Part shown: positions 1 through 64,000 of the stretch, in pieces
Numbering within the stretch: the stretch's first letter is position 1
How the letters are laid out: each line of letters begins with the position of its first letter
DNA from: Lophium mytilinum
Taxonomy: Eukaryota
DNA: 64,000 bases
Reading direction: 5' to 3'
Assembly: GCA_010093605.1 (NCBI GenBank)
Contig: MU004193.1
Location: 751,520 to 815,519, forward strand
Position numbers and translations under genes: made by a program
The notes under the pieces: model-generated
What the model saw: the letters and a program-made list of their open reading frames with translations, nothing else
Databases searched by the model: none
What the model was told of the DNA's origin: nothing

Positions 1-559
1 ATTATATACTTTCTTCTCCCTTTTAAGAGTATTCTTAGTTCTCTAAACCTTATCTTTATACTAATTTCTAAGAAAGTTACCTATATATAGCTTCTTACTA
101 TTAGTACTATAGATATTCTAGTATTTCTTTTCTAAAACGTCTTTTTTAGTATACTCTAGGGTAGCGAGCCGGGCCCTATACTACTTAACTAGGGGTTAGA
201 AGTTATAAAGCCGCAGTTTATCTTAAAGATTCTATTAGAGCTCTACTTTATTAGTTAGCGCATTTTTTAAGGCCGTATTAAGTTTTAAGACTACTCTAAG
301 CTAATTAACTAGACTTAGCTTTAATAGACTCTTAATATTAGGAAAGTATTTATTAACTAATTCTTAAGTATTATAGCTACTAAGAGCATTCTTAATTATT
401 TTAACCTCTTAGGTAATATTATTTTCTCTACCTTTTAATTTCTCTTTATTATTACTTATAATCTAAGTTTAAAGGTTATTCTAATATAGCGCGCGCCTAA
501 TGGCTTTAAATACTTAATTAATAATAGCTATTATATCTCGCGTACTATTAAGATTATCC

Positions 560-1330
560 TTACTTATTTTAAGTTTTTATTTAGAGTTAGCTAGTCGGTT
601 TCGCGCTTCTTTAGAAGTGTTCCTCGCTACTATAAGCTTTTTATCTAGGCCTTTAATATCGCCCTTAAGTATTATAAGCTTATTACTTTAGTTAACGTCG
701 GCTAGTTAATTTTGCGCTTCTTTAGAAGCGTCCCTTACTACTATAAGCTTCTTATCTAGGCCTTTAATATTGCCCTTAAGTATTATAAGCTTATTACTTT
801 AGTAGGTAGTAGCTAGTTAGTTTTATACTTTTTTAGACGCGTCCCTTATTACTATAAGCTTCTAGTTAAGGTCTACTAGGCCTTTAATATCGCCCTTAAG
901 TATTGCGAGCTCCTTACTAATATCTATAAGGCGGCGTCGCGTTCTATTAAGATTAGCTTTAGTTATATTAAGTTCTTAGTTAATATTAGCTAGTTAGTTT
1001 TATACTTCTTTAGACGCGTTCCTTACTACTATAAGCTTCTAGCGGAGGTCTACTAGGCCTTTAAAATTATTCTTTAGTATTTTAAGCTACTTATTAATAT
1101 CTATAAGGCGGTATTGCATTCTATTAAGCTTAGCCTAAGTTATATTAAGTTCTTAGTTAACGTTAGCTAGTTAGCTTTACACTTCTTTAGACGTGTTTCT
1201 TACCGCTATAAGCTTCTTACTACTATTAGTAAGGCAGTCTTGCGTTCCGTTAAGATTAACCTTAGTTAATTTAATTACTTAGTTAGTACTACTTAACTAA
1301 TCTTGCAGCCCGTTAATAGTACGCCTAGCT
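560..1330 (-). pseudogene. RIP-inactivated coiled-coil protein gene with internal tandem repeats
   Basis: Anchor TTAGA(A/C)G recurs at 611, 722, 833, 1010 and 1187, giving periods of 111, 111, 177 and 177 bp, all multiples of 3. The minus strand of one unit reads KLIILKGNIKGLDKKLIVVRDASKEAQN*. Confidence 0.7.
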
Positions 1331-4300
1331 ATTAAAAGCTTAAGATTAACCTAAGCGCGTTAATTCTATAGGCTATTATATTCTACTATTATAATTACTA
1401 TAGTAGTCTAAACTTCTCTATATCTATATACTAATATCTAGAGCCTATATATAAGAGGAAAAGGGAGCTTTTTATTTCTACCTGCTACTTTCTAGGCTTT
1501 ATAAATAAGAAGTAATAAGAAAAAAGACTAATAGTATTATATAAATTTAAAAGTTATACTATAAATTTCTAATATACCTTAGCTATAAAAGAAGATAATA
1601 TTAGCACCCCTTTAGACTTTATATATATAAATAGAAAGCGAATTATATAGATATAGGTATTAGACTAACTTTCTATAGAAGAAAATATCTATCTACCTTA
1701 GTAATTAGCTTAATACTATAATTCTAATTATAGAGTTAAGCCCCTAAAAATAGTAAAGGACCTATAGCTTCTATAATTTCTAGTACTTAAGTATTTCTAC
1801 GCTTAAAAGCATGTAGAATAGAAGTAAAACGCCGGTTACTAGTAGGTTAAGTAGCAAGAATTAAACGCCGCTAAATATAATAGCCCTCTATATAAAGACA
1901 ACGGCCTATTAAGGTAATATTCTTACTTATAGGAATTCTAGAGCGCAGTATATATAATAAGATGAATAGTATAGTATAGACAGGATAATTATAATTTAGG
2001 TTTATTATTAGTATATTAGATATAGGTAAAAGCCTAATACTTCTAAATTATCCTCTAGGTCTAATAAAGCGTGTATTAGAAATAGAGGAAGAATAATATA
2101 TAGCTTTAGATAGTAGTAACCTTACTTTTATACTTTAAAGGCTAGCACTTAAAACCTATCTTAAAAACGGCGCATAGCCTAATTAAACTAGTAATAGAAG
2201 GTAACTAAGCGGTATATTCTAGATATATTAAGAATAGTAAAGTATATAATATCTAATACTATTTTATTACTTAGAGCGGCTTTATATTAAGGCGTTTAGA
2301 ATAGTAGCCCTTACTAGATGTAATAAGTTTATTTAAGATAGTTCCGCAGCGCTTAAAGCTAGTTACGTGTAAGCTTGCAGGTTCTTTTAAATTATATAAT
2401 ATTAATATTATATTTATAGCCTCTAGATACTAGAAATACTTTAAAGTATAGTATATCTATCTAGTCTATTCTAGTAATATATAATACTCTATATATAATT
2501 CTTTCTATAAGCTAGAAAAGTTAAGGGTGCTTATATATATTATCTATATCCTATAAAGCTAAATCCTTAGAAATAACCCGTAGGTTAGTAGTAATATATT
2601 ATAAAGTGCTAATTTTATATTCTATATATATTCCACTTTATTCTAAGCCCTGTAAAGTCTAGTTAATATAGTTTACTATAGTTTTAATATTGCTATAGAG
2701 TTAAATTATTTCCTAGAGTATTTTTAAAGCTTTAACTAACTATTCTAGGCTTAGCTCTAGCACTTTCTAAAAACTATATTTCTTTTTCTTCTCCTGCTAT
2801 AAATAAACATTTTAGGCATAAATAAAATCCCGTAATAATAAGATTGCGCGCTTAGTACTTTTTAATAATACTATATAGTATAAGACTATATTAGTATATT
2901 AGTCGCCCGCCTTTTAAAGAATAATTACTAACTTAGAGGATATTATATATTTAAGATATTCTTATATTCTAAATAACTCTCTCTTAAGAAATAAGACTAG
3001 TTATCCTATTTACTTTAATCTATTATTTATAGAGAGTGTAGAATTTTAAAGTAGATAGCGCATCTTATAGGTAAGTAATAATTCTAGAATAGAGTCTTTA
3101 AGGTCTATAATAGACTCTTACTAGAGGTATATAGCCTATAGAATCTTAAATTATAGCGTAAATAGAATATATAAGTAGTGCTAATTATAATTATAAATTA
3201 CCTAGAAACGGAATATTACTACTATTATAAGAAGAAAGTAGCTAAGATAACTCTTCTATCCCTACTAGCTTTTAGTTTTAGTAGATAGCTTAAGAGTGGA
3301 AATTGCAGTAGTATCCTTATATACTGCTGCGAGAGTCTATTATTAGAGGGCGTCTCGGCTTATTAGCTTCTACTTATTATTCTAGCCCTAGGCTAGGTTA
3401 ATAGTTACTAGTTTTAGCTTAGGCATTATATCTTAACTAACGCTAGGCGCAAGCTTCTATAGGGGCATAAGAATAGAGTAGAAGTAAGCTAGTAAATAGA
3501 AAATAGATAGGCTATAGAACTTTTATAACTACTCTAGAGTAAGGGGATATATAATAAGAGTAGATAAAGTATATCTATAGTCGCGTTAAAGAAATATCTA
3601 GAAAAAAGTAAGAATAATAAGGCGATTATATAAAGACTAAAAAAAAAATATCTATTAGAATAATCTAAAATAGCTAGGTAAGGCAAGAGCTCTACGCACT
3701 TCTAAGAGAAGTATTATTAATAAGCGTATATATAACTAAAGCTTAAAAAGCGCGTTTTAAGCTACTAAAAATTTATAAGTCTAATCTTATAGATTAGGCT
3801 AAGCTAATATATATAGTTTCTATGTAGAGAGGGCTTTTATAACGCCGTTAGTAATCTTATATTCTAAGAATAGAATTAAAATATCCGCTTTCCCTCTAGT
3901 ATATATATATACCTAGAAGGTAAGACTATACTTTCTATTAGCCTTTATTACTCTTTATAACGCTACTATATAGCTTATAGCTACTACTAATAATTATCTA
4001 GTTAGATTACTAGACTACTACTCTTAGTATATAACTAGGGAACTTAAGCTTATAATTAGGCGGGTTTTATTACGCGCATGTAGAATAATTAGGGGTGCTA
4101 ATTTAGATAGAACCTTCTATAATAGAAATAGAAACACTTAGTTAAGAGGTAACTAGTTAAAAGCTTAAGTAGCTAATATATTAGCGGTTATAGAGCACTA
4201 GAAGGAGTCGCTACGGGCTATATCTATCTAATCCGCGTAAGTATTTATCGCTAATAGAATATATAGTAGGTTTAGTAAAAAAGAGAGCTAAGTAGTCTAT

Positions 4301-4799
4301 AGAAAAAGTAGATAACTACTTATAGAATTAGAAGCGGGAAGTAGTAGGGTAATAAGTAAGAGTTATAGTCTTAAAGTATTTACGTATAATATATAATAAG
4401 CGTTAGCTAAGTTAATAATCTTTTAGGCTTTTTGCACGTTATTAAGGGCTAAAGTTATAAGTTAAGAATCCTTAGTATTAGTTTCTTAGCGTTTCTTACT
4501 AAACTTTATATAGGAGCACCACCTATTTAAATATTAAATTATTTAACGCCCTTCTAATAATAATAAGTAAGGTTTCTTGCCCGTGCTATATAATTACTTA
4601 CTAATATTTTCTAGTATTATAGTAAACCTTGCGCTAGAGCTCTACCTTACCTATACTACTTATACGTGTTGCTATAGTTCTAATTAAAACCCTGTCTTTT
4701 TATCTTAACGCCTTAATATTATATAGCTCCTCTACCTAGGGTAGCCTATAGTAGAAATTACTATATAAGTAAAAGTTATATATAGCTATATATACTATA

Positions 4800-5230
4800 T
4801 ATATAAACTTAGTATAATATAGCGTCCCGGTTATACTGCAATTTATAAAGGTTAGACCCCGTAAGCTTACTTAGGCGGATAAGAATAGAGTCTCTAAGTA
4901 GCTGCTAGAAGAGGGCTAGAGAGACCGGGATAAGATTATTAAGTAGCTTAACTTAGAGTGTAGTATTAAGGTTTTACGGATATACGTCTCTTATATACTT
5001 AAATAGTATAAGTAGACTAGAAAGGCTATAAAGCATTAGTTAAACTAGACTAGCTAAGAGCTCTACTATATCTTTTATAGTATAAACCTAAGAATATCTT
5101 TCTAGATAAGTCTATCTTTAATAAGAAGATAGGCTAGCGCCTATTAGCTAGCCTACTTACTATAAGAATAATATAAACTATAGTAAGATATAGGCTATTC
5201 TCGCCGCTATAATACTATAAGAATAGATCT
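4800..5230 (+). mobile_element. RIP-mutated Tc1/mariner (IS630-like) DDE transposase relic
   Basis: 5102-5140 reads L-D-K-S-I-F-N-K-K-I-G-*-R, which de-RIPs to LDESIFNEKTGWR (first catalytic Asp motif of fungal Tc1-like transposases). An RPRKLT-like segment lies upstream at ~4855. Confidence 0.7.
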
Positions 5231-5479
5231 ATTACTACTACTACTATCTACACCTAGTATATTATAACTTTATTAACTTTCTATAAGCTTTAATTAAGTA
5301 GAGTCTCTATAATTAGTTTACCTATAAGTAGTTCCGCTATACTACTAGAGTTATATATATATAGATAGAGAAGCTAGAGTAGATTTAGGTACACCTAGAT
5401 GCCTATAAGAATAGTAATAGAAAGAATTAGGTTAAGAATAATACTAAGAAGAAGAATAGTAAGGTTAAATTATATTCTC

Positions 5480-5660
5480 TATATAGCTCTTCTATTTTAT
5501 ATATACTCTATATAGTTCTCTTATATTATAGCTTAGCCTTTCTATTTTATATATACTCTATGCCGCTATTAGCTTATAGCTTATATATTAGTAGTAAGAA
5601 TTAATCTAAAGCTTATATATTAGTAGTAAGAATTAATCTAAGGCTTATATATTAGGGTAG
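5480..5660. repeat. Short tandem repeat array (~32-bp unit GCTTATATATTAGTAGTAAGAATTAATCTAAR) with duplicated TCTATTTTATATATACTCTAT
   Basis: Direct repeats visible at 5579-5655 and at 5491/5541. Confidence 0.8.
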
Positions 5661-6909
5661 AGTAAAGATATTAGATAAAGTTTAATAGGTATTATTTAAT
5701 TTCTACTATATATTCTTACCTCTCTTCTACCTCTCTTACTTCTTTAGACTCTATATACTATTAATTACTACTTCTATAATACTATAGCTAATAACGCTAG
5801 TAATTTTAGCTTTATTTCTAGCCTAATTAATAATCTTCTTATAGAACCCTCTCCCTCTCTACCCTCTACTACGCCGCCTTTTAGGCCCTTTAGGGTTCGC
5901 CCGGATCCTCTAGTAATATAGGTAGTAGCGGCCGGGCCGCTCCCTACTAAAAAGAAAATAATAGGCGTTTAAGCTAAAAATAAAAAGCTAGAAGCTTTCT
6001 CTAGTAAGAGCCTAGAGAATTCTAGCCCTTAAAGGCTTTATATAGTGCGTAGTAAGCCTATATACCCCCTTTCTACTTTTACTACTAGTAGAGATATTTA
6101 TAATGTGCCCTACTAGAAGAATAAGAAAGAAGATAATAATAATAAGCCTGCCCCCCCTCTATAGAAGGAAGATAATAAGTCTACGCCCCCTCTACTAGAA
6201 GATAAGAAGAAAGAAAAGAAAAAAAAAGAAAGGCCTAATTCTTCTTAACTATATATAATTCCTAGTATAGTAGCTTAAATATAGCTAACCTATTTATATA
6301 GAAAGCGCTATACTTACTATCTACCTTCTTCTTTTACTATTACTATTATTCTAGGCCTACTAACTCCCTTTTAGTATGCTAATAACCTTACTACTACTCT
6401 TACCTCCTCTACTATTACTACAGCCCTCTAAGAGTACTTCCGCCGCGCTAAGCTTACCTACGTAGAGCTTATTAACGGCTAATATAGCTAGAATTAGGCG
6501 GCCCTAACATGCAGTATATACCTAGAGTGCGCCTAGAATATATCTACTAGAGGCTATTATTAGTATAATATTAATTTCTATACTAATAATAATCTAGGTA
6601 GTAAATATAGTGCGTATAGGGTTATAAGTAAGCGCTATACTTAGGTTAATACTACGGGAGATAGAGTAGTATTTAAGCGGACCCTAAAGCCTAGGGCTAG
6701 TTATGCTAGAAGGAGGGAGAATTAAGCCTAATTAACTATGCATTTAGGAACTATAAATATAACTTTTTAATTCTATAACTACTAATTAATATTATTATAT
6801 ATCTAGTATATAGATGTAAATATACGCGTTTAGATGCGTAATTTAGTTCTCTATTTATATAATTTAGACTTATACCTACTAAGATATAATAAAGTAATAA
6901 ATTCTATCT

Positions 6910-7145
6910 CTATATAGCCTTTCTATCTTATATATACTTTATATAGCCTTTCCGTTTTATATATACTCTATGCAGCCTCTAGCCTAAAATTTAAGTATAA
7001 GTAGTAATAGTAGCGATTCTTATTTTAAGGTCTAAGTATTAGTAGTGGAAATCTTATATTAAGGTTTAAGTATTAGTAGTAAGGATTAATTTCGGGCTTA
7101 AGTATTAGCGGTAAGAATCTTATTTTAAGGCTTAAGTATTAGCGC
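6910..7145. repeat. Second array of the same two motifs (~32-bp TAAGTATTAGTAGT-containing units)
   Basis: Four to five units at 6990-7143, preceded by duplicated GCCTTTC(T/C)...TTATATATAC, matching the 5480-5660 array. Confidence 0.75.
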
Positions 7146-9952
7146 GGGGAAAAGTTACCTATATATTCTAGCCTTAGACTTCTATTCTACCTATCTCTAT
7201 ATATAAGCTTATAATTTTTATTTCTATAATTAGTTAACGCTTTTAACTTATCTAACTATATTTACTATAAACGCGTCTAGTATATTACTACTAGTAGTAG
7301 CCTTCTTAAGTAGGTTATCTATAGACTACAGCGTATATATAATATAGTTAAACTTTTATTCTATATAATAAATTTATTTAATGCCTTATAAATAGGTACT
7401 ATATAAACTCTATAGCTTAAGTATTATAATTTAACGGGCTCTATAAAGAGTGTGCCTAACGCCTAAAATACTAGTAGTACTAATTAGTATTATTAGCGTA
7501 AAGTTTTCTATATACTAGATATTACCGTGCTAGTCCCGCGTAATACTACTATTATTTTTATAGCGGCGTTATCTCTAGAATCTATAGACTGTAGCCTTTC
7601 TCTCTACTTTACTAAGCTATACCCTAAATAATTAAACCTTATAGTGCAGGTATGCTAGTTTTATCTACTTATAGAGTAATAACGCAGCAGCTAGAAAAAA
7701 TATAAGAATTATAAGCTGCTCTAGATAGTCCTTAAGCTTATTAGAAATACTAGTCTAGTTCTAATGCTTATATATAGAATCTATATCTTCTTAGTCTATC
7801 TCTTATATAATTTCTAATATCTTCTAAGTCTTAAAACTTAATGCAGTAATTTTACCGGTAAATCTTTAGTATAGTAAGTTAGAATTAGATAGATACTATC
7901 TCTTTTCTCTAATAGCTTCTATAGTTAACCTATACTTAAGATAGCTATTATATTATAATCTTTTAAGGGCTAGAAAGCTAAATACTAGGCGCTACTAATA
8001 GGTTAGGCTTATAAGTTTACCCCGCGGAAATACTAGTAGGTCTCCCTAACTATCTTAATACTTCTATTCTCTAAGGCTCTCTATATATATTACACGCACT
8101 CTTACTATTATATAATTAATACCTACCTAGACTTTAAGTTAATTCCTTACGTCTAGATAGTAGATCTCTATCTACTTATCTAGTAGAGGAAGCGGTATTA
8201 GAGGCTCCTGCGTATTTATACTACTTACCTAAAGACCTCTAGTCTCTATAGTTTAATAGATTATAACTAGACTAAAAACCTTAGCCTATTATATTACTTA
8301 GATTCTAATCTAGTCTTTAAAACCTTAAAGGGAACTAGTATTATAGTTAGTAAGAATATAATTAAACTTAGCCTAGATATTACCTAGAACGCGGCTTAAG
8401 TATACTATATATACGCTTTAAATCTCTTCCGCTACTTACTCTAACTCTCTTCTTATTTTAATATTCTACTACTGCTCTAGAAACTTAATATATATTATTA
8501 TATTATCTAGGCCTCTATTCTATAGCGTTCTAGATAGTACCTATAGAATAGGCTAGGTGGCAGGGTTAATATATATTATAGCTAGAACACGCTAGAAGAG
8601 ATTAAAACTTAGTAGCTTTTTCTTATAGAATTTATTAACGCTAATTATTCTAAACTATATATAGACCTCTAGAGCATCTTTTAGCTTATAGATTCTATAT
8701 AGTAGCTTCTAGTAATATAATAGATCTAGTATATAGCTCTTAAAAGAAAGTAGTATTATAATAATAAGGTTTTTAGACTAGCCTAACCTTAGGCTATACT
8801 ATATAACGCGAATAGTAGAGTTAGATATTATATTAATCTAAAAGTTTAGTATATAAAGCTTATATTAACTCCGCTTAATATTATTACTAGAACTACTAGT
8901 CTTACGGTACCTAATATAGAGATCTATACTACTATAGCCCGTCTAGCTTTTATTAAAGGTTTTATTAAACTCTTATATCTATTAGCCTTTTAAGGCCGGG
9001 GGAATAATAATTAATATATTTCTCTAGACAGGCTAGAGGCCTATAGAGATACTGTGTAGCTTATAGATATATTATAATAGGTACGCTATAACTCTACTTA
9101 GATATAATATGCCTTAATTGGCGCCTTTATATAGGTATCTACTATTATATATTAGGCTATTAGCTCTATAGGGTTCTAGAATTAACCGGGACTTATTAAC
9201 CTTAGTATAGTAGCCCTCTAGCACAGCGTTTACCTAGTATATTACTAGAAACTCTATAGTTTTTCTAAGACCCTATTTATCTCTATTAAATCCGCCTTAT
9301 ATAGTACTATGCTGGCGCAGTATCTATATAACTACTAGCACTTAGTAAGTATATAGTTATTATTTTAAACCGGGCACTAAGATTCTATTACTTTTAGTAT
9401 CTTCTAGAATGTTAAATAGTATATAAGCTTAGGCCTAGAGCTTATCTATTATATACTTAGTTATTATACTAGCCTACGTAGTCTTTTTCTAAATAACTAT
9501 TTATACTTTACTTTATATATCTATTATATAGCTATTCTATATATTTTTTAATACCTATACGTTACTTTTATTATAGTAGTTATAGCGGGAAAGCTTATAT
9601 TTATATAGTAAATAGTACTTTACTTTAAAATAAATATACTAGAATATAAAAGTAAGTTTATATTTAGCGTAATAAATACTAGTTCTATAAACTTTTACCT
9701 CTACCGCTACCTTAGGTTATACCCCTAGTGTCCGGCGTATAGCGTATATTCTAGAACTAAAATAGTAATTCTATAAAAATAGTATCTAATAGTAAGTATT
9801 CTATTTAAAGAGACCCTAATTTAGCATTTATTTCTCTATCTTTTAATAACTAGGAAAATTATTTATAGTTAGCCTTAACTCTTATTAGTAAATATTAATC
9901 TTTATTCTATATTATACTTATTTTTAAGTTACTAAACTATTATCTTCTAATC

Positions 9953-10178
9953 TAGTACTAGGCTATAAGTCTGGAAATATAGATTTATTATAGCTCGGCT
10001 CTAACTTGCTTACTCGACACCGCTGTTGGGGGTAGCCTGCTACTGAGCAGCTAGTTAGTTAAGAGGCAGTCTAATCTGCACTGCTTGAAGCTTGACATCG
10101 CCCTTGCGTTTTTGAAACCCTGTGGGGGTACCCCAAGCAGTGGCGAACTAGTGTGCCTAGACTTGTGGCCTATTACTG
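9953..10178 (-). mobile_element. Tc1-type MITE, copy 1 (left end RIP-mutated)
   Basis: Ends are TAGTACTAGGCTATAAGTCTGG and GTGCCTAGACTTGTGGCCTATTACTG. The interior aligns by eye with the reverse complement of 41114-41345. Confidence 0.8.
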
Positions 10179-10419
10179 TCCTTAATCTGGCTGTGCTCAG
10201 GGGTGGCTTCAAGACTTAGAATGGCCTGCCAATTATTCGAGTTATTCTTTCGATTCTAGGTGCTCTCGTGGAGGCTGCTCTTATGCAATATCAATTAGCC
10301 CTCTATTTATGCCCTCTTCCTATTAAGCGTTTTACAGACATTATCTTCTCACCCTTCTACCCTCCCCGGGAGTTTTACAGCCTCCTGCAAGTACCAACAG
10401 GTCAGTGTCAAATTTTTAT

Positions 10420-10648
10420 CAATCCAACAGGCCACAATTTTGTGCACCCTTAGTCACCACTGCCAGGAGCACCCCAATGGGGAGACCACAACGGAGGCGT
10501 CATGTCAAGTTTTAGACCGCGTAATCTGAGCTTCCTCTTGACCAAGAGATATCCTCGCAATGGGGCCGCCCTTGACGGTGGTGTCCAGCTTGCAAAAGCC
10601 ACATTTAAACAATGATATTCGTGTGCCCAAACTTATGGCCTAGTACTG
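10420..10648 (+). mobile_element. Tc1-type MITE, copy 2
   Basis: Right TIR GTGCCCAAACTTATGGCCTAGTACTG is followed by TA. Left end CAGGCCACAATTTTGTGCAC. The interior is colinear with 41114-41345. Confidence 0.75.
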
Positions 10649-10941
10649 TACCTTTCTCTCTCCATGCCAATCTTAACAGGTACAGACACGCTACTAGACC
10701 AGTCCAGTAGAAACATGTGTCAACAAACTCAAACTGATAAGCGACGATATGGAGTGCGGCAAGAAGCGGGCTCACGCGGTGTTCGAAATGCGGCGAATGG
10801 TCCATGGCGATTGCATTCACTGGAAAGAGCAGAACTTCGACATAAGTTCAAAGTTTGAGGGACCTGCAAAATTTTGACACAACACGACTGCGAAATATTG
10901 ACATCGAAGTGCCAACACCTTCAAACCGACAATACTCCACC

Positions 10942-13460
10942 ATGATTTTCGACAGAACCAACGTGAGCGTCGCGATCGTCCACCCGAACGGAAACGAGTT
11001 TGTCGAGTACGACACAGAGGTCGCTCCTAGCTCCACCAGCTCCACGGGGTGGTACAAAGGCAATGCGAACGTAACCCACGCACGTAAGTGTTCCATCTCC
11101 GTGGAACACAACGAGGAGTATGGCATCAAGGTAGTTCTGCCACCGAATGCTTTGCAAGCACGCCCAGGGTGGGGGGCCCAAGTCTCCATCACTGTCGACG
11201 GCTGCGCCAACGAAAAGGCGTAACTCTCCATCTGACTCGTTTCGTGCCCTACGGCGAGTGGCTGCCCTTGAGGTCGAATCAAAGACAGCAAAAGAACATC
11301 CTCTTTGAGGATTGTGTGGTACGAACCCAACATACAACTTTTACAGGAGAGAGGGAGACGCTCCTGAAGAAGGCCACGTTCAAATTCGTGGCAGTTCGTC
11401 CAGGTTAGTGATCGGCGCACACGATACTGAAAACTATGCTGACCTTAACAAAGCCGACAATCTCTACCTTGACGGATCTTACGAGGCCTCGCAGGCCGAG
11501 TTCATCGGCCGCATCGTAGTCGATGTGCAGATTGGGAAGGCAGAAGAGCTCTTGTCTCCTGCAGAGCCTATCTATGGCCTGACGCGTGAGAACACCATGC
11601 CATGGTGTATCAGACCGGAAAATCCAGTAGTAACAGAATTCGCCTATCGTAAAGGAGTCCACTACTGCACGAAGTAGGTCCACTAGTCATTCGCACCAGT
11701 AGAGTTTCCACTAAACCTTTTGTAGGTTACAGACAACTGGTACAGTGGACGTGGCTCCCACGTCCTCTTACGTATTCAATAGAGGGATTCATTGCGAGAG
11801 AGGTATCAACCACCGGTTCATTTTCTACGCGAGAGACTACGGTAAATTGCGGTCTTACCATCATATTTCCATCAAGAGCAAGTTCTAACATAGATAACAG
11901 CGTATATCACCCTCCCTCGTCTCTCCTCTGTAGCAGCTGAGGACCCCGTTATGGCAGAAGATTTCGCCCAAAGATACGGAGACGTCGAAGGATCGATCAA
12001 TCCATACGGGAAGTTGCAGTACGAGCCCGCCTCGGCGTCCAAAGAGGCCACTCAACGTGAGCGCTTCCTTACCTCAACCCCACAGCCCGTCCGTCTAGCG
12101 CCTCCAAAAAAACGCAAACAAGTCTACTCGAAGCGGCGCGTGAGTCAACAAACACCGGAGTCTGAGCACGATGCGGCTTTAGACCACGTGTCGAAGCGGC
12201 TCAAGTCCGCCACGTTGACTCCGCAACCTAAGAGTCGTCGTCACACACAGGTATCTCGTGCCAGCACTCATATAATTAATTGTTCTCGCGGTTCGTCGCA
12301 AACAGCGGCCTCCCAGCGACCCCTTCGATCCCGTACCACTGCACACGCTTCCGTCGCCAGTGGTCGTACTCCGTCCAGAGACCAAACTTTTGTTGACATC
12401 GACATGTCAGAGACCCTCAGCGTTGACTATGCTCACGCCGAGCACCTCATAACGTCCACGGAAGAGCTCATCACCAACCCCACCCTCACTTCAGCCGGCC
12501 CCATTCAACCGCCTGCACGCCTTCAAACTATTGCTGAGGAGCCCTCGCCCTCTGAACTGACCGGCAGAGCCACTCACGCAGCTGCCCCGAAACTGGACCT
12601 CACGAAAGAGGAGCTCAAGGACAAAGCGTTCTTGGCCCTTGCTATGGAGTCGGTGATCAACGCCAGGCATCGTGAGCTGCGGCAGGCCGAGATCGACGAG
12701 CTGGAGACGAAATACAAGCTCGCCCTGCTCCGTTGCGAGAAGTCGCAGGAGAAGTCGCAGGAGCCGGCGGTGTATGGCGACGAGGGGTGAGGACTGGCTC
12801 TGGCGGAGAGGCAGATTTCTGGTAAGACGACGGGTTGGGGGTCTTGCTGACCTTGGTCAGCACCGGGTATTGTTTTTTCATTCTTATCTTGATTTGATGT
12901 TTTTAATGATAGGTTGCTTGCAAGTCTGGAATCGGGCCTCTCCCGCCCGTTGCCTCGCCCGCGGTCCCCCTCGCCTCCCCGCTCCGACGATGAGCTCGTC
13001 TCAGACGAGTATCTGGGCGGCTTTTTAGCCGAGTCCGGGGAGTCGTCGTTCTACGGCGACGCTGTAAGAATACCTGTATGATGTCTTGTAAAATGCGTAC
13101 TGAATGCAATCTTTAGCCAAGTGAAACTTCCTCGGCGCGAGAGCGTTGAGATGCCCGCCCGGAAGGAGTCCTGGACTCCGACGACGAGGACCTGATCCTC
13201 GAGGCCATGCCCGAGGCCGGGGGGGAGGCTAAGGCTAAGGTCAAGGCCAAGGGCGACGACGACGACGAGCCCGCGCTGAAGGTAGCTATGGCTGATCTAG
13301 TTGCATGATGTTTATATTACTAACATGTCTTTAAGCGCCGGCGCCTGCAAAGGGGGCTGCGGCCCAGAAGCCCGTTAGAGGACGGAGAAAGTAAGAATGA
13401 ACACCTCTTGTCTCGTGTATGCGTAGGATGCATTGCTAATACTTTAAGTGAAGACGCGGC
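10942..13460 (+). pseudogene. Multi-exon DUF7918-like hypothetical protein gene with apparent frameshifts
   Basis: N-terminus MIFDRTNVSVAIVHPNGNEFVEYD...EEYGIKVVLP...VSITVDG...ATFKFVAV resembles fungal DUF7918 proteins. Intron 11404-11453 (GTTAGT...GCTGAC...AAG) joins ORF frames correctly, and further introns follow. A 279-aa exon lies at 11951-12790. Frame breaks occur near 11214, 12784 and 12966. Confidence 0.55.
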
Positions 13461-13903
13461 TTAAAAGCCAAAAATATTTAACGACAGTCTTTGATAACGT
13501 GCCTTCGACGGCATGACTTCCCTTTTCATGTATCACCTACCGGTTGCATGTATCTTACTTTTGCCTCAACTTCATAGTAATGCTCCTCCCAATACCTCTG
13601 TGTAGCGCTAATGTCGCCGAGAATTGTCTCTCCACTCCTGCCTTGATTCCACGTGCATTTCACGACCGGGTGCCCGTAAGTCTAAAATCAGGTACCTCAT
13701 AACTCTGTATTGGGTTTAAGATGACGGCGTCAGGAGTGGCCCAGTGCTGGTTCCGGCTGCAAGAACTTCACTCCTAACTCGACCGCAATTCAGCTGCTTC
13801 TTCCATTACACTTCTAATTAGAGCTGATATACAGTGTCTGCTCAATATTCGAATGATCCTTGGTGGACACTTTTCGTAGGCCTCCAGTGCGTATCGTAAA
13901 CCT

Positions 13904-13988
13904 ACGACGCCGCGGAATCGAACTCGCAGAGAACAGACTTAGGGAGTATATCAAACGTCTCTGCTTTTATCCTTGAGGCCATGTACGT
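13904..13988 (-). tRNA. Degenerate tRNA-like sequence (probable pseudogene)
   Basis: Minus strand has TGGCC..GGATA (A-box-like), an AGAC/GTCT stem around a loop with a possible short intron, and GAGTTCGATTC (B-box). The acceptor stem pairs poorly. Confidence 0.3.
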
Positions 13989-14180
13989 GACCATTTCAAG
14001 CTTTTGACGACGCATCACAGGACCTAAAGTTCAAGTTTTGCAGACGCATCACATGACCTTGTTTAAAGTTCAAAATTTTGCAGACGCATCTTCAAACTTT
14101 TGCTGACGCATGTTGAACTTTGATCCGGCGTTTCAGATCTTTAACGATGCATCACATAACCTGGTTCAAACTGTGACAGA
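13976..14180 (+). repeat. Left arm of a long inverted repeat built from TTCAAA(C/G)TTT and GACGCATCACATGAC modules
   Basis: Repeated GACGCAT(C) modules, colinear with the reverse complement of 18990-19280. Confidence 0.85.
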
Positions 14181-14415
14181 CGATCATTCTCGATTCCGGC
14201 AGTAAGTGTTACTGAGAAAAGGCTGACAAGGAAATGAAGCTGTGGCTTAACCGGCTTGTTGCTTACTTTACGCGGATTTCTTCCAGAGTTGGAATGCCAC
14301 ATGCCATACGATCTCGGACAGTATCCCGTAACTCAGAAAGATCTGGGGTATCACTCGTTGCATAATTTCCAGAGATTCTTTTGAGGCTATGTAGCACCCG
14401 CTGATAATATTGCTT

Positions 14416-15979
14416 TTAGATCACGCTCTCCACGTCCGTCCCCTCCCTCCGGACGGAAAACTCTGTGGTCTTCAAAATTCCAGTGTCCCACTCCGCAGCC
14501 GGCCCTTCCTCTTCGCTCGCCACGTCATCTCCGCTTCCTCCACAGCTGTCATCGTGGACTACCAGCCCCCTCGTACTTCCATTCCGTATACTCCGGTTGG
14601 TTGTACTGTGGGAGAAGCCCGGATCCTCTGCAGACTTGGTCGATCTTATAACGTAAATATCTTCGACTTTGTCTCTAATACTGAGCTCTTTCAGCACGTG
14701 TGTACTGGTAGGTTCGCGAACGTATCCACGGCGGCTGCCTCGCCATCCCGACTCCCCTGGTGGAGGAGTTACTGATCCGAAAAGTCGGCCTTTGGCGAGG
14801 AAGTCTCGGAACAGTGGTCGCAGAGTGCCAACAGATGCTGCAAACAGTCCCAGTCCAGGTTCGATGGTGCCCCAAATTGACACATCAGCGACAGCGTACG
14901 TTATGTCGCCGCTCGTTTCTATGTGGTGGACATATGGCGTCCGGACGGCAGCTGCTATTCCTGCACTTGAGCAAGGTCAGTTCGTTTCTCTAAGATTGCT
15001 TCTTAAGTACCGGTCAGAGATTTGCTTTCACTCCCTTATCAAATCCCTGTGGTTCATTGAGAGTTGTATGCAAGTCTTTGGCCAGGCACGGTGACATCAG
15101 TCTCTCCGAGCCGTGAGAGTTCACTTACAGCATTCCCATTCCGAGCACTGCAATAATGGAGACCTTGTCTCTCGGCGTCAGACTAGATCCCCGGATAATA
15201 TACCACGGCAGAATGGCGAACGTGAAGTCCGCAATGACTGCATGACCAACATACACATACAGAATAATGGTCACTCCAGTTCCGTCGACGATGCACGTGC
15301 CATTTGTGGTGTGCAGAGGATTGTATCGCGTCCAGAAGTACTCGATTGGGCGGCACGAGAACATCATCAAAACAGTTGTGACCACAGTAAAGAGAACTGT
15401 GACCACTACTTGGGAGTAGATGATGTAGCGCTGGTATCGCTTTACTGCGATACGTAACAGTAGCGCACTGACAGAAAGCTTGACCAGGGCTGTGGTTGAA
15501 AAAAAGAATATATCATTGATGTAGAAGTCCTGCAGCAGCATTAGTTGGCTGACATCTGATACACAGCGTCGCGCAAGCGTACCTTGATCACCTGCTCAAC
15601 TTGACTTGGTGAAAGGTCGGAAACGTGTTTGGTAACACCATGCTTTATCGACTCGAATACAAAGCTGGTGTATATCGTAAAAAGCACCTATCAGATCGTC
15701 AACCATGCTTGCAGACTTGTGCAGGCGCTTAGAACAATGTTTTTAGAGTCCCTCAGATGGCGCCCAAGCGATTTGAGGTCGCAAATGATGAAGAGGGATG
15801 CGAGAAATGCAAAGCCTTTGCGTATGACCTACCAATGCGGCAACAGCAAGCCAGTCATCTAACCCAAAAGACCTGAGCATTCGCACTCGCACGTACGTCC
15901 GAAGCATCATCGACAGCCATGCCAGACTGAGGAACAGACTCGTTACCGCGGTGAGTTGCGGGCCTCGATTTTCCGCCAT
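14416..15979 (-). CDS. PTH11-like integral membrane protein (fungal rhodopsin domain, no CFEM), 4 exons
   Basis: Motifs LRTYVR..GLDDWLAVAAL, LVKLSVSALLLRI, SCRPIEYFW, ADFTFAILPWYI and SIWGTIEPGLGLFAASVGTLRPLF. GT-AG introns join the ORF pieces. Confidence 0.9.
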
Positions 15980-16927
15980 TTCGGTACTTATCTTAGACGC
16001 AGGGAAGGCTGGAAAACCGAAATCCAGCGCTCGGCCGCAAGTATATCTGGATTCTGATTTTTCATGGCATCTGACGGGCCCGGGAGGAATCCGTAAACTC
16101 TCTTCCCGGGCGGTCGTGGCTTGCTTTGACGGCGCTGTAAGTGGATGAACATAGCCCCTTTATTGACTTCTCTAACGTTCTCCAAGCCGCCGTCCTGCGT
16201 CAGGCCCTGAAACTAAGCAAAGTTTTCTAGGGTTCACACGTTGCTGCGTCTGTGCGGTGCTGGATCAGTGCCTGGTTCTCCGCATTCCCCACATTCATGC
16301 GGATCAACGCTCCAATCCTGACTGCTTTTGGACTCTCCATTGGAGAAAATTGTCTTCCCGCTAGGTGCCGTACAGGGGTCGGATCGTTTGACGAACCGAA
16401 CGGACTGATTTCTTACGTGCTCGCGGTGCAAAGTGTTCGCCTGCATAAACTTTGAACTGCCCGTCAGAAGAATCTTACTTGTCGGTATGCGAGCCAACGC
16501 CCGACTTCCACTCTGGAACATAGTGCTCACTATGTGGAGATGATCATCAAAAGGTATACACACCTTTTCCTATTGGTTGAGTTTCGCTATGTCGAATGCC
16601 TTCTCCGCAAATCCCCAGCCTGATGATTCTCACTATTTTGATCTTCCCTTTCCCCGCGAGCAGCGAATAAATATCCCATGTATATCAACCACCTACTAAG
16701 CTTCGTCCCTGTCATCGCCCTCCAGATTCCACTGCATTTCCGAAGCATTGCCTCCCCACATCGCCGAAGCATGAATATGTATCCCCACGGGGAAGCCTGG
16801 CTTTATGTAGTACCCCAGATACTTCAGCCCGGCACTTTCTTAAATACGCCTCAGGATCTAGACGTTAGGGCCCTAGTACCGGATACTCCCGACTATTCCC
16901 GGCCAAATCAAGAGCCGTTCAACCATC

Positions 16928-18779
16928 ATGGAGAAAGAAGAAGTACCGACCCCTGAGGCCCGTGGGTCCGGACCTGTGTCCGAGAATCATGAGCACGTGG
17001 AACACATCCCCGCCGATGTTTCGGACGCAGAATTCAAGTGGGATTTTGACATCATTGTGAATCTGGCTGCGCTCTATATCGTCTTCTTTGCGTCAACATG
17101 GATGTTGATCGTCCCCAGCTCTATTATTGGATTCATCACAGAAGCTTTCCCGACCGAAGCTGACAAGTCAGTATGGATTGCTACCGCGATCACCATATCG
17201 AACTGTGTTCTTTCGTCCTTTGTGGGGTTGCTCTCCGATATCCTAGGTAAGTGTGGTAGGTATCTTGAGTTCCTAGATGCAGCTAACGAATGCAGGCCGT
17301 AAGGTATTTGTCCTGATTGGCATGGTCTTGGGCTTGATAGGAACGCTTGTTTCCAGTCGAGCAAATGGCATGGAGCAGGTGATCGGAGGACAGGTACTCT
17401 CCGGCTGTGGCCTTACCATAGGATACCTTGCCATCGCCCTGACACAGGAGATCGTACCCAAAGACAAACGGCCCATCACACAAGCAATCACTGCTGTGGC
17501 CGCCGGAGTCGCGACCATCATAGGCCCCATTATCGGCGGCGCCTTTATCAAGCATGAAGTCGGAGGAGTAAACAACGGCTGGAGAGGGCCCTTCTACCTT
17601 GGAGCCGGTTTCTTCTTCATCGCCTTCTTCACAACGCTATTCTTCTACAACCCCGGACCCCGACCAAACCCAGAGAACCTCCCCATAAAGACCCGCCTCG
17701 CCCACGTCGACTGGCTTGGAATCTTCCTCGTCGCAGCCGGTCTGACACTCTTCCTAGTAGGCCTCTTCTACGGCGGAAACCCCGACAAATGGACCTCAGC
17801 ACGCGTCCTCGCGCCCCTTATCGTCGGCGCCATCCTCCTCATCATCTTCGGCATCTACGAATGGATCGGCACCAAGACCGGCCTGCTCGCCCACGTCCTC
17901 TTTAAGCACCGCAACTTTCCCATCGCCCTATCCCTCAACTTCGTCGGCGGCATCGTCCTCTTCGGCGGCCAAGCCTTCCTCCCCCAGGAAATCATCCAGC
18001 TCTACACCTCAGACGCGGTGCTGACCGGCGTGGACAACCTCCCCTTCAGCATCTCCGCCGTCGTCGGCGGCGCGCTCCTCTTCGTCGCCTTCCTCTTCAC
18101 CAAAAACGCAAAGCCCATCACCATCGTCAGCCTGAGCATCATCATCCTCGGCTCCGGGCTCATGGCCGTCATGGAGCCGCACATCAACTACGCCGCCTGG
18201 TTCTTCCCAACCGTCCTGCTCGGCCTCTCCGTCGGCCTGCAGACCGCCGTCGTGCCGCTCATCGTCAGCGTCTGCACCCCCAACCACGCCATCGGCACCG
18301 CCATCATGATCTCCAACTCCGCCCGCTCCTTCGGCGGCAGCATCGGCACCGTCATCTTCCAGCAAATCTTCGCGCACAAGATCAAGGAAATCCTGCCTAA
18401 GAAAGTCGTCCCCGCCGTGCTGAAAGCCGGGCTCCCCCAAACCTCCCTCCCCTCGCTGCTGGAGGCCTTCGCGGCGCAGAGCCAGGCGCTGATCGCGCAG
18501 GTGCCGGGTTTCACGCCGGCTGTCTACGCGGCGTTGACTAAGTCGGCGGCGAAGGCGTACGCGGATTCGTTCCGGTATATCTGGTATTCGCTGCTGGCGT
18601 TTGCGTGCGCGTGCACGATTCTGAGTTTCTTTTTGGAGTCGACGACGGCGATGATGACGCATGAGGTTGCGGCGCAGGTGGAGCATGGGCATCATCATAT
18701 TAATCCGCTGCATCATGAGCACCATGAGAATGGGCATCCGGAGCATAAGCATGATCATGAGCATAAGGAGGAGGTGTGA
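16928..18779 (+). CDS. MFS drug/toxin efflux-type transporter (TRI12/DHA2-like) with His-rich C-terminus
   Basis: Intron 17247-17295 joins LSDILG|RK (MFS motif A). Also GWRGPFY, DWLGIFL, many TM segments and AYADSFRYIW. Confidence 0.92.
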
Positions 18780-18989
18780 GGGGGGGAGGATAGGGATGTT
18801 GGTTACGAGGATATGACAGGCATTGCATAGTGAGAGCGGTTTGGAAGTCGGCGATTTGATAGCGAGTATGTACTTTGATATGATGATACCAGGAATGAAG
18901 TCGTTTGCTACGTGGATATTATCAGCGTCAAAGTTCTGATAGAAGTGTAACACTCCTCACATAGCGGTGCAAAGTTAAACCCTTTGACA

Positions 18990-19280
18990 AAACTCTGGAA
19001 ACGCGTCGTTAAAACTCTGAAAGCTGGTTTAAAGTTCAAACTGCGTCGTCAAAAGTTTGAACATGCGTCGTCCAAAGTTTATACCAAGTGAAACTTTGAA
19101 ATACGTCATGTGATGCATCGTCAAAACTTTGAAAGCTATTTCGTCAGAAGTTTGAAAATGCGTCGTCGAAACTTTGAACCAAGTGAAAGTTTGAAATACG
19201 TCATGTGATGCGTCGTCGAAAGTTTGGAAGCCGAGTTTGAAAATTGCGTGGGCGAAATCTTGAAGAAAGCTACGTGGCCT
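18990..19280 (-). repeat. Right arm of the long inverted repeat
   Basis: Repeated ATGCGTCGTC(G/A)AAA(C/G)TTTG modules and a duplicated CCAAGTGAAA(C/G)TTTGAAATACGTCATGTGATGC. Ends TACGTGGCCT, the inverse of AGGCCATGTA at 13976. Confidence 0.85.
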
Positions 19281-19800
19281 GTTTGCAAACCCCATTTATC
19301 ATTGCTGAGCGAGACCATGCACTTGAAGTATCAAGCTGGGGGCAGACGGACCGAAGAAGATGGGTGGTCCAGTGCCGAGTGGTAAGATATGAGTTCGGCC
19401 GATGGTTTATGGCCTAGACTCATAGGATGCTCGAGTGAGCGACGGTATCGTCTCTATGGGATACCTCAAATATCAACTTGAACTTCCGGTGCGAGCGGCG
19501 GTACGTGTAGAGTAACTTTCTTCATCACAGTGCTGGCTGTGTAAGACATAGATTGATATAGGCTAATCGAAAGTGCAAAGAAGCAGGTGACGTTCTAGAA
19601 ATGCGACGACAAGCATGAAAGAGGTATCAAAGCAGCGCACCTAGATCTGCGGTTTACAACATACAACAAAAGAAAGAGCTCAGCATTTCGCAGAAGTTGG
19701 AAGCTAGCACGTTTTTCTAAGTTATTCCTTGCGCTCATCGCTGGGCTCTTCTTGGATTGACCTTACGGAGTTAGCATATGGATCTAAAGGTACAGTTGTG

Positions 19801-20634
19801 CTAATTGGATGAATGACTCACTATTTGTCTCATCCAGCCAATAGCTGATTGGCAATTCTCTGCAGTTCGCACAAGTACCATTTGTACATGGTAAGAAACA
19901 CCCTCGTCCTCTCGACCACCATCATCCACTTGGTCACCTTCGGATGGGAAAATGACAATCGGGATGATGCTTGGTTTCTTGGACGGTCCGTAATGTATAC
20001 GATGTGGTTTTCGGTCCGCCAAGGCCATAAGATCTCCGGGCAGAAATAGGATTTGTTTCTGCTCTTCTAACGGGCTGTGGTCACTGTAATCTTCCCCCTT
20101 TGCACGATCTGGCGTAAGCAGTCCCGATGATGAAGAACGGCGTCTATTGCTTTGAGAGCTCGGACTTCTTTTCTTAGCTGATCGCTGTTGCCAATACAAC
20201 GCAGTTTCATTAACGTCCTCAAGTAAGGACGATTTTCTTTTCAACGATACATGTCGAACTCCAAGCTCAGGGTCGTCTATGACTTGGCTGAAGTACTGGG
20301 CACTCTTCTCAATGTCCTCGTCATTGAGCCGCCGGTTGAAGTCGAACCGAATATCTAGGTATGCGTTGTGGGGGTCTCGGAACTCGGGATTGGGAAGTTC
20401 AGAGGTCTTATTCTCCTTAGACAAGGGTTGTATATCGATGTGCTTTCGATTAGGGAACTCTCTGTTGAACAGGACTGGACGTTGGCCATCCCTGCCGAAA
20501 TTGGGTTCGGCTTCGATCATGTTTCTCAGTTCCTTGGTCGTGAATGTGGCTTTTGTACTTAGTTTCTTCAGTGCTATTATCAACGCGGATGTAAAGGAGT
20601 GCGGACCCGGGCGGGGGGTGGCCTGGCGTGACGC
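19801..20634 (-). pseudogene. 5'-truncated fragment of a probable caspase-like (peptidase C14-like) fungal protein
   Basis: The open frame starts right after a TGA with ASRQATPRPGPHSFTSALIIALKKL...FTTKEL...PNF...PVL, a motif I associate with the C-terminal part of fungal caspase-like domains. No upstream exons are evident. Confidence 0.45.
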
Positions 20635-20893
20635 TCAGTAGCTACGTAAGACGGAAGCTGATGCCGCATCTACGTACTCATACGTATGAAGCTGTATATA
20701 TCTACACGAATTGACGGTGTAGGTGCGGAGGAGGATGCCGAGCCTATAGATCAGATAGATCTACATGAGGATCTACGGGTTAAAGCTTCCTGAGGCCGTA
20801 GCCCGCAGTCAAATCCTAAGTGGACGATCTTTGGCCTCCACAGTACCTGTTCTTCTAGAATCTGGACGCGGTCGCAACTTCAATCGTTCTGTG

Positions 20894-21025
20894 ATGCCGT
20901 GGGATGAATGGAATGAGTTTGGATGCGATCTTAACGAGACCTTGGTGCTGAGCACGGCGGAGAAGATGGTACAGTATAGGTTGAGGGATTTAGGGTATCG
21001 TTTCCTGGGGGTGGATGATTGCTGG
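20894..21025 (+). pseudogene. Isolated N-terminal fragment of a GH27 alpha-galactosidase
   Basis: MPWDEWNEFGCDLNETLVLSTAEKMVQYRLRDLGYRFLGVDDCW matches the GH27 pattern MGWxxWNxFxC...LRDLGY...DDCW. The flanking translation is unrelated. Confidence 0.85.
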
Positions 21026-21149
21026 GGTGTGCTGGTGGTAGTGGTGTGGTACGGGATAAGGCTTTCTGGGTATAAAATTCGGCTTTGCAATAAGGCTTTG
21101 TTCAAGTCTCCTGAGGTCGATTCGATTGACGGATGGATGATCGGACGGG

Positions 21150-23018
21150 CTACTTGGCCACGCCAGTTTCGTGAAGGGTCGCCCGAGGTCCATACAGTGT
21201 CCCAATCTGCACGTTTCGCCAGCCTCCCGTCTTTAAATCGAAGAAGCTTCCCAAGCATCCCATGTTCAGGGACCGCAGTCGTCCTTCATACTCGTACCCG
21301 TACTGGCTCCTGCGATCATCGGCGCTCTCAAACGGAGAGACGGGACAGCTATCGAGATATCTCAACATGTTGGCTTTAGCTTGGAATGTTGTTAGAGAAT
21401 CCATAGACCAATATGGGTACCGTGGTTTGTGCCTGACAAGTACTGATGTGTGTGGTACGCCGGCAGTCTCTAGCGCTTCGCAGAGTGGTATAATCACGCG
21501 CTCGTCGTACCCCCTAATAGCAGAGAAGACCTGGCCGCTAAATATGATCTTGATATGCAGATCGCGATGGCCACGTTTGAGGAGGTCGGAGAGCAAGTCT
21601 ATCCATTTGCTGTAATTTCGCAAACTAGGCGCCCATGGTTCAAGCTGATCAATGAGCAGAAACCGTATGAGACTAAATTTAGCGTCCGGTATTCGGCTAA
21701 TCGTTTGTCGGATGCCGTCAAAAGAACCGGTTTGAAGAAAGAACTGATTACTGCCGTAGAAAACTTCCTTGGCGAGCGTAGACATGTGGTGACTAACGCT
21801 GAATAACGAGTTTGCGCTCCGATTGCACGTGCAAGTACTCGAGTATTGGTGGTCCTCGTTACAGGTACAGGAGCAGCACGGCATAGAGGTGTTGCATGTG
21901 TGGCAACATCCAGTAATCAAAGGTACCATGTGACCTCGACTGGATACACGTATGCCACGTGCATCTGAGGCTAGCTTTTGGAATGGCTCAACCTTATTCT
22001 TAAAGACCAGGCCGGTATGCGAGAGAATCATCAGTTGTACCTCCGTCGGAAGTTTGAGGAAGGGAAAGCCAGGGCTCGGTTTGTCGCTGTGTCCAGACGA
22101 CGTGGGATGTGATGGTTTTCTTGTAAGATCCTCGACTGTCGATCTCAAGAGCTTCGAGACTGTGGGTTTCACGCTCTCTGAGAGGTCTCTACGATTCCCA
22201 GCCTTCAACCTGAGGTTTCTGAGTCCAGGAGTCTTCAGAGCTTTGAGAGGGGCTAGGAGCGCCTCAAGCGTGGGTATATCCTTGATAGAAAACTCCACTC
22301 CCAAGTCGAGCTCGTGAAGCGTACAGTATTTTCCCAGTTGCCGACACAAGTCTTGCCATGGCTCCAAGCATCTTAAAAAGGCGCGCTGGTCTGAATGGGA
22401 ACCCCGAGCATGACTCAATTTGGGTGATCTTGAACGCATCAAGAACACATGCAAAAATCTGAGTGCAGCCAAAGCCCGGACGCTGAGTTGCTGAAAGATT
22501 TCCATACTCCGCCAATCGTGTGAGGCCACCGAAAAGACGTTTTCCCCGTAGAGTATATCAGTACCCTCCCTGTTGAACTTGCGACAGACAAGAAGTATTG
22601 ACGTTGGAAATCGCTCATGACCGCAACCATAGACTTTCCTTCTGTCGCCGAGTCGAAATATGCTAGACAACGCTGTCGGCACAGACTCGCACGCGCAAGA
22701 GTCATCGGAATCGTACTGATACTCCGAATCGTACTGATACTCTAAATCGTACTGATACAATGCGTTATGTCGCCATGTAACGCACGTGTCGTGATATTTT
22801 CCACTTAGGTCTTCGAGTTCATGTCCCATTTCCCGAATCTGCTCGTAGAACCTGTCAGTCGAACTTGTACAGACACGCCCTTCTTCGTGAGCCAAGCTGA
22901 TCGGGCATGTCCGCACCAATCCGACTTTTCGAAAGATTTGTGCTCGAATTTCGGCCGGGAGGCCTAGCAGTGTCGCGCGTGGTTTGGGCTCACGCATGGC
23001 TCCTAAATCGTCGGTCAT
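21150..23018 (-). CDS. Hypothetical protein with two F-box-like/DUF7730-like modules
   Basis: Long single-exon ORF containing LLGLPAEIRAQIF...SILLVCRKFNREGTDILYGENVF and FPFLKLPTEVQLMIL...SLFSVSHHMSTLAKEVFYGSNQF. The start is uncertain (first ATG used). Confidence 0.8.
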   Translation of the reverse strand: MTDDLGAMREPKPRATLLGLPAEIRAQIFRKVGLVRTCPISLAHEEGRVCTSSTDRFYEQIREMGHELEDLSGKYHDTCVTWRHNALYQYDLEYQYDSEYQYDSDDSCACESVPTALSSIFRLGDRRKVYGCGHERFPTSILLVCRKFNREGTDILYGENVFSVASHDWRSMEIFQQLSVRALAALRFLHVFLMRSRSPKLSHARGSHSDQRAFLRCLEPWQDLCRQLGKYCTLHELDLGVEFSIKDIPTLEALLAPLKALKTPGLRNLRLKAGNRRDLSESVKPTVSKLLRSTVEDLTRKPSHPTSSGHSDKPSPGFPFLKLPTEVQLMILSHTGLVFKNKVEPFQKLASDARGIRVSSRGHMVPLITGCCHTCNTSMPCCSCTCNEDHQYSSTCTCNRSANSLFSVSHHMSTLAKEVFYGSNQFFLQTGSFDGIRQTISRIPDAKFSLIRFLLIDQLEPWAPSLRNYSKWIDLLSDLLKRGHRDLHIKIIFSGQVFSAIRGYDERVIIPLCEALETAGVPHTSVLVRHKPRYPYWSMDSLTTFQAKANMLRYLDSCPVSPFESADDRRSQYGYEYEGRLRSLNMGCLGSFFDLKTGGWRNVQIGTLYGPRATLHETGVAK

Positions 23019-23339
23019 TCCGGCAAAGGCCTGGAAGTATGGTGAGGTTTTAGGTAGGTCGGTTACTTTGAAGCTTGGTTCCACGGTGGTCTTTTGGTGT
23101 GAAGTAGGTCTCGGTGTCCTTAGAACTACACTGTGAGCTGCGATTAAGTTTAACTAGAGCTAAGAGCAGGCGGTGTAAAGTACGTTCCAGGAGCCGGGAG
23201 ACCCAAGTTGAGTGCCGTCGATCTTCGGTAGTTAGATGTCGTGGTGGTGTGTGTAGGTAACGTGGTAGCCTTGGTAGCCTGGTAATAGTGGTCGCTGACT
23301 CACCCATTCTCCTAGACTGGCGACTGGAATACTATATTT

Positions 23340-23810
23340 ACCGCCCCCGCCTCCGATCGCGTTAATTTATTCTACACTAAACACTATATTATAAAAAGAG
23401 GTAGTTTACTAGATATGCTAGTTTAAAGTCTATCCTAGTAATATTAGACTATTTTAATTGGTCTTTCCCTGCGGGCATTAGTCGGATGCTTCTTCTAAAG
23501 TGCTATACTTACTATCTCCGCCTCCGGCCACTCTATATTATTCTACACCTAAAGCTATATTATAAAACGGGGTGGATAGCTCTATAAGCTAGTTTAGTCT
23601 ATATCCTGATAATATTAGACTATTCCAATTAGTGAGGACGCGATTTGCCCGGCGAAGTAGTATTTTTGAGGATATCCTGGAACCGTAAAACCTCCGCCTC
23701 ATCGGTCTAGCGGTGGGTATTATGGTACTCCACACTTTTTGTGGCCATCTATGAATGTAGCTATTCTAATATACTATTATTAATTTAATAGTGCAGCTAC
23801 GTAGTATCCA
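23340..23810. repeat. Small RIP-like tandem repeat island (~171-176-bp unit, ~2.5 copies)
   Basis: CCGCCTC at 23347, 23518 and 23694. CTATATTATAAAA at 23384 and 23555. TAATATTAGACTATT is duplicated, and the region is locally TA-rich. Confidence 0.75.
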
Positions 23811-25409
23811 CCCGACTTAGGTTTCGCTGGAATTGTGAAGGCTGGGAAACTGCTGTCGGTGCCATCCATCCAAATTGCCCCGGCTCCGCTGGAGAAGATC
23901 CAGATGTCCCGCACCAGCGAGCTCGATGGCGGCCTACCTATCGTCCGCGATCAGATCCTCGTTGGCCTCATACCAGCACCGGATCTTGAGTTTGCGCTAG
24001 ATCGGAGACTGCAAAGCGGACGACAATCCAGAATCGTGTGTTGGGATTCCACTCAAGAGATACTCATGCTTGGTTTCCGGCTCTGCTAACATCGCGCAAC
24101 GTTCAGAAGCTACGCCTCACCAGGGTGGAAGTGTTTCTCGTTTGGGTGAAGAAGAAAGCAGTGTTGATGTAGAGACTGTGTAACGGAGGTTAGAAGTTGA
24201 AGCGATACGCACGGATCGCTTCGCAGCCCGGTCGAATTCACCGAGACGACCTCACCTGTGAGACGCAAGTCCGGATGCTCGGAAGGAGAGAACTGACTAC
24301 GCAGCCCGCTGTACTGGAGCCTCCTCCTAGATCATTCTCCATCACTAAATACCGAGAAAACTCCCGCTGTTCAGCAATCATAGTCGCAACGAGAGAGCCT
24401 CTGGAACCTCTGTACGCTTCCGTTCTCCACGCCCCTCATCATCATCGTCGGTGAACCCCGCAGCCTCCTGAAATGGCTCAGGACAATCCCAAACGGATTT
24501 CCCGTATCAACCAAACTGACTTCTGGTTTCCCGCAGCTCGAAGCAGCGATGTCCTTCAAGCCTTCAACTTATAGCGTATGGCATTACGCCGTCTCGAGGA
24601 TGCACCTGGGAATCTGCTACCCTACTGGCCGGAGCTGCCGGAGACGCTTCGAGTGATGCCGAACAATGGAAAGCGCTACGTGAAGCACATGAGCATCATC
24701 TTCTGCGCCGACAAGGGCAAATTGAGTGCGGAGGTTCGGGACTGTTGCGACAACGAGATCTCGTTCGTGAGGACACTGGCGAATATCAAGGTGGTGGTGG
24801 TGAGCGAGGCCGTGCTGAGCGGCCTATATGCGAGTGCGTCACCGGAGTTTCTGGCCAGAGAGAGGTGAAGGAAGATGCTTGAGCTGACGCCGAGCGAGAA
24901 GACAGTTCGGGAGAATGTTGGGAAGGCTGGCGGAGTGGCAGGCGGATGTGGAAGCGCTCAAGCTCTGTGAGATGACTTGGTAGGCTTGATGAAGGAGGGC
25001 AAGGAGAAGACTTTGAGAAAACGGAATATACGAAAGTACAGGGTGGGCGATTTACAGGAAAATCGACTGTCTCCACATCAAGACTCACGGTTCGCAATAG
25101 AGAAATGGTTAGAACTAGTGCTTGTATCTAGTTCTTTCATTGGGAATGTTTCGTGCGAATCTGGGCTTAGCTACCATTCTACCGCTGATATCTTGACCTC
25201 TGCGTCGGGCTTGGACTTGAAAGTGACAGTAAGAAGTAGTATAACCACATGAACTAAGAGAAAATGCGTGGACTGCGAAGCAAGTTAGCGGTCTAATATC
25301 AATACCGAGAGAAAGATCGCATACCATGCCAACCCGCCAACTCCAACCTTTGGGCCTCCTCTATCAGTGAATCGTAGCCTGCCGTGCCCTTTATGTATGA
25401 CTTACCAGA

Positions 25410-26225
25410 ACATGTCACGTTACCAACCCTATATATACCCCCTTCAAATATCAATAAACAACAAGTTTCCAACTTCGCGTACTCTCCTACTACACCACCA
25501 CTACCACAGTCATGTCCACCCACCTCTGCTTCAACTCTCCTACCAGATATACGTCCTATTATAACGACATCGTGACTTCTCATCTCACTTACGCTACGTT
25601 CTCAAGCCATGGCACCGATGCCTTGACCATTGAAGTGTCTGAACCAACCGGTCTGCTCGAATGGCTCGTCTCAAACCCAGGGAAGTTAAACGGAGTGACA
25701 CACCTCCGCATCCGGTTTCCTGCAAACCAAGAGCAAGAGCCCCGCCAGAAACAAGACAGGAAAGCCGAGGACGATGATACAACAGGCGATGCCCCGCCAA
25801 AAAACTACCGAGCATCGCGATGGGTTGCTCTTCTTGAGGCTCTAGCCAGAAGACAAGCCCCGGGATTCGACAACGTCACTCTCTTCTTCGCCGCCTCAAT
25901 TCCACCGGCCTCGTGGAAGAAGATCCCCACGTTGAACTCGAATTCGAACTCGAATCCGAATCCGAACCCGCACTCGAGATCGAACCTAGACAAGGACAGA
26001 GGATTCGGTAAGAACCTTTCCATCATCCGCGCGGTAGCGAAGTTGAGAGTTCAGAAGGGGGATGGTAAAGGGGTGGTCCTCGAGGGCTTCTATGCTCAGC
26101 CATGGCGGGCGTATCTGGAGAAGGAACTGGGCGTGACGGTACTAGACTCGGGGACTGGGTTTGGAGACCCGGCAATGGTAAGATTGAGAGAGTGGCAGAT
26201 CGGGACGGAATATTTGAAGCCGTGA
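25410..26225 (+). CDS. Hypothetical protein, 5' end possibly frameshifted
   Basis: 237-aa ORF with protein-like composition (LRIRFP, VVLEGFYAQPWRAYLEKELG). An upstream frame has PPLLQLSYQIY, suggesting a broken F-box-associated motif. Confidence 0.5.
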
Positions 26226-27435
26226 GTGAAAGGAAGAGAGAGAGAGACGGAGGTTTGCGAGGGGACGATGTTTGGAATGGCGGATATTGCCTATGTCAGA
26301 TAGTATAGCTTTAGACTGGTTGAGATAGACTAACCGACTCGGCATGCCCTCAAAGAATCGTACTGTATCGGAACTAGACTAGGTAGCCAACGATAATTAG
26401 ATCCTGGGAAGAGAATGAGCTGCCTACCGTGAATTACCTCCATCTCCACGAAGTAGCTTGATGAATCTTTGTCGGCCTCTCCTATCTCTCGGGGCACCGG
26501 AGATCTACGATGTATACACCTAGCAATCCCCATCCCCACCACCCTCACCTAAGCCCTTTCCCTACTCACATAATTAGTCAAACCTCCTCACACCCAGCAA
26601 ATAAATTACGTACCAGCTCTGAATCCCTCCCTACACTAATCTAACAAGCCCAACCACCGCCTCCATTAGCGACCGCATACCGCCTCTCCCTCCCGCCGAT
26701 CGCCGTGACCAATGCTTTGAAATATCCAATGGCGTGATACCGCTACGCAAAACATAATGCTCATCCATTACCGAAACCAGCCTAGAGCAGACAAGCGTTG
26801 AAGGATAATCCTCCGTCCTCGCTCGCGCTTTTACCCCATAGCCCCGTTTAATTGTGTGATGCGTTTGAGTTTATTGGAAAACGTGTCAGTCGGAACCCAG
26901 CCTGATCTTTAGACCCGGCGGCAGAGGGGTCAGGGCCACCGTTACGAAAAGTGAGACTCTGGAGCACCGTGCGCTCAGCTTAGCGGAGTCTCGCTTTTGT
27001 GACGGCGAGCCTGGGGGCGGCGCAGCGGACAAGGAATGAGCCGAAGAGAGTTGAAAGAGAGGAACGGTCGGATGAGAGAGGAGTGGTCGGAGGAAAGCGG
27101 TATGATCAGTAAGAAACTCGCAGATAAATGATAGCAACCAAAAGGATCAGCACGGATGCGGATGTATTGAAACCTACGAGACGATGCAGGTGCCATCCCA
27201 TCACCAAGAGCCGTTGAGATCGCTCTCCAGCGGGACCAACCCACCAATCATCTAATATAAACAAATTTTCCGTAATCCCTCAAAACGCACAAATGAGACC
27301 CTAAAAGCGTGGCCAAGCAGCAGAAGTATCAAAAATCTCGCTCAGGGGGTATCCAGCTGCTGCCCAAGAACACCCCGCAAGATACCAGACCATGCCAGGT
27401 CGATTCCCAAATTCCGCAGACCCGTTCCCAATAAT

Positions 27436-27480
27436 CCCATTTCCCATTTCCCATTTCCCATTTCCCATTTCCCAGTCCCA
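27436..27480. repeat. (CCCATTT)n microsatellite in the sconB 3' region
   Basis: About five perfect 7-mers plus degenerate copies. Confidence 0.9.
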
Positions 27481-27570
27481 AGCGCCATCGCTAAAATAAA
27501 TACCGCAGTTCCGCAATTGCTAAAGTTTTTTCAAATACCTGTCCCATGTTTTGCTCATATGCATGCTTGC

Positions 27571-29949
27571 TTATGAGCTGGTAGCTTCTTCCTCTACCGA
27601 TTCTACGTCGTCGGTGAAGCTGTACACCCTCACCTCGCAGTCTTCGCTCCCGCTCACGAGTCTGCTGTCGCTGAGTCCGACACACGTGACTGGTGCGGAG
27701 TGTCCGTAAAATGTGCGCTCGTGCTTTCCCGTGCGTGGGTCCCAGACCTTCACCATTTTGTCCTCAGCTCCAGATACCAATCTCAGCGTATCAGCTGCGA
27801 GCGCCCAGATGCCTTCGATGTGGCCGAAGAAGGTATGCACGCAGCGGCCGGAAGGGATGTGCCACAAGCGAATAGTGCCATCAAGGGAGCCCGTGAGCAT
27901 GTAAGGCGGCACGGCAGGGCGGTCAGGCTCATCAGGGAAGAGCGAGATATCTGCGTCGGGCACCTCGTAGTTCAAAGTGTGGCTGTCTGAAGCAGAGCTT
28001 GCGGCATCGGCTTCGGTGTTCCTATTCAGCTCGGCCTCGTCTATCTCAAACTCCGGTGGAAGGAGGAGCACTTGCTGGACCTGGCCGACGTGGCCTTTGA
28101 AGACTTTGATACAGGCCTTGGAATCCAGGTCCCACAGGCGGACGGTGCAGTCGTCGGAGGCGGAGAAGAGGGTGCGAGAGGCAGCATCGATCTTCACATG
28201 GTTTACCCAGTCGTCATGGCCTTGCAAAGTGAACTTGTGTTTGTTGTCGAAGTTCCAAACGATAATCTTGTGGTCCATGGAGCCTGAAGCAAGGATGTTG
28301 CCATCCCAGTTGAGACATACGATACCGCTCGTGTGGCCCTTGAGGGTTCTAATGCACTCCCCTGTGTGCCAATTCCATACTTTGATAGTTTTGTCGATGC
28401 TTCCGCTCCAGAGACGGGTCTCGTCGAACTGAAGGCATCTGATACCAGCTTCATGGCCGACGAGAGTGCGGATTTCCTTTCCGGTCTCGATGTCCCAGAT
28501 TTTGACGGTAGCATCGTAGGATCCGGTGGCAAGAATGTTGTCGTCGAACTGGAGACACATGACACCATTGCTATGGCCCTTGAAGACCTTGGTCTTACAT
28601 CGCCCGTACTTCCAATTGGTGCCGACCTTGAACCGATCCTTGTAGACGTCTTTCCAGGGGCGTTTCATAGGAAGACCGAAGTAGGAATCTTGGTGGTCAT
28701 TAACCAAGGAGTTGTTACAAGCACGTTTGACAGAGGCATCTGGAGAAAGTGCCGCAGCGTCCGCCGATCTCTTTCTTCCATTCGTCAGGGCCGTGGATCG
28801 ACTGGAAGCTGGAGAAGCTGGCACCTCATCCATCTGAGATTCCGGAATGGGGGTGATATTTGGAGACCATTCGTTCATGCCTCTTCCGGTTGCTCGAAGC
28901 TGAATCTGTCGTTTTTCGGTCCTTAGTCTCTTCTGGTCCAACAGTGGCAAACCCCAACCACATTTTGTGCACTTCCGATCTATGTGTTGCTCACACATCT
29001 TATGCCACACCACGTCGTCGTCGGCGAGAGTCCTCCATTTTCGGCTAACCTGGGATGCCTTGCATAGGGAGGTGGTGTCCAAATAACATAAAATCTTGAA
29101 TCCTAGCTCCGGTGGCAATGCGGCGAGAAAGTCGATTTTTATTAGGTTCCGGACCGACGTAGAGATGAAGGAGAGTTGCGGGAAGCAGCACTGGGCGAGG
29201 ACACCCTGAAGCATGAGGTTTCGGTGTTTCGCGGGGGCGGCGGAGAAGAGCGCCCAGACGTGAGCGATTGCCTGTTGGTCAGACTGAGAGAGGTTGCCGA
29301 GTTCCTTTGCGGCTATATTAGCTTCGGGGTACGCAGGACACAGACTAAAGCTGCGAGTACTCACAGATTGCAGCTCCTCCATGGACGGCTCGTCGGCCTG
29401 TCTCCGGCATTTCAGGTCTGGGCGATGGCGGTAACAGTACTTGGTGTTCCCTTTCTCCGTGTTGCGCGGCTGGGGATTGTACTGCTCTGGAACGTGCTGG
29501 GTGAGGAAGGGCGTGATCATCTTCTCGGACTCGTTGGCAACGTCGTGGGTGATAATGGTGGCGTCCTTCTCTAGAGCCTCAATGTCGGCCTGGTTAGAGC
29601 CCAGAGGATGTCTGCTCTTTGTACCTTCGTGATCGTGGCCCTGAAACAGGGCAGAATGCGGGTCCTGCGGCATGTCGCGGAGTGCTGGGCGATTGTTGTG
29701 CCAGGACAGGCCTCTCCTATGCTGTGTTTCCGTGGTTTGGGAGTCGGCGGAGGAGTTGAGGTGATTTGACGACATTCTTGGTAACTCTGTCGGTGAGTGC
29801 GGCGCAGGGATGTCGGTGAGGCTCATGGGCCCGTGAAAGGTCCCGAGAGGATCCCGATCCGTATGCGGGCATGGGAGGGCGGTGGTGTCAAGCAAGATGG
29901 CGATTGCGTGCTGACGGCAGCCAAAGAGACGGCCGCCAGCAGGGTGCAA
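27571..29949 (-). CDS. sconB: F-box/WD40 sulfur controller (SconB/Scon-2/Met30), SCF E3 ligase subunit
   Basis: [18 protein letters not shown]-box [39 protein letters not shown], multiple GH...WD repeats, and in-frame intron 29305-29364. The true start may be a downstream ATG (29826 or ~29775). Confidence 0.95.
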
Positions 29950-30676
29950 TGCGGGCAGGAACCAAGTTAGCCGGAATACAGTCCGGCGGATGCAGCACGA
30001 GGAGGGAGCACAGCAGCAGAGGGAGGCGGGCGCAATGGGAGGAGGATATACGACGCTGAGGTTGAGGCGCGGATGCGATGGGCGCGAGCCGTGGTGTGGA
30101 GGTGTTCATTCGGGACCAGGCACAGAGGCGTTCCGCCGCCAGCCAAGAGAAGCTGGAGAAGATTGTGAGGTGCAGGGACTTGCCTCGCACGCAATCGCAG
30201 CAGAAATCACGTCTGGCACGGGGCGAGCCGAGCACGTGCGATGCCCGTTGCGCTCTCATCGCCCTCATAAAGGCGCCATCCGCCGCGTCTGGCCCGCGAG
30301 GGTGCCTGCGATTACGTTTCAGATGGCATGATCAAAACGACCTGCGTTTCTCGTGATTCAGCATTCAGGGTTCACCGGAAGAAGCCACAGCGGAAGACGC
30401 CACTGTCCCATGACGCGCCCGCCCACCGCCTCCGCTTCGGGCTATTCTGCCAGCGATGGCTAAAGCGCCGCCAACCTAAGGCTTCAACTCCAGACGACAC
30501 CTCGAGATGCCTCCATCGCCATGAATACCGCTCTGCTCGCTGCATCTCCGCGCGCCTCTGTGATGCTTACCGCAGCCTCTAGCCCTAGTCTCTTTAGTCT
30601 CTCCCCATTCCCCGCCCTGCAGCCCTGATCCATGCTGCGAGTCTGTTGAGGCTCTCCAACTCGGTAGCTATCCGCC

Positions 30677-32217
30677 ATGGCTACATCGCCATCGCCCCCA
30701 TCCTCGGATGGCAGCGGCAGCCTCTACGCCAGGGAGCCGACCCTGGAGGACCTAGTCGAGCTTTTTGTAGCTTCGAAACGCTCCCTCAACTCCACCACCA
30801 CCCTCTGGCGCGCCGACGAGATTGTGAAAGCTGCGAGGCAGCTGCTGGAGGAGAACGCCGTGCTCTCCGCAAAGAACTCGTTCTTGCGATGTAGCTTAGA
30901 CGACCAAATAGACAACCTAGAGGCTGTGAGGCGTGGTGTTGACCTAGTAGAGGGCGATGTGAAGAACGAATTCAAGGTGAGCCTGAGACTACCGGAGCTG
31001 CATCCGCATCGCTCTACTCGACTATGCTAACGTTCCAGAACCTCCTCCATTCTCTCGACACCTCCTTCAGCGGCCTCCAAGCTAGCATGACCACCCTCCG
31101 CGAAACTCCCATCTCCCCCGCGCTCCAGCCCCCAGACACCCCTCAGAAATATCTCTACGACTTCATTGACTCCACCACCGTCACCGCCCTCAAAGACTCC
31201 CTCCGCGCCTGCATCGACCGCTACAACGACGCCCTCTCCACCCTCCACGACACCACCGACGCCTTCGACGACTCCCTCGGCGCCCTACACGCTACAATCA
31301 CCGCGCTCCCGCAAACTGTCACCACGAACTCGGCCCCGTCTCCACTCCCCAACCTCTTCCACGACCTTGAAGTCCACGCGACCGAAGCTGCGAACTGCTT
31401 CGCTAGCCTCGTCCAACATTACGACCTCTGCGTAACCGCCCTCAAGCACACCGAAGGCGGAGGCGAAGCCGCGTCCGCCGCCACAAACTCCACCGCCGAT
31501 CCCATAAACCCGCACCCCGATCCCGCCAGCGCACCCCTCCAAACCTCCACCTTCGCCAGCCCCCCTGAGCCCCTCACATCGGACGAACGCCTCGAAATGC
31601 TCGCCGTGGTGCAAAAAGACGCAGCGGAGGTCGACGACGTCGTCACCGAGATCCGCGACCGCGGCGCCGAGATGGAATACCTCCTCTCCAGCATAAGCGC
31701 GCACATGACGCTCCTCCGCGAAGAACGCGCCGCCCTCGCCGCAGCACTACACACCCTCGACACCGTCGCGCGCTCCACCCGCGCCCAGCTGACCGCCGCG
31801 AAAGACTTCATCGCAGCGTGGAACGTCGAGCACGCCGCCATCGTCCACGGGATCGACGAGTGGGAATCCTTGCGGGAGTTCTACGAAGCCTTCGACGTCG
31901 CTTACAACAACCTAATTATCGAGATCGCGGCGCGGCGCTCACGACACGAGCGCGCGAAGAAGAAAGCGAAGGAGGCGCAGCGGGAGCTGGATGCGCTGTA
32001 TGACGAGGACGTGGCGGCCAGAGAGGCGTTCACGGCGGCGCAGGGGGATTTCTTGCCGCTGGATATCTGGCCCGGGCTAAGAGACCGGCCGAGGCGGTTT
32101 GAGGTGTGCGCCGTGGGGCCTGTGGAAGAAGGGGATGAGGAGGAGGGGAAGAGTATTCCCGATGTGGGGCGGGAGGTGTTGGAGATGGCGGTGGAGAGGG
32201 TGAGGGAGAGGGGGTGA
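30677..32217 (+). CDS. atg17: Autophagy scaffold protein Atg17
   Basis: LFVASKRSLNS...WRADEIV, LVQHYDLCVTALKHTEGG and GDFLPLDIWPGL. Intron 30977-31038 joins the two ORFs in frame. Confidence 0.9.
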
Positions 32218-32860
32218 GTGACTTACTTCTAGCTCTCGATTAGGGTGGGCGTTCGTTGGATATACCGGTGCATATGGATGCCCTAGCTCGGTGGTATATT
32301 CCTTGTATATCCTCTGTTTTGGCGCCGTTGGTGGGTAATTGGCGTAACTCAGGGTCACATATGGTATACCACATATCGAATTTCACTCATAGTTTAAATT
32401 AAGTCAAGTACAAACAAATCTGCGAATCGTGATTAGCACAGTATCTCAAGACTGCGTTTTGAAGGCGTAGTGAGCGAGTGCGTAGGTTCCGCTATCAGTG
32501 CTCTCTTTGAGTCCGCATACATCTCCCGTATTGTGTGTGTGTGGACGGGAGATACTGGGGCACTCCGCCCCATTCCGCCCCATGGAGGTTATCAGCCCAG
32601 CCAGGACCGGGAGAGAACGCGGCACATGGGACGGTGGTCGAGTGTTTGGTTTACATCATGCAGTGGGTGGGATAGGGGCAGGGGAGGTCGGACATACCAT
32701 TTTTTATTTCTATTGATGCGAAGGTCGTGGCGCGTAAGTCATGAAATGCATTGTCGAAAACGCCGAAATGATGCATGCATTTTGTTGAGCCCCAAGGTGC
32801 TGATGCTGGAAAGGTCGAGGGGAAGAAACGAAGATACGAGAAGGGGTAGAAAGAAATGGT

Positions 32861-34616
32861 TCAGTGCTTCCGCGCCGTGCTCTTGACGAGTTTGTTCTTC
32901 AAGTGCTTCGGAATCTTCGTTTTACGCTTCTCGCGCTTTTCTTCTTTGACGGCTGCTTTGTGGTCCTGATTGATGTTAGCTCAGATGACACACTATGAGG
33001 AAGATTTGACAGAGCCTCACCTTCTTCGTATCTTTATCGACGAAGCGTTTGCCCCTAGGCGTGGAGTCCTTTTCGACCCATTCTTTGTCGCCGTCTTCAT
33101 CACTGCTACTACCGTCTTCTCCGCTCCCCTCTTCACTCACATCGTCGCCGGCCTTCGGGGCGACTTTGTCGGCGAGTAGGCCTTGGTAGATCAACTCTTG
33201 ACCGTCACCCTTTCCGACTAGCTCGGCGTCTCGCTCGATATCATAGACTTGCTCGAGTGTCTGGGGAATGTACTGCTGTCGGAAGACCTCGTTGTCCACC
33301 TCTTCGTTCTTCCCCTCTTCTGTCTCTTCTCGGATCTTGTATAGTTCCGCAATCCTCTTCTCCATCGCCTCGACTTCTGTAGCTCCCTCTTCAGTGACGA
33401 AGCCAAAGATCGATCGATCAGATAACGTATCCACGTTCTGGTTCCTGAAGAAATCTGACACATTCTTGACATCCATCCGCAAGAATTCCAAGCTTCTGGG
33501 GTGATCGTGCTCCACACTCTGACTGACATCAATGACAACCAACTTGCCCTCATGATAGAGCAAATTGTACTCGCTCAGATCTGCGTGCACTAGCTTGCAG
33601 ATTTGATACATCTGGCGCATATGTCCCAGTAGTTGGATGTACAACGACCTGTACTTCGCTTCCTCCTCTTCAGCAGTCAGCCCTTCGAACTTGACGTCCC
33701 TTAGCCTCGGCGCTGGCCATCCCTTCTTATCACCAAGAAAGCTCATGACTAGCACATGGTGTCGCAGGAAGAGTGGTTCCGGACATGGGATCCCCGCCGC
33801 ATAGATCCTTTTCAGATTCCGCATCTCCTTCTCCGCCCACACCTTCACCATCGCGCGATGCGAGCTCTTATTCCAACCGTGCTTGAACCTGTACTCGCCC
33901 GTGACATACTTGTCCCGATCTTTGAACACCAGAATACTAGTCTTGTACACCTTAATCGCCCGATGTAACGTCGTCGGTTCCTCGCCCGGGCTGGCAGGTT
34001 CTTGTATACTCAGGGCGAAGTAAACGTTCGCTTCTTTTCCTGTACTGAGACACCCATGTATTTCACTTACAACACCTCGATTGATCATCTGCAGCAGAAT
34101 CATCCGTGTCCGCGGATCAAGCACCTGCTCAGAGGTCGCGCGATCGCTCTTGTCCTTGTCATTCCCGCCCTTCGACAGCCCACCGACACCACCATTCCGT
34201 GCATCGAGCTTGATCTTGCCCGCATGCTTAGATAGAGAGGCAACGGCATCGTCGATGCTGGCGTGGGTGTTTGCAGAAGGCTTCTGGGGGTTCGATTTCG
34301 GGGCTTGAGACGCGGGGATGGAGGGGTCGTGTTGCTTGCGGGCGCGATTGTAGACTTTCGTGTAGTGGGAGGGGTTGGCACCATCGAGAGCTTCGGCGGC
34401 GGTGAAGTCGTCGTCGGTGTCGTCGAAGATGTCATCGAGGTCGTTGTAGAGAGAGGCGTCTTCGGCGAGGGGCTCTGACGTGGCGGGGGGGTTTGGAGGG
34501 GTAGAGGTTGTCAAGGCTTCGGAGGGAAGAGCGGGCTGGGAAGCAGGTTGAGAGATGCTTTCGGGGGCATTGAGAGCAACACCGCCTTCGGCGTTGGAGA
34601 CAGTTTCGCTGGCCAT
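32861..34616 (-). CDS. rio1: Atypical Ser/Thr kinase Rio1
   Basis: DKSDRATSEQVLDPRT, STGKEANVY, AIKVYKTSILVFKDR, LVHADLSEYN and IDVSQSVE. Intron 32966-33020, then a Lys-rich tail KIPKHLK. Confidence 0.97.
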
Positions 34617-35238
34617 GTTGAATAGAGAGATGCGTGGTGGTTGTGAGAAGAGTGTTGTTGACGTGTGGGAGAAATTCGTGTCTAGTCCCCCTGCAAGTGG
34701 TGATGAATTTTTGGTTGGCAGAAACGGGCGGTGTGAGGGGCGGTGAAGACGTGTCCTTCCTCCATTTTTCTCAGGCTTCATTCCACATGAAATCACAAAG
34801 TGGCTGACCAGACTTACGGAGTTCATCTTGGCTTTTGGGCTTGTGTAAACTTACTTACCGCTGTCTAAAGTACTCTAATGTCTTCTCAAGAGCTGTAAAG
34901 CAGCGGTTCTGGCAAGCCTAATCGCTGTCAGGGACACCCCAGACGATGTCAGACTTCTCCGTGTCAGTTTCTCACATAGGAAGGTCTTGGCCGATTCCTG
35001 AGAAAAGTGTTGAGTGTCGACTCTTTATCGCGTGCGTCACCTTGGCAGGAATACCCCTGGAACCACTTGTAGTCTTCCAGTCAGCGTCCGGCATCCTTCA
35101 TCTTCAACACTTCACAGTTTGGTCCGAGGAAAGCTTAAAAGCTCTACGAGAATTTGACAAGAGGATCTTGACGTGATTGAAGTAGAGTAAAGTATTAATT
35201 CCAGGACCAGCAAAATAGAATACGGAAGCAACGAAGAG

Positions 35239-35946
35239 TCACTGGTTATCAACCCATCCATCCATTGGGAGCACCCCCTGATACTCCATATCTACCTCTC
35301 CATACTCATCAGCCAAAGCAAGTAGAGTGATACTCTCCCCACAATTCCATGCGTCTTCTTCGTTGGTAATGATCCTCCACAGCTGGGTTCCGGGATACGT
35401 CTCTCTCTGTTCCGCTAGGCAGAACTTGACCTGCATAACCTCGTATCAGTAAAGATTCTCCCAACTTAATCCGTGGAGCCATACCTCTCGAAGACCGCCA
35501 TCATTACTCCAAGGCCCAAATATAGCCACCGCATTCATCACAGCCGAGAGTATCAGGACGAGATACATCACTTTCTCTCCTAATGTGCTACCGCCGAGCC
35601 ATCCTCCACTCCCGCTCTCGTGTCTCCGGCAACTTGCTATGTCCTCCCAACTGGTATTCTCTCGTTCGCACACGACAATGTCGCCTTCCTCGAGCATGCT
35701 GTTCAACTCATCGTCTTCTTCCACTGCGAAACGCACTCTCTTTGTGTCCAGACTCCCAGACTCCCTCGATGTGGTTTCAACCGCCGAGTAGGTCGACATA
35801 TGGGCAGGGTACGAGGGCTGTTCAGCCGCAGGTCGAGGTACGTAAGGCGGTGGTGGGCTGATCAGATATGTCAAAAGACCCGCGCGAGGCAATGCAGCCT
35901 GATCGTCTCGGTTCGCGTGCGGAGCGGCGTCGAGTGGTGAGAACAT
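35239..35946 (-). CDS. Hypothetical single-TM protein with PPPY motif, 2 exons
   Basis: Intron 35431-35484 (GTATGG...ACTGAT...CAG) joins the two ORFs in frame. One hydrophobic segment, VMYLVLILSAVMNAVAIF. Confidence 0.6.
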
Positions 35947-36795
35947 CCCGAAAGACGGCGTCGAAATTACCAGGGTAGGACAATGTAGTCGAGGCTAGGC
36001 GCTAGTAGGCTTGGACCGTAGGACACCGCGAAGTTGGACCAAGGGACGGGCTGTGACGTCTTGGTATTATCGAAGGGCACGTGGTGGAGTTGAGACAAAG
36101 GAAGTGCGATTCGTGGCGTAATGTAGAGGCATTGTCGGAGGCGTGAGGAGTGGCGGCTTTATGGAGCGCTTTGTGTGTTTGTTTGCGGATGGGCTTTGTG
36201 AGATTGTGCGCGGTGTACTATTAGCGTGTAGATGAGAGCGGGTCGCTCGTTGTTTTCGTAGATGGATGCGGAAGGGGAGGGAGAGATGGCTGAGAGGGCT
36301 GGGTAAGGAATGTGGTCAGCTGCAGGAGGGCTGGGATGGTGGTACAACATTGAGGTAAGAGCATTGCCACAAAAAAGGTTTTATTCTGGCACAGTAGATT
36401 CGAACTTGCGAACGCGGATATAGCACTGCTCGAGTTCAGCTCTTGCTCGCTCCACATCACTGTCAAGGGTGGCCCAGCTGCAGACAAGTCAGTGAGCCAG
36501 AGGGTAACTCAATTTTCGTCATGCCGAATTTAAATCGTCTTCTTCAAAATGAAAAACTCATTGGAGCACTCTAAGCAGTGGTGACCGACTGTGCATATGC
36601 TTGTGGCAATGCAGTATATAAGCTTATGCTGATAAAGACAGACGATAGTTAGATAAGCAAGAAGATGATGCGCCCGTAAGCTAAGAACCAAAAGCATTCC
36701 TGCGTCGCCTGAACTCCAAATCAATATGTTTGCCATCTTCCCATATTCCTAAAAGATGACGTCCAAAATTTCATCCTCAAAAGAAATAGTGTCGC

Positions 36796-37101
36796 TCAAA
36801 TCGAAGGTCGAAACGCGTTCTTCATCGCCGCTGTATATTAATCAGTATGTATAACCCAAGGCGTGCGTCAAATAGTCGACATACAATCCATTAGTGCCTT
36901 GTTCGATACTGGTTGTGAGTTCGTCTTCTTAGTGCCCTTCCCGAGCAAGCCATCTACTGAAGTTGAAGAGTCGGTTGAATCTCGAGATAGAACGCGGTAG
37001 AAGGGGAGCTTGTCCTTCGTCGGCTTGGGATCCGTATAGGATTGCGTAGGTGTGTAGATGGGGGTCTTGACATCGGCTTGAGTGGACCTGGGAGAAGACA
37101 T
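36796..37101 (-). CDS. Small hypothetical protein (~83 aa), 2 exons
   Basis: ATG in a good context (ACAACATG). Intron 36831-36884 (GTATGT...CTGAT...CAG) gives the C-terminus ...MDSAMKNAFRPSI*. Confidence 0.6.
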
Positions 37102-39223
37102 GTTGTCGTATAGGGTTCGATTGATGGAGATGTATGGGAATCGAGTGATGATTGGGTGTTTGTAGGAGGTGTACGGATGAGAAAGAGGTATGCGGATGAT
37201 GATTGTAGTGTAACAGATCGTTGAAAGGCTTGAGTTGATGAATGGATGCCCAATTCAAGCTGTATGGAATAGTGCTTTATATAATAGATACTTCATAGTT
37301 AATGCAAGTGATGGATGAGGGCTAAGCATTCGGAATAAACATGCTGACATAGCTAGTCGTATGCTGCGGCAGTATACATCCAACCAATCCCAGGACTAAG
37401 AATCTTGATGCCTCGTGAATACGGTGTTGAATCAGAAGGCGTCATTCGCAGGATCTTTTCTTAGCCGCGCTACAGGTGACTTTGATGGCTGCCTTGTCTT
37501 ACGGAGTTGTGAGAGCCATGTCACCCGGTATCGAAGCGAAGCTAAGTTTACGTAGCCGTGTGTTCAATCAAGATTGCAATGCCGACTTATGCTGGGGAGG
37601 ACATGGTAATGGTGGTCTTACCCCTCACAGTAATAGTAGAAGCATCGGGCGGTGTGATGAGGCATATTGGAGCATGCGTACCTGGTAGGGAGAGACTACG
37701 GAAGAGCTCGTCTAAACCTACTAACATACAGAAAGGTACGGAGTTCGTCAAATCCTGCAATTCCGACTGATATGACCGAGTCAGGTCTCCCAGGACTAGG
37801 CGACAATCTGGATTCCCGATGTAAACAATCTCGGAATGCAAGTCAGAACGTCGTCAAGACAATAGCGAGAAGGTGTTACATGTGCACGAGAATTCAATCT
37901 ATGCTAAAACTGCATCTCTTTTGACAGCATCCTTGTAGGAGCAAGACACCTCTGAGCGACGCAAAATTCTGCTTGAAGAAAGTCAAGGAGAAAGGTGCGC
38001 TCATTGGAACAACACTGGAAGCATTGCAAGAGGACGCAGCATTCACAATGAGGTCCAAACCAACCCGAGAACGACGTCTGTCTGCCAGGGTACCTAAGAA
38101 CCAAATACACCCTTGGACTATCTGATAATTTATGTCGATGATGAATTCTAAAGCACTAAGCGTCTGCATTGAAACATCGTCGAACGGATAGCAAGACGAT
38201 GGCACATTTACACTAGGCTCTATGCCAACCTGCGAGCTACATTCCCTTGACACCCTACCTAGAGAGCGAAGACACCCCTGGGCTGTGCGATATTCTGCGT
38301 TCATAATGTAAAGGACGGAACAGCGCATGTTAGAACATATTCGACTACGGAGAAGCACTCAGGCTCCGAACTAGGCTGCTCCTCTTTTGACAGCCTATCT
38401 ATGGCATAAAGACGCCTCGGGGCTATGCGGGGTTCGCAGCAGCGAAAGGGTCTGCCGAGGCGCGTACATACCAGGCTTGGCATTCCTAAATCTGATAATG
38501 AACGCCGCGCACTAGTAAGGAGGGCAGTGTAATTGGATGCTTGTAGACCTGTGCATATTTGACGGTTTCCTGACCGCTTTCTCAAAAGAGAATGGCGTGA
38601 GAGAAATTTGTGTATACTGGTCTGCCACTGTCTGACTGGCCTCAGCAGGTCCTCATGTTTTTGAATAAAACCTTTTGAACGATCCGTCAAGCATGTCGGG
38701 CCACCTCAGACGACGTTATCCTGCACAGTTATGAATGCACTTGTGCGTGCCAAGCTAGGTCAGCTTACAAACTTCCACGACTAGAGCGAGTCAGGCAAGT
38801 CGCACGACGCCAGCGGACATCGGCATTGGAACTTCATATTCACTTTCCCTCATGGAGTCCTGCGACGACACCTCTCCGTGAGCAATTCCACAACGTGAGA
38901 AATTGATGCGCTGTTTTCTTCTCAAGCTGCGTGATTTTCAAGCATCCATCGGCGTTGACGTATGCTCTTCTTGCAAGCTTCATCCGACAACGCGTCTTCC
39001 CCACGTATACCATCAACGTAAGCATATCGTTGCATCCAGCCAAGGGGCTAGGTGCTACGGATCGACCGCCTCTTGACTGTGTCAATCCTCCTGGCCGCGC
39101 AAGGGGAGACCGGAGTGTCTAAGCCGAGTGGTGGGATATCGCCTAGTTCATTTTACCGCTGACAGCTGTGCTTCGCTTTCTCCTTCCAATATGACACGGA
39201 CTGGATTCCCTGCTCGATTAAGG

Positions 39224-42166
39224 ATGTCACACGAAAGCCGCAAGCTCAACACATCTTATCGACGGAATGGAAAGCTTCAATCGTGTGAACCGTGCCGTGA
39301 GTGCTACCGGGTCTCGTCATCGACCATCCGTACGCTTTTCTGCCACTGCTTGAGGCGCCTCGCGGGGGTATCAGAATTCCAGTTCAGATCGTTTTGGACA
39401 GCTGGTAAACTCGCGAGGCCACTCCAGACAGCGACCAAGAGGTGTGCACAGATTGGAAACGTGAATCTGCTAACAACGCTTCAGGCAAGGGAAAGCTGCG
39501 ATGCGATCATATGACACCCACTTGCGGCAGATGCGCCCGTCGAAACAAGTCTGACCAATGTGTATATCATCCTGCACCATTGACAAAAGGCCTTCCAACG
39601 CCGCAGTCGTCCATATCTACCACAGAACTGAGCCCAATGACAGGGTTGGGCTCCCAATCTGCGCCTCGATTGGATCATCAGTTTCGATCCCGCTCGAACG
39701 AGCAATTCGAGCCCCTTTCGAGTGGTCAATTCGAGCCCCGATTCGAGACCCGTTCAACTGAACAATACGAGCCCCGTTACAATTCCGACTGGGCCACCAC
39801 TAGTTTGACAGGCTTTGATAGCACGTCGAGCGTCCCCCGTAGGCATTTTCGAGCCAACAGCTTGCCGGCACCGCCTCGTCAAGCTCGTGATGATCCCCCT
39901 CAACGCCAAATGGCCTGGGGGGTGCCAGCAGATCTTCAGAGGAGTGCAGAATATCTTGGAGCGACGTCCTATTCGGCCGTTCTCGATGAGAACGAAATGC
40001 ACCTCGATTTCCCTCTAGCACAAACGGCGGCCGTGCCTAGCTCCGTCACGGCTCTGTCGAAGGCCCACGTCAAAAAAGGGGCAGAGGTCCTCTCTTTGCT
40101 AAAGGAAATGCCTCTGTTTGAAAAGTTTATAAATCATTGGATGTCCCTGTCACACGGGTACATCGTCATTGCTCCGATGATGAGAATTTGGACGTCTTCG
40201 CTCTGGGCTGTACATCATCGGGCCCTGGAAACACAGAAGCCCGAGGCGTTATTGAAGATGGCAGAGAGCATTTCGTTGAACACCATCAAGCCATTACAAT
40301 TTGATGGAAAAACTACACCACGGGAGTTTGCAGCTAGCTGTACAGGAGAACAGCTGCGCTGGGAGGTTGTTGGCATCGTCTTCGCTGCTGTAGGCGTAGT
40401 TTTAATGTCGCTAACAGACGGCAATCCTCTATTTTGCAATCTCGAGGACGCGCCTATGGACCGCAAACAGCTTGCACTGAAGGTGTGGGATGCTTCGGAG
40501 TCGTGCCTGTCTTTTTGTAACGATTTTGACATATTGAACGACGTTTTCCTTTGGCTTCTGTTCGAGAATTACGTGTTATCCAATTCTCTTCATTCAAAAG
40601 GCAGTTACGCTAATTGGCAAAAGTCTGGGGAGATCAACAATGCTTTACTGGCATTTGGACTTCATCAAGAGATTAAAGTCGACGCAGATACTCCATTTTT
40701 CATTGCCGAGTTCCGCAAACGCCTGTTTGTCCAAGCGTATGGAAGTGACAAAGCTACTGCAGCTTTTGTCGGACGACCTCCGCGACTTAGCCATCAGTAC
40801 TGTCTCCTACAACTCCCCCTCGACCTCAGCGATGATCAGCTCATGGCAGATGGTCTGGATATTGGCGTTGCTTTGACCTGCCTTGATGAGGAGGGCTGGA
40901 ATCGACGAGGGTCTATAAACTCGTGCACCTGGGCGCGAATATGTGCGCATGTGAGTAAACCCCAACCCACATAGAAAATCTACCGCTCTCAGACTGTGTG
41001 CGATTTCTTGCCACTGTCAGGGGTGCGCCAACACAAGGTCAAAACTGTGGACGAATCGGTTTGGAACAGCCAGTGACCCCGTCGGCCACCTCAGACAGTG
41101 GTAAAGCAAGGTACAGTGACAGGGCATAAGTCTGTGCACTTCCGAAGATTGTCACTGCTTAAGGTACTCCCCAGGAGTTTCGAAAGTCTAGGTGCGATGT
41201 CAAAGTCCAAGCAGTGTAAATCAGACTGCTCTTTGGCTCATTAGCCACTGACTAGCTAGGCCACCCCTATCAGTGGTGTCCGGCGAGCAAGATCGGAGCC
41301 GAGCAGTGATGATCTTCATGTGCCCAGACTTATGGCCTAGTATTGTGCACAGACTAGTGATGCGTGGTCTCAGCAATGATTCGAGAAATTGCACAGAACT
41401 TTGCTAATTTTACCGCCACTTGTAGCACGCTCGGATCTATGAGGATATACTAGAAATTTCTCTAGGTGTGCTAGATCAAGATATAGTCGCCAAGGCTCAT
41501 GCAATTGAGCAAAAGGCGCAATCTATTTGGGAAAGGCTGCCTAGTCACCTCCGGGTGAATCCAGAAATCCCTTGGGACACTAAACGCGCTCCAGTCGAAC
41601 ATGTTTTTCTCTACGGAATACAGCTTGATCACCTTGACCATCAATTTCTCATCCAGCGGGCTCTGATCAAAAAGGCAAATGTGGACGCTACACGGCTCGT
41701 ATTGATCGCAAAAGAGATGTTCAGGCATATACTCGTATGTGTCAACAACCGTGACGCGCTGGTTGACTTCCACCTCGACTTCACACAAGGACTCTGTACG
41801 CACGGTATTCCAGTTGCAGCTGTCATTGCCGTCGAATTATTACGCCAGGAGCGAAACCCCGGAACTACCGCTGATCCGCTTCCTCGATCTGATACTATCC
41901 AGGATCTGAGCGTCTTCGTCGCCTGCCTTGGCACGATCCGTCCGGATTGCAACGCCTACAATATTTGCAATCGTGGAAGACGATTTCTAAAATCAATACT
42001 GGACACTATTCTCTCGCCAGCGCCTTACTGCATCTCATCGAATTCAGGCGGTTCAGATGTCCATAATGACGTGCCGGCCCCTCACTTCTCAGGCAATGAT
42101 GGCGAATTCATGCGATGGCTCGAAACGATGGATTGGGAGCAGGATAGTTGGATCAATTTTGACTAG
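39224..42166 (+). CDS. Zn(II)2Cys6 transcription factor with fungal-specific TF domain, 3 exons
   Basis: RRNGKLQSCEPCR|KGKLRCDHMTPTCGRCARRNKSDQCVY, ALLAFGLHQE and FVGRPPRLS. Introns 39297-39484 and 40951-41425. Confidence 0.95.
41114..41345 (+). mobile_element. Tc1-type MITE, copy 3, in intron 2 of the Zn2Cys6 gene
   Basis: TA|CAGTGACAGGGCATAAGTCTGTGCAC ... GTGCCCAGACTTATGGCCTAGTATTG inverted termini. Confidence 0.85.
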
Positions 42167-42229
42167 CCTCTATAGCGCTTATTTTCCTGGCACTCGAAGA
42201 CTAGGCACACCCGAGTGGCATTATGGAAG

Positions 42230-43330
42230 TTAGATACCACTGCCAGGAGAAGCCCCGTTGCCAGGTAGCAGGACAGTAAATAGGAAGCCCAATTCCCACG
42301 CCCAGGAATTCAACTCCGTACAATCCTCTCCATTCTTATACGCCCAGATTATCCATCGTTTCGGCCGTACGCTTGCTCACACTACACCTCCGTTAGGAGT
42401 AGCCCGGCTAGCAGGAAGCCAACCAGCCAAGTAGAAGCGTAATTCCCGTGCTCTGGAAATTTGCCCCTAAAATCGTCCTTTCTCTTATGCACCTGGATAT
42501 TCAACCGGTCAAGCCGTATCATTTCTCGCTCAAAGTCACCGTTTGGAGTAGCTCAGCGAGCAGGAAGCCAACCAGCCAAATAGTAGCCCAATTCCCTTGT
42601 CGGAGAATTTGCATCCCTGAAATTACCTCCATTCCTGTACACACGGATATTCTACCGGTCGAACCGTACTCTTGCTCACTCGATACCACCGTCAGGAGTA
42701 GCTCAGCTAGTAGAAAGTCGATCAGCTAATCGGAAGCCTATTTCCCGTGCCCAAGAATCCACAGACCCTCGAAAGGAATCTTATTCTATGCGCACTATAC
42801 ACGACCGTTTAAGCTATGTATTTATTTATTTGATACCACCGTTAGGACAGATTAATCGTGGCTGAAATACTAAGGGTATATATTTTGAAATATTTTGGCA
42901 GTCTTCCAATTATCTTTGCGGGATGCGGAGTGACAGACATACCGGAGTGGTGCAGTGGTGAACACTAAACCCTCTATAAATAGGTAGAGCGCTGATAACA
43001 CTTGTCGGTATCTGTCGGTATTGATAATTTTTGAATTTTTTTGCCCTAGGTCAGGGTCCTAGGTTCGAATCTCAGAGCGCATTCTTTTTGCACCTCTTTT
43101 TCGGTCACGATGAAAACAAGTCAGGAGGTATTTATCGAGTACCCTAGTTGCCAGGAAACAGCCCGCCAATTGAAAGCCTAAGTCTCGTGCCCGAGAATCT
43201 AGGCCCTCAGACTTCTCTCCAACTACATGCACCTAAAACACCATCGTTCAAGCCATACTATCGCTTGCTCGATGCCACCGTCAGGAGCAGCCCAACTAGC
43301 AGGAAACTGGCCAGCCAAATGGCAACTTAA
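42230..43330 (+). repeat. Diverged ~150-bp tandem array, interrupted at 42848-43119
   Basis: Anchor GGAG(T/C)AGC-like at 42246, 42396, 42545, 42695 and 42845, resuming at 43124 and 43284. Confidence 0.85.
42941..43082 (+). tRNA. Degenerate intron-containing tRNA-like gene, nominal anticodon CTA (probable pseudo-tRNA)
   Basis: A-box TGGTGCAGTGG, D-stem GTG/CAC, CT-CTA loop, ~70-nt intervening sequence, GGTCA-GGGTC-CTAGG-TTCGAAT-CTCAG, then a T-run. The acceptor stem does not pair. Confidence 0.55.
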
Positions 43331-43480
43331 TCACCGCTACTTGCAATTTGACATCGGACCTGGACTTTGAAGCCCTCATGGGGGTGTCCCAGACAATGCC
43401 AAACGGTGTTACCACGGATCATTGCTTGATTTCATTCAAGGACCATGGTCCACACCTAAATTCGATTGGCCAACCAAAAC

Positions 43481-44314
43481 ATGCTCTCCCAGCTCTACAT
43501 CTCAATGCAGAACCATGGAACCGACTCGCAAGGTATTTCTTTTCCTGCACACATAAATTCTCGCAGAACGTACCAAAAATCCTACCTTCCACAAACCTCG
43601 AATACCGCCGCAATGCTCATAATAGGACCGCCACCAAACACCATAACGCCGGAGTACTCTCTCCCTACTATTATGTCCGAGGATCCTCTCCATACTGCTG
43701 CCTCCGAGTGGCCATTTGCAACGGCCATGTCGGCCCGCTCTTCCCTCAACACGTCCAACCGCTCTTTCGCAAGCGCTCAAGAAAATCTCCTACCACCAGG
43801 TCTTCAAAGATCCGCAAACTCGTCACAAAACACACTCAAGGGGACTACGGAGAGCCTCTGTACATCCATCTCTCAGGCCACCTTGGCATCCGATGCTCAC
43901 TCGGAGGTGAACGCAGCTTCCCATGCTCTCTCTCAGGTGACCACAGCATCCGATGCCTCGTTCGGGACCCAGCTCATGAACACCCTCCGTCCATCAGCCC
44001 TTCTGTCACAGTACACGGACATGGCCTGCAACGATTTTGTCGTGTCACCAGACTGCCGACCACCTCTCCGCTGCTGCGAAAAATCCCAATCTATCATTAA
44101 GTCACTTACGGGTCCTTGGAAAGCACTGAGGAACAAAATGGATGACCGCAAGTTCAAAAAGATCAAGGAGAAGGTAAAGAGAGATAACGTGCGCAATAAA
44201 AGAAAAACAGATCCGTGGCGCGATATGCGAGTTCCGCGTCGCAGACTCACGATTCTTGGGCGCAGGAGTTCGGGTAGTAGAATAACAAGGATAAACGGGG
44301 TCAAGATTGCCTGA
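43481..44314 (+). CDS. Hypothetical Ser/Thr-rich protein with basic C-terminus
   Basis: ~277-aa ORF with an internal SQ(A/V)T(L/T)ASDA repeat and no recognised domain. Confidence 0.4.
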   Translation: MLSQLYISMQNHGTDSQGISFPAHINSRRTYQKSYLPQTSNTAAMLIIGPPPNTITPEYSLPTIMSEDPLHTAASEWPFATAMSARSSLNTSNRSFASAQENLLPPGLQRSANSSQNTLKGTTESLCTSISQATLASDAHSEVNAASHALSQVTTASDASFGTQLMNTLRPSALLSQYTDMACNDFVVSPDCRPPLRCCEKSQSIIKSLTGPWKALRNKMDDRKFKKIKEKVKRDNVRNKRKTDPWRDMRVPRRRLTILGRRSSGSRITRINGVKIA

Positions 44315-45450
44315 GAGTCGACATTCACATTCATTGGGCGATACGGGAATAACTGTGTAGAGTTGGCTGGTATGGGATGAGAACAACAGTGCTAGCTTTG
44401 ATTTCCCGGCAAATGTGACGGAACTAGCTCCAAAGGGTTGAGGTTTGCAATCTTATAGACAATGCGCGCGACAGCGTGTGTACTTTCCTTTTGAAAATTT
44501 GGGGCAATAGTTTCACTTTCTTTTATATGAGGCATTGGACATATGAGATAGATAGATACTATGGAGAAAGATGGAGTTTCTTTTCTTTGTGTGTGCCGAG
44601 ATCAGGTAGAGGCCTTTACCCCACGGTTCCCGTGGCCCCTGATGTCGTTACCAGACCTAACAACTCTTCCATGTGGATACCCTCATCCTCAAGCGGCATC
44701 AGAAGGCTATGTCTTCGCCGCTTCAACCTCCCCAGTGATGCCGTATGCGAGGGCAGTGCCGTGGAAAGTTTGGGAAGCAATAAAAACTAACTATTTGGTC
44801 ATCAAAGAAAACCCCCTTCTACCACTAGCATCTCAATCTTTCTTCCAACATTTTGTCCATTTTCAAGTCCCGTAAGACGCAAAAGCAGCACTTCAAACCT
44901 GTTCTCATACCCTCTTGAACTCTGTATGCCCTTCCATACGTCAAACCGGACATTTCGAGATCTGCCAAAAAGCTCCCAGATGGCCTTGTTCTTGCCCGCG
45001 ATGCTGAGTCTTCTCGAGATACCTTTGATGTCCCTCGTATTTTGCTTGTCTCTTCGTCGTCTATTCCTTCAATAGAAATTCGACGTTCATCACCAGCCGG
45101 CTTTTTGTCGGCCGGCTACATTTCCTCCAATAAAATGAAGTTCTACTTACATTGTATCTATTGATCTCAAGCCGATAATCCCATTGGACGAAAGTTGAAT
45201 TTGATCCACAATGTCTTTTGATGGTCGGGTATATACCCAATGAGAGCATTACATTCATCACAATGCTCTTTGAGTGTAAAGGTCAGAGGATCAGGCATGA
45301 GACACTTTGTGCTCCTTTTATACATATCAATGTTTTTACTGCTAAGAAGTCTAGTGATCGAGCGCCTCTCATACGCTCTAAACAACAATCCTTCATTAGC
45401 GTCCGAGAAGCCTCTATATTTTACCTCTACCTGAAGATACACTTTCTTCG

Positions 45451-46419
45451 ATGGATCCCGAATATGCGAACTCCGCGGATCAGTTCTGTGACGACTACGA
45501 ACATATAAGATCCCTTGCAGCAGAGGCTGAAAGTGTAGTAGAGCTTTTTGCCCGCCGTGATAACCCCAAGGAGTTGATCGCAGCTAAGATCGTCCGTCGG
45601 AAGAACTCAATATCCAAAACAACCCCACAAGAAGTACTTTTACTAAGTCGTACAGGCAAATGCGATCGGATCGTTGAGCTTTTCGGTCACATTCCAAGCT
45701 TTCCTAATCCCAGAGCATCCGCAATACTCCTCGAATTCTGTCAACACGGATCTCTATACGATTACGCAAACATAGTCCACGCGAAACGAGTTCATATACC
45801 AGAAGAGCAGATCTGGAGATTATTCAAGCAGCTCGCAGAGGCGCTGACGTTTCTCCATCGTGATTCCACTGCAGAAGATCCAGATTGGAGACCGATCGTC
45901 CATCGAGATATCAAACCCGCGAACATACTACTCACCAGTATACCAGATGCTCCGGGAAGGAATATTAACGTGAAGCTGGCGGACTTTGGTTTATCCGACT
46001 TCTACGACCCAAACGATTGCTGGTTCGAAGCAGGTACCGCCGAATACCAGCCACCTGAACAAACCCTGTGGGCTTCATATGCGACACCGGCCGGAGACGT
46101 CTGGGCAGTAGGATCAAGCATTCATCATCTACTACACCGGAAGTTCACGATTGAGGACCCGGCGGTGTTTGCGTTGGAATGGAAGCAGGACTATCCTATG
46201 GAAGATGAAAATATGCGGGATCATTACTTTTTCGTGCGCGCTGTACCACGGCGCGTGTTTCCTATCAATCAACCTCTGCCGTGGGGGGACTACAAAGGCT
46301 ATTCCGATAGCCTGAATAGCGTCTTCCTATCTGCGCTGGCCTTCGATCCCGCCAAGAGACCATCGGCTGCGCAACTTCTCGAGTACATTGAGGACTGTCC
46401 TCCGTGTGCCTCTTTTTGA
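45451..46419 (+). CDS. Ser/Thr protein kinase (Nek/NIMA-like catalytic domain), single exon
   Basis: IAAK, LEFCQHGSL, IVHRDIKPANILL, KLADFG, GTAEYQPPE, DVWAVG and DPAKRPSA. Confidence 0.9.
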   Translation: MDPEYANSADQFCDDYEHIRSLAAEAESVVELFARRDNPKELIAAKIVRRKNSISKTTPQEVLLLSRTGKCDRIVELFGHIPSFPNPRASAILLEFCQHGSLYDYANIVHAKRVHIPEEQIWRLFKQLAEALTFLHRDSTAEDPDWRPIVHRDIKPANILLTSIPDAPGRNINVKLADFGLSDFYDPNDCWFEAGTAEYQPPEQTLWASYATPAGDVWAVGSSIHHLLHRKFTIEDPAVFALEWKQDYPMEDENMRDHYFFVRAVPRRVFPINQPLPWGDYKGYSDSLNSVFLSALAFDPAKRPSAAQLLEYIEDCPPCASF

Positions 46420-46793
46420 GATTAGTAGAAAGATAGTAACGGATATAATAAAGCATTAGTGTACAACGGTTGCGAAAATAATATTCGCAAATAGGACCAG
46501 ACTAGAAAGTCGCCGGACCGCTTTAACGAAGGCTATAGCGATAAGATGGTGCAAAGGCTTTATTATCGCGAGAACTTGAAGTAATTCCATCTGTAGTGCC
46601 ACCCCCGACCCTACCAGACCAGTCCACTCAAGCATGTCATGAACATCACCCCGTAAATCACGAGCGTGGAAAAGCAGCCTAAAACACGATTATAAAGCGG
46701 CCTCTCTAATTTGAGCCTATGTACCCAGCCACCTCCACGCCCCAATATACAATCGGGCTCCCCCACACGCTGCCACCCTAATTCTCTAGCCCT

Positions 46794-48926
46794 CTAATCC
46801 CTCTTCGTCTCCAAATGCTCCACCACCTCCTCATCGCCCAGCTTCTCCTGCACGCGCTGCAAATCCGGCACAACAACCTCCTCGCCGAAGATCTGCCCAA
46901 TCTCCTCGAGCGACTTCCCTTTCGTCTCCGGGAAGATCAAGAACACCGTAATCGCGCCCACGATATTAGTGCAGATGAATAGCGAGTAGTACTTGTACCC
47001 GACATCTGCGAACGCGATAGGCGACACTTGGTTGAAGATGATGTTGATGAGAACGTTGCAGATAATCGCGATGGAAGAGCCCTTGGCGCGGATGGCCATG
47101 GACATGATTTCTGGGACGTAGATATAATGGATGGAGTTGTAGCCGAGGGAGTAGCTGTTGGCACAAGCGTTAGCAAATGAAGAGACGGAGAGGAGGTGGA
47201 TGAGCTTACATGATGGAGAAGCAGAAGATGAAGGCGATGGTGAAGCCTTTCGCGACCATGTTGTCTGATTTACCGTACCCGCCGCTCAGGCCCATGACGA
47301 GTGACATGTCGATGGTCATAGCGATGCCGGTGATCCAGAGCGTCTTCCTGCGGCCCCATGTGTCTACATAGCGGAGACAAATGAGATTGGCAATTGGGCC
47401 TACGAGGCCGTACACACTATCATTACATGTTAGTGCTGTTTTTCAACAAGACCACGGATCGAGGCTAATCAAGACTTACCCAGCAAGGAGCGTGACAGTA
47501 TGGCCGTGCATCCCGAGCCCCTTGTATAGATCCGTTTGGTAATAATTGATAACATTGATACCAGACAGCTGCGTGAACGCTTGTACCAAGATAGCGAGGA
47601 TGAGGCGTTTCCGATTCGTCTTCTTCGTGAAGAGTTCGCCCCAAGTAGCGCTTTGTTGGCTCTTCTCGAAGCGCAGTTGGTCGCGCATTTGGTAGAACTC
47701 GGCGCGGAAGAAGGAATCGTCGGCGCCGATGTTGCCATGAAGCCGCTTGATGACGGCGAGGGCCTCTTCATCACGCTCTTGTTCGAGCAGCCAGCGTGGG
47801 GAGTATGGGAGCCAGAAGATTCCGACTAGGACAATGATAGCTGGGAGGCACTCTGGTAGAGGGTTAGGCTTGCTTAGGTTGGACGAGAACAAGGGAAGGG
47901 AAGGGACGTACGGAATGCGAGAGGGAATCGCCACATGAAGTCGCCGCTGGCGTAGGAGCAGCCGAATCCGACCCACTGCGATATGTTAGTCTTCCTGTTT
48001 CTGTTGAATATGGGAGAGCGTACGTACGTTGGCGACTGCGAACCCGATACCAACGAATTGCGCGTGGAGACCGGCAATCATACCACGCTTGTGCGGAGGC
48101 GCGATCTCAGAGTTGTAGATGGGGATAGTCATATCTAAAAATAGTCAGGATGCCGCGGATTTGACACTGATTGATCCCTCTTACTCATGATACCGACGGC
48201 GAAGCCTCCAACGATACGTCCCGCGATGAGCATGCCGATGTGAACCGATGAAGCTTGGATGATTCCTGCAATGAGAGCAATGACCGCGCCGATGGCAATA
48301 GTCTTCTTTCGTCCTGGTTGCAATGGTGAGTGGGAACTTCTTTTGCGGTTGAAAAGGGTGGGATTTACCTAGGTAATCGGCGGCCCATCCTGCAAAGAAC
48401 ACACCGAATACAGTGCCGCCTCCAAACGTGCTAACAACGGCTCCTTTGATGCTTGCTAAAGAACGGTCAGCAAACAGGTCAAACGTATATGCACACTTGG
48501 TCGCCGTTGCTTGGGGTGCCCCCACACGATATCAGGAATCCACGGGCAATGTCGAATTCCAAATAGTTCAGATCAGTTTACCTCTTGACTACCTAGCTAC
48601 CAGTAGCCAGACCACCCCTGACAGTGGTTTCGAAGGGGCATGATTCGAGCCAAGCAGTGATAGATTCGAGTGTCCAGACTTTTCTTTGTACTATAAGGGT
48701 GGAAGGGAGGAGTCTTACGGGTGAAGGGGTGGAAGTACTCCTGGAATGCCGATTGAGAGATGGTCGTCGAGACAATACCGGAGTCGATACCGTACAGAAG
48801 AGAACCAACCTGATTGATGTCAATTGATTGAAGATATTAACGAACAAGACGGAAACATACAGCGGCGAACAAGCCGCACCCCCATGTGTAAGCGTTCACC
48901 GACTGCTTCACTTTGACTTCACTCAT
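46794..48926 (-). CDS. MFS sugar porter family transporter, multi-exon
   Basis: LLYGIDSG, ADYLGRK, LIAGRIVGG, SEIAPP, PYSPRWL, QLSGINVINYY, DTWGRR and PETKGKSLEEI, with GT-AG introns. Confidence 0.95.
48468..48693 (+). mobile_element. Tc1-type MITE, copy 4, in the 263-bp intron 48456-48718 of the sugar transporter
   Basis: Colinear blocks TGCTTGGGGTGCCCC, CAATGTC, CCACCCCTGACAGTGGT, GAGCCAAGCAGTGAT and GTGTCCAGACTT match copy 3. Confidence 0.75.
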
Positions 48927-49009
48927 GATGAAGGCACTCTAGAGGAGATCAGAGATGACTTGGAGAGAGAAGGAAGAAATTGATGCAGAGAGACCAGAAA
49001 AGGAATGAT

Positions 49010-50135
49010 ATTCCCCAGTGAGGGCCGGTTCCCCATCTTTATACTACCTCGCCTTCCCCAGCATACAGGCGAGAACCCCCGGCGGGGAGACGAGGCTAAA
49101 GGATCTGACTATGGCACCTGATATCCCGAGCGCTCGGAAAACATTCTTCTGCGGTTACTTCGCGCTTTCCAAGGCCCCGGGTGCTCCCAAAGAAGTGTCG
49201 GGCCTGCCCTCGGTCGATCACTGCTCGGGTGATGTTTGACTTTAACCGCGACTTTAACCATGGCGGTGTGATTGGTGACCTGCTGATCATACCGCGAGTC
49301 ATGTCAGGTCATTCCCGTCGCAGCGCGACTCTTGCGTGGGGATCTGCTGTGGAGATTCTCATTTTCTGGGACCCTGAGATTCCGGGGGTGCAAAAGGCGT
49401 TGCCAAGATCTCGAAAAGAGGTTCTTCTTCCATCTCTGCGATGGACTTTATCATCATGAATCAATATAAAGGTACGACTTATGCCACCTACAGCTTCTTC
49501 TTGTTCAGCTGGTACACGCGATCAGAATGACACGGGAAGAAGACCGTTTTGCCGCTATGGTTTAGATCTTGACTCGACAACGCGCCAACGATGCCGACAG
49601 ACGGCCGCTTTGCCATGTCGACACTCTTGGCTCTCCCATGGGGGCTCCACAATCCAGTGGCGGCCGGTTAAAATCGACAGGGGAACGTGGCATTCAGCCG
49701 GACGGCGCAAGGGATTGCCAGTTCGTCGACTTCATCTCACGATAGCTTCGCCATCGCGCTGCCCACGCGTCGGTCGCAGCTCGGAGATCCCGGCACGCTG
49801 GATGTGAAGAAAGTGGCTACAGCTGTCCGCCATTGTTTGCAGTGCTTCAACTCGTTTTCAGAGAGCCCAAAGCGAAAGGCTTCGATCTTGTTTAGGTTTC
49901 CGAAAATGCATTGAAGCAACCCAAGCAGTGGCATATACACCTGCACATTCATCACGGCTGATCTAAAATGGGAGATTCTACGCTCCGCGGGCCCGGGTAA
50001 TTGAGGAGGAAACCCCTCAGCGGGCGCTGCGCAAGAGTGGCACGAGTGGGTTTCGCATTCGCATCGTATGGCTGACCCCGTATCGGTGAGCATTGCAAGC
50101 GGGCCGAGTTCGACGGTACTGATGGTTATAAGCTG
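49010..50135. promoter_or_regulatory. Shared divergent promoter with candidate XlnR (GGCTAA/GGCTGA) and CreA (SYGGRG) sites
   Basis: GGCTAAA at 49094, GGCTGA at 49956 and ~50070, clustered CCCCAG/CCCCGG/GCGGGG at 49013-49087, and TTATAA at ~50127. The motifs are short, so chance matches are possible. Confidence 0.4.
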
Positions 50136-50183
50136 GTCCTCCCGCGCGGGAAGTCAAGCTTGACAAACTGCCCGTGACACATC

Positions 50184-53152
50184 ATGGTGAAGTTCTCGCA
50201 TGGCTGCTGGCATCCAGCGCCCGACCACTTGCTGGACTGGGCTGTCGAGGTCGTGAAGGGAGAGACGAGGGGCGATTCTTTGCATTTTGTTACGGTAATA
50301 CTTCTACTGCTCCTGAATGGACTGGAATTCGAGTTGACCTCAATTAGACGTCAAAACCATTAAATCACCGCGGTGATACCCTCAACAACCCCACTCTTAC
50401 CCACCATTTGAGCTCCCCCATCGACAACGTTTTGTATCTCACCTCGACCCATTGGACGAAGCAGAAGAGCGTAACGCAGGGTCCGCACTTTGAGCTCTTT
50501 CCCAACGGGCAGGAAAAGCACTCTGAGGGTATCAAAGCTGCCAAAGACGCCGAGAACCTGACATTCAGTGTCGGCGACCTGTCTGCGAAACTAGATACAA
50601 GACCGAAGTCGTTCGATTTGAGCTTTTACGCTAAAAAGAAGCTCCTGACGAAGTTGGGGTGGCGGTCTGTGGCCTACATAAAGCATGGAACTACTGCTCT
50701 ACATCCTAAGGCCAATTACACAGACCCGAACAAAGGCAAGAGATGGGTGACGTATCAGTTGCAGCTCGGTGTAGGCGACAAGGTCTACGGGCTTGGGGAG
50801 CGTTTCGGGCCGCTCGTAAAGAACGGACAAGTGAGTAAAGTTTGTGTTCTATGTTCGGAGTTATGCTGATTAGACTCGCTAGACCGTCGAGATGTGGAAC
50901 GACGATGGCGGAACTGGATCCGAGTTGACATATAAGAACATCCCCTTCTTCATCACATCAGCTGGCTACGGCGTCTTCATACCGACCTCGAGTTTTGTGT
51001 CCCTTGAGATCCAATCTGAGCGAACAACACGAATCAACATTTCTGTGCCCGGAGAAACCCTCGGTATCTACCTAATCCACGGATCAAACCCCAAGTCAAT
51101 CTTGCAAACCTACGGCAAGATTACGGGTGTGCCAGCGCTACCTCCAGCTTGGACTTTCGGTCTTTGGCTGAGCACGAGTTTCACTACTGATTATGACGAG
51201 AACACCGTGAACTCGTTCCTAGAGGGAATGGAGAAGCGCGATATCCCCGTCAGCGTGTTCCATTTTGAGTACGTAAGCCCCGATACATTTCGAAAGTTTC
51301 TCAACAATCTATCTGTTCAAAAAACTACTCGGGGAGTGTTTCGAGACAACCACAGTGGTGTCTTGGCATTCCTTGGCGTTCCCTGAAGATGTGTCTCACG
51401 CAAACCAACATCCGTTTTCTCACTAAGGTTCTGAATAATGTGCTAACCTTGTTGCCACCTATGAAGCTGTTTCTGGATGCCTAAGCTAGAATGGTGCGAT
51501 TATGAATTTGACAAGGAGTTTTTCCCAGATCCCAAGGGTCAGCTCGCACGACTGAAGGCCAAGGGTATATATGTGAGCTACCAAACTCTCCTTAGCTCAA
51601 GAAGAAGCTAATAGCGATAGGTTTGCGTCTGGATTAACTCGTACATTGCCCAAGAAAGCTCCATCTTTGATGAAGCCGCCGATAAAGGCTACTTCATAAA
51701 ACGCTCCGATGGCGTAAGTCTCGCCTCCCTTAGAACCAGAAAGAGACCAAGCTTACTGACAACTCCAAGTCGATCTGGCAATACGATTTCTGGGTAAGAT
51801 TGACAAACTCCCCAAGCTACCTCAACTTGTCACAGATCCGTGTACACTTCGCTGCAGCGGTCTGAAGCTCCTCGGTGTATTTTGGGAGTTCGTCGGAATA
51901 GCGTACACGGATCAACGACGAGGCACTCTAAGAACCAAAGCTAATGTATCTATAGCAAAGCGGGATGGCATTCATTGACTTCACGAACCCAGATGCCTGC
52001 AAATGGTACCAAGGCAAACTCCAAGCCCTGGTCGACATGGGCGTCGACTCCTTCAAAACCGACTTCGGCGAACGCATTCCCACCGGCGACGCCGTGTACT
52101 TCGATGGTTCCAGCCCGGAGAAGATGCACAACTACTATTCCTACCTCTACAATAAGGTGACATTCGAAGTGTTGGAGAAGAGCTACGGCAAGAACAACGC
52201 CGCCCTCTTCGCCCGCTCCGCCACCGCCGGCTGCCAACAATTCCCCGTCCACTGGGGCGGCGACCCCTACTCCACCTTCGAAGCCATGGCCGAGACCCTC
52301 CGCGGCGGGCTTAGCCTCGCCCTCTCCGGCTTCGGATACTGGGCACACGACATCGGCGGATTCGAAGGAAACCCCGATCCCGCGCTCTTCAAGCGCTGGA
52401 TAGCATTCGGCCTCTTCTCCAGCCACTCGCGCCTCCACGGCAGTGGAAGCTTCCGCGTCCCCTGGCTCATCGACGAGACCGGCGAAGCCGACAAAGTCTT
52501 GAAGCACTTTGTGAATACGAAGCACACGCTAATGCCGTATCTCTACGCGCAAGCTATCCACACCCACCGCACCGGCGTACCGATGCTGCGCGCGACGTTC
52601 CTTGAGTACCCTGAGGATCCTGCGGTCTGGTATCTTGATACGCAGTACTTCCTCGGCTCTAGCTTGCTCGTTGCGCCGGTCTTCACTGAGGACGGTTCTG
52701 TGACGTATTATATTCCGAAGGGCGAGTGGTATGGACTGCTTGATGGGAAGATCCGTACTGGGCCGGGCTACGTGACTGAGACGCATGATTTCTTCAGCTT
52801 GCCTGTGCTCCTGCGGCCTGGGGCGGTGGTGCCACAGGGCAAGGTGAAGGAGAAGGTTGTGTATGATTGGACGGCCGATGTAACGCTGCTGGTGAATTGG
52901 GAGGAGGGAATGGAGACGACGGTGGAGATTGCTGATAGTGAGAAGCTAGGTGAGGTGAAGGCGGTATTCGTGGTCAAAAGTAGTGAGAAGAACGTTACCG
53001 TGAGCGCAGTGAGTGGAGCTGTAACCGGAGGGTATGATATCAAGGTTGTGAACAAGAATGTGGTGGAGAAGGGCGTGAAGGGGGCTGAGGTGGCGGACAA
53101 GGTGGTGAAGGTTGGGCAAGGGGTGAAGGAGGTGGCATTCGAGTTGGAGTAG
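50184..53152 (+). CDS. GH31 alpha-xylosidase (YicI-like, no signal peptide), multi-exon
   Basis: MVKFSHGCW, YGLGERFGP, YKNIPFF, FGLWLSTSF, nucleophile motif VDSFKTDFGERIP, WAHDIGGF and SSHSRLHG. Confidence 0.95.
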
Positions 53153-53472
53153 GTTGATGGATGAGATTAGTGAAGAGATCGTCGTTGTAATGAGATAGAC
53201 CATTTTTGATACCTTTATCACGCGTGTGTCTCAGTCTGCAGCTCTTGCGATCGAAGAGAATCATTCTGAGATATTTGGAGTAGAAAAAGCTAGGCTGTCG
53301 CCGAAATATGTGACCATGTCTCTCTGCCATCCTCCAATTCAAGGCCAATTCCTACCTAGCTAATAAACCGCGGGTAAGGCATGAGTATTTCTCTCTCCTC
53401 TTTTGTTAGACTCAATATCCGCAGGCCGGGCTGGCATACGAGAATAGTCCCAAGCCCATATCCGCAGTTCAT

Positions 53473-54269
53473 TCACGAAGATATGTCGCTCTCCGCCGAT
53501 AAGCCAAGCTTACCAGAAGAGTCTGTCTTCTCGCCCTGTCCAGCCTCGCCGCCAACAGCCTCGTGATACCTAGTCCCGCCGAAAGACAGCGCATTAGAGC
53601 GCACGGGCTCTGGCTTCCTTTCGCTCATCCTAGCCATGACGTCCCAGACGAACTCAGCTGGATACTTCTCCCGCTGATCCTTTGCGCACCAAGCCGAAGT
53701 CCGCTCAACAGCGTAGATATCAACCAGAAACCGTCTCGCAGGGCAGGGTCCCGCAGTTCCGCTGTAGATCGTCTGGATGGTAGCGCAACTTGGCCATTTC
53801 GCCTGCGGGCCTTCAAACGTATGCTCCACCATTGCATCAAGGATATCGTTCTTGCACTTGCTGTCTTGGATCTTCTCGGCGAAAACGTAGAGCTGGGCTA
53901 GGACCCAGTGCTCGCCTCCGCTTTCGGTCGTGTCTTCGTCGGGAGCTGTGGCTAGCTTGCCCGTGTAGAGGTGGTGCATGTATAAGCTGAAGAGCGCGGG
54001 GGAATCCGTAGGTAAGTTGATCACGCTCTCTTTGGACTCCTTCCAGCTGCCGTCCATGGCACGAGCGAAAAAGTCGGAACGAGAAGTGAGGAGCTTTTCA
54101 TGGATGGAGAAACATTCGCGGTGGTCCCCTTCGCCGACCCAGATATCGATGGTGGTCCGGCCGATGCTGTGCTAGAGTCTAGCGAAGCTGCTCTTGCTTG
54201 GCCTGGTGCTTGAGGAAGAACTCACTGTGCGAGCTTTCTCCGCTTGGGTTCTCGAAGGTCTGCAGACAT
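53473..54269 (-). CDS. BTB/POZ domain protein, 2 exons
   Basis: Spliced N-terminus MSADLREPKRRKLAH|IGRTTIDIWVG...FSIHEKLLTSRSDFFARAMDGSWKES, plus LAQLYVFAEKIQD. Confidence 0.88.
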
Positions 54270-56803
54270 TGTTGTGGTAGGTTGAATTGCTGGCAGATAT
54301 ATTGGTAGCTTCGAACATCTGCGTGTTCCAGCGGCGCAAAAGAAATGGCAGGGCAGTTGGTAGCTGGTGGCTGGTCTACTATATGGTTAATCAAGTTAGA
54401 GTCGTGGTGAAGCGTAGGGCGGTGGTGAAGCACGACCTCCCACCAATTAAAACCAGCCAAAAAGACGCGCTGGACCCATGGTTTTCGTATCAGTTCACCA
54501 CTTCATAGCATCTTGCTGTAACCCTCTTCTCTGTCGATACACGAATACACTATGTTACAACAACAGGATAAAGTCAGTCAAGGTGGCCTAAAAAGTTTCC
54601 TACTTGACTAGAATGATGAGGTTCTATCTCGCGATGAATACGAAACCTGAAGTATCATCGACATGGAAAGCGCGTGGCGTAATAGCATACTGATACAACC
54701 TACCTTTGTGCGCTCCCTCCTCGCATCACGGCCTATTTCACAGCCTCATTAAATAGTACACGTTGGTCTACCTCTAATGGAGGTGTCCCAGCAGTCTGTT
54801 GAAACCTTCCATCACCTCTTCCCGGGACCCAAAGTCTGGAATACGATGAGACTTTCGCAGGCACTGCCAGAGGATGATATGCAAGCGCGTCGTAAACCCA
54901 GTGCCCAGAGGGAGGTGCATCATAGCCAAGATTTGACAGTTGCAGGGCCGATAGCGCACATCCAGCCTTACAGGTTCCAGGCCATCGAAGATTAACGGCG
55001 GGCGGTTTAGTGGAGATCGACGGCGTTTCGACGGCTAGAATGTCAAAGGTCGGGTCCTGGAGGATCGTTTCTCAAAGAGCGAAGTCATCCTGTTGATCAT
55101 TTTTCAACCAATCGCCAGTGTTATTCGCCTTTCTACGTCCTTTGAGAAGAGGGAGAGCGAAACGAGTTGCGAAGTCCGACGCATGTCCGACTTGAACATC
55201 AGGCCATCACGGCCTGAAATTGGGTTCTTCTGCCATCCTTCTATGGAGATTCGAAAGGGGCTGTGCGGAATATTTGGCGATGGATGAGTCGAAACATTCG
55301 GCGCATGGACTCCCGCTGGTTCCGTATGAGGCTTGCGCTGACGCGCGATTACCAGGTCGTGAGGTTACATGGAATCAGGACAGTCAGCGAGCTGGTCTCT
55401 GAATAGAGCTCTCGGACCGTAGTAGCCGGAGTCAAACGAATCGGAGAGACGACGTAGCGACTTCGTTCGTGGAAATAACAAAACTCCCTGGCACGCCGCG
55501 TGCGCATGTGAGATGCTGCAGAAATGCCTCACGAACATGACTGACTGGTAGAACTGAATGGAAGAGGAGGGCATTCGGAGCCTCCAGGAGTGCAAAATGC
55601 GGAAGTCCGTGAGGTTGCAGGGTTCCAAGTGCCCTTCTCTTCCTTTGGATCCTGGTGGTCAAATCGAAACATGCATCGCTGCTCCATCGTCGACGTCCAC
55701 AAATCCACTCGCATCTCGGACAAGCACCTGACGACCGGCCGGCGAGCTTTCTCGCGATCCCTGCGTGCATCGCAGGTAGGCTGAGTAGTCATCCATAAGG
55801 TAGGAGGCAGCAGTCCAGAAGTCAGCACCGGACTTAGTGAAGGTCGCGACGGGGTAAGATCAGCACCGCGTCCGCAAAACACCAAGGCCCGGCGATAGAG
55901 ACAGCTGTACGAGCAGCGTCATTACTGCGAAACGGCCTAAATTTAGGGTGCGACAGACTTTCGTGTGTTCGGAGGCTGCGTTTCGCTCGGCCGCAGCCGG
56001 CACGACGCCGCGCTTTGAGAAGGTCGTTGCGGCCCCCAGTGGTCGGGTATCAAGATCATGCGTTGAGGAATTTCTCGCAGTCCCTCCTTCAACAAGGAGC
56101 CGGGCTCGGAGGGCCAAGGGAGCCTTCGGAAGGCCGGCGCTGTCTGTATGAGGTGCCCAGGTGGCAGGTGGTGAGAGAGACGACGTGGACAGGGGGCGGT
56201 GCACGTCCTGGGCAGTAAAACGCCGCGCTCAGGGCTTCTGGGCTATTCTAATTGCAGATTACAGTACGAAACAGCAACGACAGTGCGCGTCCTGAGCCAG
56301 GGTCTGAACTGCTGCAGGTCATTTCTGGCGGCCTTTAAAAGAGCCCTGAGCCCGATGCCATGACGGCCAGCACACGAAAGCAACCCAATCTCTGTGTCCT
56401 TGGAACCTTAGCCCATTCACATTGCCCAAGTCAGCGGCTTGCTCTCCACCAATCACCCCTCCTGATCCCTGTGACTATTGTCAACTCGGCTTTACTGGTA
56501 CCTGTCTGGGCCCTCGGCCAACTTCAGTCACACCTCCAAGAAACAGAACGCGCGCTAGTTGGGTACGAGACAGCCTGCAGACGCTACATCATCGGACTTC
56601 CTCTGCTGCAGGCCCTATATCAACTACCTCGTCCTCCGCTGTTGCATTACTTCACTGGACCCCTTGAGCTTACGACACTGCACACCTACTCTTGAATAAA
56701 GCCCCGACACCCCCTAGAACTACAACTAAAGCATTCTCTATACCTCTTCAACCTAGAGACACTACCACCAGTTCCACATTCAACATCAATATCTACCATC
56801 ACG

Positions 56804-57016
56804 ATGTTCTCCTGTGTCAACTACGAGCGAGGATGCCGAGGCCGCTGCAACGCCGAAGGTGCCCGCTGTGATAGCTGCGTCACGCTCAACCTTCAGCAAA
56901 TCCGAAGCCCAAGCTCCTCCTCCATATCCTCTGTCTCTTCAACGTCCTCGGGCTATTCGGCTTTGACCTCTTCCTTCGCCTCGCTCTCGCAGTACAGCTC
57001 CGCGAAGGGCCGGTAG
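56804..57016 (+). CDS. Small Cys-rich/Ser-rich protein (70 aa)
   Basis: Strong start context (ATCACCATCACG-like CA-rich leader), C-ending codon bias, C-x6-C-x3-C-x6-C-x2-C head and Ser-rich tail. Confidence 0.7.
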   Translation: MFSCVNYERGCRGRCNAEGARCDSCVTLNLQQIRSPSSSSISSVSSTSSGYSALTSSFASLSQYSSAKGR

Positions 57017-59515
57017 CTGATTCCACGCAACCAATCACCATCCACCCACCACTTCAGATAAAGTCATTGGACAATGGACAGGAAGCTCACTTCGTCCTGC
57101 CATCACCACTCTGGACATTTACTACGACACCTCGTACCTCCCGAGACAACTCGCGCGGCCCGCCTCATTATTGGCCGGGCAAAGCCGGTTGATTTGCTTT
57201 TATCAATGCAGCGGAGCATGCACATGCACTGTACACACGGAGCTGCATCTATCTCTTCAGACCGACAGACGCATACGGCACGACGTACAGATTGAGGCGC
57301 AGAGCAACACATGCAGCATTTGCGGGAAAGTTCCGTCGGGCGTCACTCATCATTCATGTACCAATACCCTCTAGTTTTTGCAGCGATTTTTGAATTAGCG
57401 AATACACAAGCGCAGGCGCTGGGAAAGGAATTCCGAGTTTTGGCGTTAGTCGGCGTAGCTTCTACACTCGCAACATACTCAATATGATAATACCCACGTA
57501 CAAACTCCATCAATTGCAAACAGTAAAATCGCATACCGCCCTTCCCTCAGCAATCGTCCAGTACCACACCGCATACCCAAAATCGCATGCAGGCCGCAAC
57601 GCAGGTGCTCCCCCTGCCAGGCCTGTGTGACAGAAAACGTCCCCACTAGCGCCGCCCCCAGCAGCGTACCCCCAAACTCCAGATCCCCATGTATTTCCCA
57701 GATCCGCACAACCTCCCATTTCGCCAGTCCACCTATCATCGACTTCGCAGACTCGCGTCGCGGCCCGAGATCTTCGTCGCTGTTGCTTAAAACGACCGCC
57801 ATCCCGACCGCACTCCCGAGGCCTCTTCCCTGCTGCGATTCCTTCGTCCCCCTTCGTGCCATGGCGGTCAGGCTCATGATCGATGATAACGATGGGGTTC
57901 TGGCCAGATCGATCGATGGGAAAGCAGACAATCGGTCGCTCCAGACGCTGGCAGGGGGGGCACGAATAAGGGAGGGTCCCGGCGGTAAAAAGTGACACTG
58001 GCGCCCGCTGCGTGGTGTCGTCGGTGGCGCTCGAACGGGTGTGCTAGGGATGGGTGAAGCGAGCACATAGTGTTTAACCCAGTCCCTCGATATCGCGGGG
58101 CTCTTTAGCAGAGTTCGAATTGAGCTGGTGGCTGAGAGAAAAAGCACACGAACGCCAGGCAAGGGAAGGAGGGCGCGGAACGGTTCTACTCGCTTTGCTG
58201 CATGCACGTCCAGCACCTCAGCTGTTGAGTTGGGAGTCTGAAGCATGAGGACAGTTACCCAATGATGACGTGGTGGGGGGCCAGAGTTGCAGATACGAAC
58301 GCGCGCACCGCACATGTCCCCATCCGGCCATTCGCAGAAGCCATTCGCACGCCCCATGCGGCGTAGCGCTCACGATAGCCAGTAAGCTACCCCCGCCAAT
58401 ACTGTCGTTCGGCCTCCTTACGCACACATTCGGAGAGTTCCTTTTTCGCTTGATGTTTCTTTTTTGTCGAAGGCGCCGCTACATGCGTCCCAGTCAGACC
58501 CCATCTCCGTCTTTTTCCATAATACATACAAGGGTCTTAGCATTTATTGGGGTGAGTGGCATTCGCTGCGGAGCCACCAGCAAGCTCATGCGTTTTCCTG
58601 TTTTTCCCGCAGTTCGTATTGAGAGGAGGCTCATCGTGGGCTCGGGCACCAGGAGACCTGCATCTGCACGGGTAGATGCCCAGGTGCCGACAGCAGACGG
58701 TGCGAAGATGCCCGAGGGTACAAGGGTAACACGGAGACGACTCCGGTAAGCCCAGGAAACGCCATCAGAAAGCCTTTCATATTTACATGAGGGAGACGGC
58801 ATGTGCTGTGTCGGGCCTCGGGCAGGTGTAAGTTACCGGGAGCACTTCTAATTTCTCCAGGACTAACAGGACACCTAGAGATAGTTTCAAGTAGTTCTGT
58901 TACACGTGTGTCTAAGAGCTGTGTATTGTATGATAGACGCTTGCCCAAAAGGAATATGTGAGTTCATGTGATACCCACGTGACCTTCGCAGTAGGAGTGA
59001 ATTGTTTATGCCTTAGGCCCGAACCCCGAAACTTTTGCAATGTCTTCCAGTTCTTCCAGAATATAACAAATACTGAAGGAGCCCAACTCTTCAAATTCGT
59101 CTGATCTCACTCTGGCGGAATGGTGGTGTGGAGATCACGTGGTCTTCACCCACTACCTAAGTGAATCGTTCATACCTCATATCGTCCCTCTCGTAGAATG
59201 TTAAATTATTAGCATGATTCTAGCGTCTCTTATGATATTAGTTGAGCTGGAATCAGATGAATACTTCGTTTCTCAACCGGTGTTGGCCCCTTCCTGTGTA
59301 GCGGCTTACTCAGCACCCGTATATCCTGCCTTCTCGGCCTAGCTAGCTTCCTCACCTGAACCCCAATACAATACATTTTCTCTTCCTGCCTATTGAGCTC
59401 TCACACCGGCTCGCCCCAAGCTCGCAGCAGTTCCCGCTGCCGCACGTCCCCCCCAAATCCCCCAGCAAGATTTACGTAGCGTAGATTGGGTGGGTACTCC
59501 TAGTCTATATTCGTA

Positions 59516-59727
59516 CAGTACGCGCATCTAGATATACAACCACTCGATCTTCGCTGTTGCTCTATCGATACCACTGTAAAAAGTGCCCTAGGTCGCATCT
59601 CTCCAATTGGTCAAATAGTAGTATAATTTCCACTACGTTGACCTTTACATTGTATTCGGAATTTTCAGAGCCTGTCGGGGTACCCCAAGGAGTTGCAAAG
59701 AACGTCCAAACTTATGTCTTGGTACGG
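59516..59727 (-). mobile_element. Tc1-type MITE, copy 5
   Basis: TA|CAGTAC start. CCTGTCGGGGTACCCCAAGGAGTTGC...GTCCAAACTTATGTCTTGGTACGG|TA matches copy 1. Confidence 0.7.
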
Positions 59728-60143
59728 TACGTTGGAGCCCCACGAACAGTGGCAGGAAGATTATACGGAGGTCTATGACAGGGCACTTTACCTCCTTTTC
59801 TGGGGATAATGACCGTCATTGTTCACATGAAGCTCATCCTGCTTAAGTTTCGGTAATTCGATTCGATCCGGTTCGGCTTGATGGCTGCTCTAGAACGTAA
59901 GAAATACTTTATCATTGACTATGCCGAAATATCTCCATTATTGAGTATGCCGAGCTATCTTTATCGTTACATATACCGAAATCGAGGCCGTTGATCGTCC
60001 CACCCCTCCTAGACTTCAACGCGAGAATTTTCTCTTCTTCCGATCCATTTCCTATTCTCCCATGTTTAGTCCTATACCCGGAACACCAAACCATTTTCCC
60101 AGACATGTATTCCGAAATGTGAGCACTTTTTTGTCCTAACACA

Positions 60144-63100
60144 TTACCACCAGCTTCCCTTCCCCATCTTCTTTCTCTTTTTCTTCCTCCCCCGGGTCCT
60201 AGCGTGTTCTTTTCCTCCGCTAGCACTGCCTCCACCACGCGCCACGGGCTTTGGGTTATAGTTCGTATCGACCACGATACAGTCGTATTCGATTGAGTTT
60301 CTCCGATCTGGCAAAGCTGCTCTAGCTCGTCCAACTAGGGAGTCAGACACCGAAGGTGTGCACGAATTCGCGACACCCAGTGATGCGACACCAGGATCCA
60401 GGATTCGTGAGGGACACGCGACCGAAGAATCTCTGGGACGTGGGATTGAAGCGGCGGTTTCGGCGGTGCAAAGGGCGAGTGTCAGGCCCGGGGATGGCTG
60501 GGAGGTCGAAGCCGCCATCGGAACCACCTCAACGCAGCCCTCAGGGGACTCACCCCGGGCCCTCTTGCCTAGATTTTCGCGACGATGATGGATTTTCGAA
60601 GGGGCGTGGTTTCTGGTCTTGAGCTCCTTAGCTCTTTTCATACCATCTATAACTAGTGTCCGCCTGGTCTCCGGTGCCCAGCACTTACTCTGCCCTTCAT
60701 TAAAGACATGCGAGACAAAGCCGCTGGCCTTGGCCATAGTAGTCATAAGTGCAAGAAGTGCGGTGTCTCGTAGCAAGAAAGACCGGGGCGTTAAGATCTC
60801 GATCCCCGATGGATATTCTTTCTGTCGCTTGCTTTGGGTGTAGCGAAGTAGGGTGCCAGAATCAGGGCGTATAATTTTGCGGCGGTGCTTAGCCTTTCCA
60901 GCTAAAGCTTGCGGAAGAAGTGAGGTAACGAGGGACTTGCGGGCAATCGAATCTTGGTCTTTATCGTGGGAAATGAGGTCCTTACGAGACGCCAATTTCT
61001 GTCTCTTGTGCTGCCTTTCGCCCTCGGCCTCGAGAATGTGCGTGTTTGGCGATCGGCGGCGTTTGAGAGGATCTCGCTTCTGAGGCAGAGAGACTGGAGC
61101 TTCGTCTGATCTTAGTTCGCTATTGCTTCCCGTCTGCTGGCTTGCCTCGCCAGCACTAGTATCTTCGCGAGCCGAGACGTCGGGAGTCTGATTCAGCAAA
61201 TTGCCGTCACGTTCACGAACATCTCTAGCGTCAGGCATCCCATGAACGAGCCAGTGCCAGACCAAGAGGGGAGAATTCCAACGCTTAGGAGCAGTCCGAG
61301 AACCGTTGAAACTCTCCTTATCCATCGAATGCTCGTTCTTGTCGTGAGATTCAGTGTCGCCAGGAATCAGATTCTTTTGTCCTTGCATCTGAAAATGGTC
61401 ATCAGCTCCAGCGCTACTCTTGCTCTTGGGCCCTGCGACCTCCGATGTGTTCAGTCCTAAGGCCAAGTCGCAGTCTCCGCCCTCACACAGTTGCTGAGAT
61501 GGACGACGAGCAACGGCGTCGCCTTTAGGCTCGCTTGGCTGCAGAACCATGTCCCAGAAACTGGAAGTATTACGAGCTACTTCAATCGGCCGACTTTCAG
61601 ATAATCCAGTTTCTAGTACTATGCTTTTCGTTGGCTGGAAAGTACCATCCTGATTTGCTGGTATACTCTGCAATCGCCGATTCCCAGGGTTTGGCTCCCT
61701 CAGCAAATTGAGCTCCACGTCCTCTTTCTCGTGTGTCGAGATTGCACGAATTACTGGCGACGGATTTACTCGAGATGATGGAGATAAGGGTCTATAGCTC
61801 GTCGGGTCGATGACTCCTAGCTGTTTACTTGAGAGCTGATCGATATAGGGCGTTTCAATCGATGGCTTGTCGGATGAGAACGCTTCAGCGAGAGATTGAT
61901 CAATCAACGGTTCAGTGAGTACAGCCCTGTCAACTAGAGACTGAAGATGGGGAAGCTCTACGGGCAATGCTTCGGGGCGCAGTTCGCGATAGCGGTTGTA
62001 ATCAGCCCTTCGAACTACTGGAGCTGCACACACGTCCTCACAAGTGTACTCCGTACCTGGACCAACGGACAGGTTTACGTTCTGCACATGCTGGGGTGGA
62101 TACTCGCAGTAACGATTTCTATGGACACAATAGTTGCCTGGTATAGTCAATACGAAATAGTCTCTATTCAGATGACGGTTAATGCCTACAGTAGGGATTC
62201 TTTTCGCCACATTCAATTCTTTGTCGTTTGCAGGTTACGCAGCCCGTCTCTGAGCGAAAATACCAGGGCCCTTCTGTTTGAGCCTGCCCAGTTAGAAACT
62301 CTTCATTTTGAGACCCCTCGTCCAAAGTGGTGGGAACTGTATGGGATCCGTTTGTCCATGAACGGGCTGAACTAGGCGGACGAGTCATAGACTCCTTGCC
62401 CAGAGTGTGATCAGCTGGAGCCTGCTGGTTGATAGAGGTAAAAGCTGAAGACCGATCAACTGGTGGAACTTTCGAGGGCGAATGACTTGGAGTCATGAAG
62501 CTTGGCCCTCGGTAATTCAATGATGAATATGTGCGTTGGTGCTCCACTGGAGGTCGATACATCCGATCAGGGAAGTGCTGAGATGTGGACATTGAAGGCG
62601 GAAAATCAGGCGGAACGCTCACAGGCAATACTTGTGAGGCTGGAACGCTTGTTCGTGGAGACAAGGCTGATGGATGTGCTGCTAGGCGCTCTATTGTAGG
62701 CTGAGATGCTTTCTGATCCTGGACTGACGACCGACCAATCGAACGCTCATTGAGCCACGGCGGGGCTTGTACAGGTGTAGAAATGGAAGGTCGGCGATGT
62801 ATAAAATAGTAGGATGATGATAAAGGGCCCGAAAGGACTGATGGATCGTTTCGAGTGACGTTAGCTGTAGGTCCAGGGTTGATAGGTCTAAATTCCGAAG
62901 GCGGACACTCCAGTGGACACGCTCGGGCCTGAGCAAAGTTGATAGGTAGCAAGTTCACAGCTGGATCACTATGGTATGGTATGATCGGAGTTGGTGGAGT
63001 CGCAGGTGGCGGAGTCGGTAATGGAATGGCAGGGACGCGCGTTGAAGTCTGCTTATTAGGAGGCTGAATAGTTGGATTCAGACAACTTACCTGTCTCAAA

Positions 63101-63702
63101 GTCGAATTCGGAGTATGTAGAATTGGAGGTAGATGCATAGACATAGGTTGCGTTTCAGATGAGTTGCCTTGGGCGACATGAGGTAGGTGAGGACGTGCTG
63201 AGGTCGTTGTGACTGCGTTCGAACTGCCTAAGATCGCTTCAACTCGATGTGAGATGTTACAGTGGTCTTTTAATAAGGCATTCGGCGTAGGAAGTTCCAA
63301 TCGCGACCGTGCAACGGGTGCAAGCGGTGAAGGTGGCACACCACTCGAATTATTTCTAAGTGGATGAGACACTGGAACAGGCGGCGGCCTAAGGGAGCTG
63401 GTTGCTGTGACGGAGTCCTGGCTAGTGGTTGGCCAGAAGTCAACTGTAGATGGCCTCTGAGGAAGTCTGCCATTATGATATCTCAGCAGCTTTTCCACCG
63501 GTTTCTTGTCTTCATCGATCAAGACCCATCTCTGAGCGGCTGCATCGACTAAGGTCCGTGTCTGAGAGGCTGGCTTGCCGTATAGTGTTGACATATTACG
63601 CCTCTTGAGCCCATGGTGTTCCACTCGCCCCAAGAGCTCAGTCTGGGGAGAGTTCCGCTCGCCGGCGGTAAGGATGCCCCGATCTTCCAGATAGCTGGCC
63701 AT
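60144..63702 (-). CDS. Large low-complexity protein with an internal Zn(II)2Cys6 cluster
   Basis: Intron 62138-62189 joins the 513-aa and 690-aa ORFs to give CVTCKRQRIECGEKNPYCNYCVHRNRYCEY. The 5' end is uncertain and may extend upstream. Confidence 0.8.
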
Positions 63703-63706
63703 GATA

Positions 63707-63932
63707 CAATGCCGTACCACAAATCTGTGTACAATGGTCTATCACTGCTGGGGGGTGCCCCTCTAGGCTTTCGAGTTTCAGACGCGATATGTTCATCAAG
63801 GCTGTGGGGATCGAATGGCCTTTTGGCTCCCTGCCCACTTGACCGCTAAGCTACTCCTGACGATGGTGTTGGGCGAGCAAGAGCCAGCTTCGAGCACTGC
63901 TATGTCGTGTACCCAGACCCGCTTTATCACTC
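63707..63932 (+). mobile_element. Tc1-type MITE, copy 6
   Basis: TA|CAATGCCGTACCACAAATCTGTGTAC, ATCACTGCTGGGGGGTGCCCC, GCTACTCCTGACGATGGTGTTGGGCGAGCAAGA and GTGTACCCAGAC are colinear with copy 3. Confidence 0.7.
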
Positions 63933-64000
63933 CAGGCAGCCGGAAGGTATGTGGTTTTAACAGCTGTGGGGATTAAACGGCCTCTTGACTCCCTACCCAC

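What the first reader, a model, noticed from the sequence alone, without database searches (positions are those of the whole stretch)
13976..19280. 5.3-kb receptor plus efflux-pump cassette enclosed by long colinear inverted repeats
Seen: 13976-14180 and 18990-19280 are inverted arrays of the same modules. The inner ends align closely (GACGCATCTTCAAACTTTTGCTGACGCATGTTGAACTTTGATCCGGCGTTTCAGATCTTTAACGATGC versus the reverse complement GACGCATGTTCAAACTTTTGACGACGCAGTTTGAACTTTAAACCAGCTTTCAGAGTTTTAACGACGC), and both outer ends read AGGCCAYGTA. Between them lie exactly two intact divergent genes (PTH11-like and TRI12-like MFS) and no transposase. Established: foldback, Mutator and CACTA-type elements have modular long TIRs and can capture genes. 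Inference: a non-autonomous gene-carrying element, or an invertible cassette, moving a sensing/detoxification module. No perfect TSD is seen (TGA|GGCC...GGCC|TGT is one mismatch from a 3-bp TSD).
Basis: partly seen in the sequence, partly recalled or inferred. Interest (0 to 1): 0.85.

Follow-up and report, generated by a model that had tools for sequence, protein, structure and literature searches.

The report
Flipped fungal gene pair with repeat-marked ends
Two neighbouring fungal genes, a membrane receptor and an efflux pump, appear to have been turned around in place in this species, and the mirror-image repeats on either side mark where the DNA broke; it is a tidy small inversion, not a jumping gene cassette.

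Summary
13976-14180 and 18990-19280 are mirror-image copies of one ~200-nt segment built from ~22-nt modules. The right copy carries an extra 95-nt tandem unit. They enclose exactly two intact divergent genes, one PTH11-like and one TRI12-like MFS.

The transposon reading is not supported:
- No target-site duplication exists in any register.
- No transposase family matched the ORFs tested in the window.
- The arms are not a repeat family. About 45 Mb of contigs from the probable source hold only one other 34-nt match.

The window's MFS is 100% identical to a Lophium mytilinum protein. Consecutive protein accession numbers give the gene order caspase-domain gene, PTH11-like, MFS in both Mytilinidion resinicola and Lepidopterella palustris. 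In the window the order is PTH11-like, MFS, caspase-like gene. So the pair is old and stays beside the same neighbour, but it is flipped in Lophium. The arms sit at the two ends of the flipped block.

Best reading: a lineage-specific 5.3-kb in-place inversion whose breakpoints carry an inverted duplication. It was most likely made in the same event, as in the staggered-break model. Less likely, pre-existing inverted repeats recombined.

No DNA of the relatives could be read, so gene orientation and whether the arms exist there remain untested. Interest is modest.

The parts
13976..14180 (+). Left arm: about 200-nt array of ~22-nt modules (TTCAAASTTTYGACGACGCAT type, some with a CACATGACNT extension). 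It is the mirror copy of the right arm and starts 236 nt beyond the stop codon of the PTH11-like gene.
14416..15979 (-). PTH11-like integral membrane protein gene (Fung_rhodopsin domain, PF20684), four exons, intact. It is 80-86% identical per exon to Mytilinidion resinicola KAF2807253.1, except for one short 49% segment (window 15819-15583).
   Evidence: Pfam; tblastn of P0084
15980..16927 (.). 948-nt spacer between the two divergent start codons (presumed shared promoter region; inference). It holds no arm modules.
16928..18779 (+). TRI12-like MFS transporter gene, 600 aa, two exons (intron 17247-17295), intact. It is 100% identical to the NCBI protein KAF2492735.1 and 91% to the M. resinicola orthologue.
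18990..19280 (-). Right arm: the same module array in the opposite orientation. It starts 211 nt beyond the MFS stop codon and holds an extra 95-nt tandem unit (19046-19140 / 19141-19235, 80 of 95 identical).
19738..20685 (-). Flank marker: the C-terminal half of a caspase-domain (Peptidase_C14) protein gene, convergent with the MFS gene. The annotated 241-aa product is KAF2492736.1. The N-terminal ~208 aa with the C14 domain has no match anywhere in the window. Its orthologues lie next to the PTH11-like gene, not the MFS gene, in two relatives.

Best explanation
The 5.3-kb stretch is a native, conserved two-gene block (PTH11-like receptor-type membrane protein and TRI12-like MFS pump, transcribed divergently). 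It was turned around in place in the Lophium lineage. The two arms are an inverted duplication of one ~200-nt tandem-repeat-bearing segment sitting at the two breakpoints.

The mechanism I commit to, with odds of about 0.45 of the total, is that the duplication was made by the inversion event itself. In this model the breaks on either side of the segment at one breakpoint were staggered. The overhangs were filled in and the ends rejoined in the flipped order, leaving one copy at each end in mirror orientation. This is the staggered-break model described for Drosophila inversions. Afterwards the two copies diverged to about 77% identity and the right one gained a 95-nt tandem unit.

Shown: the mirror copies, their near-uniqueness in the genome, the intact cargo, and the changed gene order relative to two relatives.

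Inferred: that accession order equals map order in the relatives, that the event was one inversion, and how the duplication arose.

The confidence given (0.72) is for the general claim, an in-place inversion bounded by the arms, whichever way the arms arose.
For: (1) Gene order.
- In M. resinicola the accessions run caspase-domain protein KAF2807252.1, PTH11-like KAF2807253.1, MFS KAF2807254.1, all on a 1,325,604-bp scaffold.
- In Lepidopterella palustris they run OCK77316.1, OCK77317.1, OCK77318.1, all on a 38,979-bp contig.
- In the window the order is PTH11-like (14416-15979), MFS (16928-18779), caspase-like (19738-20685). There MFS = KAF2492735.1 and caspase-like = KAF2492736.1. This one checked case shows that accession order follows map order.
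- Lepidopterella belongs to another family. Caspase, PTH11, MFS is therefore the older order and the Lophium order is derived.

(2) Orthology.
- MFS: 547 of 600 identical to M. resinicola and 74% to Lepidopterella.
- PTH11-like: 86%; M. resinicola against Lepidopterella is 131 of 280 identical, colinear.
- The two caspase-domain proteins are the two best non-self hits among 301 hits in 1.84 billion representatives (E 2.7e-53 and 2.1e-43).

(3) The arms lie at the two ends of exactly the flipped block and are mirror-colinear end to end.

(4) The arms are not a dispersed family. The 64-kb window holds no other copy. At 80% likeness the ~45-Mb contig sets of runs X1 and X2 add only one 34-nt piece.

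(5) No TSD.

(6) Published context.
- The arm size (205 and 291 nt) is within the range reported for inversion-linked inverted duplications in Drosophila: median 321 bp, 46 bp to 1.9 kb, mean identity 88% (passages of PMC1885836).
- Dothideomycete gene order evolves by frequent intrachromosomal inversions whose breakpoints lie near simple repeats (passages of PMC3516569).

(7) The arm differences are 14 transitions to 28 transversions, so they are not RIP-like.
Against: - No nucleotide sequence of any relative could be read. The flipped order therefore rests on protein accession numbering. That numbering was checked for one adjacent pair in the window only.
- Gene orientation in the relatives is unknown.
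- The second flank could not be traced. The left neighbour ORF 11951-12790 was never searched for relatives; its exact sequence is not in the protein collection.
- The only homologue of the DUF7730 ORF further right is 44% identical and lies 153 accessions from the pair in M. resinicola.
- A move of the caspase gene to the other side of the pair would give the same order. It would leave the arms unexplained, however.
- The staggered-break model predicts duplication of unique sequence. The arms are instead internally repetitive, and a 34-nt solo copy exists elsewhere. That fits a pre-existing repeat somewhat better.
- The arms are 77% alike, lower than the Drosophila mean.
- The Lophium caspase-like gene has also lost its N-terminal half. 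The locus has therefore seen more than one event, and a more complex history is possible.
Confidence: 0.72

Rival explanations
1. The two arms were already present as inverted copies before the inversion. They could have been two copies of a small non-autonomous repeat or a duplicated minisatellite. Ectopic homologous recombination between them then flipped the block. The block could in principle have flipped more than once. (This is a sub-variant of the in-place inversion; its odds are part of the 0.72 given for the general claim.)
For: - The arms are built of tandem modules, like a repeat rather than ordinary unique DNA.
- One solitary 34-nt module copy lies elsewhere in the genome.
- Dothideomycete inversion breakpoints are enriched for nearby simple repeats (PMC3516569 passages).
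- ToxhAT in Bipolaris was found inverted precisely from TIR to TIR (PMC6737239 passages).
- The gene-order change and the arm positions fit this model as well as the best explanation.
Against: - It needs two earlier insertions or duplications of a sequence that is otherwise almost absent from the genome, placed symmetrically around the pair.
- The present 77% identity with many indels is poor substrate for homologous recombination. Any such event must therefore be old.
- No second orientation is seen in the one sample laid, though contigs cannot exclude it.
Confidence: 0.27
2. One reading: the arms are the long, modular terminal inverted repeats of a non-autonomous DNA transposon (foldback, Mutator, CACTA or hAT-like). 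The element carries the two genes as cargo and has moved, or can move, as a unit.
For: - The arms are long inverted arrays of ~22-nt subrepeats of unequal length. This resembles the transposase-binding subterminal arrays of such elements (the resemblance is recalled, not tested).
- Both outer ends read GGCCAYGTA.
- The cassette lies 4 kb from a 10-kb AT-rich, RIP-like repeat block.
- A gene-carrying TIR-bounded element, which includes an MFS gene, is known in Dothideomycetes: ToxhAT (PMC6737239 passages).
Against: - No TSD in any of 45 x 45 boundary registers.
- No CACTA or other known terminus. The shared 9-mer looks like a decayed module.
- No transposase family among 33 ORF pieces of the window.
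- No second copy of the arms or the cargo at 80% likeness or more in ~45 Mb.
- The pair lies beside the same caspase-domain gene in three genera of two families. It has therefore not changed locus.
- Three more distant MFS relatives have no PTH11-like neighbour among the 18 ORFs tested and no module core.
- A metagenome scan for the module found nothing.
Confidence: 0.08
3. The arms are selected cis-acting elements. They would be arrays of protein-binding sites, such as boundary, terminator or enhancer elements, kept in the 3' flank of both genes. Both transcripts or flanks would then carry the same sequence in the same sense. The inversion would be unrelated or secondary.
For: - The arms start at nearly the same distance beyond the two stop codons, 236 and 211 nt.
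- The modules are spaced about two helical turns apart and each holds a small palindrome and a TGACG-type core (read; motif meaning is recalled, not tested).
- The gene pair is conserved, which would suit co-regulation.
Against: - No module occurs in the shared promoter region or anywhere else in the window.
- There is no evidence of conservation in relatives, which could not be tested.
- There is no Rfam family. The left arm shows no unusual fold (z 0.16) and the right arm only a weak one (z -2.2).
- The same-sense arrangement is automatic for any inverted repeat around a divergent pair.
- The coincidence of the arms with the ends of a flipped block is left unexplained.
Confidence: 0.05

Closest known systems
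Inversions flanked by inverted duplications of breakpoint sequence (staggered-break model; Ranz et al. 2007, PMC1885836, passages read)
   Same: - The flipped segment is bounded by mirror copies of a short, otherwise essentially single-copy non-coding segment.
- The copy size (205 and 291 nt) is inside the reported 46 bp to 1.9 kb range.
- There is no TSD and no mobile-element gene.
- The copies have decayed by substitutions and indels.
   Different: - This case is in a fungus and the flipped segment is only 5.3 kb (two genes), against chromosomal-scale Drosophila inversions.
- The duplicated segment is itself a tandem array of ~22-nt modules.
- Arm identity (about 77%) is below the Drosophila mean of 88%.
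- The ancestral single-copy state has not been seen here.
Mesosynteny of Dothideomycetes: gene order reshuffled by frequent intrachromosomal inversions with simple repeats near the breakpoints (Ohm et al. 2012, PMC3516569, passages read)
   Same: - The class of fungi is the same.
- The rearrangement stays within the chromosome.
- Repeats sit at the boundaries of the inverted segment.
- A small block keeps its internal order while its surroundings differ between genera.
   Different: - That paper reports low-complexity repeats (such as dinucleotide repeats) within 500 bp of breakpoints and leaves the mechanism open.
- Here the boundaries carry a matched mirror pair of a complex ~200-nt array. 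That is a more specific footprint.
ToxhAT, the 14.3-kb TIR-bounded gene-carrying element of Pleosporales (McDonald et al. 2019, PMC6737239, passages read)
   Same: - It is in Dothideomycetes.
- Inverted repeats enclose several host-type genes, including an MFS transporter.
- One isolate shows an inversion exactly from repeat to repeat.
   Different: - ToxhAT has 74-bp TIRs about 92% alike, a hAT-like transposase gene and many partial copies.
- It shows presence/absence and different locations between isolates and species.
- Here there is no transposase, no copies, no change of locus, and the arms are 200-290 nt and about 77% alike.
Foldback, Mutator-like and CACTA elements with long or modular terminal regions
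   Same: - Long inverted terminal regions are made of short subrepeats.
- The two ends are unequal in length.
   Different: - The defining TSDs (8-11 bp for Mutator, 3 bp for CACTA) were tested here and are absent.
- The CACTA termini, multi-copy families and autonomous partners were also tested here and not found.

Membership tests
Class II TIR transposon carrying cargo (foldback / Mutator-like / CACTA / hAT-like, non-autonomous) | Terminal inverted repeats at both ends | tested here: met
   Mirror-colinear arms 13976-14180 and 18990-19280. No distinct terminal motif beyond a decayed module.
Class II TIR transposon carrying cargo (foldback / Mutator-like / CACTA / hAT-like, non-autonomous) | Target-site duplication directly outside the termini | tested here: not met
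   Zero combinations of terminal match (7 of 10 or more) with a perfect direct repeat of 3 nt or more, or a near-perfect one of 7 nt or more, in 45 x 45 boundary registers. Among 300 random control pairs the mean was 0.13.
Class II TIR transposon carrying cargo (foldback / Mutator-like / CACTA / hAT-like, non-autonomous) | Other copies of the ends in the genome (a family, or an autonomous partner with the same ends) | tested here: not met
   At 80% likeness, the contig sets of runs X1 (45.4 million letters) and X2 (43.6 million) add one 34-nt piece only. No other copy in the window. Zero metagenome matches to a 25-nt module pattern. Copies below 80% would be missed.
Class II TIR transposon carrying cargo (foldback / Mutator-like / CACTA / hAT-like, non-autonomous) | Different location, or presence/absence, between relatives | tested here: not met
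   The pair is adjacent to the same caspase-domain gene in three genera, by accession order. Strain-level polymorphism is not testable: only the probable source runs were found.
Class II TIR transposon carrying cargo (foldback / Mutator-like / CACTA / hAT-like, non-autonomous) | Transposase gene inside or nearby | tested here: not met
   No transposase family among 9 + 24 ORF pieces scanned with Pfam. The AT-rich block 1-10000 was not scanned.
Inversion with breakpoint inverted duplication (staggered-break type) | Segment orientation flipped relative to outgroups | tested here: met
   Caspase, PTH11, MFS in M. resinicola (KAF2807252-254) and L. palustris (OCK77316-318), against PTH11, MFS (KAF2492735), caspase-like (KAF2492736) in the window. 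This is an inference from accession order, with no DNA of the relatives.
Inversion with breakpoint inverted duplication (staggered-break type) | Mirror copies lie exactly at the two ends of the flipped segment | tested here: met
   The arms enclose only the two genes. The homology does not extend inward or outward.
Inversion with breakpoint inverted duplication (staggered-break type) | The duplicated sequence is otherwise unique in the genome | tested here: inconclusive
   No other arm-length copy was found, but one 34-nt solo match exists and the segment is internally repetitive.
Inversion with breakpoint inverted duplication (staggered-break type) | Un-inverted relatives carry a single copy, at one breakpoint | not testable with these tools
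   No fungal genome DNA of the relatives is held. Both metagenome scans and the run search gave no relative of the locus.
Programmed invertible switch (site-specific recombinase with inverted sites) | Recombinase gene at the locus and both orientations in one population | tested here: not met
   No recombinase family in the Pfam scans. No joint or second orientation in the contigs of X1 and X2, though contigs drop rare variants.

The most novel reading that the evidence does not exclude
The arms may not be a passive scar. They could be the ends of an old cargo-carrying element, or a recombination-competent inverted-repeat pair, present around the PTH11-like/MFS pair throughout Mytilinidiales. 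In that case the receptor-pump block would be a recurrently flipping, and potentially excisable, unit. Its orientation would change which gene faces which neighbour.
Probability: 0.1. Interest if true: 0.7.

Novelty: new member of a known kind. Interest (0 to 1): 0.3.

Why it matters
Gene order in Dothideomycetes is known to be scrambled by many small inversions within chromosomes. The 2012 eighteen-genome study left the mechanism open and noted only simple repeats near breakpoints (PMC3516569, passages read).

This locus is a compact case that can be resolved to the base. A two-gene inversion carries a matched mirror duplication at its ends, which is the footprint expected if the break itself makes the duplication. 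If the relatives prove to carry a single copy of the array, this would be direct sequence evidence for that mechanism in fungi. It would also give a search image, single-copy inverted duplicates around small blocks, for dating and counting such inversions.

The case also warns that 'inverted repeats around intact genes' in fungal genomes need not mean mobile cargo.

Tried and rejected
- Whole-genome search: no genome is held for this window.
- Earlier findings of the scan, by arm DNA, MFS protein and place: nothing for this genome.
- Public runs: two were listed, both the probable source, so no strain comparison was possible. Laying their contigs showed no joint across the cassette. The break of the X1 contigs inside the right arm, and a 76-nt fold-back contig at depth 3, are taken as assembly effects at a small palindrome.
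- Metagenome scan for a 25-nt module pattern: 0 matches.
- Metagenome scan for MFS relatives: 3 loci at 43-54% identity. None of the 18 ORFs tested from them is PTH11-like, and 0 of 3 loci hold the module core. They are too distant to bear on the locus.
- Inversion that split one tandem array into two halves: rejected. The arms align end to end in the mirror register, which is the best of 196 rotations.
- Larger inverted structure (13336-13382 / 20063-20114): not significant in blastn.
- RIP as the source of arm divergence: rejected, 14 transitions to 28 transversions.
- RNA gene, tRNA or structured element in the arms: no Rfam hit in the arms, no tRNA, and fold z-scores of 0.16 and -2.16.
- Flank synteny through the DUF7730 ORF: the only hit is 44% identical and 153 accessions away, so it is uninformative.
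- Exact-sequence look-up of ten flank ORFs: three are in the collection, and none has a relative in its 90% cluster.
- Literature on gene capture in fungi: the ToxB case is Helitron-like and not comparable.

Full report

Yes. Reading 13700-14500 and 18700-19600 shows arrays of a ~22-nt module of the type TTCAAASTTTYGACGACGCAT. Some modules are followed by CACATGACNT.

- The module AAACTTTTGACGACGCAT (up to 3 mismatches) has 8 matches in the 64-kb window. Three lie on + in the left array and five on - in the right array, with none elsewhere. The expected number is 0.04, and 0 of 100 shuffles reach 8.
- The repeat finder lists the arms as its top inverted pairs, and a 95-nt tandem duplication inside the right arm.
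- blastn of the left half of the region against the right half gives three hits with E below 1e-4. All three are inverted and inside the arms. The best is 72% over 177 columns, E 2.5e-20.
- A search of the whole window with either arm finds nothing else better than E 0.36 by blastn or E 1.2 by nhmmer.

**2. Are the arms mirror copies, or merely two pieces of a periodic array?**

They are mirror copies.

- With one 95-nt unit left out of the right arm (done by coordinates inside a script), the arms align end to end. The alignment has 142 matches, 42 mismatches and 33 gap positions, score 57. Two hundred shuffles give -17.9 +/- 5.9.
- The mirror register is the best of 196 circular rotations. 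The direct orientation scores at most -2.
- The arms are therefore two copies of one ~200-nt segment. This rejects the idea that an inversion simply cut one tandem array in two.
- Identity is even along the arm, 0.73-0.83 per 41 nt.
- The differences are 14 transitions and 28 transversions, so they are not the work of RIP.
- The shared outer GGCCAYGTA reads as a decayed module core, so I give it little weight as a terminus.

**3. The cargo.**

- On the minus strand lies a four-exon PTH11-like gene (14416-15979; Fung_rhodopsin PF20684, E 6.7e-19 and 2.8e-6 on two exons).
- On the plus strand lies a two-exon TRI12-like MFS gene (16928-17246 and 17296-18779; TRI12 E 1e-33).
- Both are intact. They are divergent, with 948 nt between the start codons.
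- The arms begin 236 and 211 nt beyond the two stop codons.
- None of the 33 ORF pieces of the window scanned with Pfam matches a transposase or recombinase family.

**4. Tests of the transposon reading.**

- TSD. I scanned 45 x 45 pairs of possible element boundaries around the proposed ends. I looked for a terminal match of 7 of 10 or better, together with a perfect flanking direct repeat of 3 nt or more, or a near-perfect one of 7 nt or more. None was found. Among 300 random control pairs, 9.7% gave at least one.
- Copy number. No whole genome is held. The run search listed two runs, both marked as the probable source. Their contig sets hold 45.4 and 43.6 million letters, about a genome's worth.
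- Laid on 13556-19855 at 80% likeness, these contigs cover the stretch once. They add only two foreign pieces. One is a 37-nt match inside the MFS coding region. The other is a 34-nt match to 19200-19233 with 2 mismatches, followed by module-like letters.
- The arms are thus not a repeat family in this genome, and the cargo has no second copy. Copies below 80% would be missed.
- A metagenome scan for a 25-nt module pattern that hits the window three times exactly found nothing.

**5. Relatives.**

- The MFS exon 2 is 100% identical to a protein that NCBI names as from Lophium mytilinum (KAF2492735.1, scaffold of 1,795,902 bp) and 74% identical to one of Lepidopterella palustris.
- The same 90% cluster holds the Mytilinidion resinicola orthologue KAF2807254.1, which is 547 of 600 identical with no gaps.
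- The PTH11-like exon finds M. resinicola KAF2807253.1 (86%) and L. palustris OCK77317.1. The two relatives' proteins align colinearly, 131 of 280 identical.
- In both relatives the two genes have consecutive accession numbers on one scaffold: 2807253 and 2807254, and 77317 and 77318. The pair is therefore old and adjacent in two families of Mytilinidiales.
- Three more distant MFS relatives from metagenomes (43-54% identity) have no PTH11-like neighbour among the 18 ORFs tested and no modules.

**6. The decisive comparison.**

- The ORF just right of the right arm (19804-20631, minus strand) was searched against 1.84 billion representatives. There were 301 hits with E up to 0.001.
- The first hit is the species' own 241-aa model.
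- The next two are a 491-aa M. resinicola protein (47%, E 2.7e-53) and a 487-aa L. palustris protein (43%, E 2.1e-43). Both carry a Peptidase_C14 domain.
- Their accessions are KAF2807252.1 and OCK77316.1. The window's own model is KAF2492736.1.

The orders are therefore:

| Species | Order (by accession or map) |
|---|---|
| M. resinicola | caspase (252), PTH11 (253), MFS (254) |
| L. palustris | caspase (316), PTH11 (317), MFS (318) |
| Window (Lophium) | PTH11, MFS (735), caspase-like (736) |

- The last pair shows, for the one case I could check, that accession order follows map order.
- In both relatives the PTH11-like gene lies between the caspase gene and the MFS gene. In the window the MFS gene lies between.
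- L. palustris is the outgroup to the two Mytilinidiaceae. The window's order is therefore the derived one.
- One inversion of exactly the two-gene block explains this, and the arms sit at exactly its two ends.

**7. How it most likely happened.**

A mirror duplication of an almost unique ~200-nt segment, at both ends of a flipped segment, with no TSD, is the footprint described for most Drosophila inversions.

- There, staggered breaks at a breakpoint are filled in and rejoined, so the sequence between the breaks ends up at both ends in inverted orientation.
- The reported copies are 46 bp to 1.9 kb (median 321 bp) and on average 88% alike (PMC1885836, passages).
- In Dothideomycetes, frequent intrachromosomal inversions with simple repeats near their breakpoints are the accepted source of mesosynteny, with the mechanism left open (PMC3516569, passages).

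I therefore take the arms as made by the inversion, with odds of about 0.45.

The main rival, at about 0.27, is that two inverted copies existed first and recombined. The repetitive build of the arms and the 34-nt solo copy elsewhere lean that way. Their near-absence from the rest of the genome leans the other way. Together these two give the 0.72 I put on an in-place inversion bounded by the arms.

My rough estimate is that 23% mismatch between the arms is compatible with an origin after the Lophium-Mytilinidion split (9% protein difference in the MFS). This is inference, not measurement.

**8. What remains of the mobile-cargo idea.**

Little remains. The pair keeps its neighbour across three genera. 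There is no TSD, no family and no transposase. A TIR-bounded cargo element does exist in this class: ToxhAT, with 74-bp TIRs, a hAT-like transposase, many partial copies and varying location (PMC6737239, passages). The present locus lacks each of those mobile features. I keep the idea at 0.08. The arms could be ancient ends present in all three genera, and only the relatives' DNA can exclude that.

**9. Limits.**

- No nucleotide sequence of any relative was available.
- Gene orientation in the relatives, the second flank, and the presence of arms there are untested.
- The left-flank ORF was never searched for relatives. The DUF7730 ORF further right has only a 44% homologue, 153 accessions away.
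- The locus has seen at least one more change. The Lophium caspase-like gene matches only residues 209-478 of its M. resinicola counterpart, and the C14 domain half is nowhere in the window.
- The supplements of the cited papers were not opened. Table S3 of PMC3516569, on repeats at breakpoints, may bear on how typical this case is.

**10. Verdict.**

The transposon interpretation is not supported, and the 'invertible cassette' alternative is right only in the evolutionary sense. This is a new, clean example of a known kind of event. Its interest is modest.

Noticed in passing
window 19738-20685 (-): The caspase-domain gene next to the cassette is truncated. Only residues ~209-478 of the M. 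resinicola and L. palustris orthologues match, at 42% and 40% identity. The N-terminal Peptidase_C14 half is found nowhere in the 64-kb window. The remnant still has an open frame and is annotated as a 241-aa protein. This suggests a second rearrangement or deletion near 20.7 kb.
   Followed up: partly
window 10427-10649 (+), 36417-36619 (-), 41107-41346 (+), 63700-63918 (+): A separate dispersed ~220-240-nt repeat family has four copies in the window (mean column identity 65%). It holds an internal inverted motif, CACCACTGC ... GACGGTGGTG. It is unrelated to the arms and may be a MITE- or SINE-like element.
   Followed up: partly
window 1-10000: A 10-kb AT-rich block (GC 0.26-0.32, against about 0.5 elsewhere) with many degenerate tandem and dispersed repeats. 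It looks like a RIP-degraded repeat island and ends about 4 kb left of the cassette. It was not scanned for transposase relics.
   Followed up: no
contigs of runs X1 (record 6) and X2 (record 9), not in the window: One solitary 34-nt copy of the right-arm stretch 19200-19233 (2 mismatches) lies elsewhere in the genome, followed by GTTCAAAGTTCAAAGTTCGAACC. By my estimate it is too good to be chance. Neither main reading predicts it, and the contig could not be fetched.
   Followed up: no
window 42236-42847 and 43137-43336: A ~150-nt tandem repeat of about 2.6-4 units, 64-73% alike, with a further diverged copy 400 nt downstream. It lies in a region of ORFs without Pfam matches.
   Followed up: no
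window 19028-19061: The X1 contigs break inside the right arm. A 76-nt contig at depth 3 (against about 155) reads the same 30 nt forward and back. This is probably a sequencing or assembly fold-back at the small palindrome AAAGTTCAAAC...GTTTGAAC, not an inversion signal.
   Followed up: partly
window 21153-23153 (-): This long ORF with DUF7730/2EXR/F-box-like matches has a single homologue at E 1e-10 or better in the 5.8-billion-protein search. That homologue is 44% identical, in M. resinicola, on the same scaffold as the pair but 153 accessions away. The gene is fast-evolving or paralogous, and the arrangement is consistent with intrachromosomal reshuffling.
   Followed up: partly
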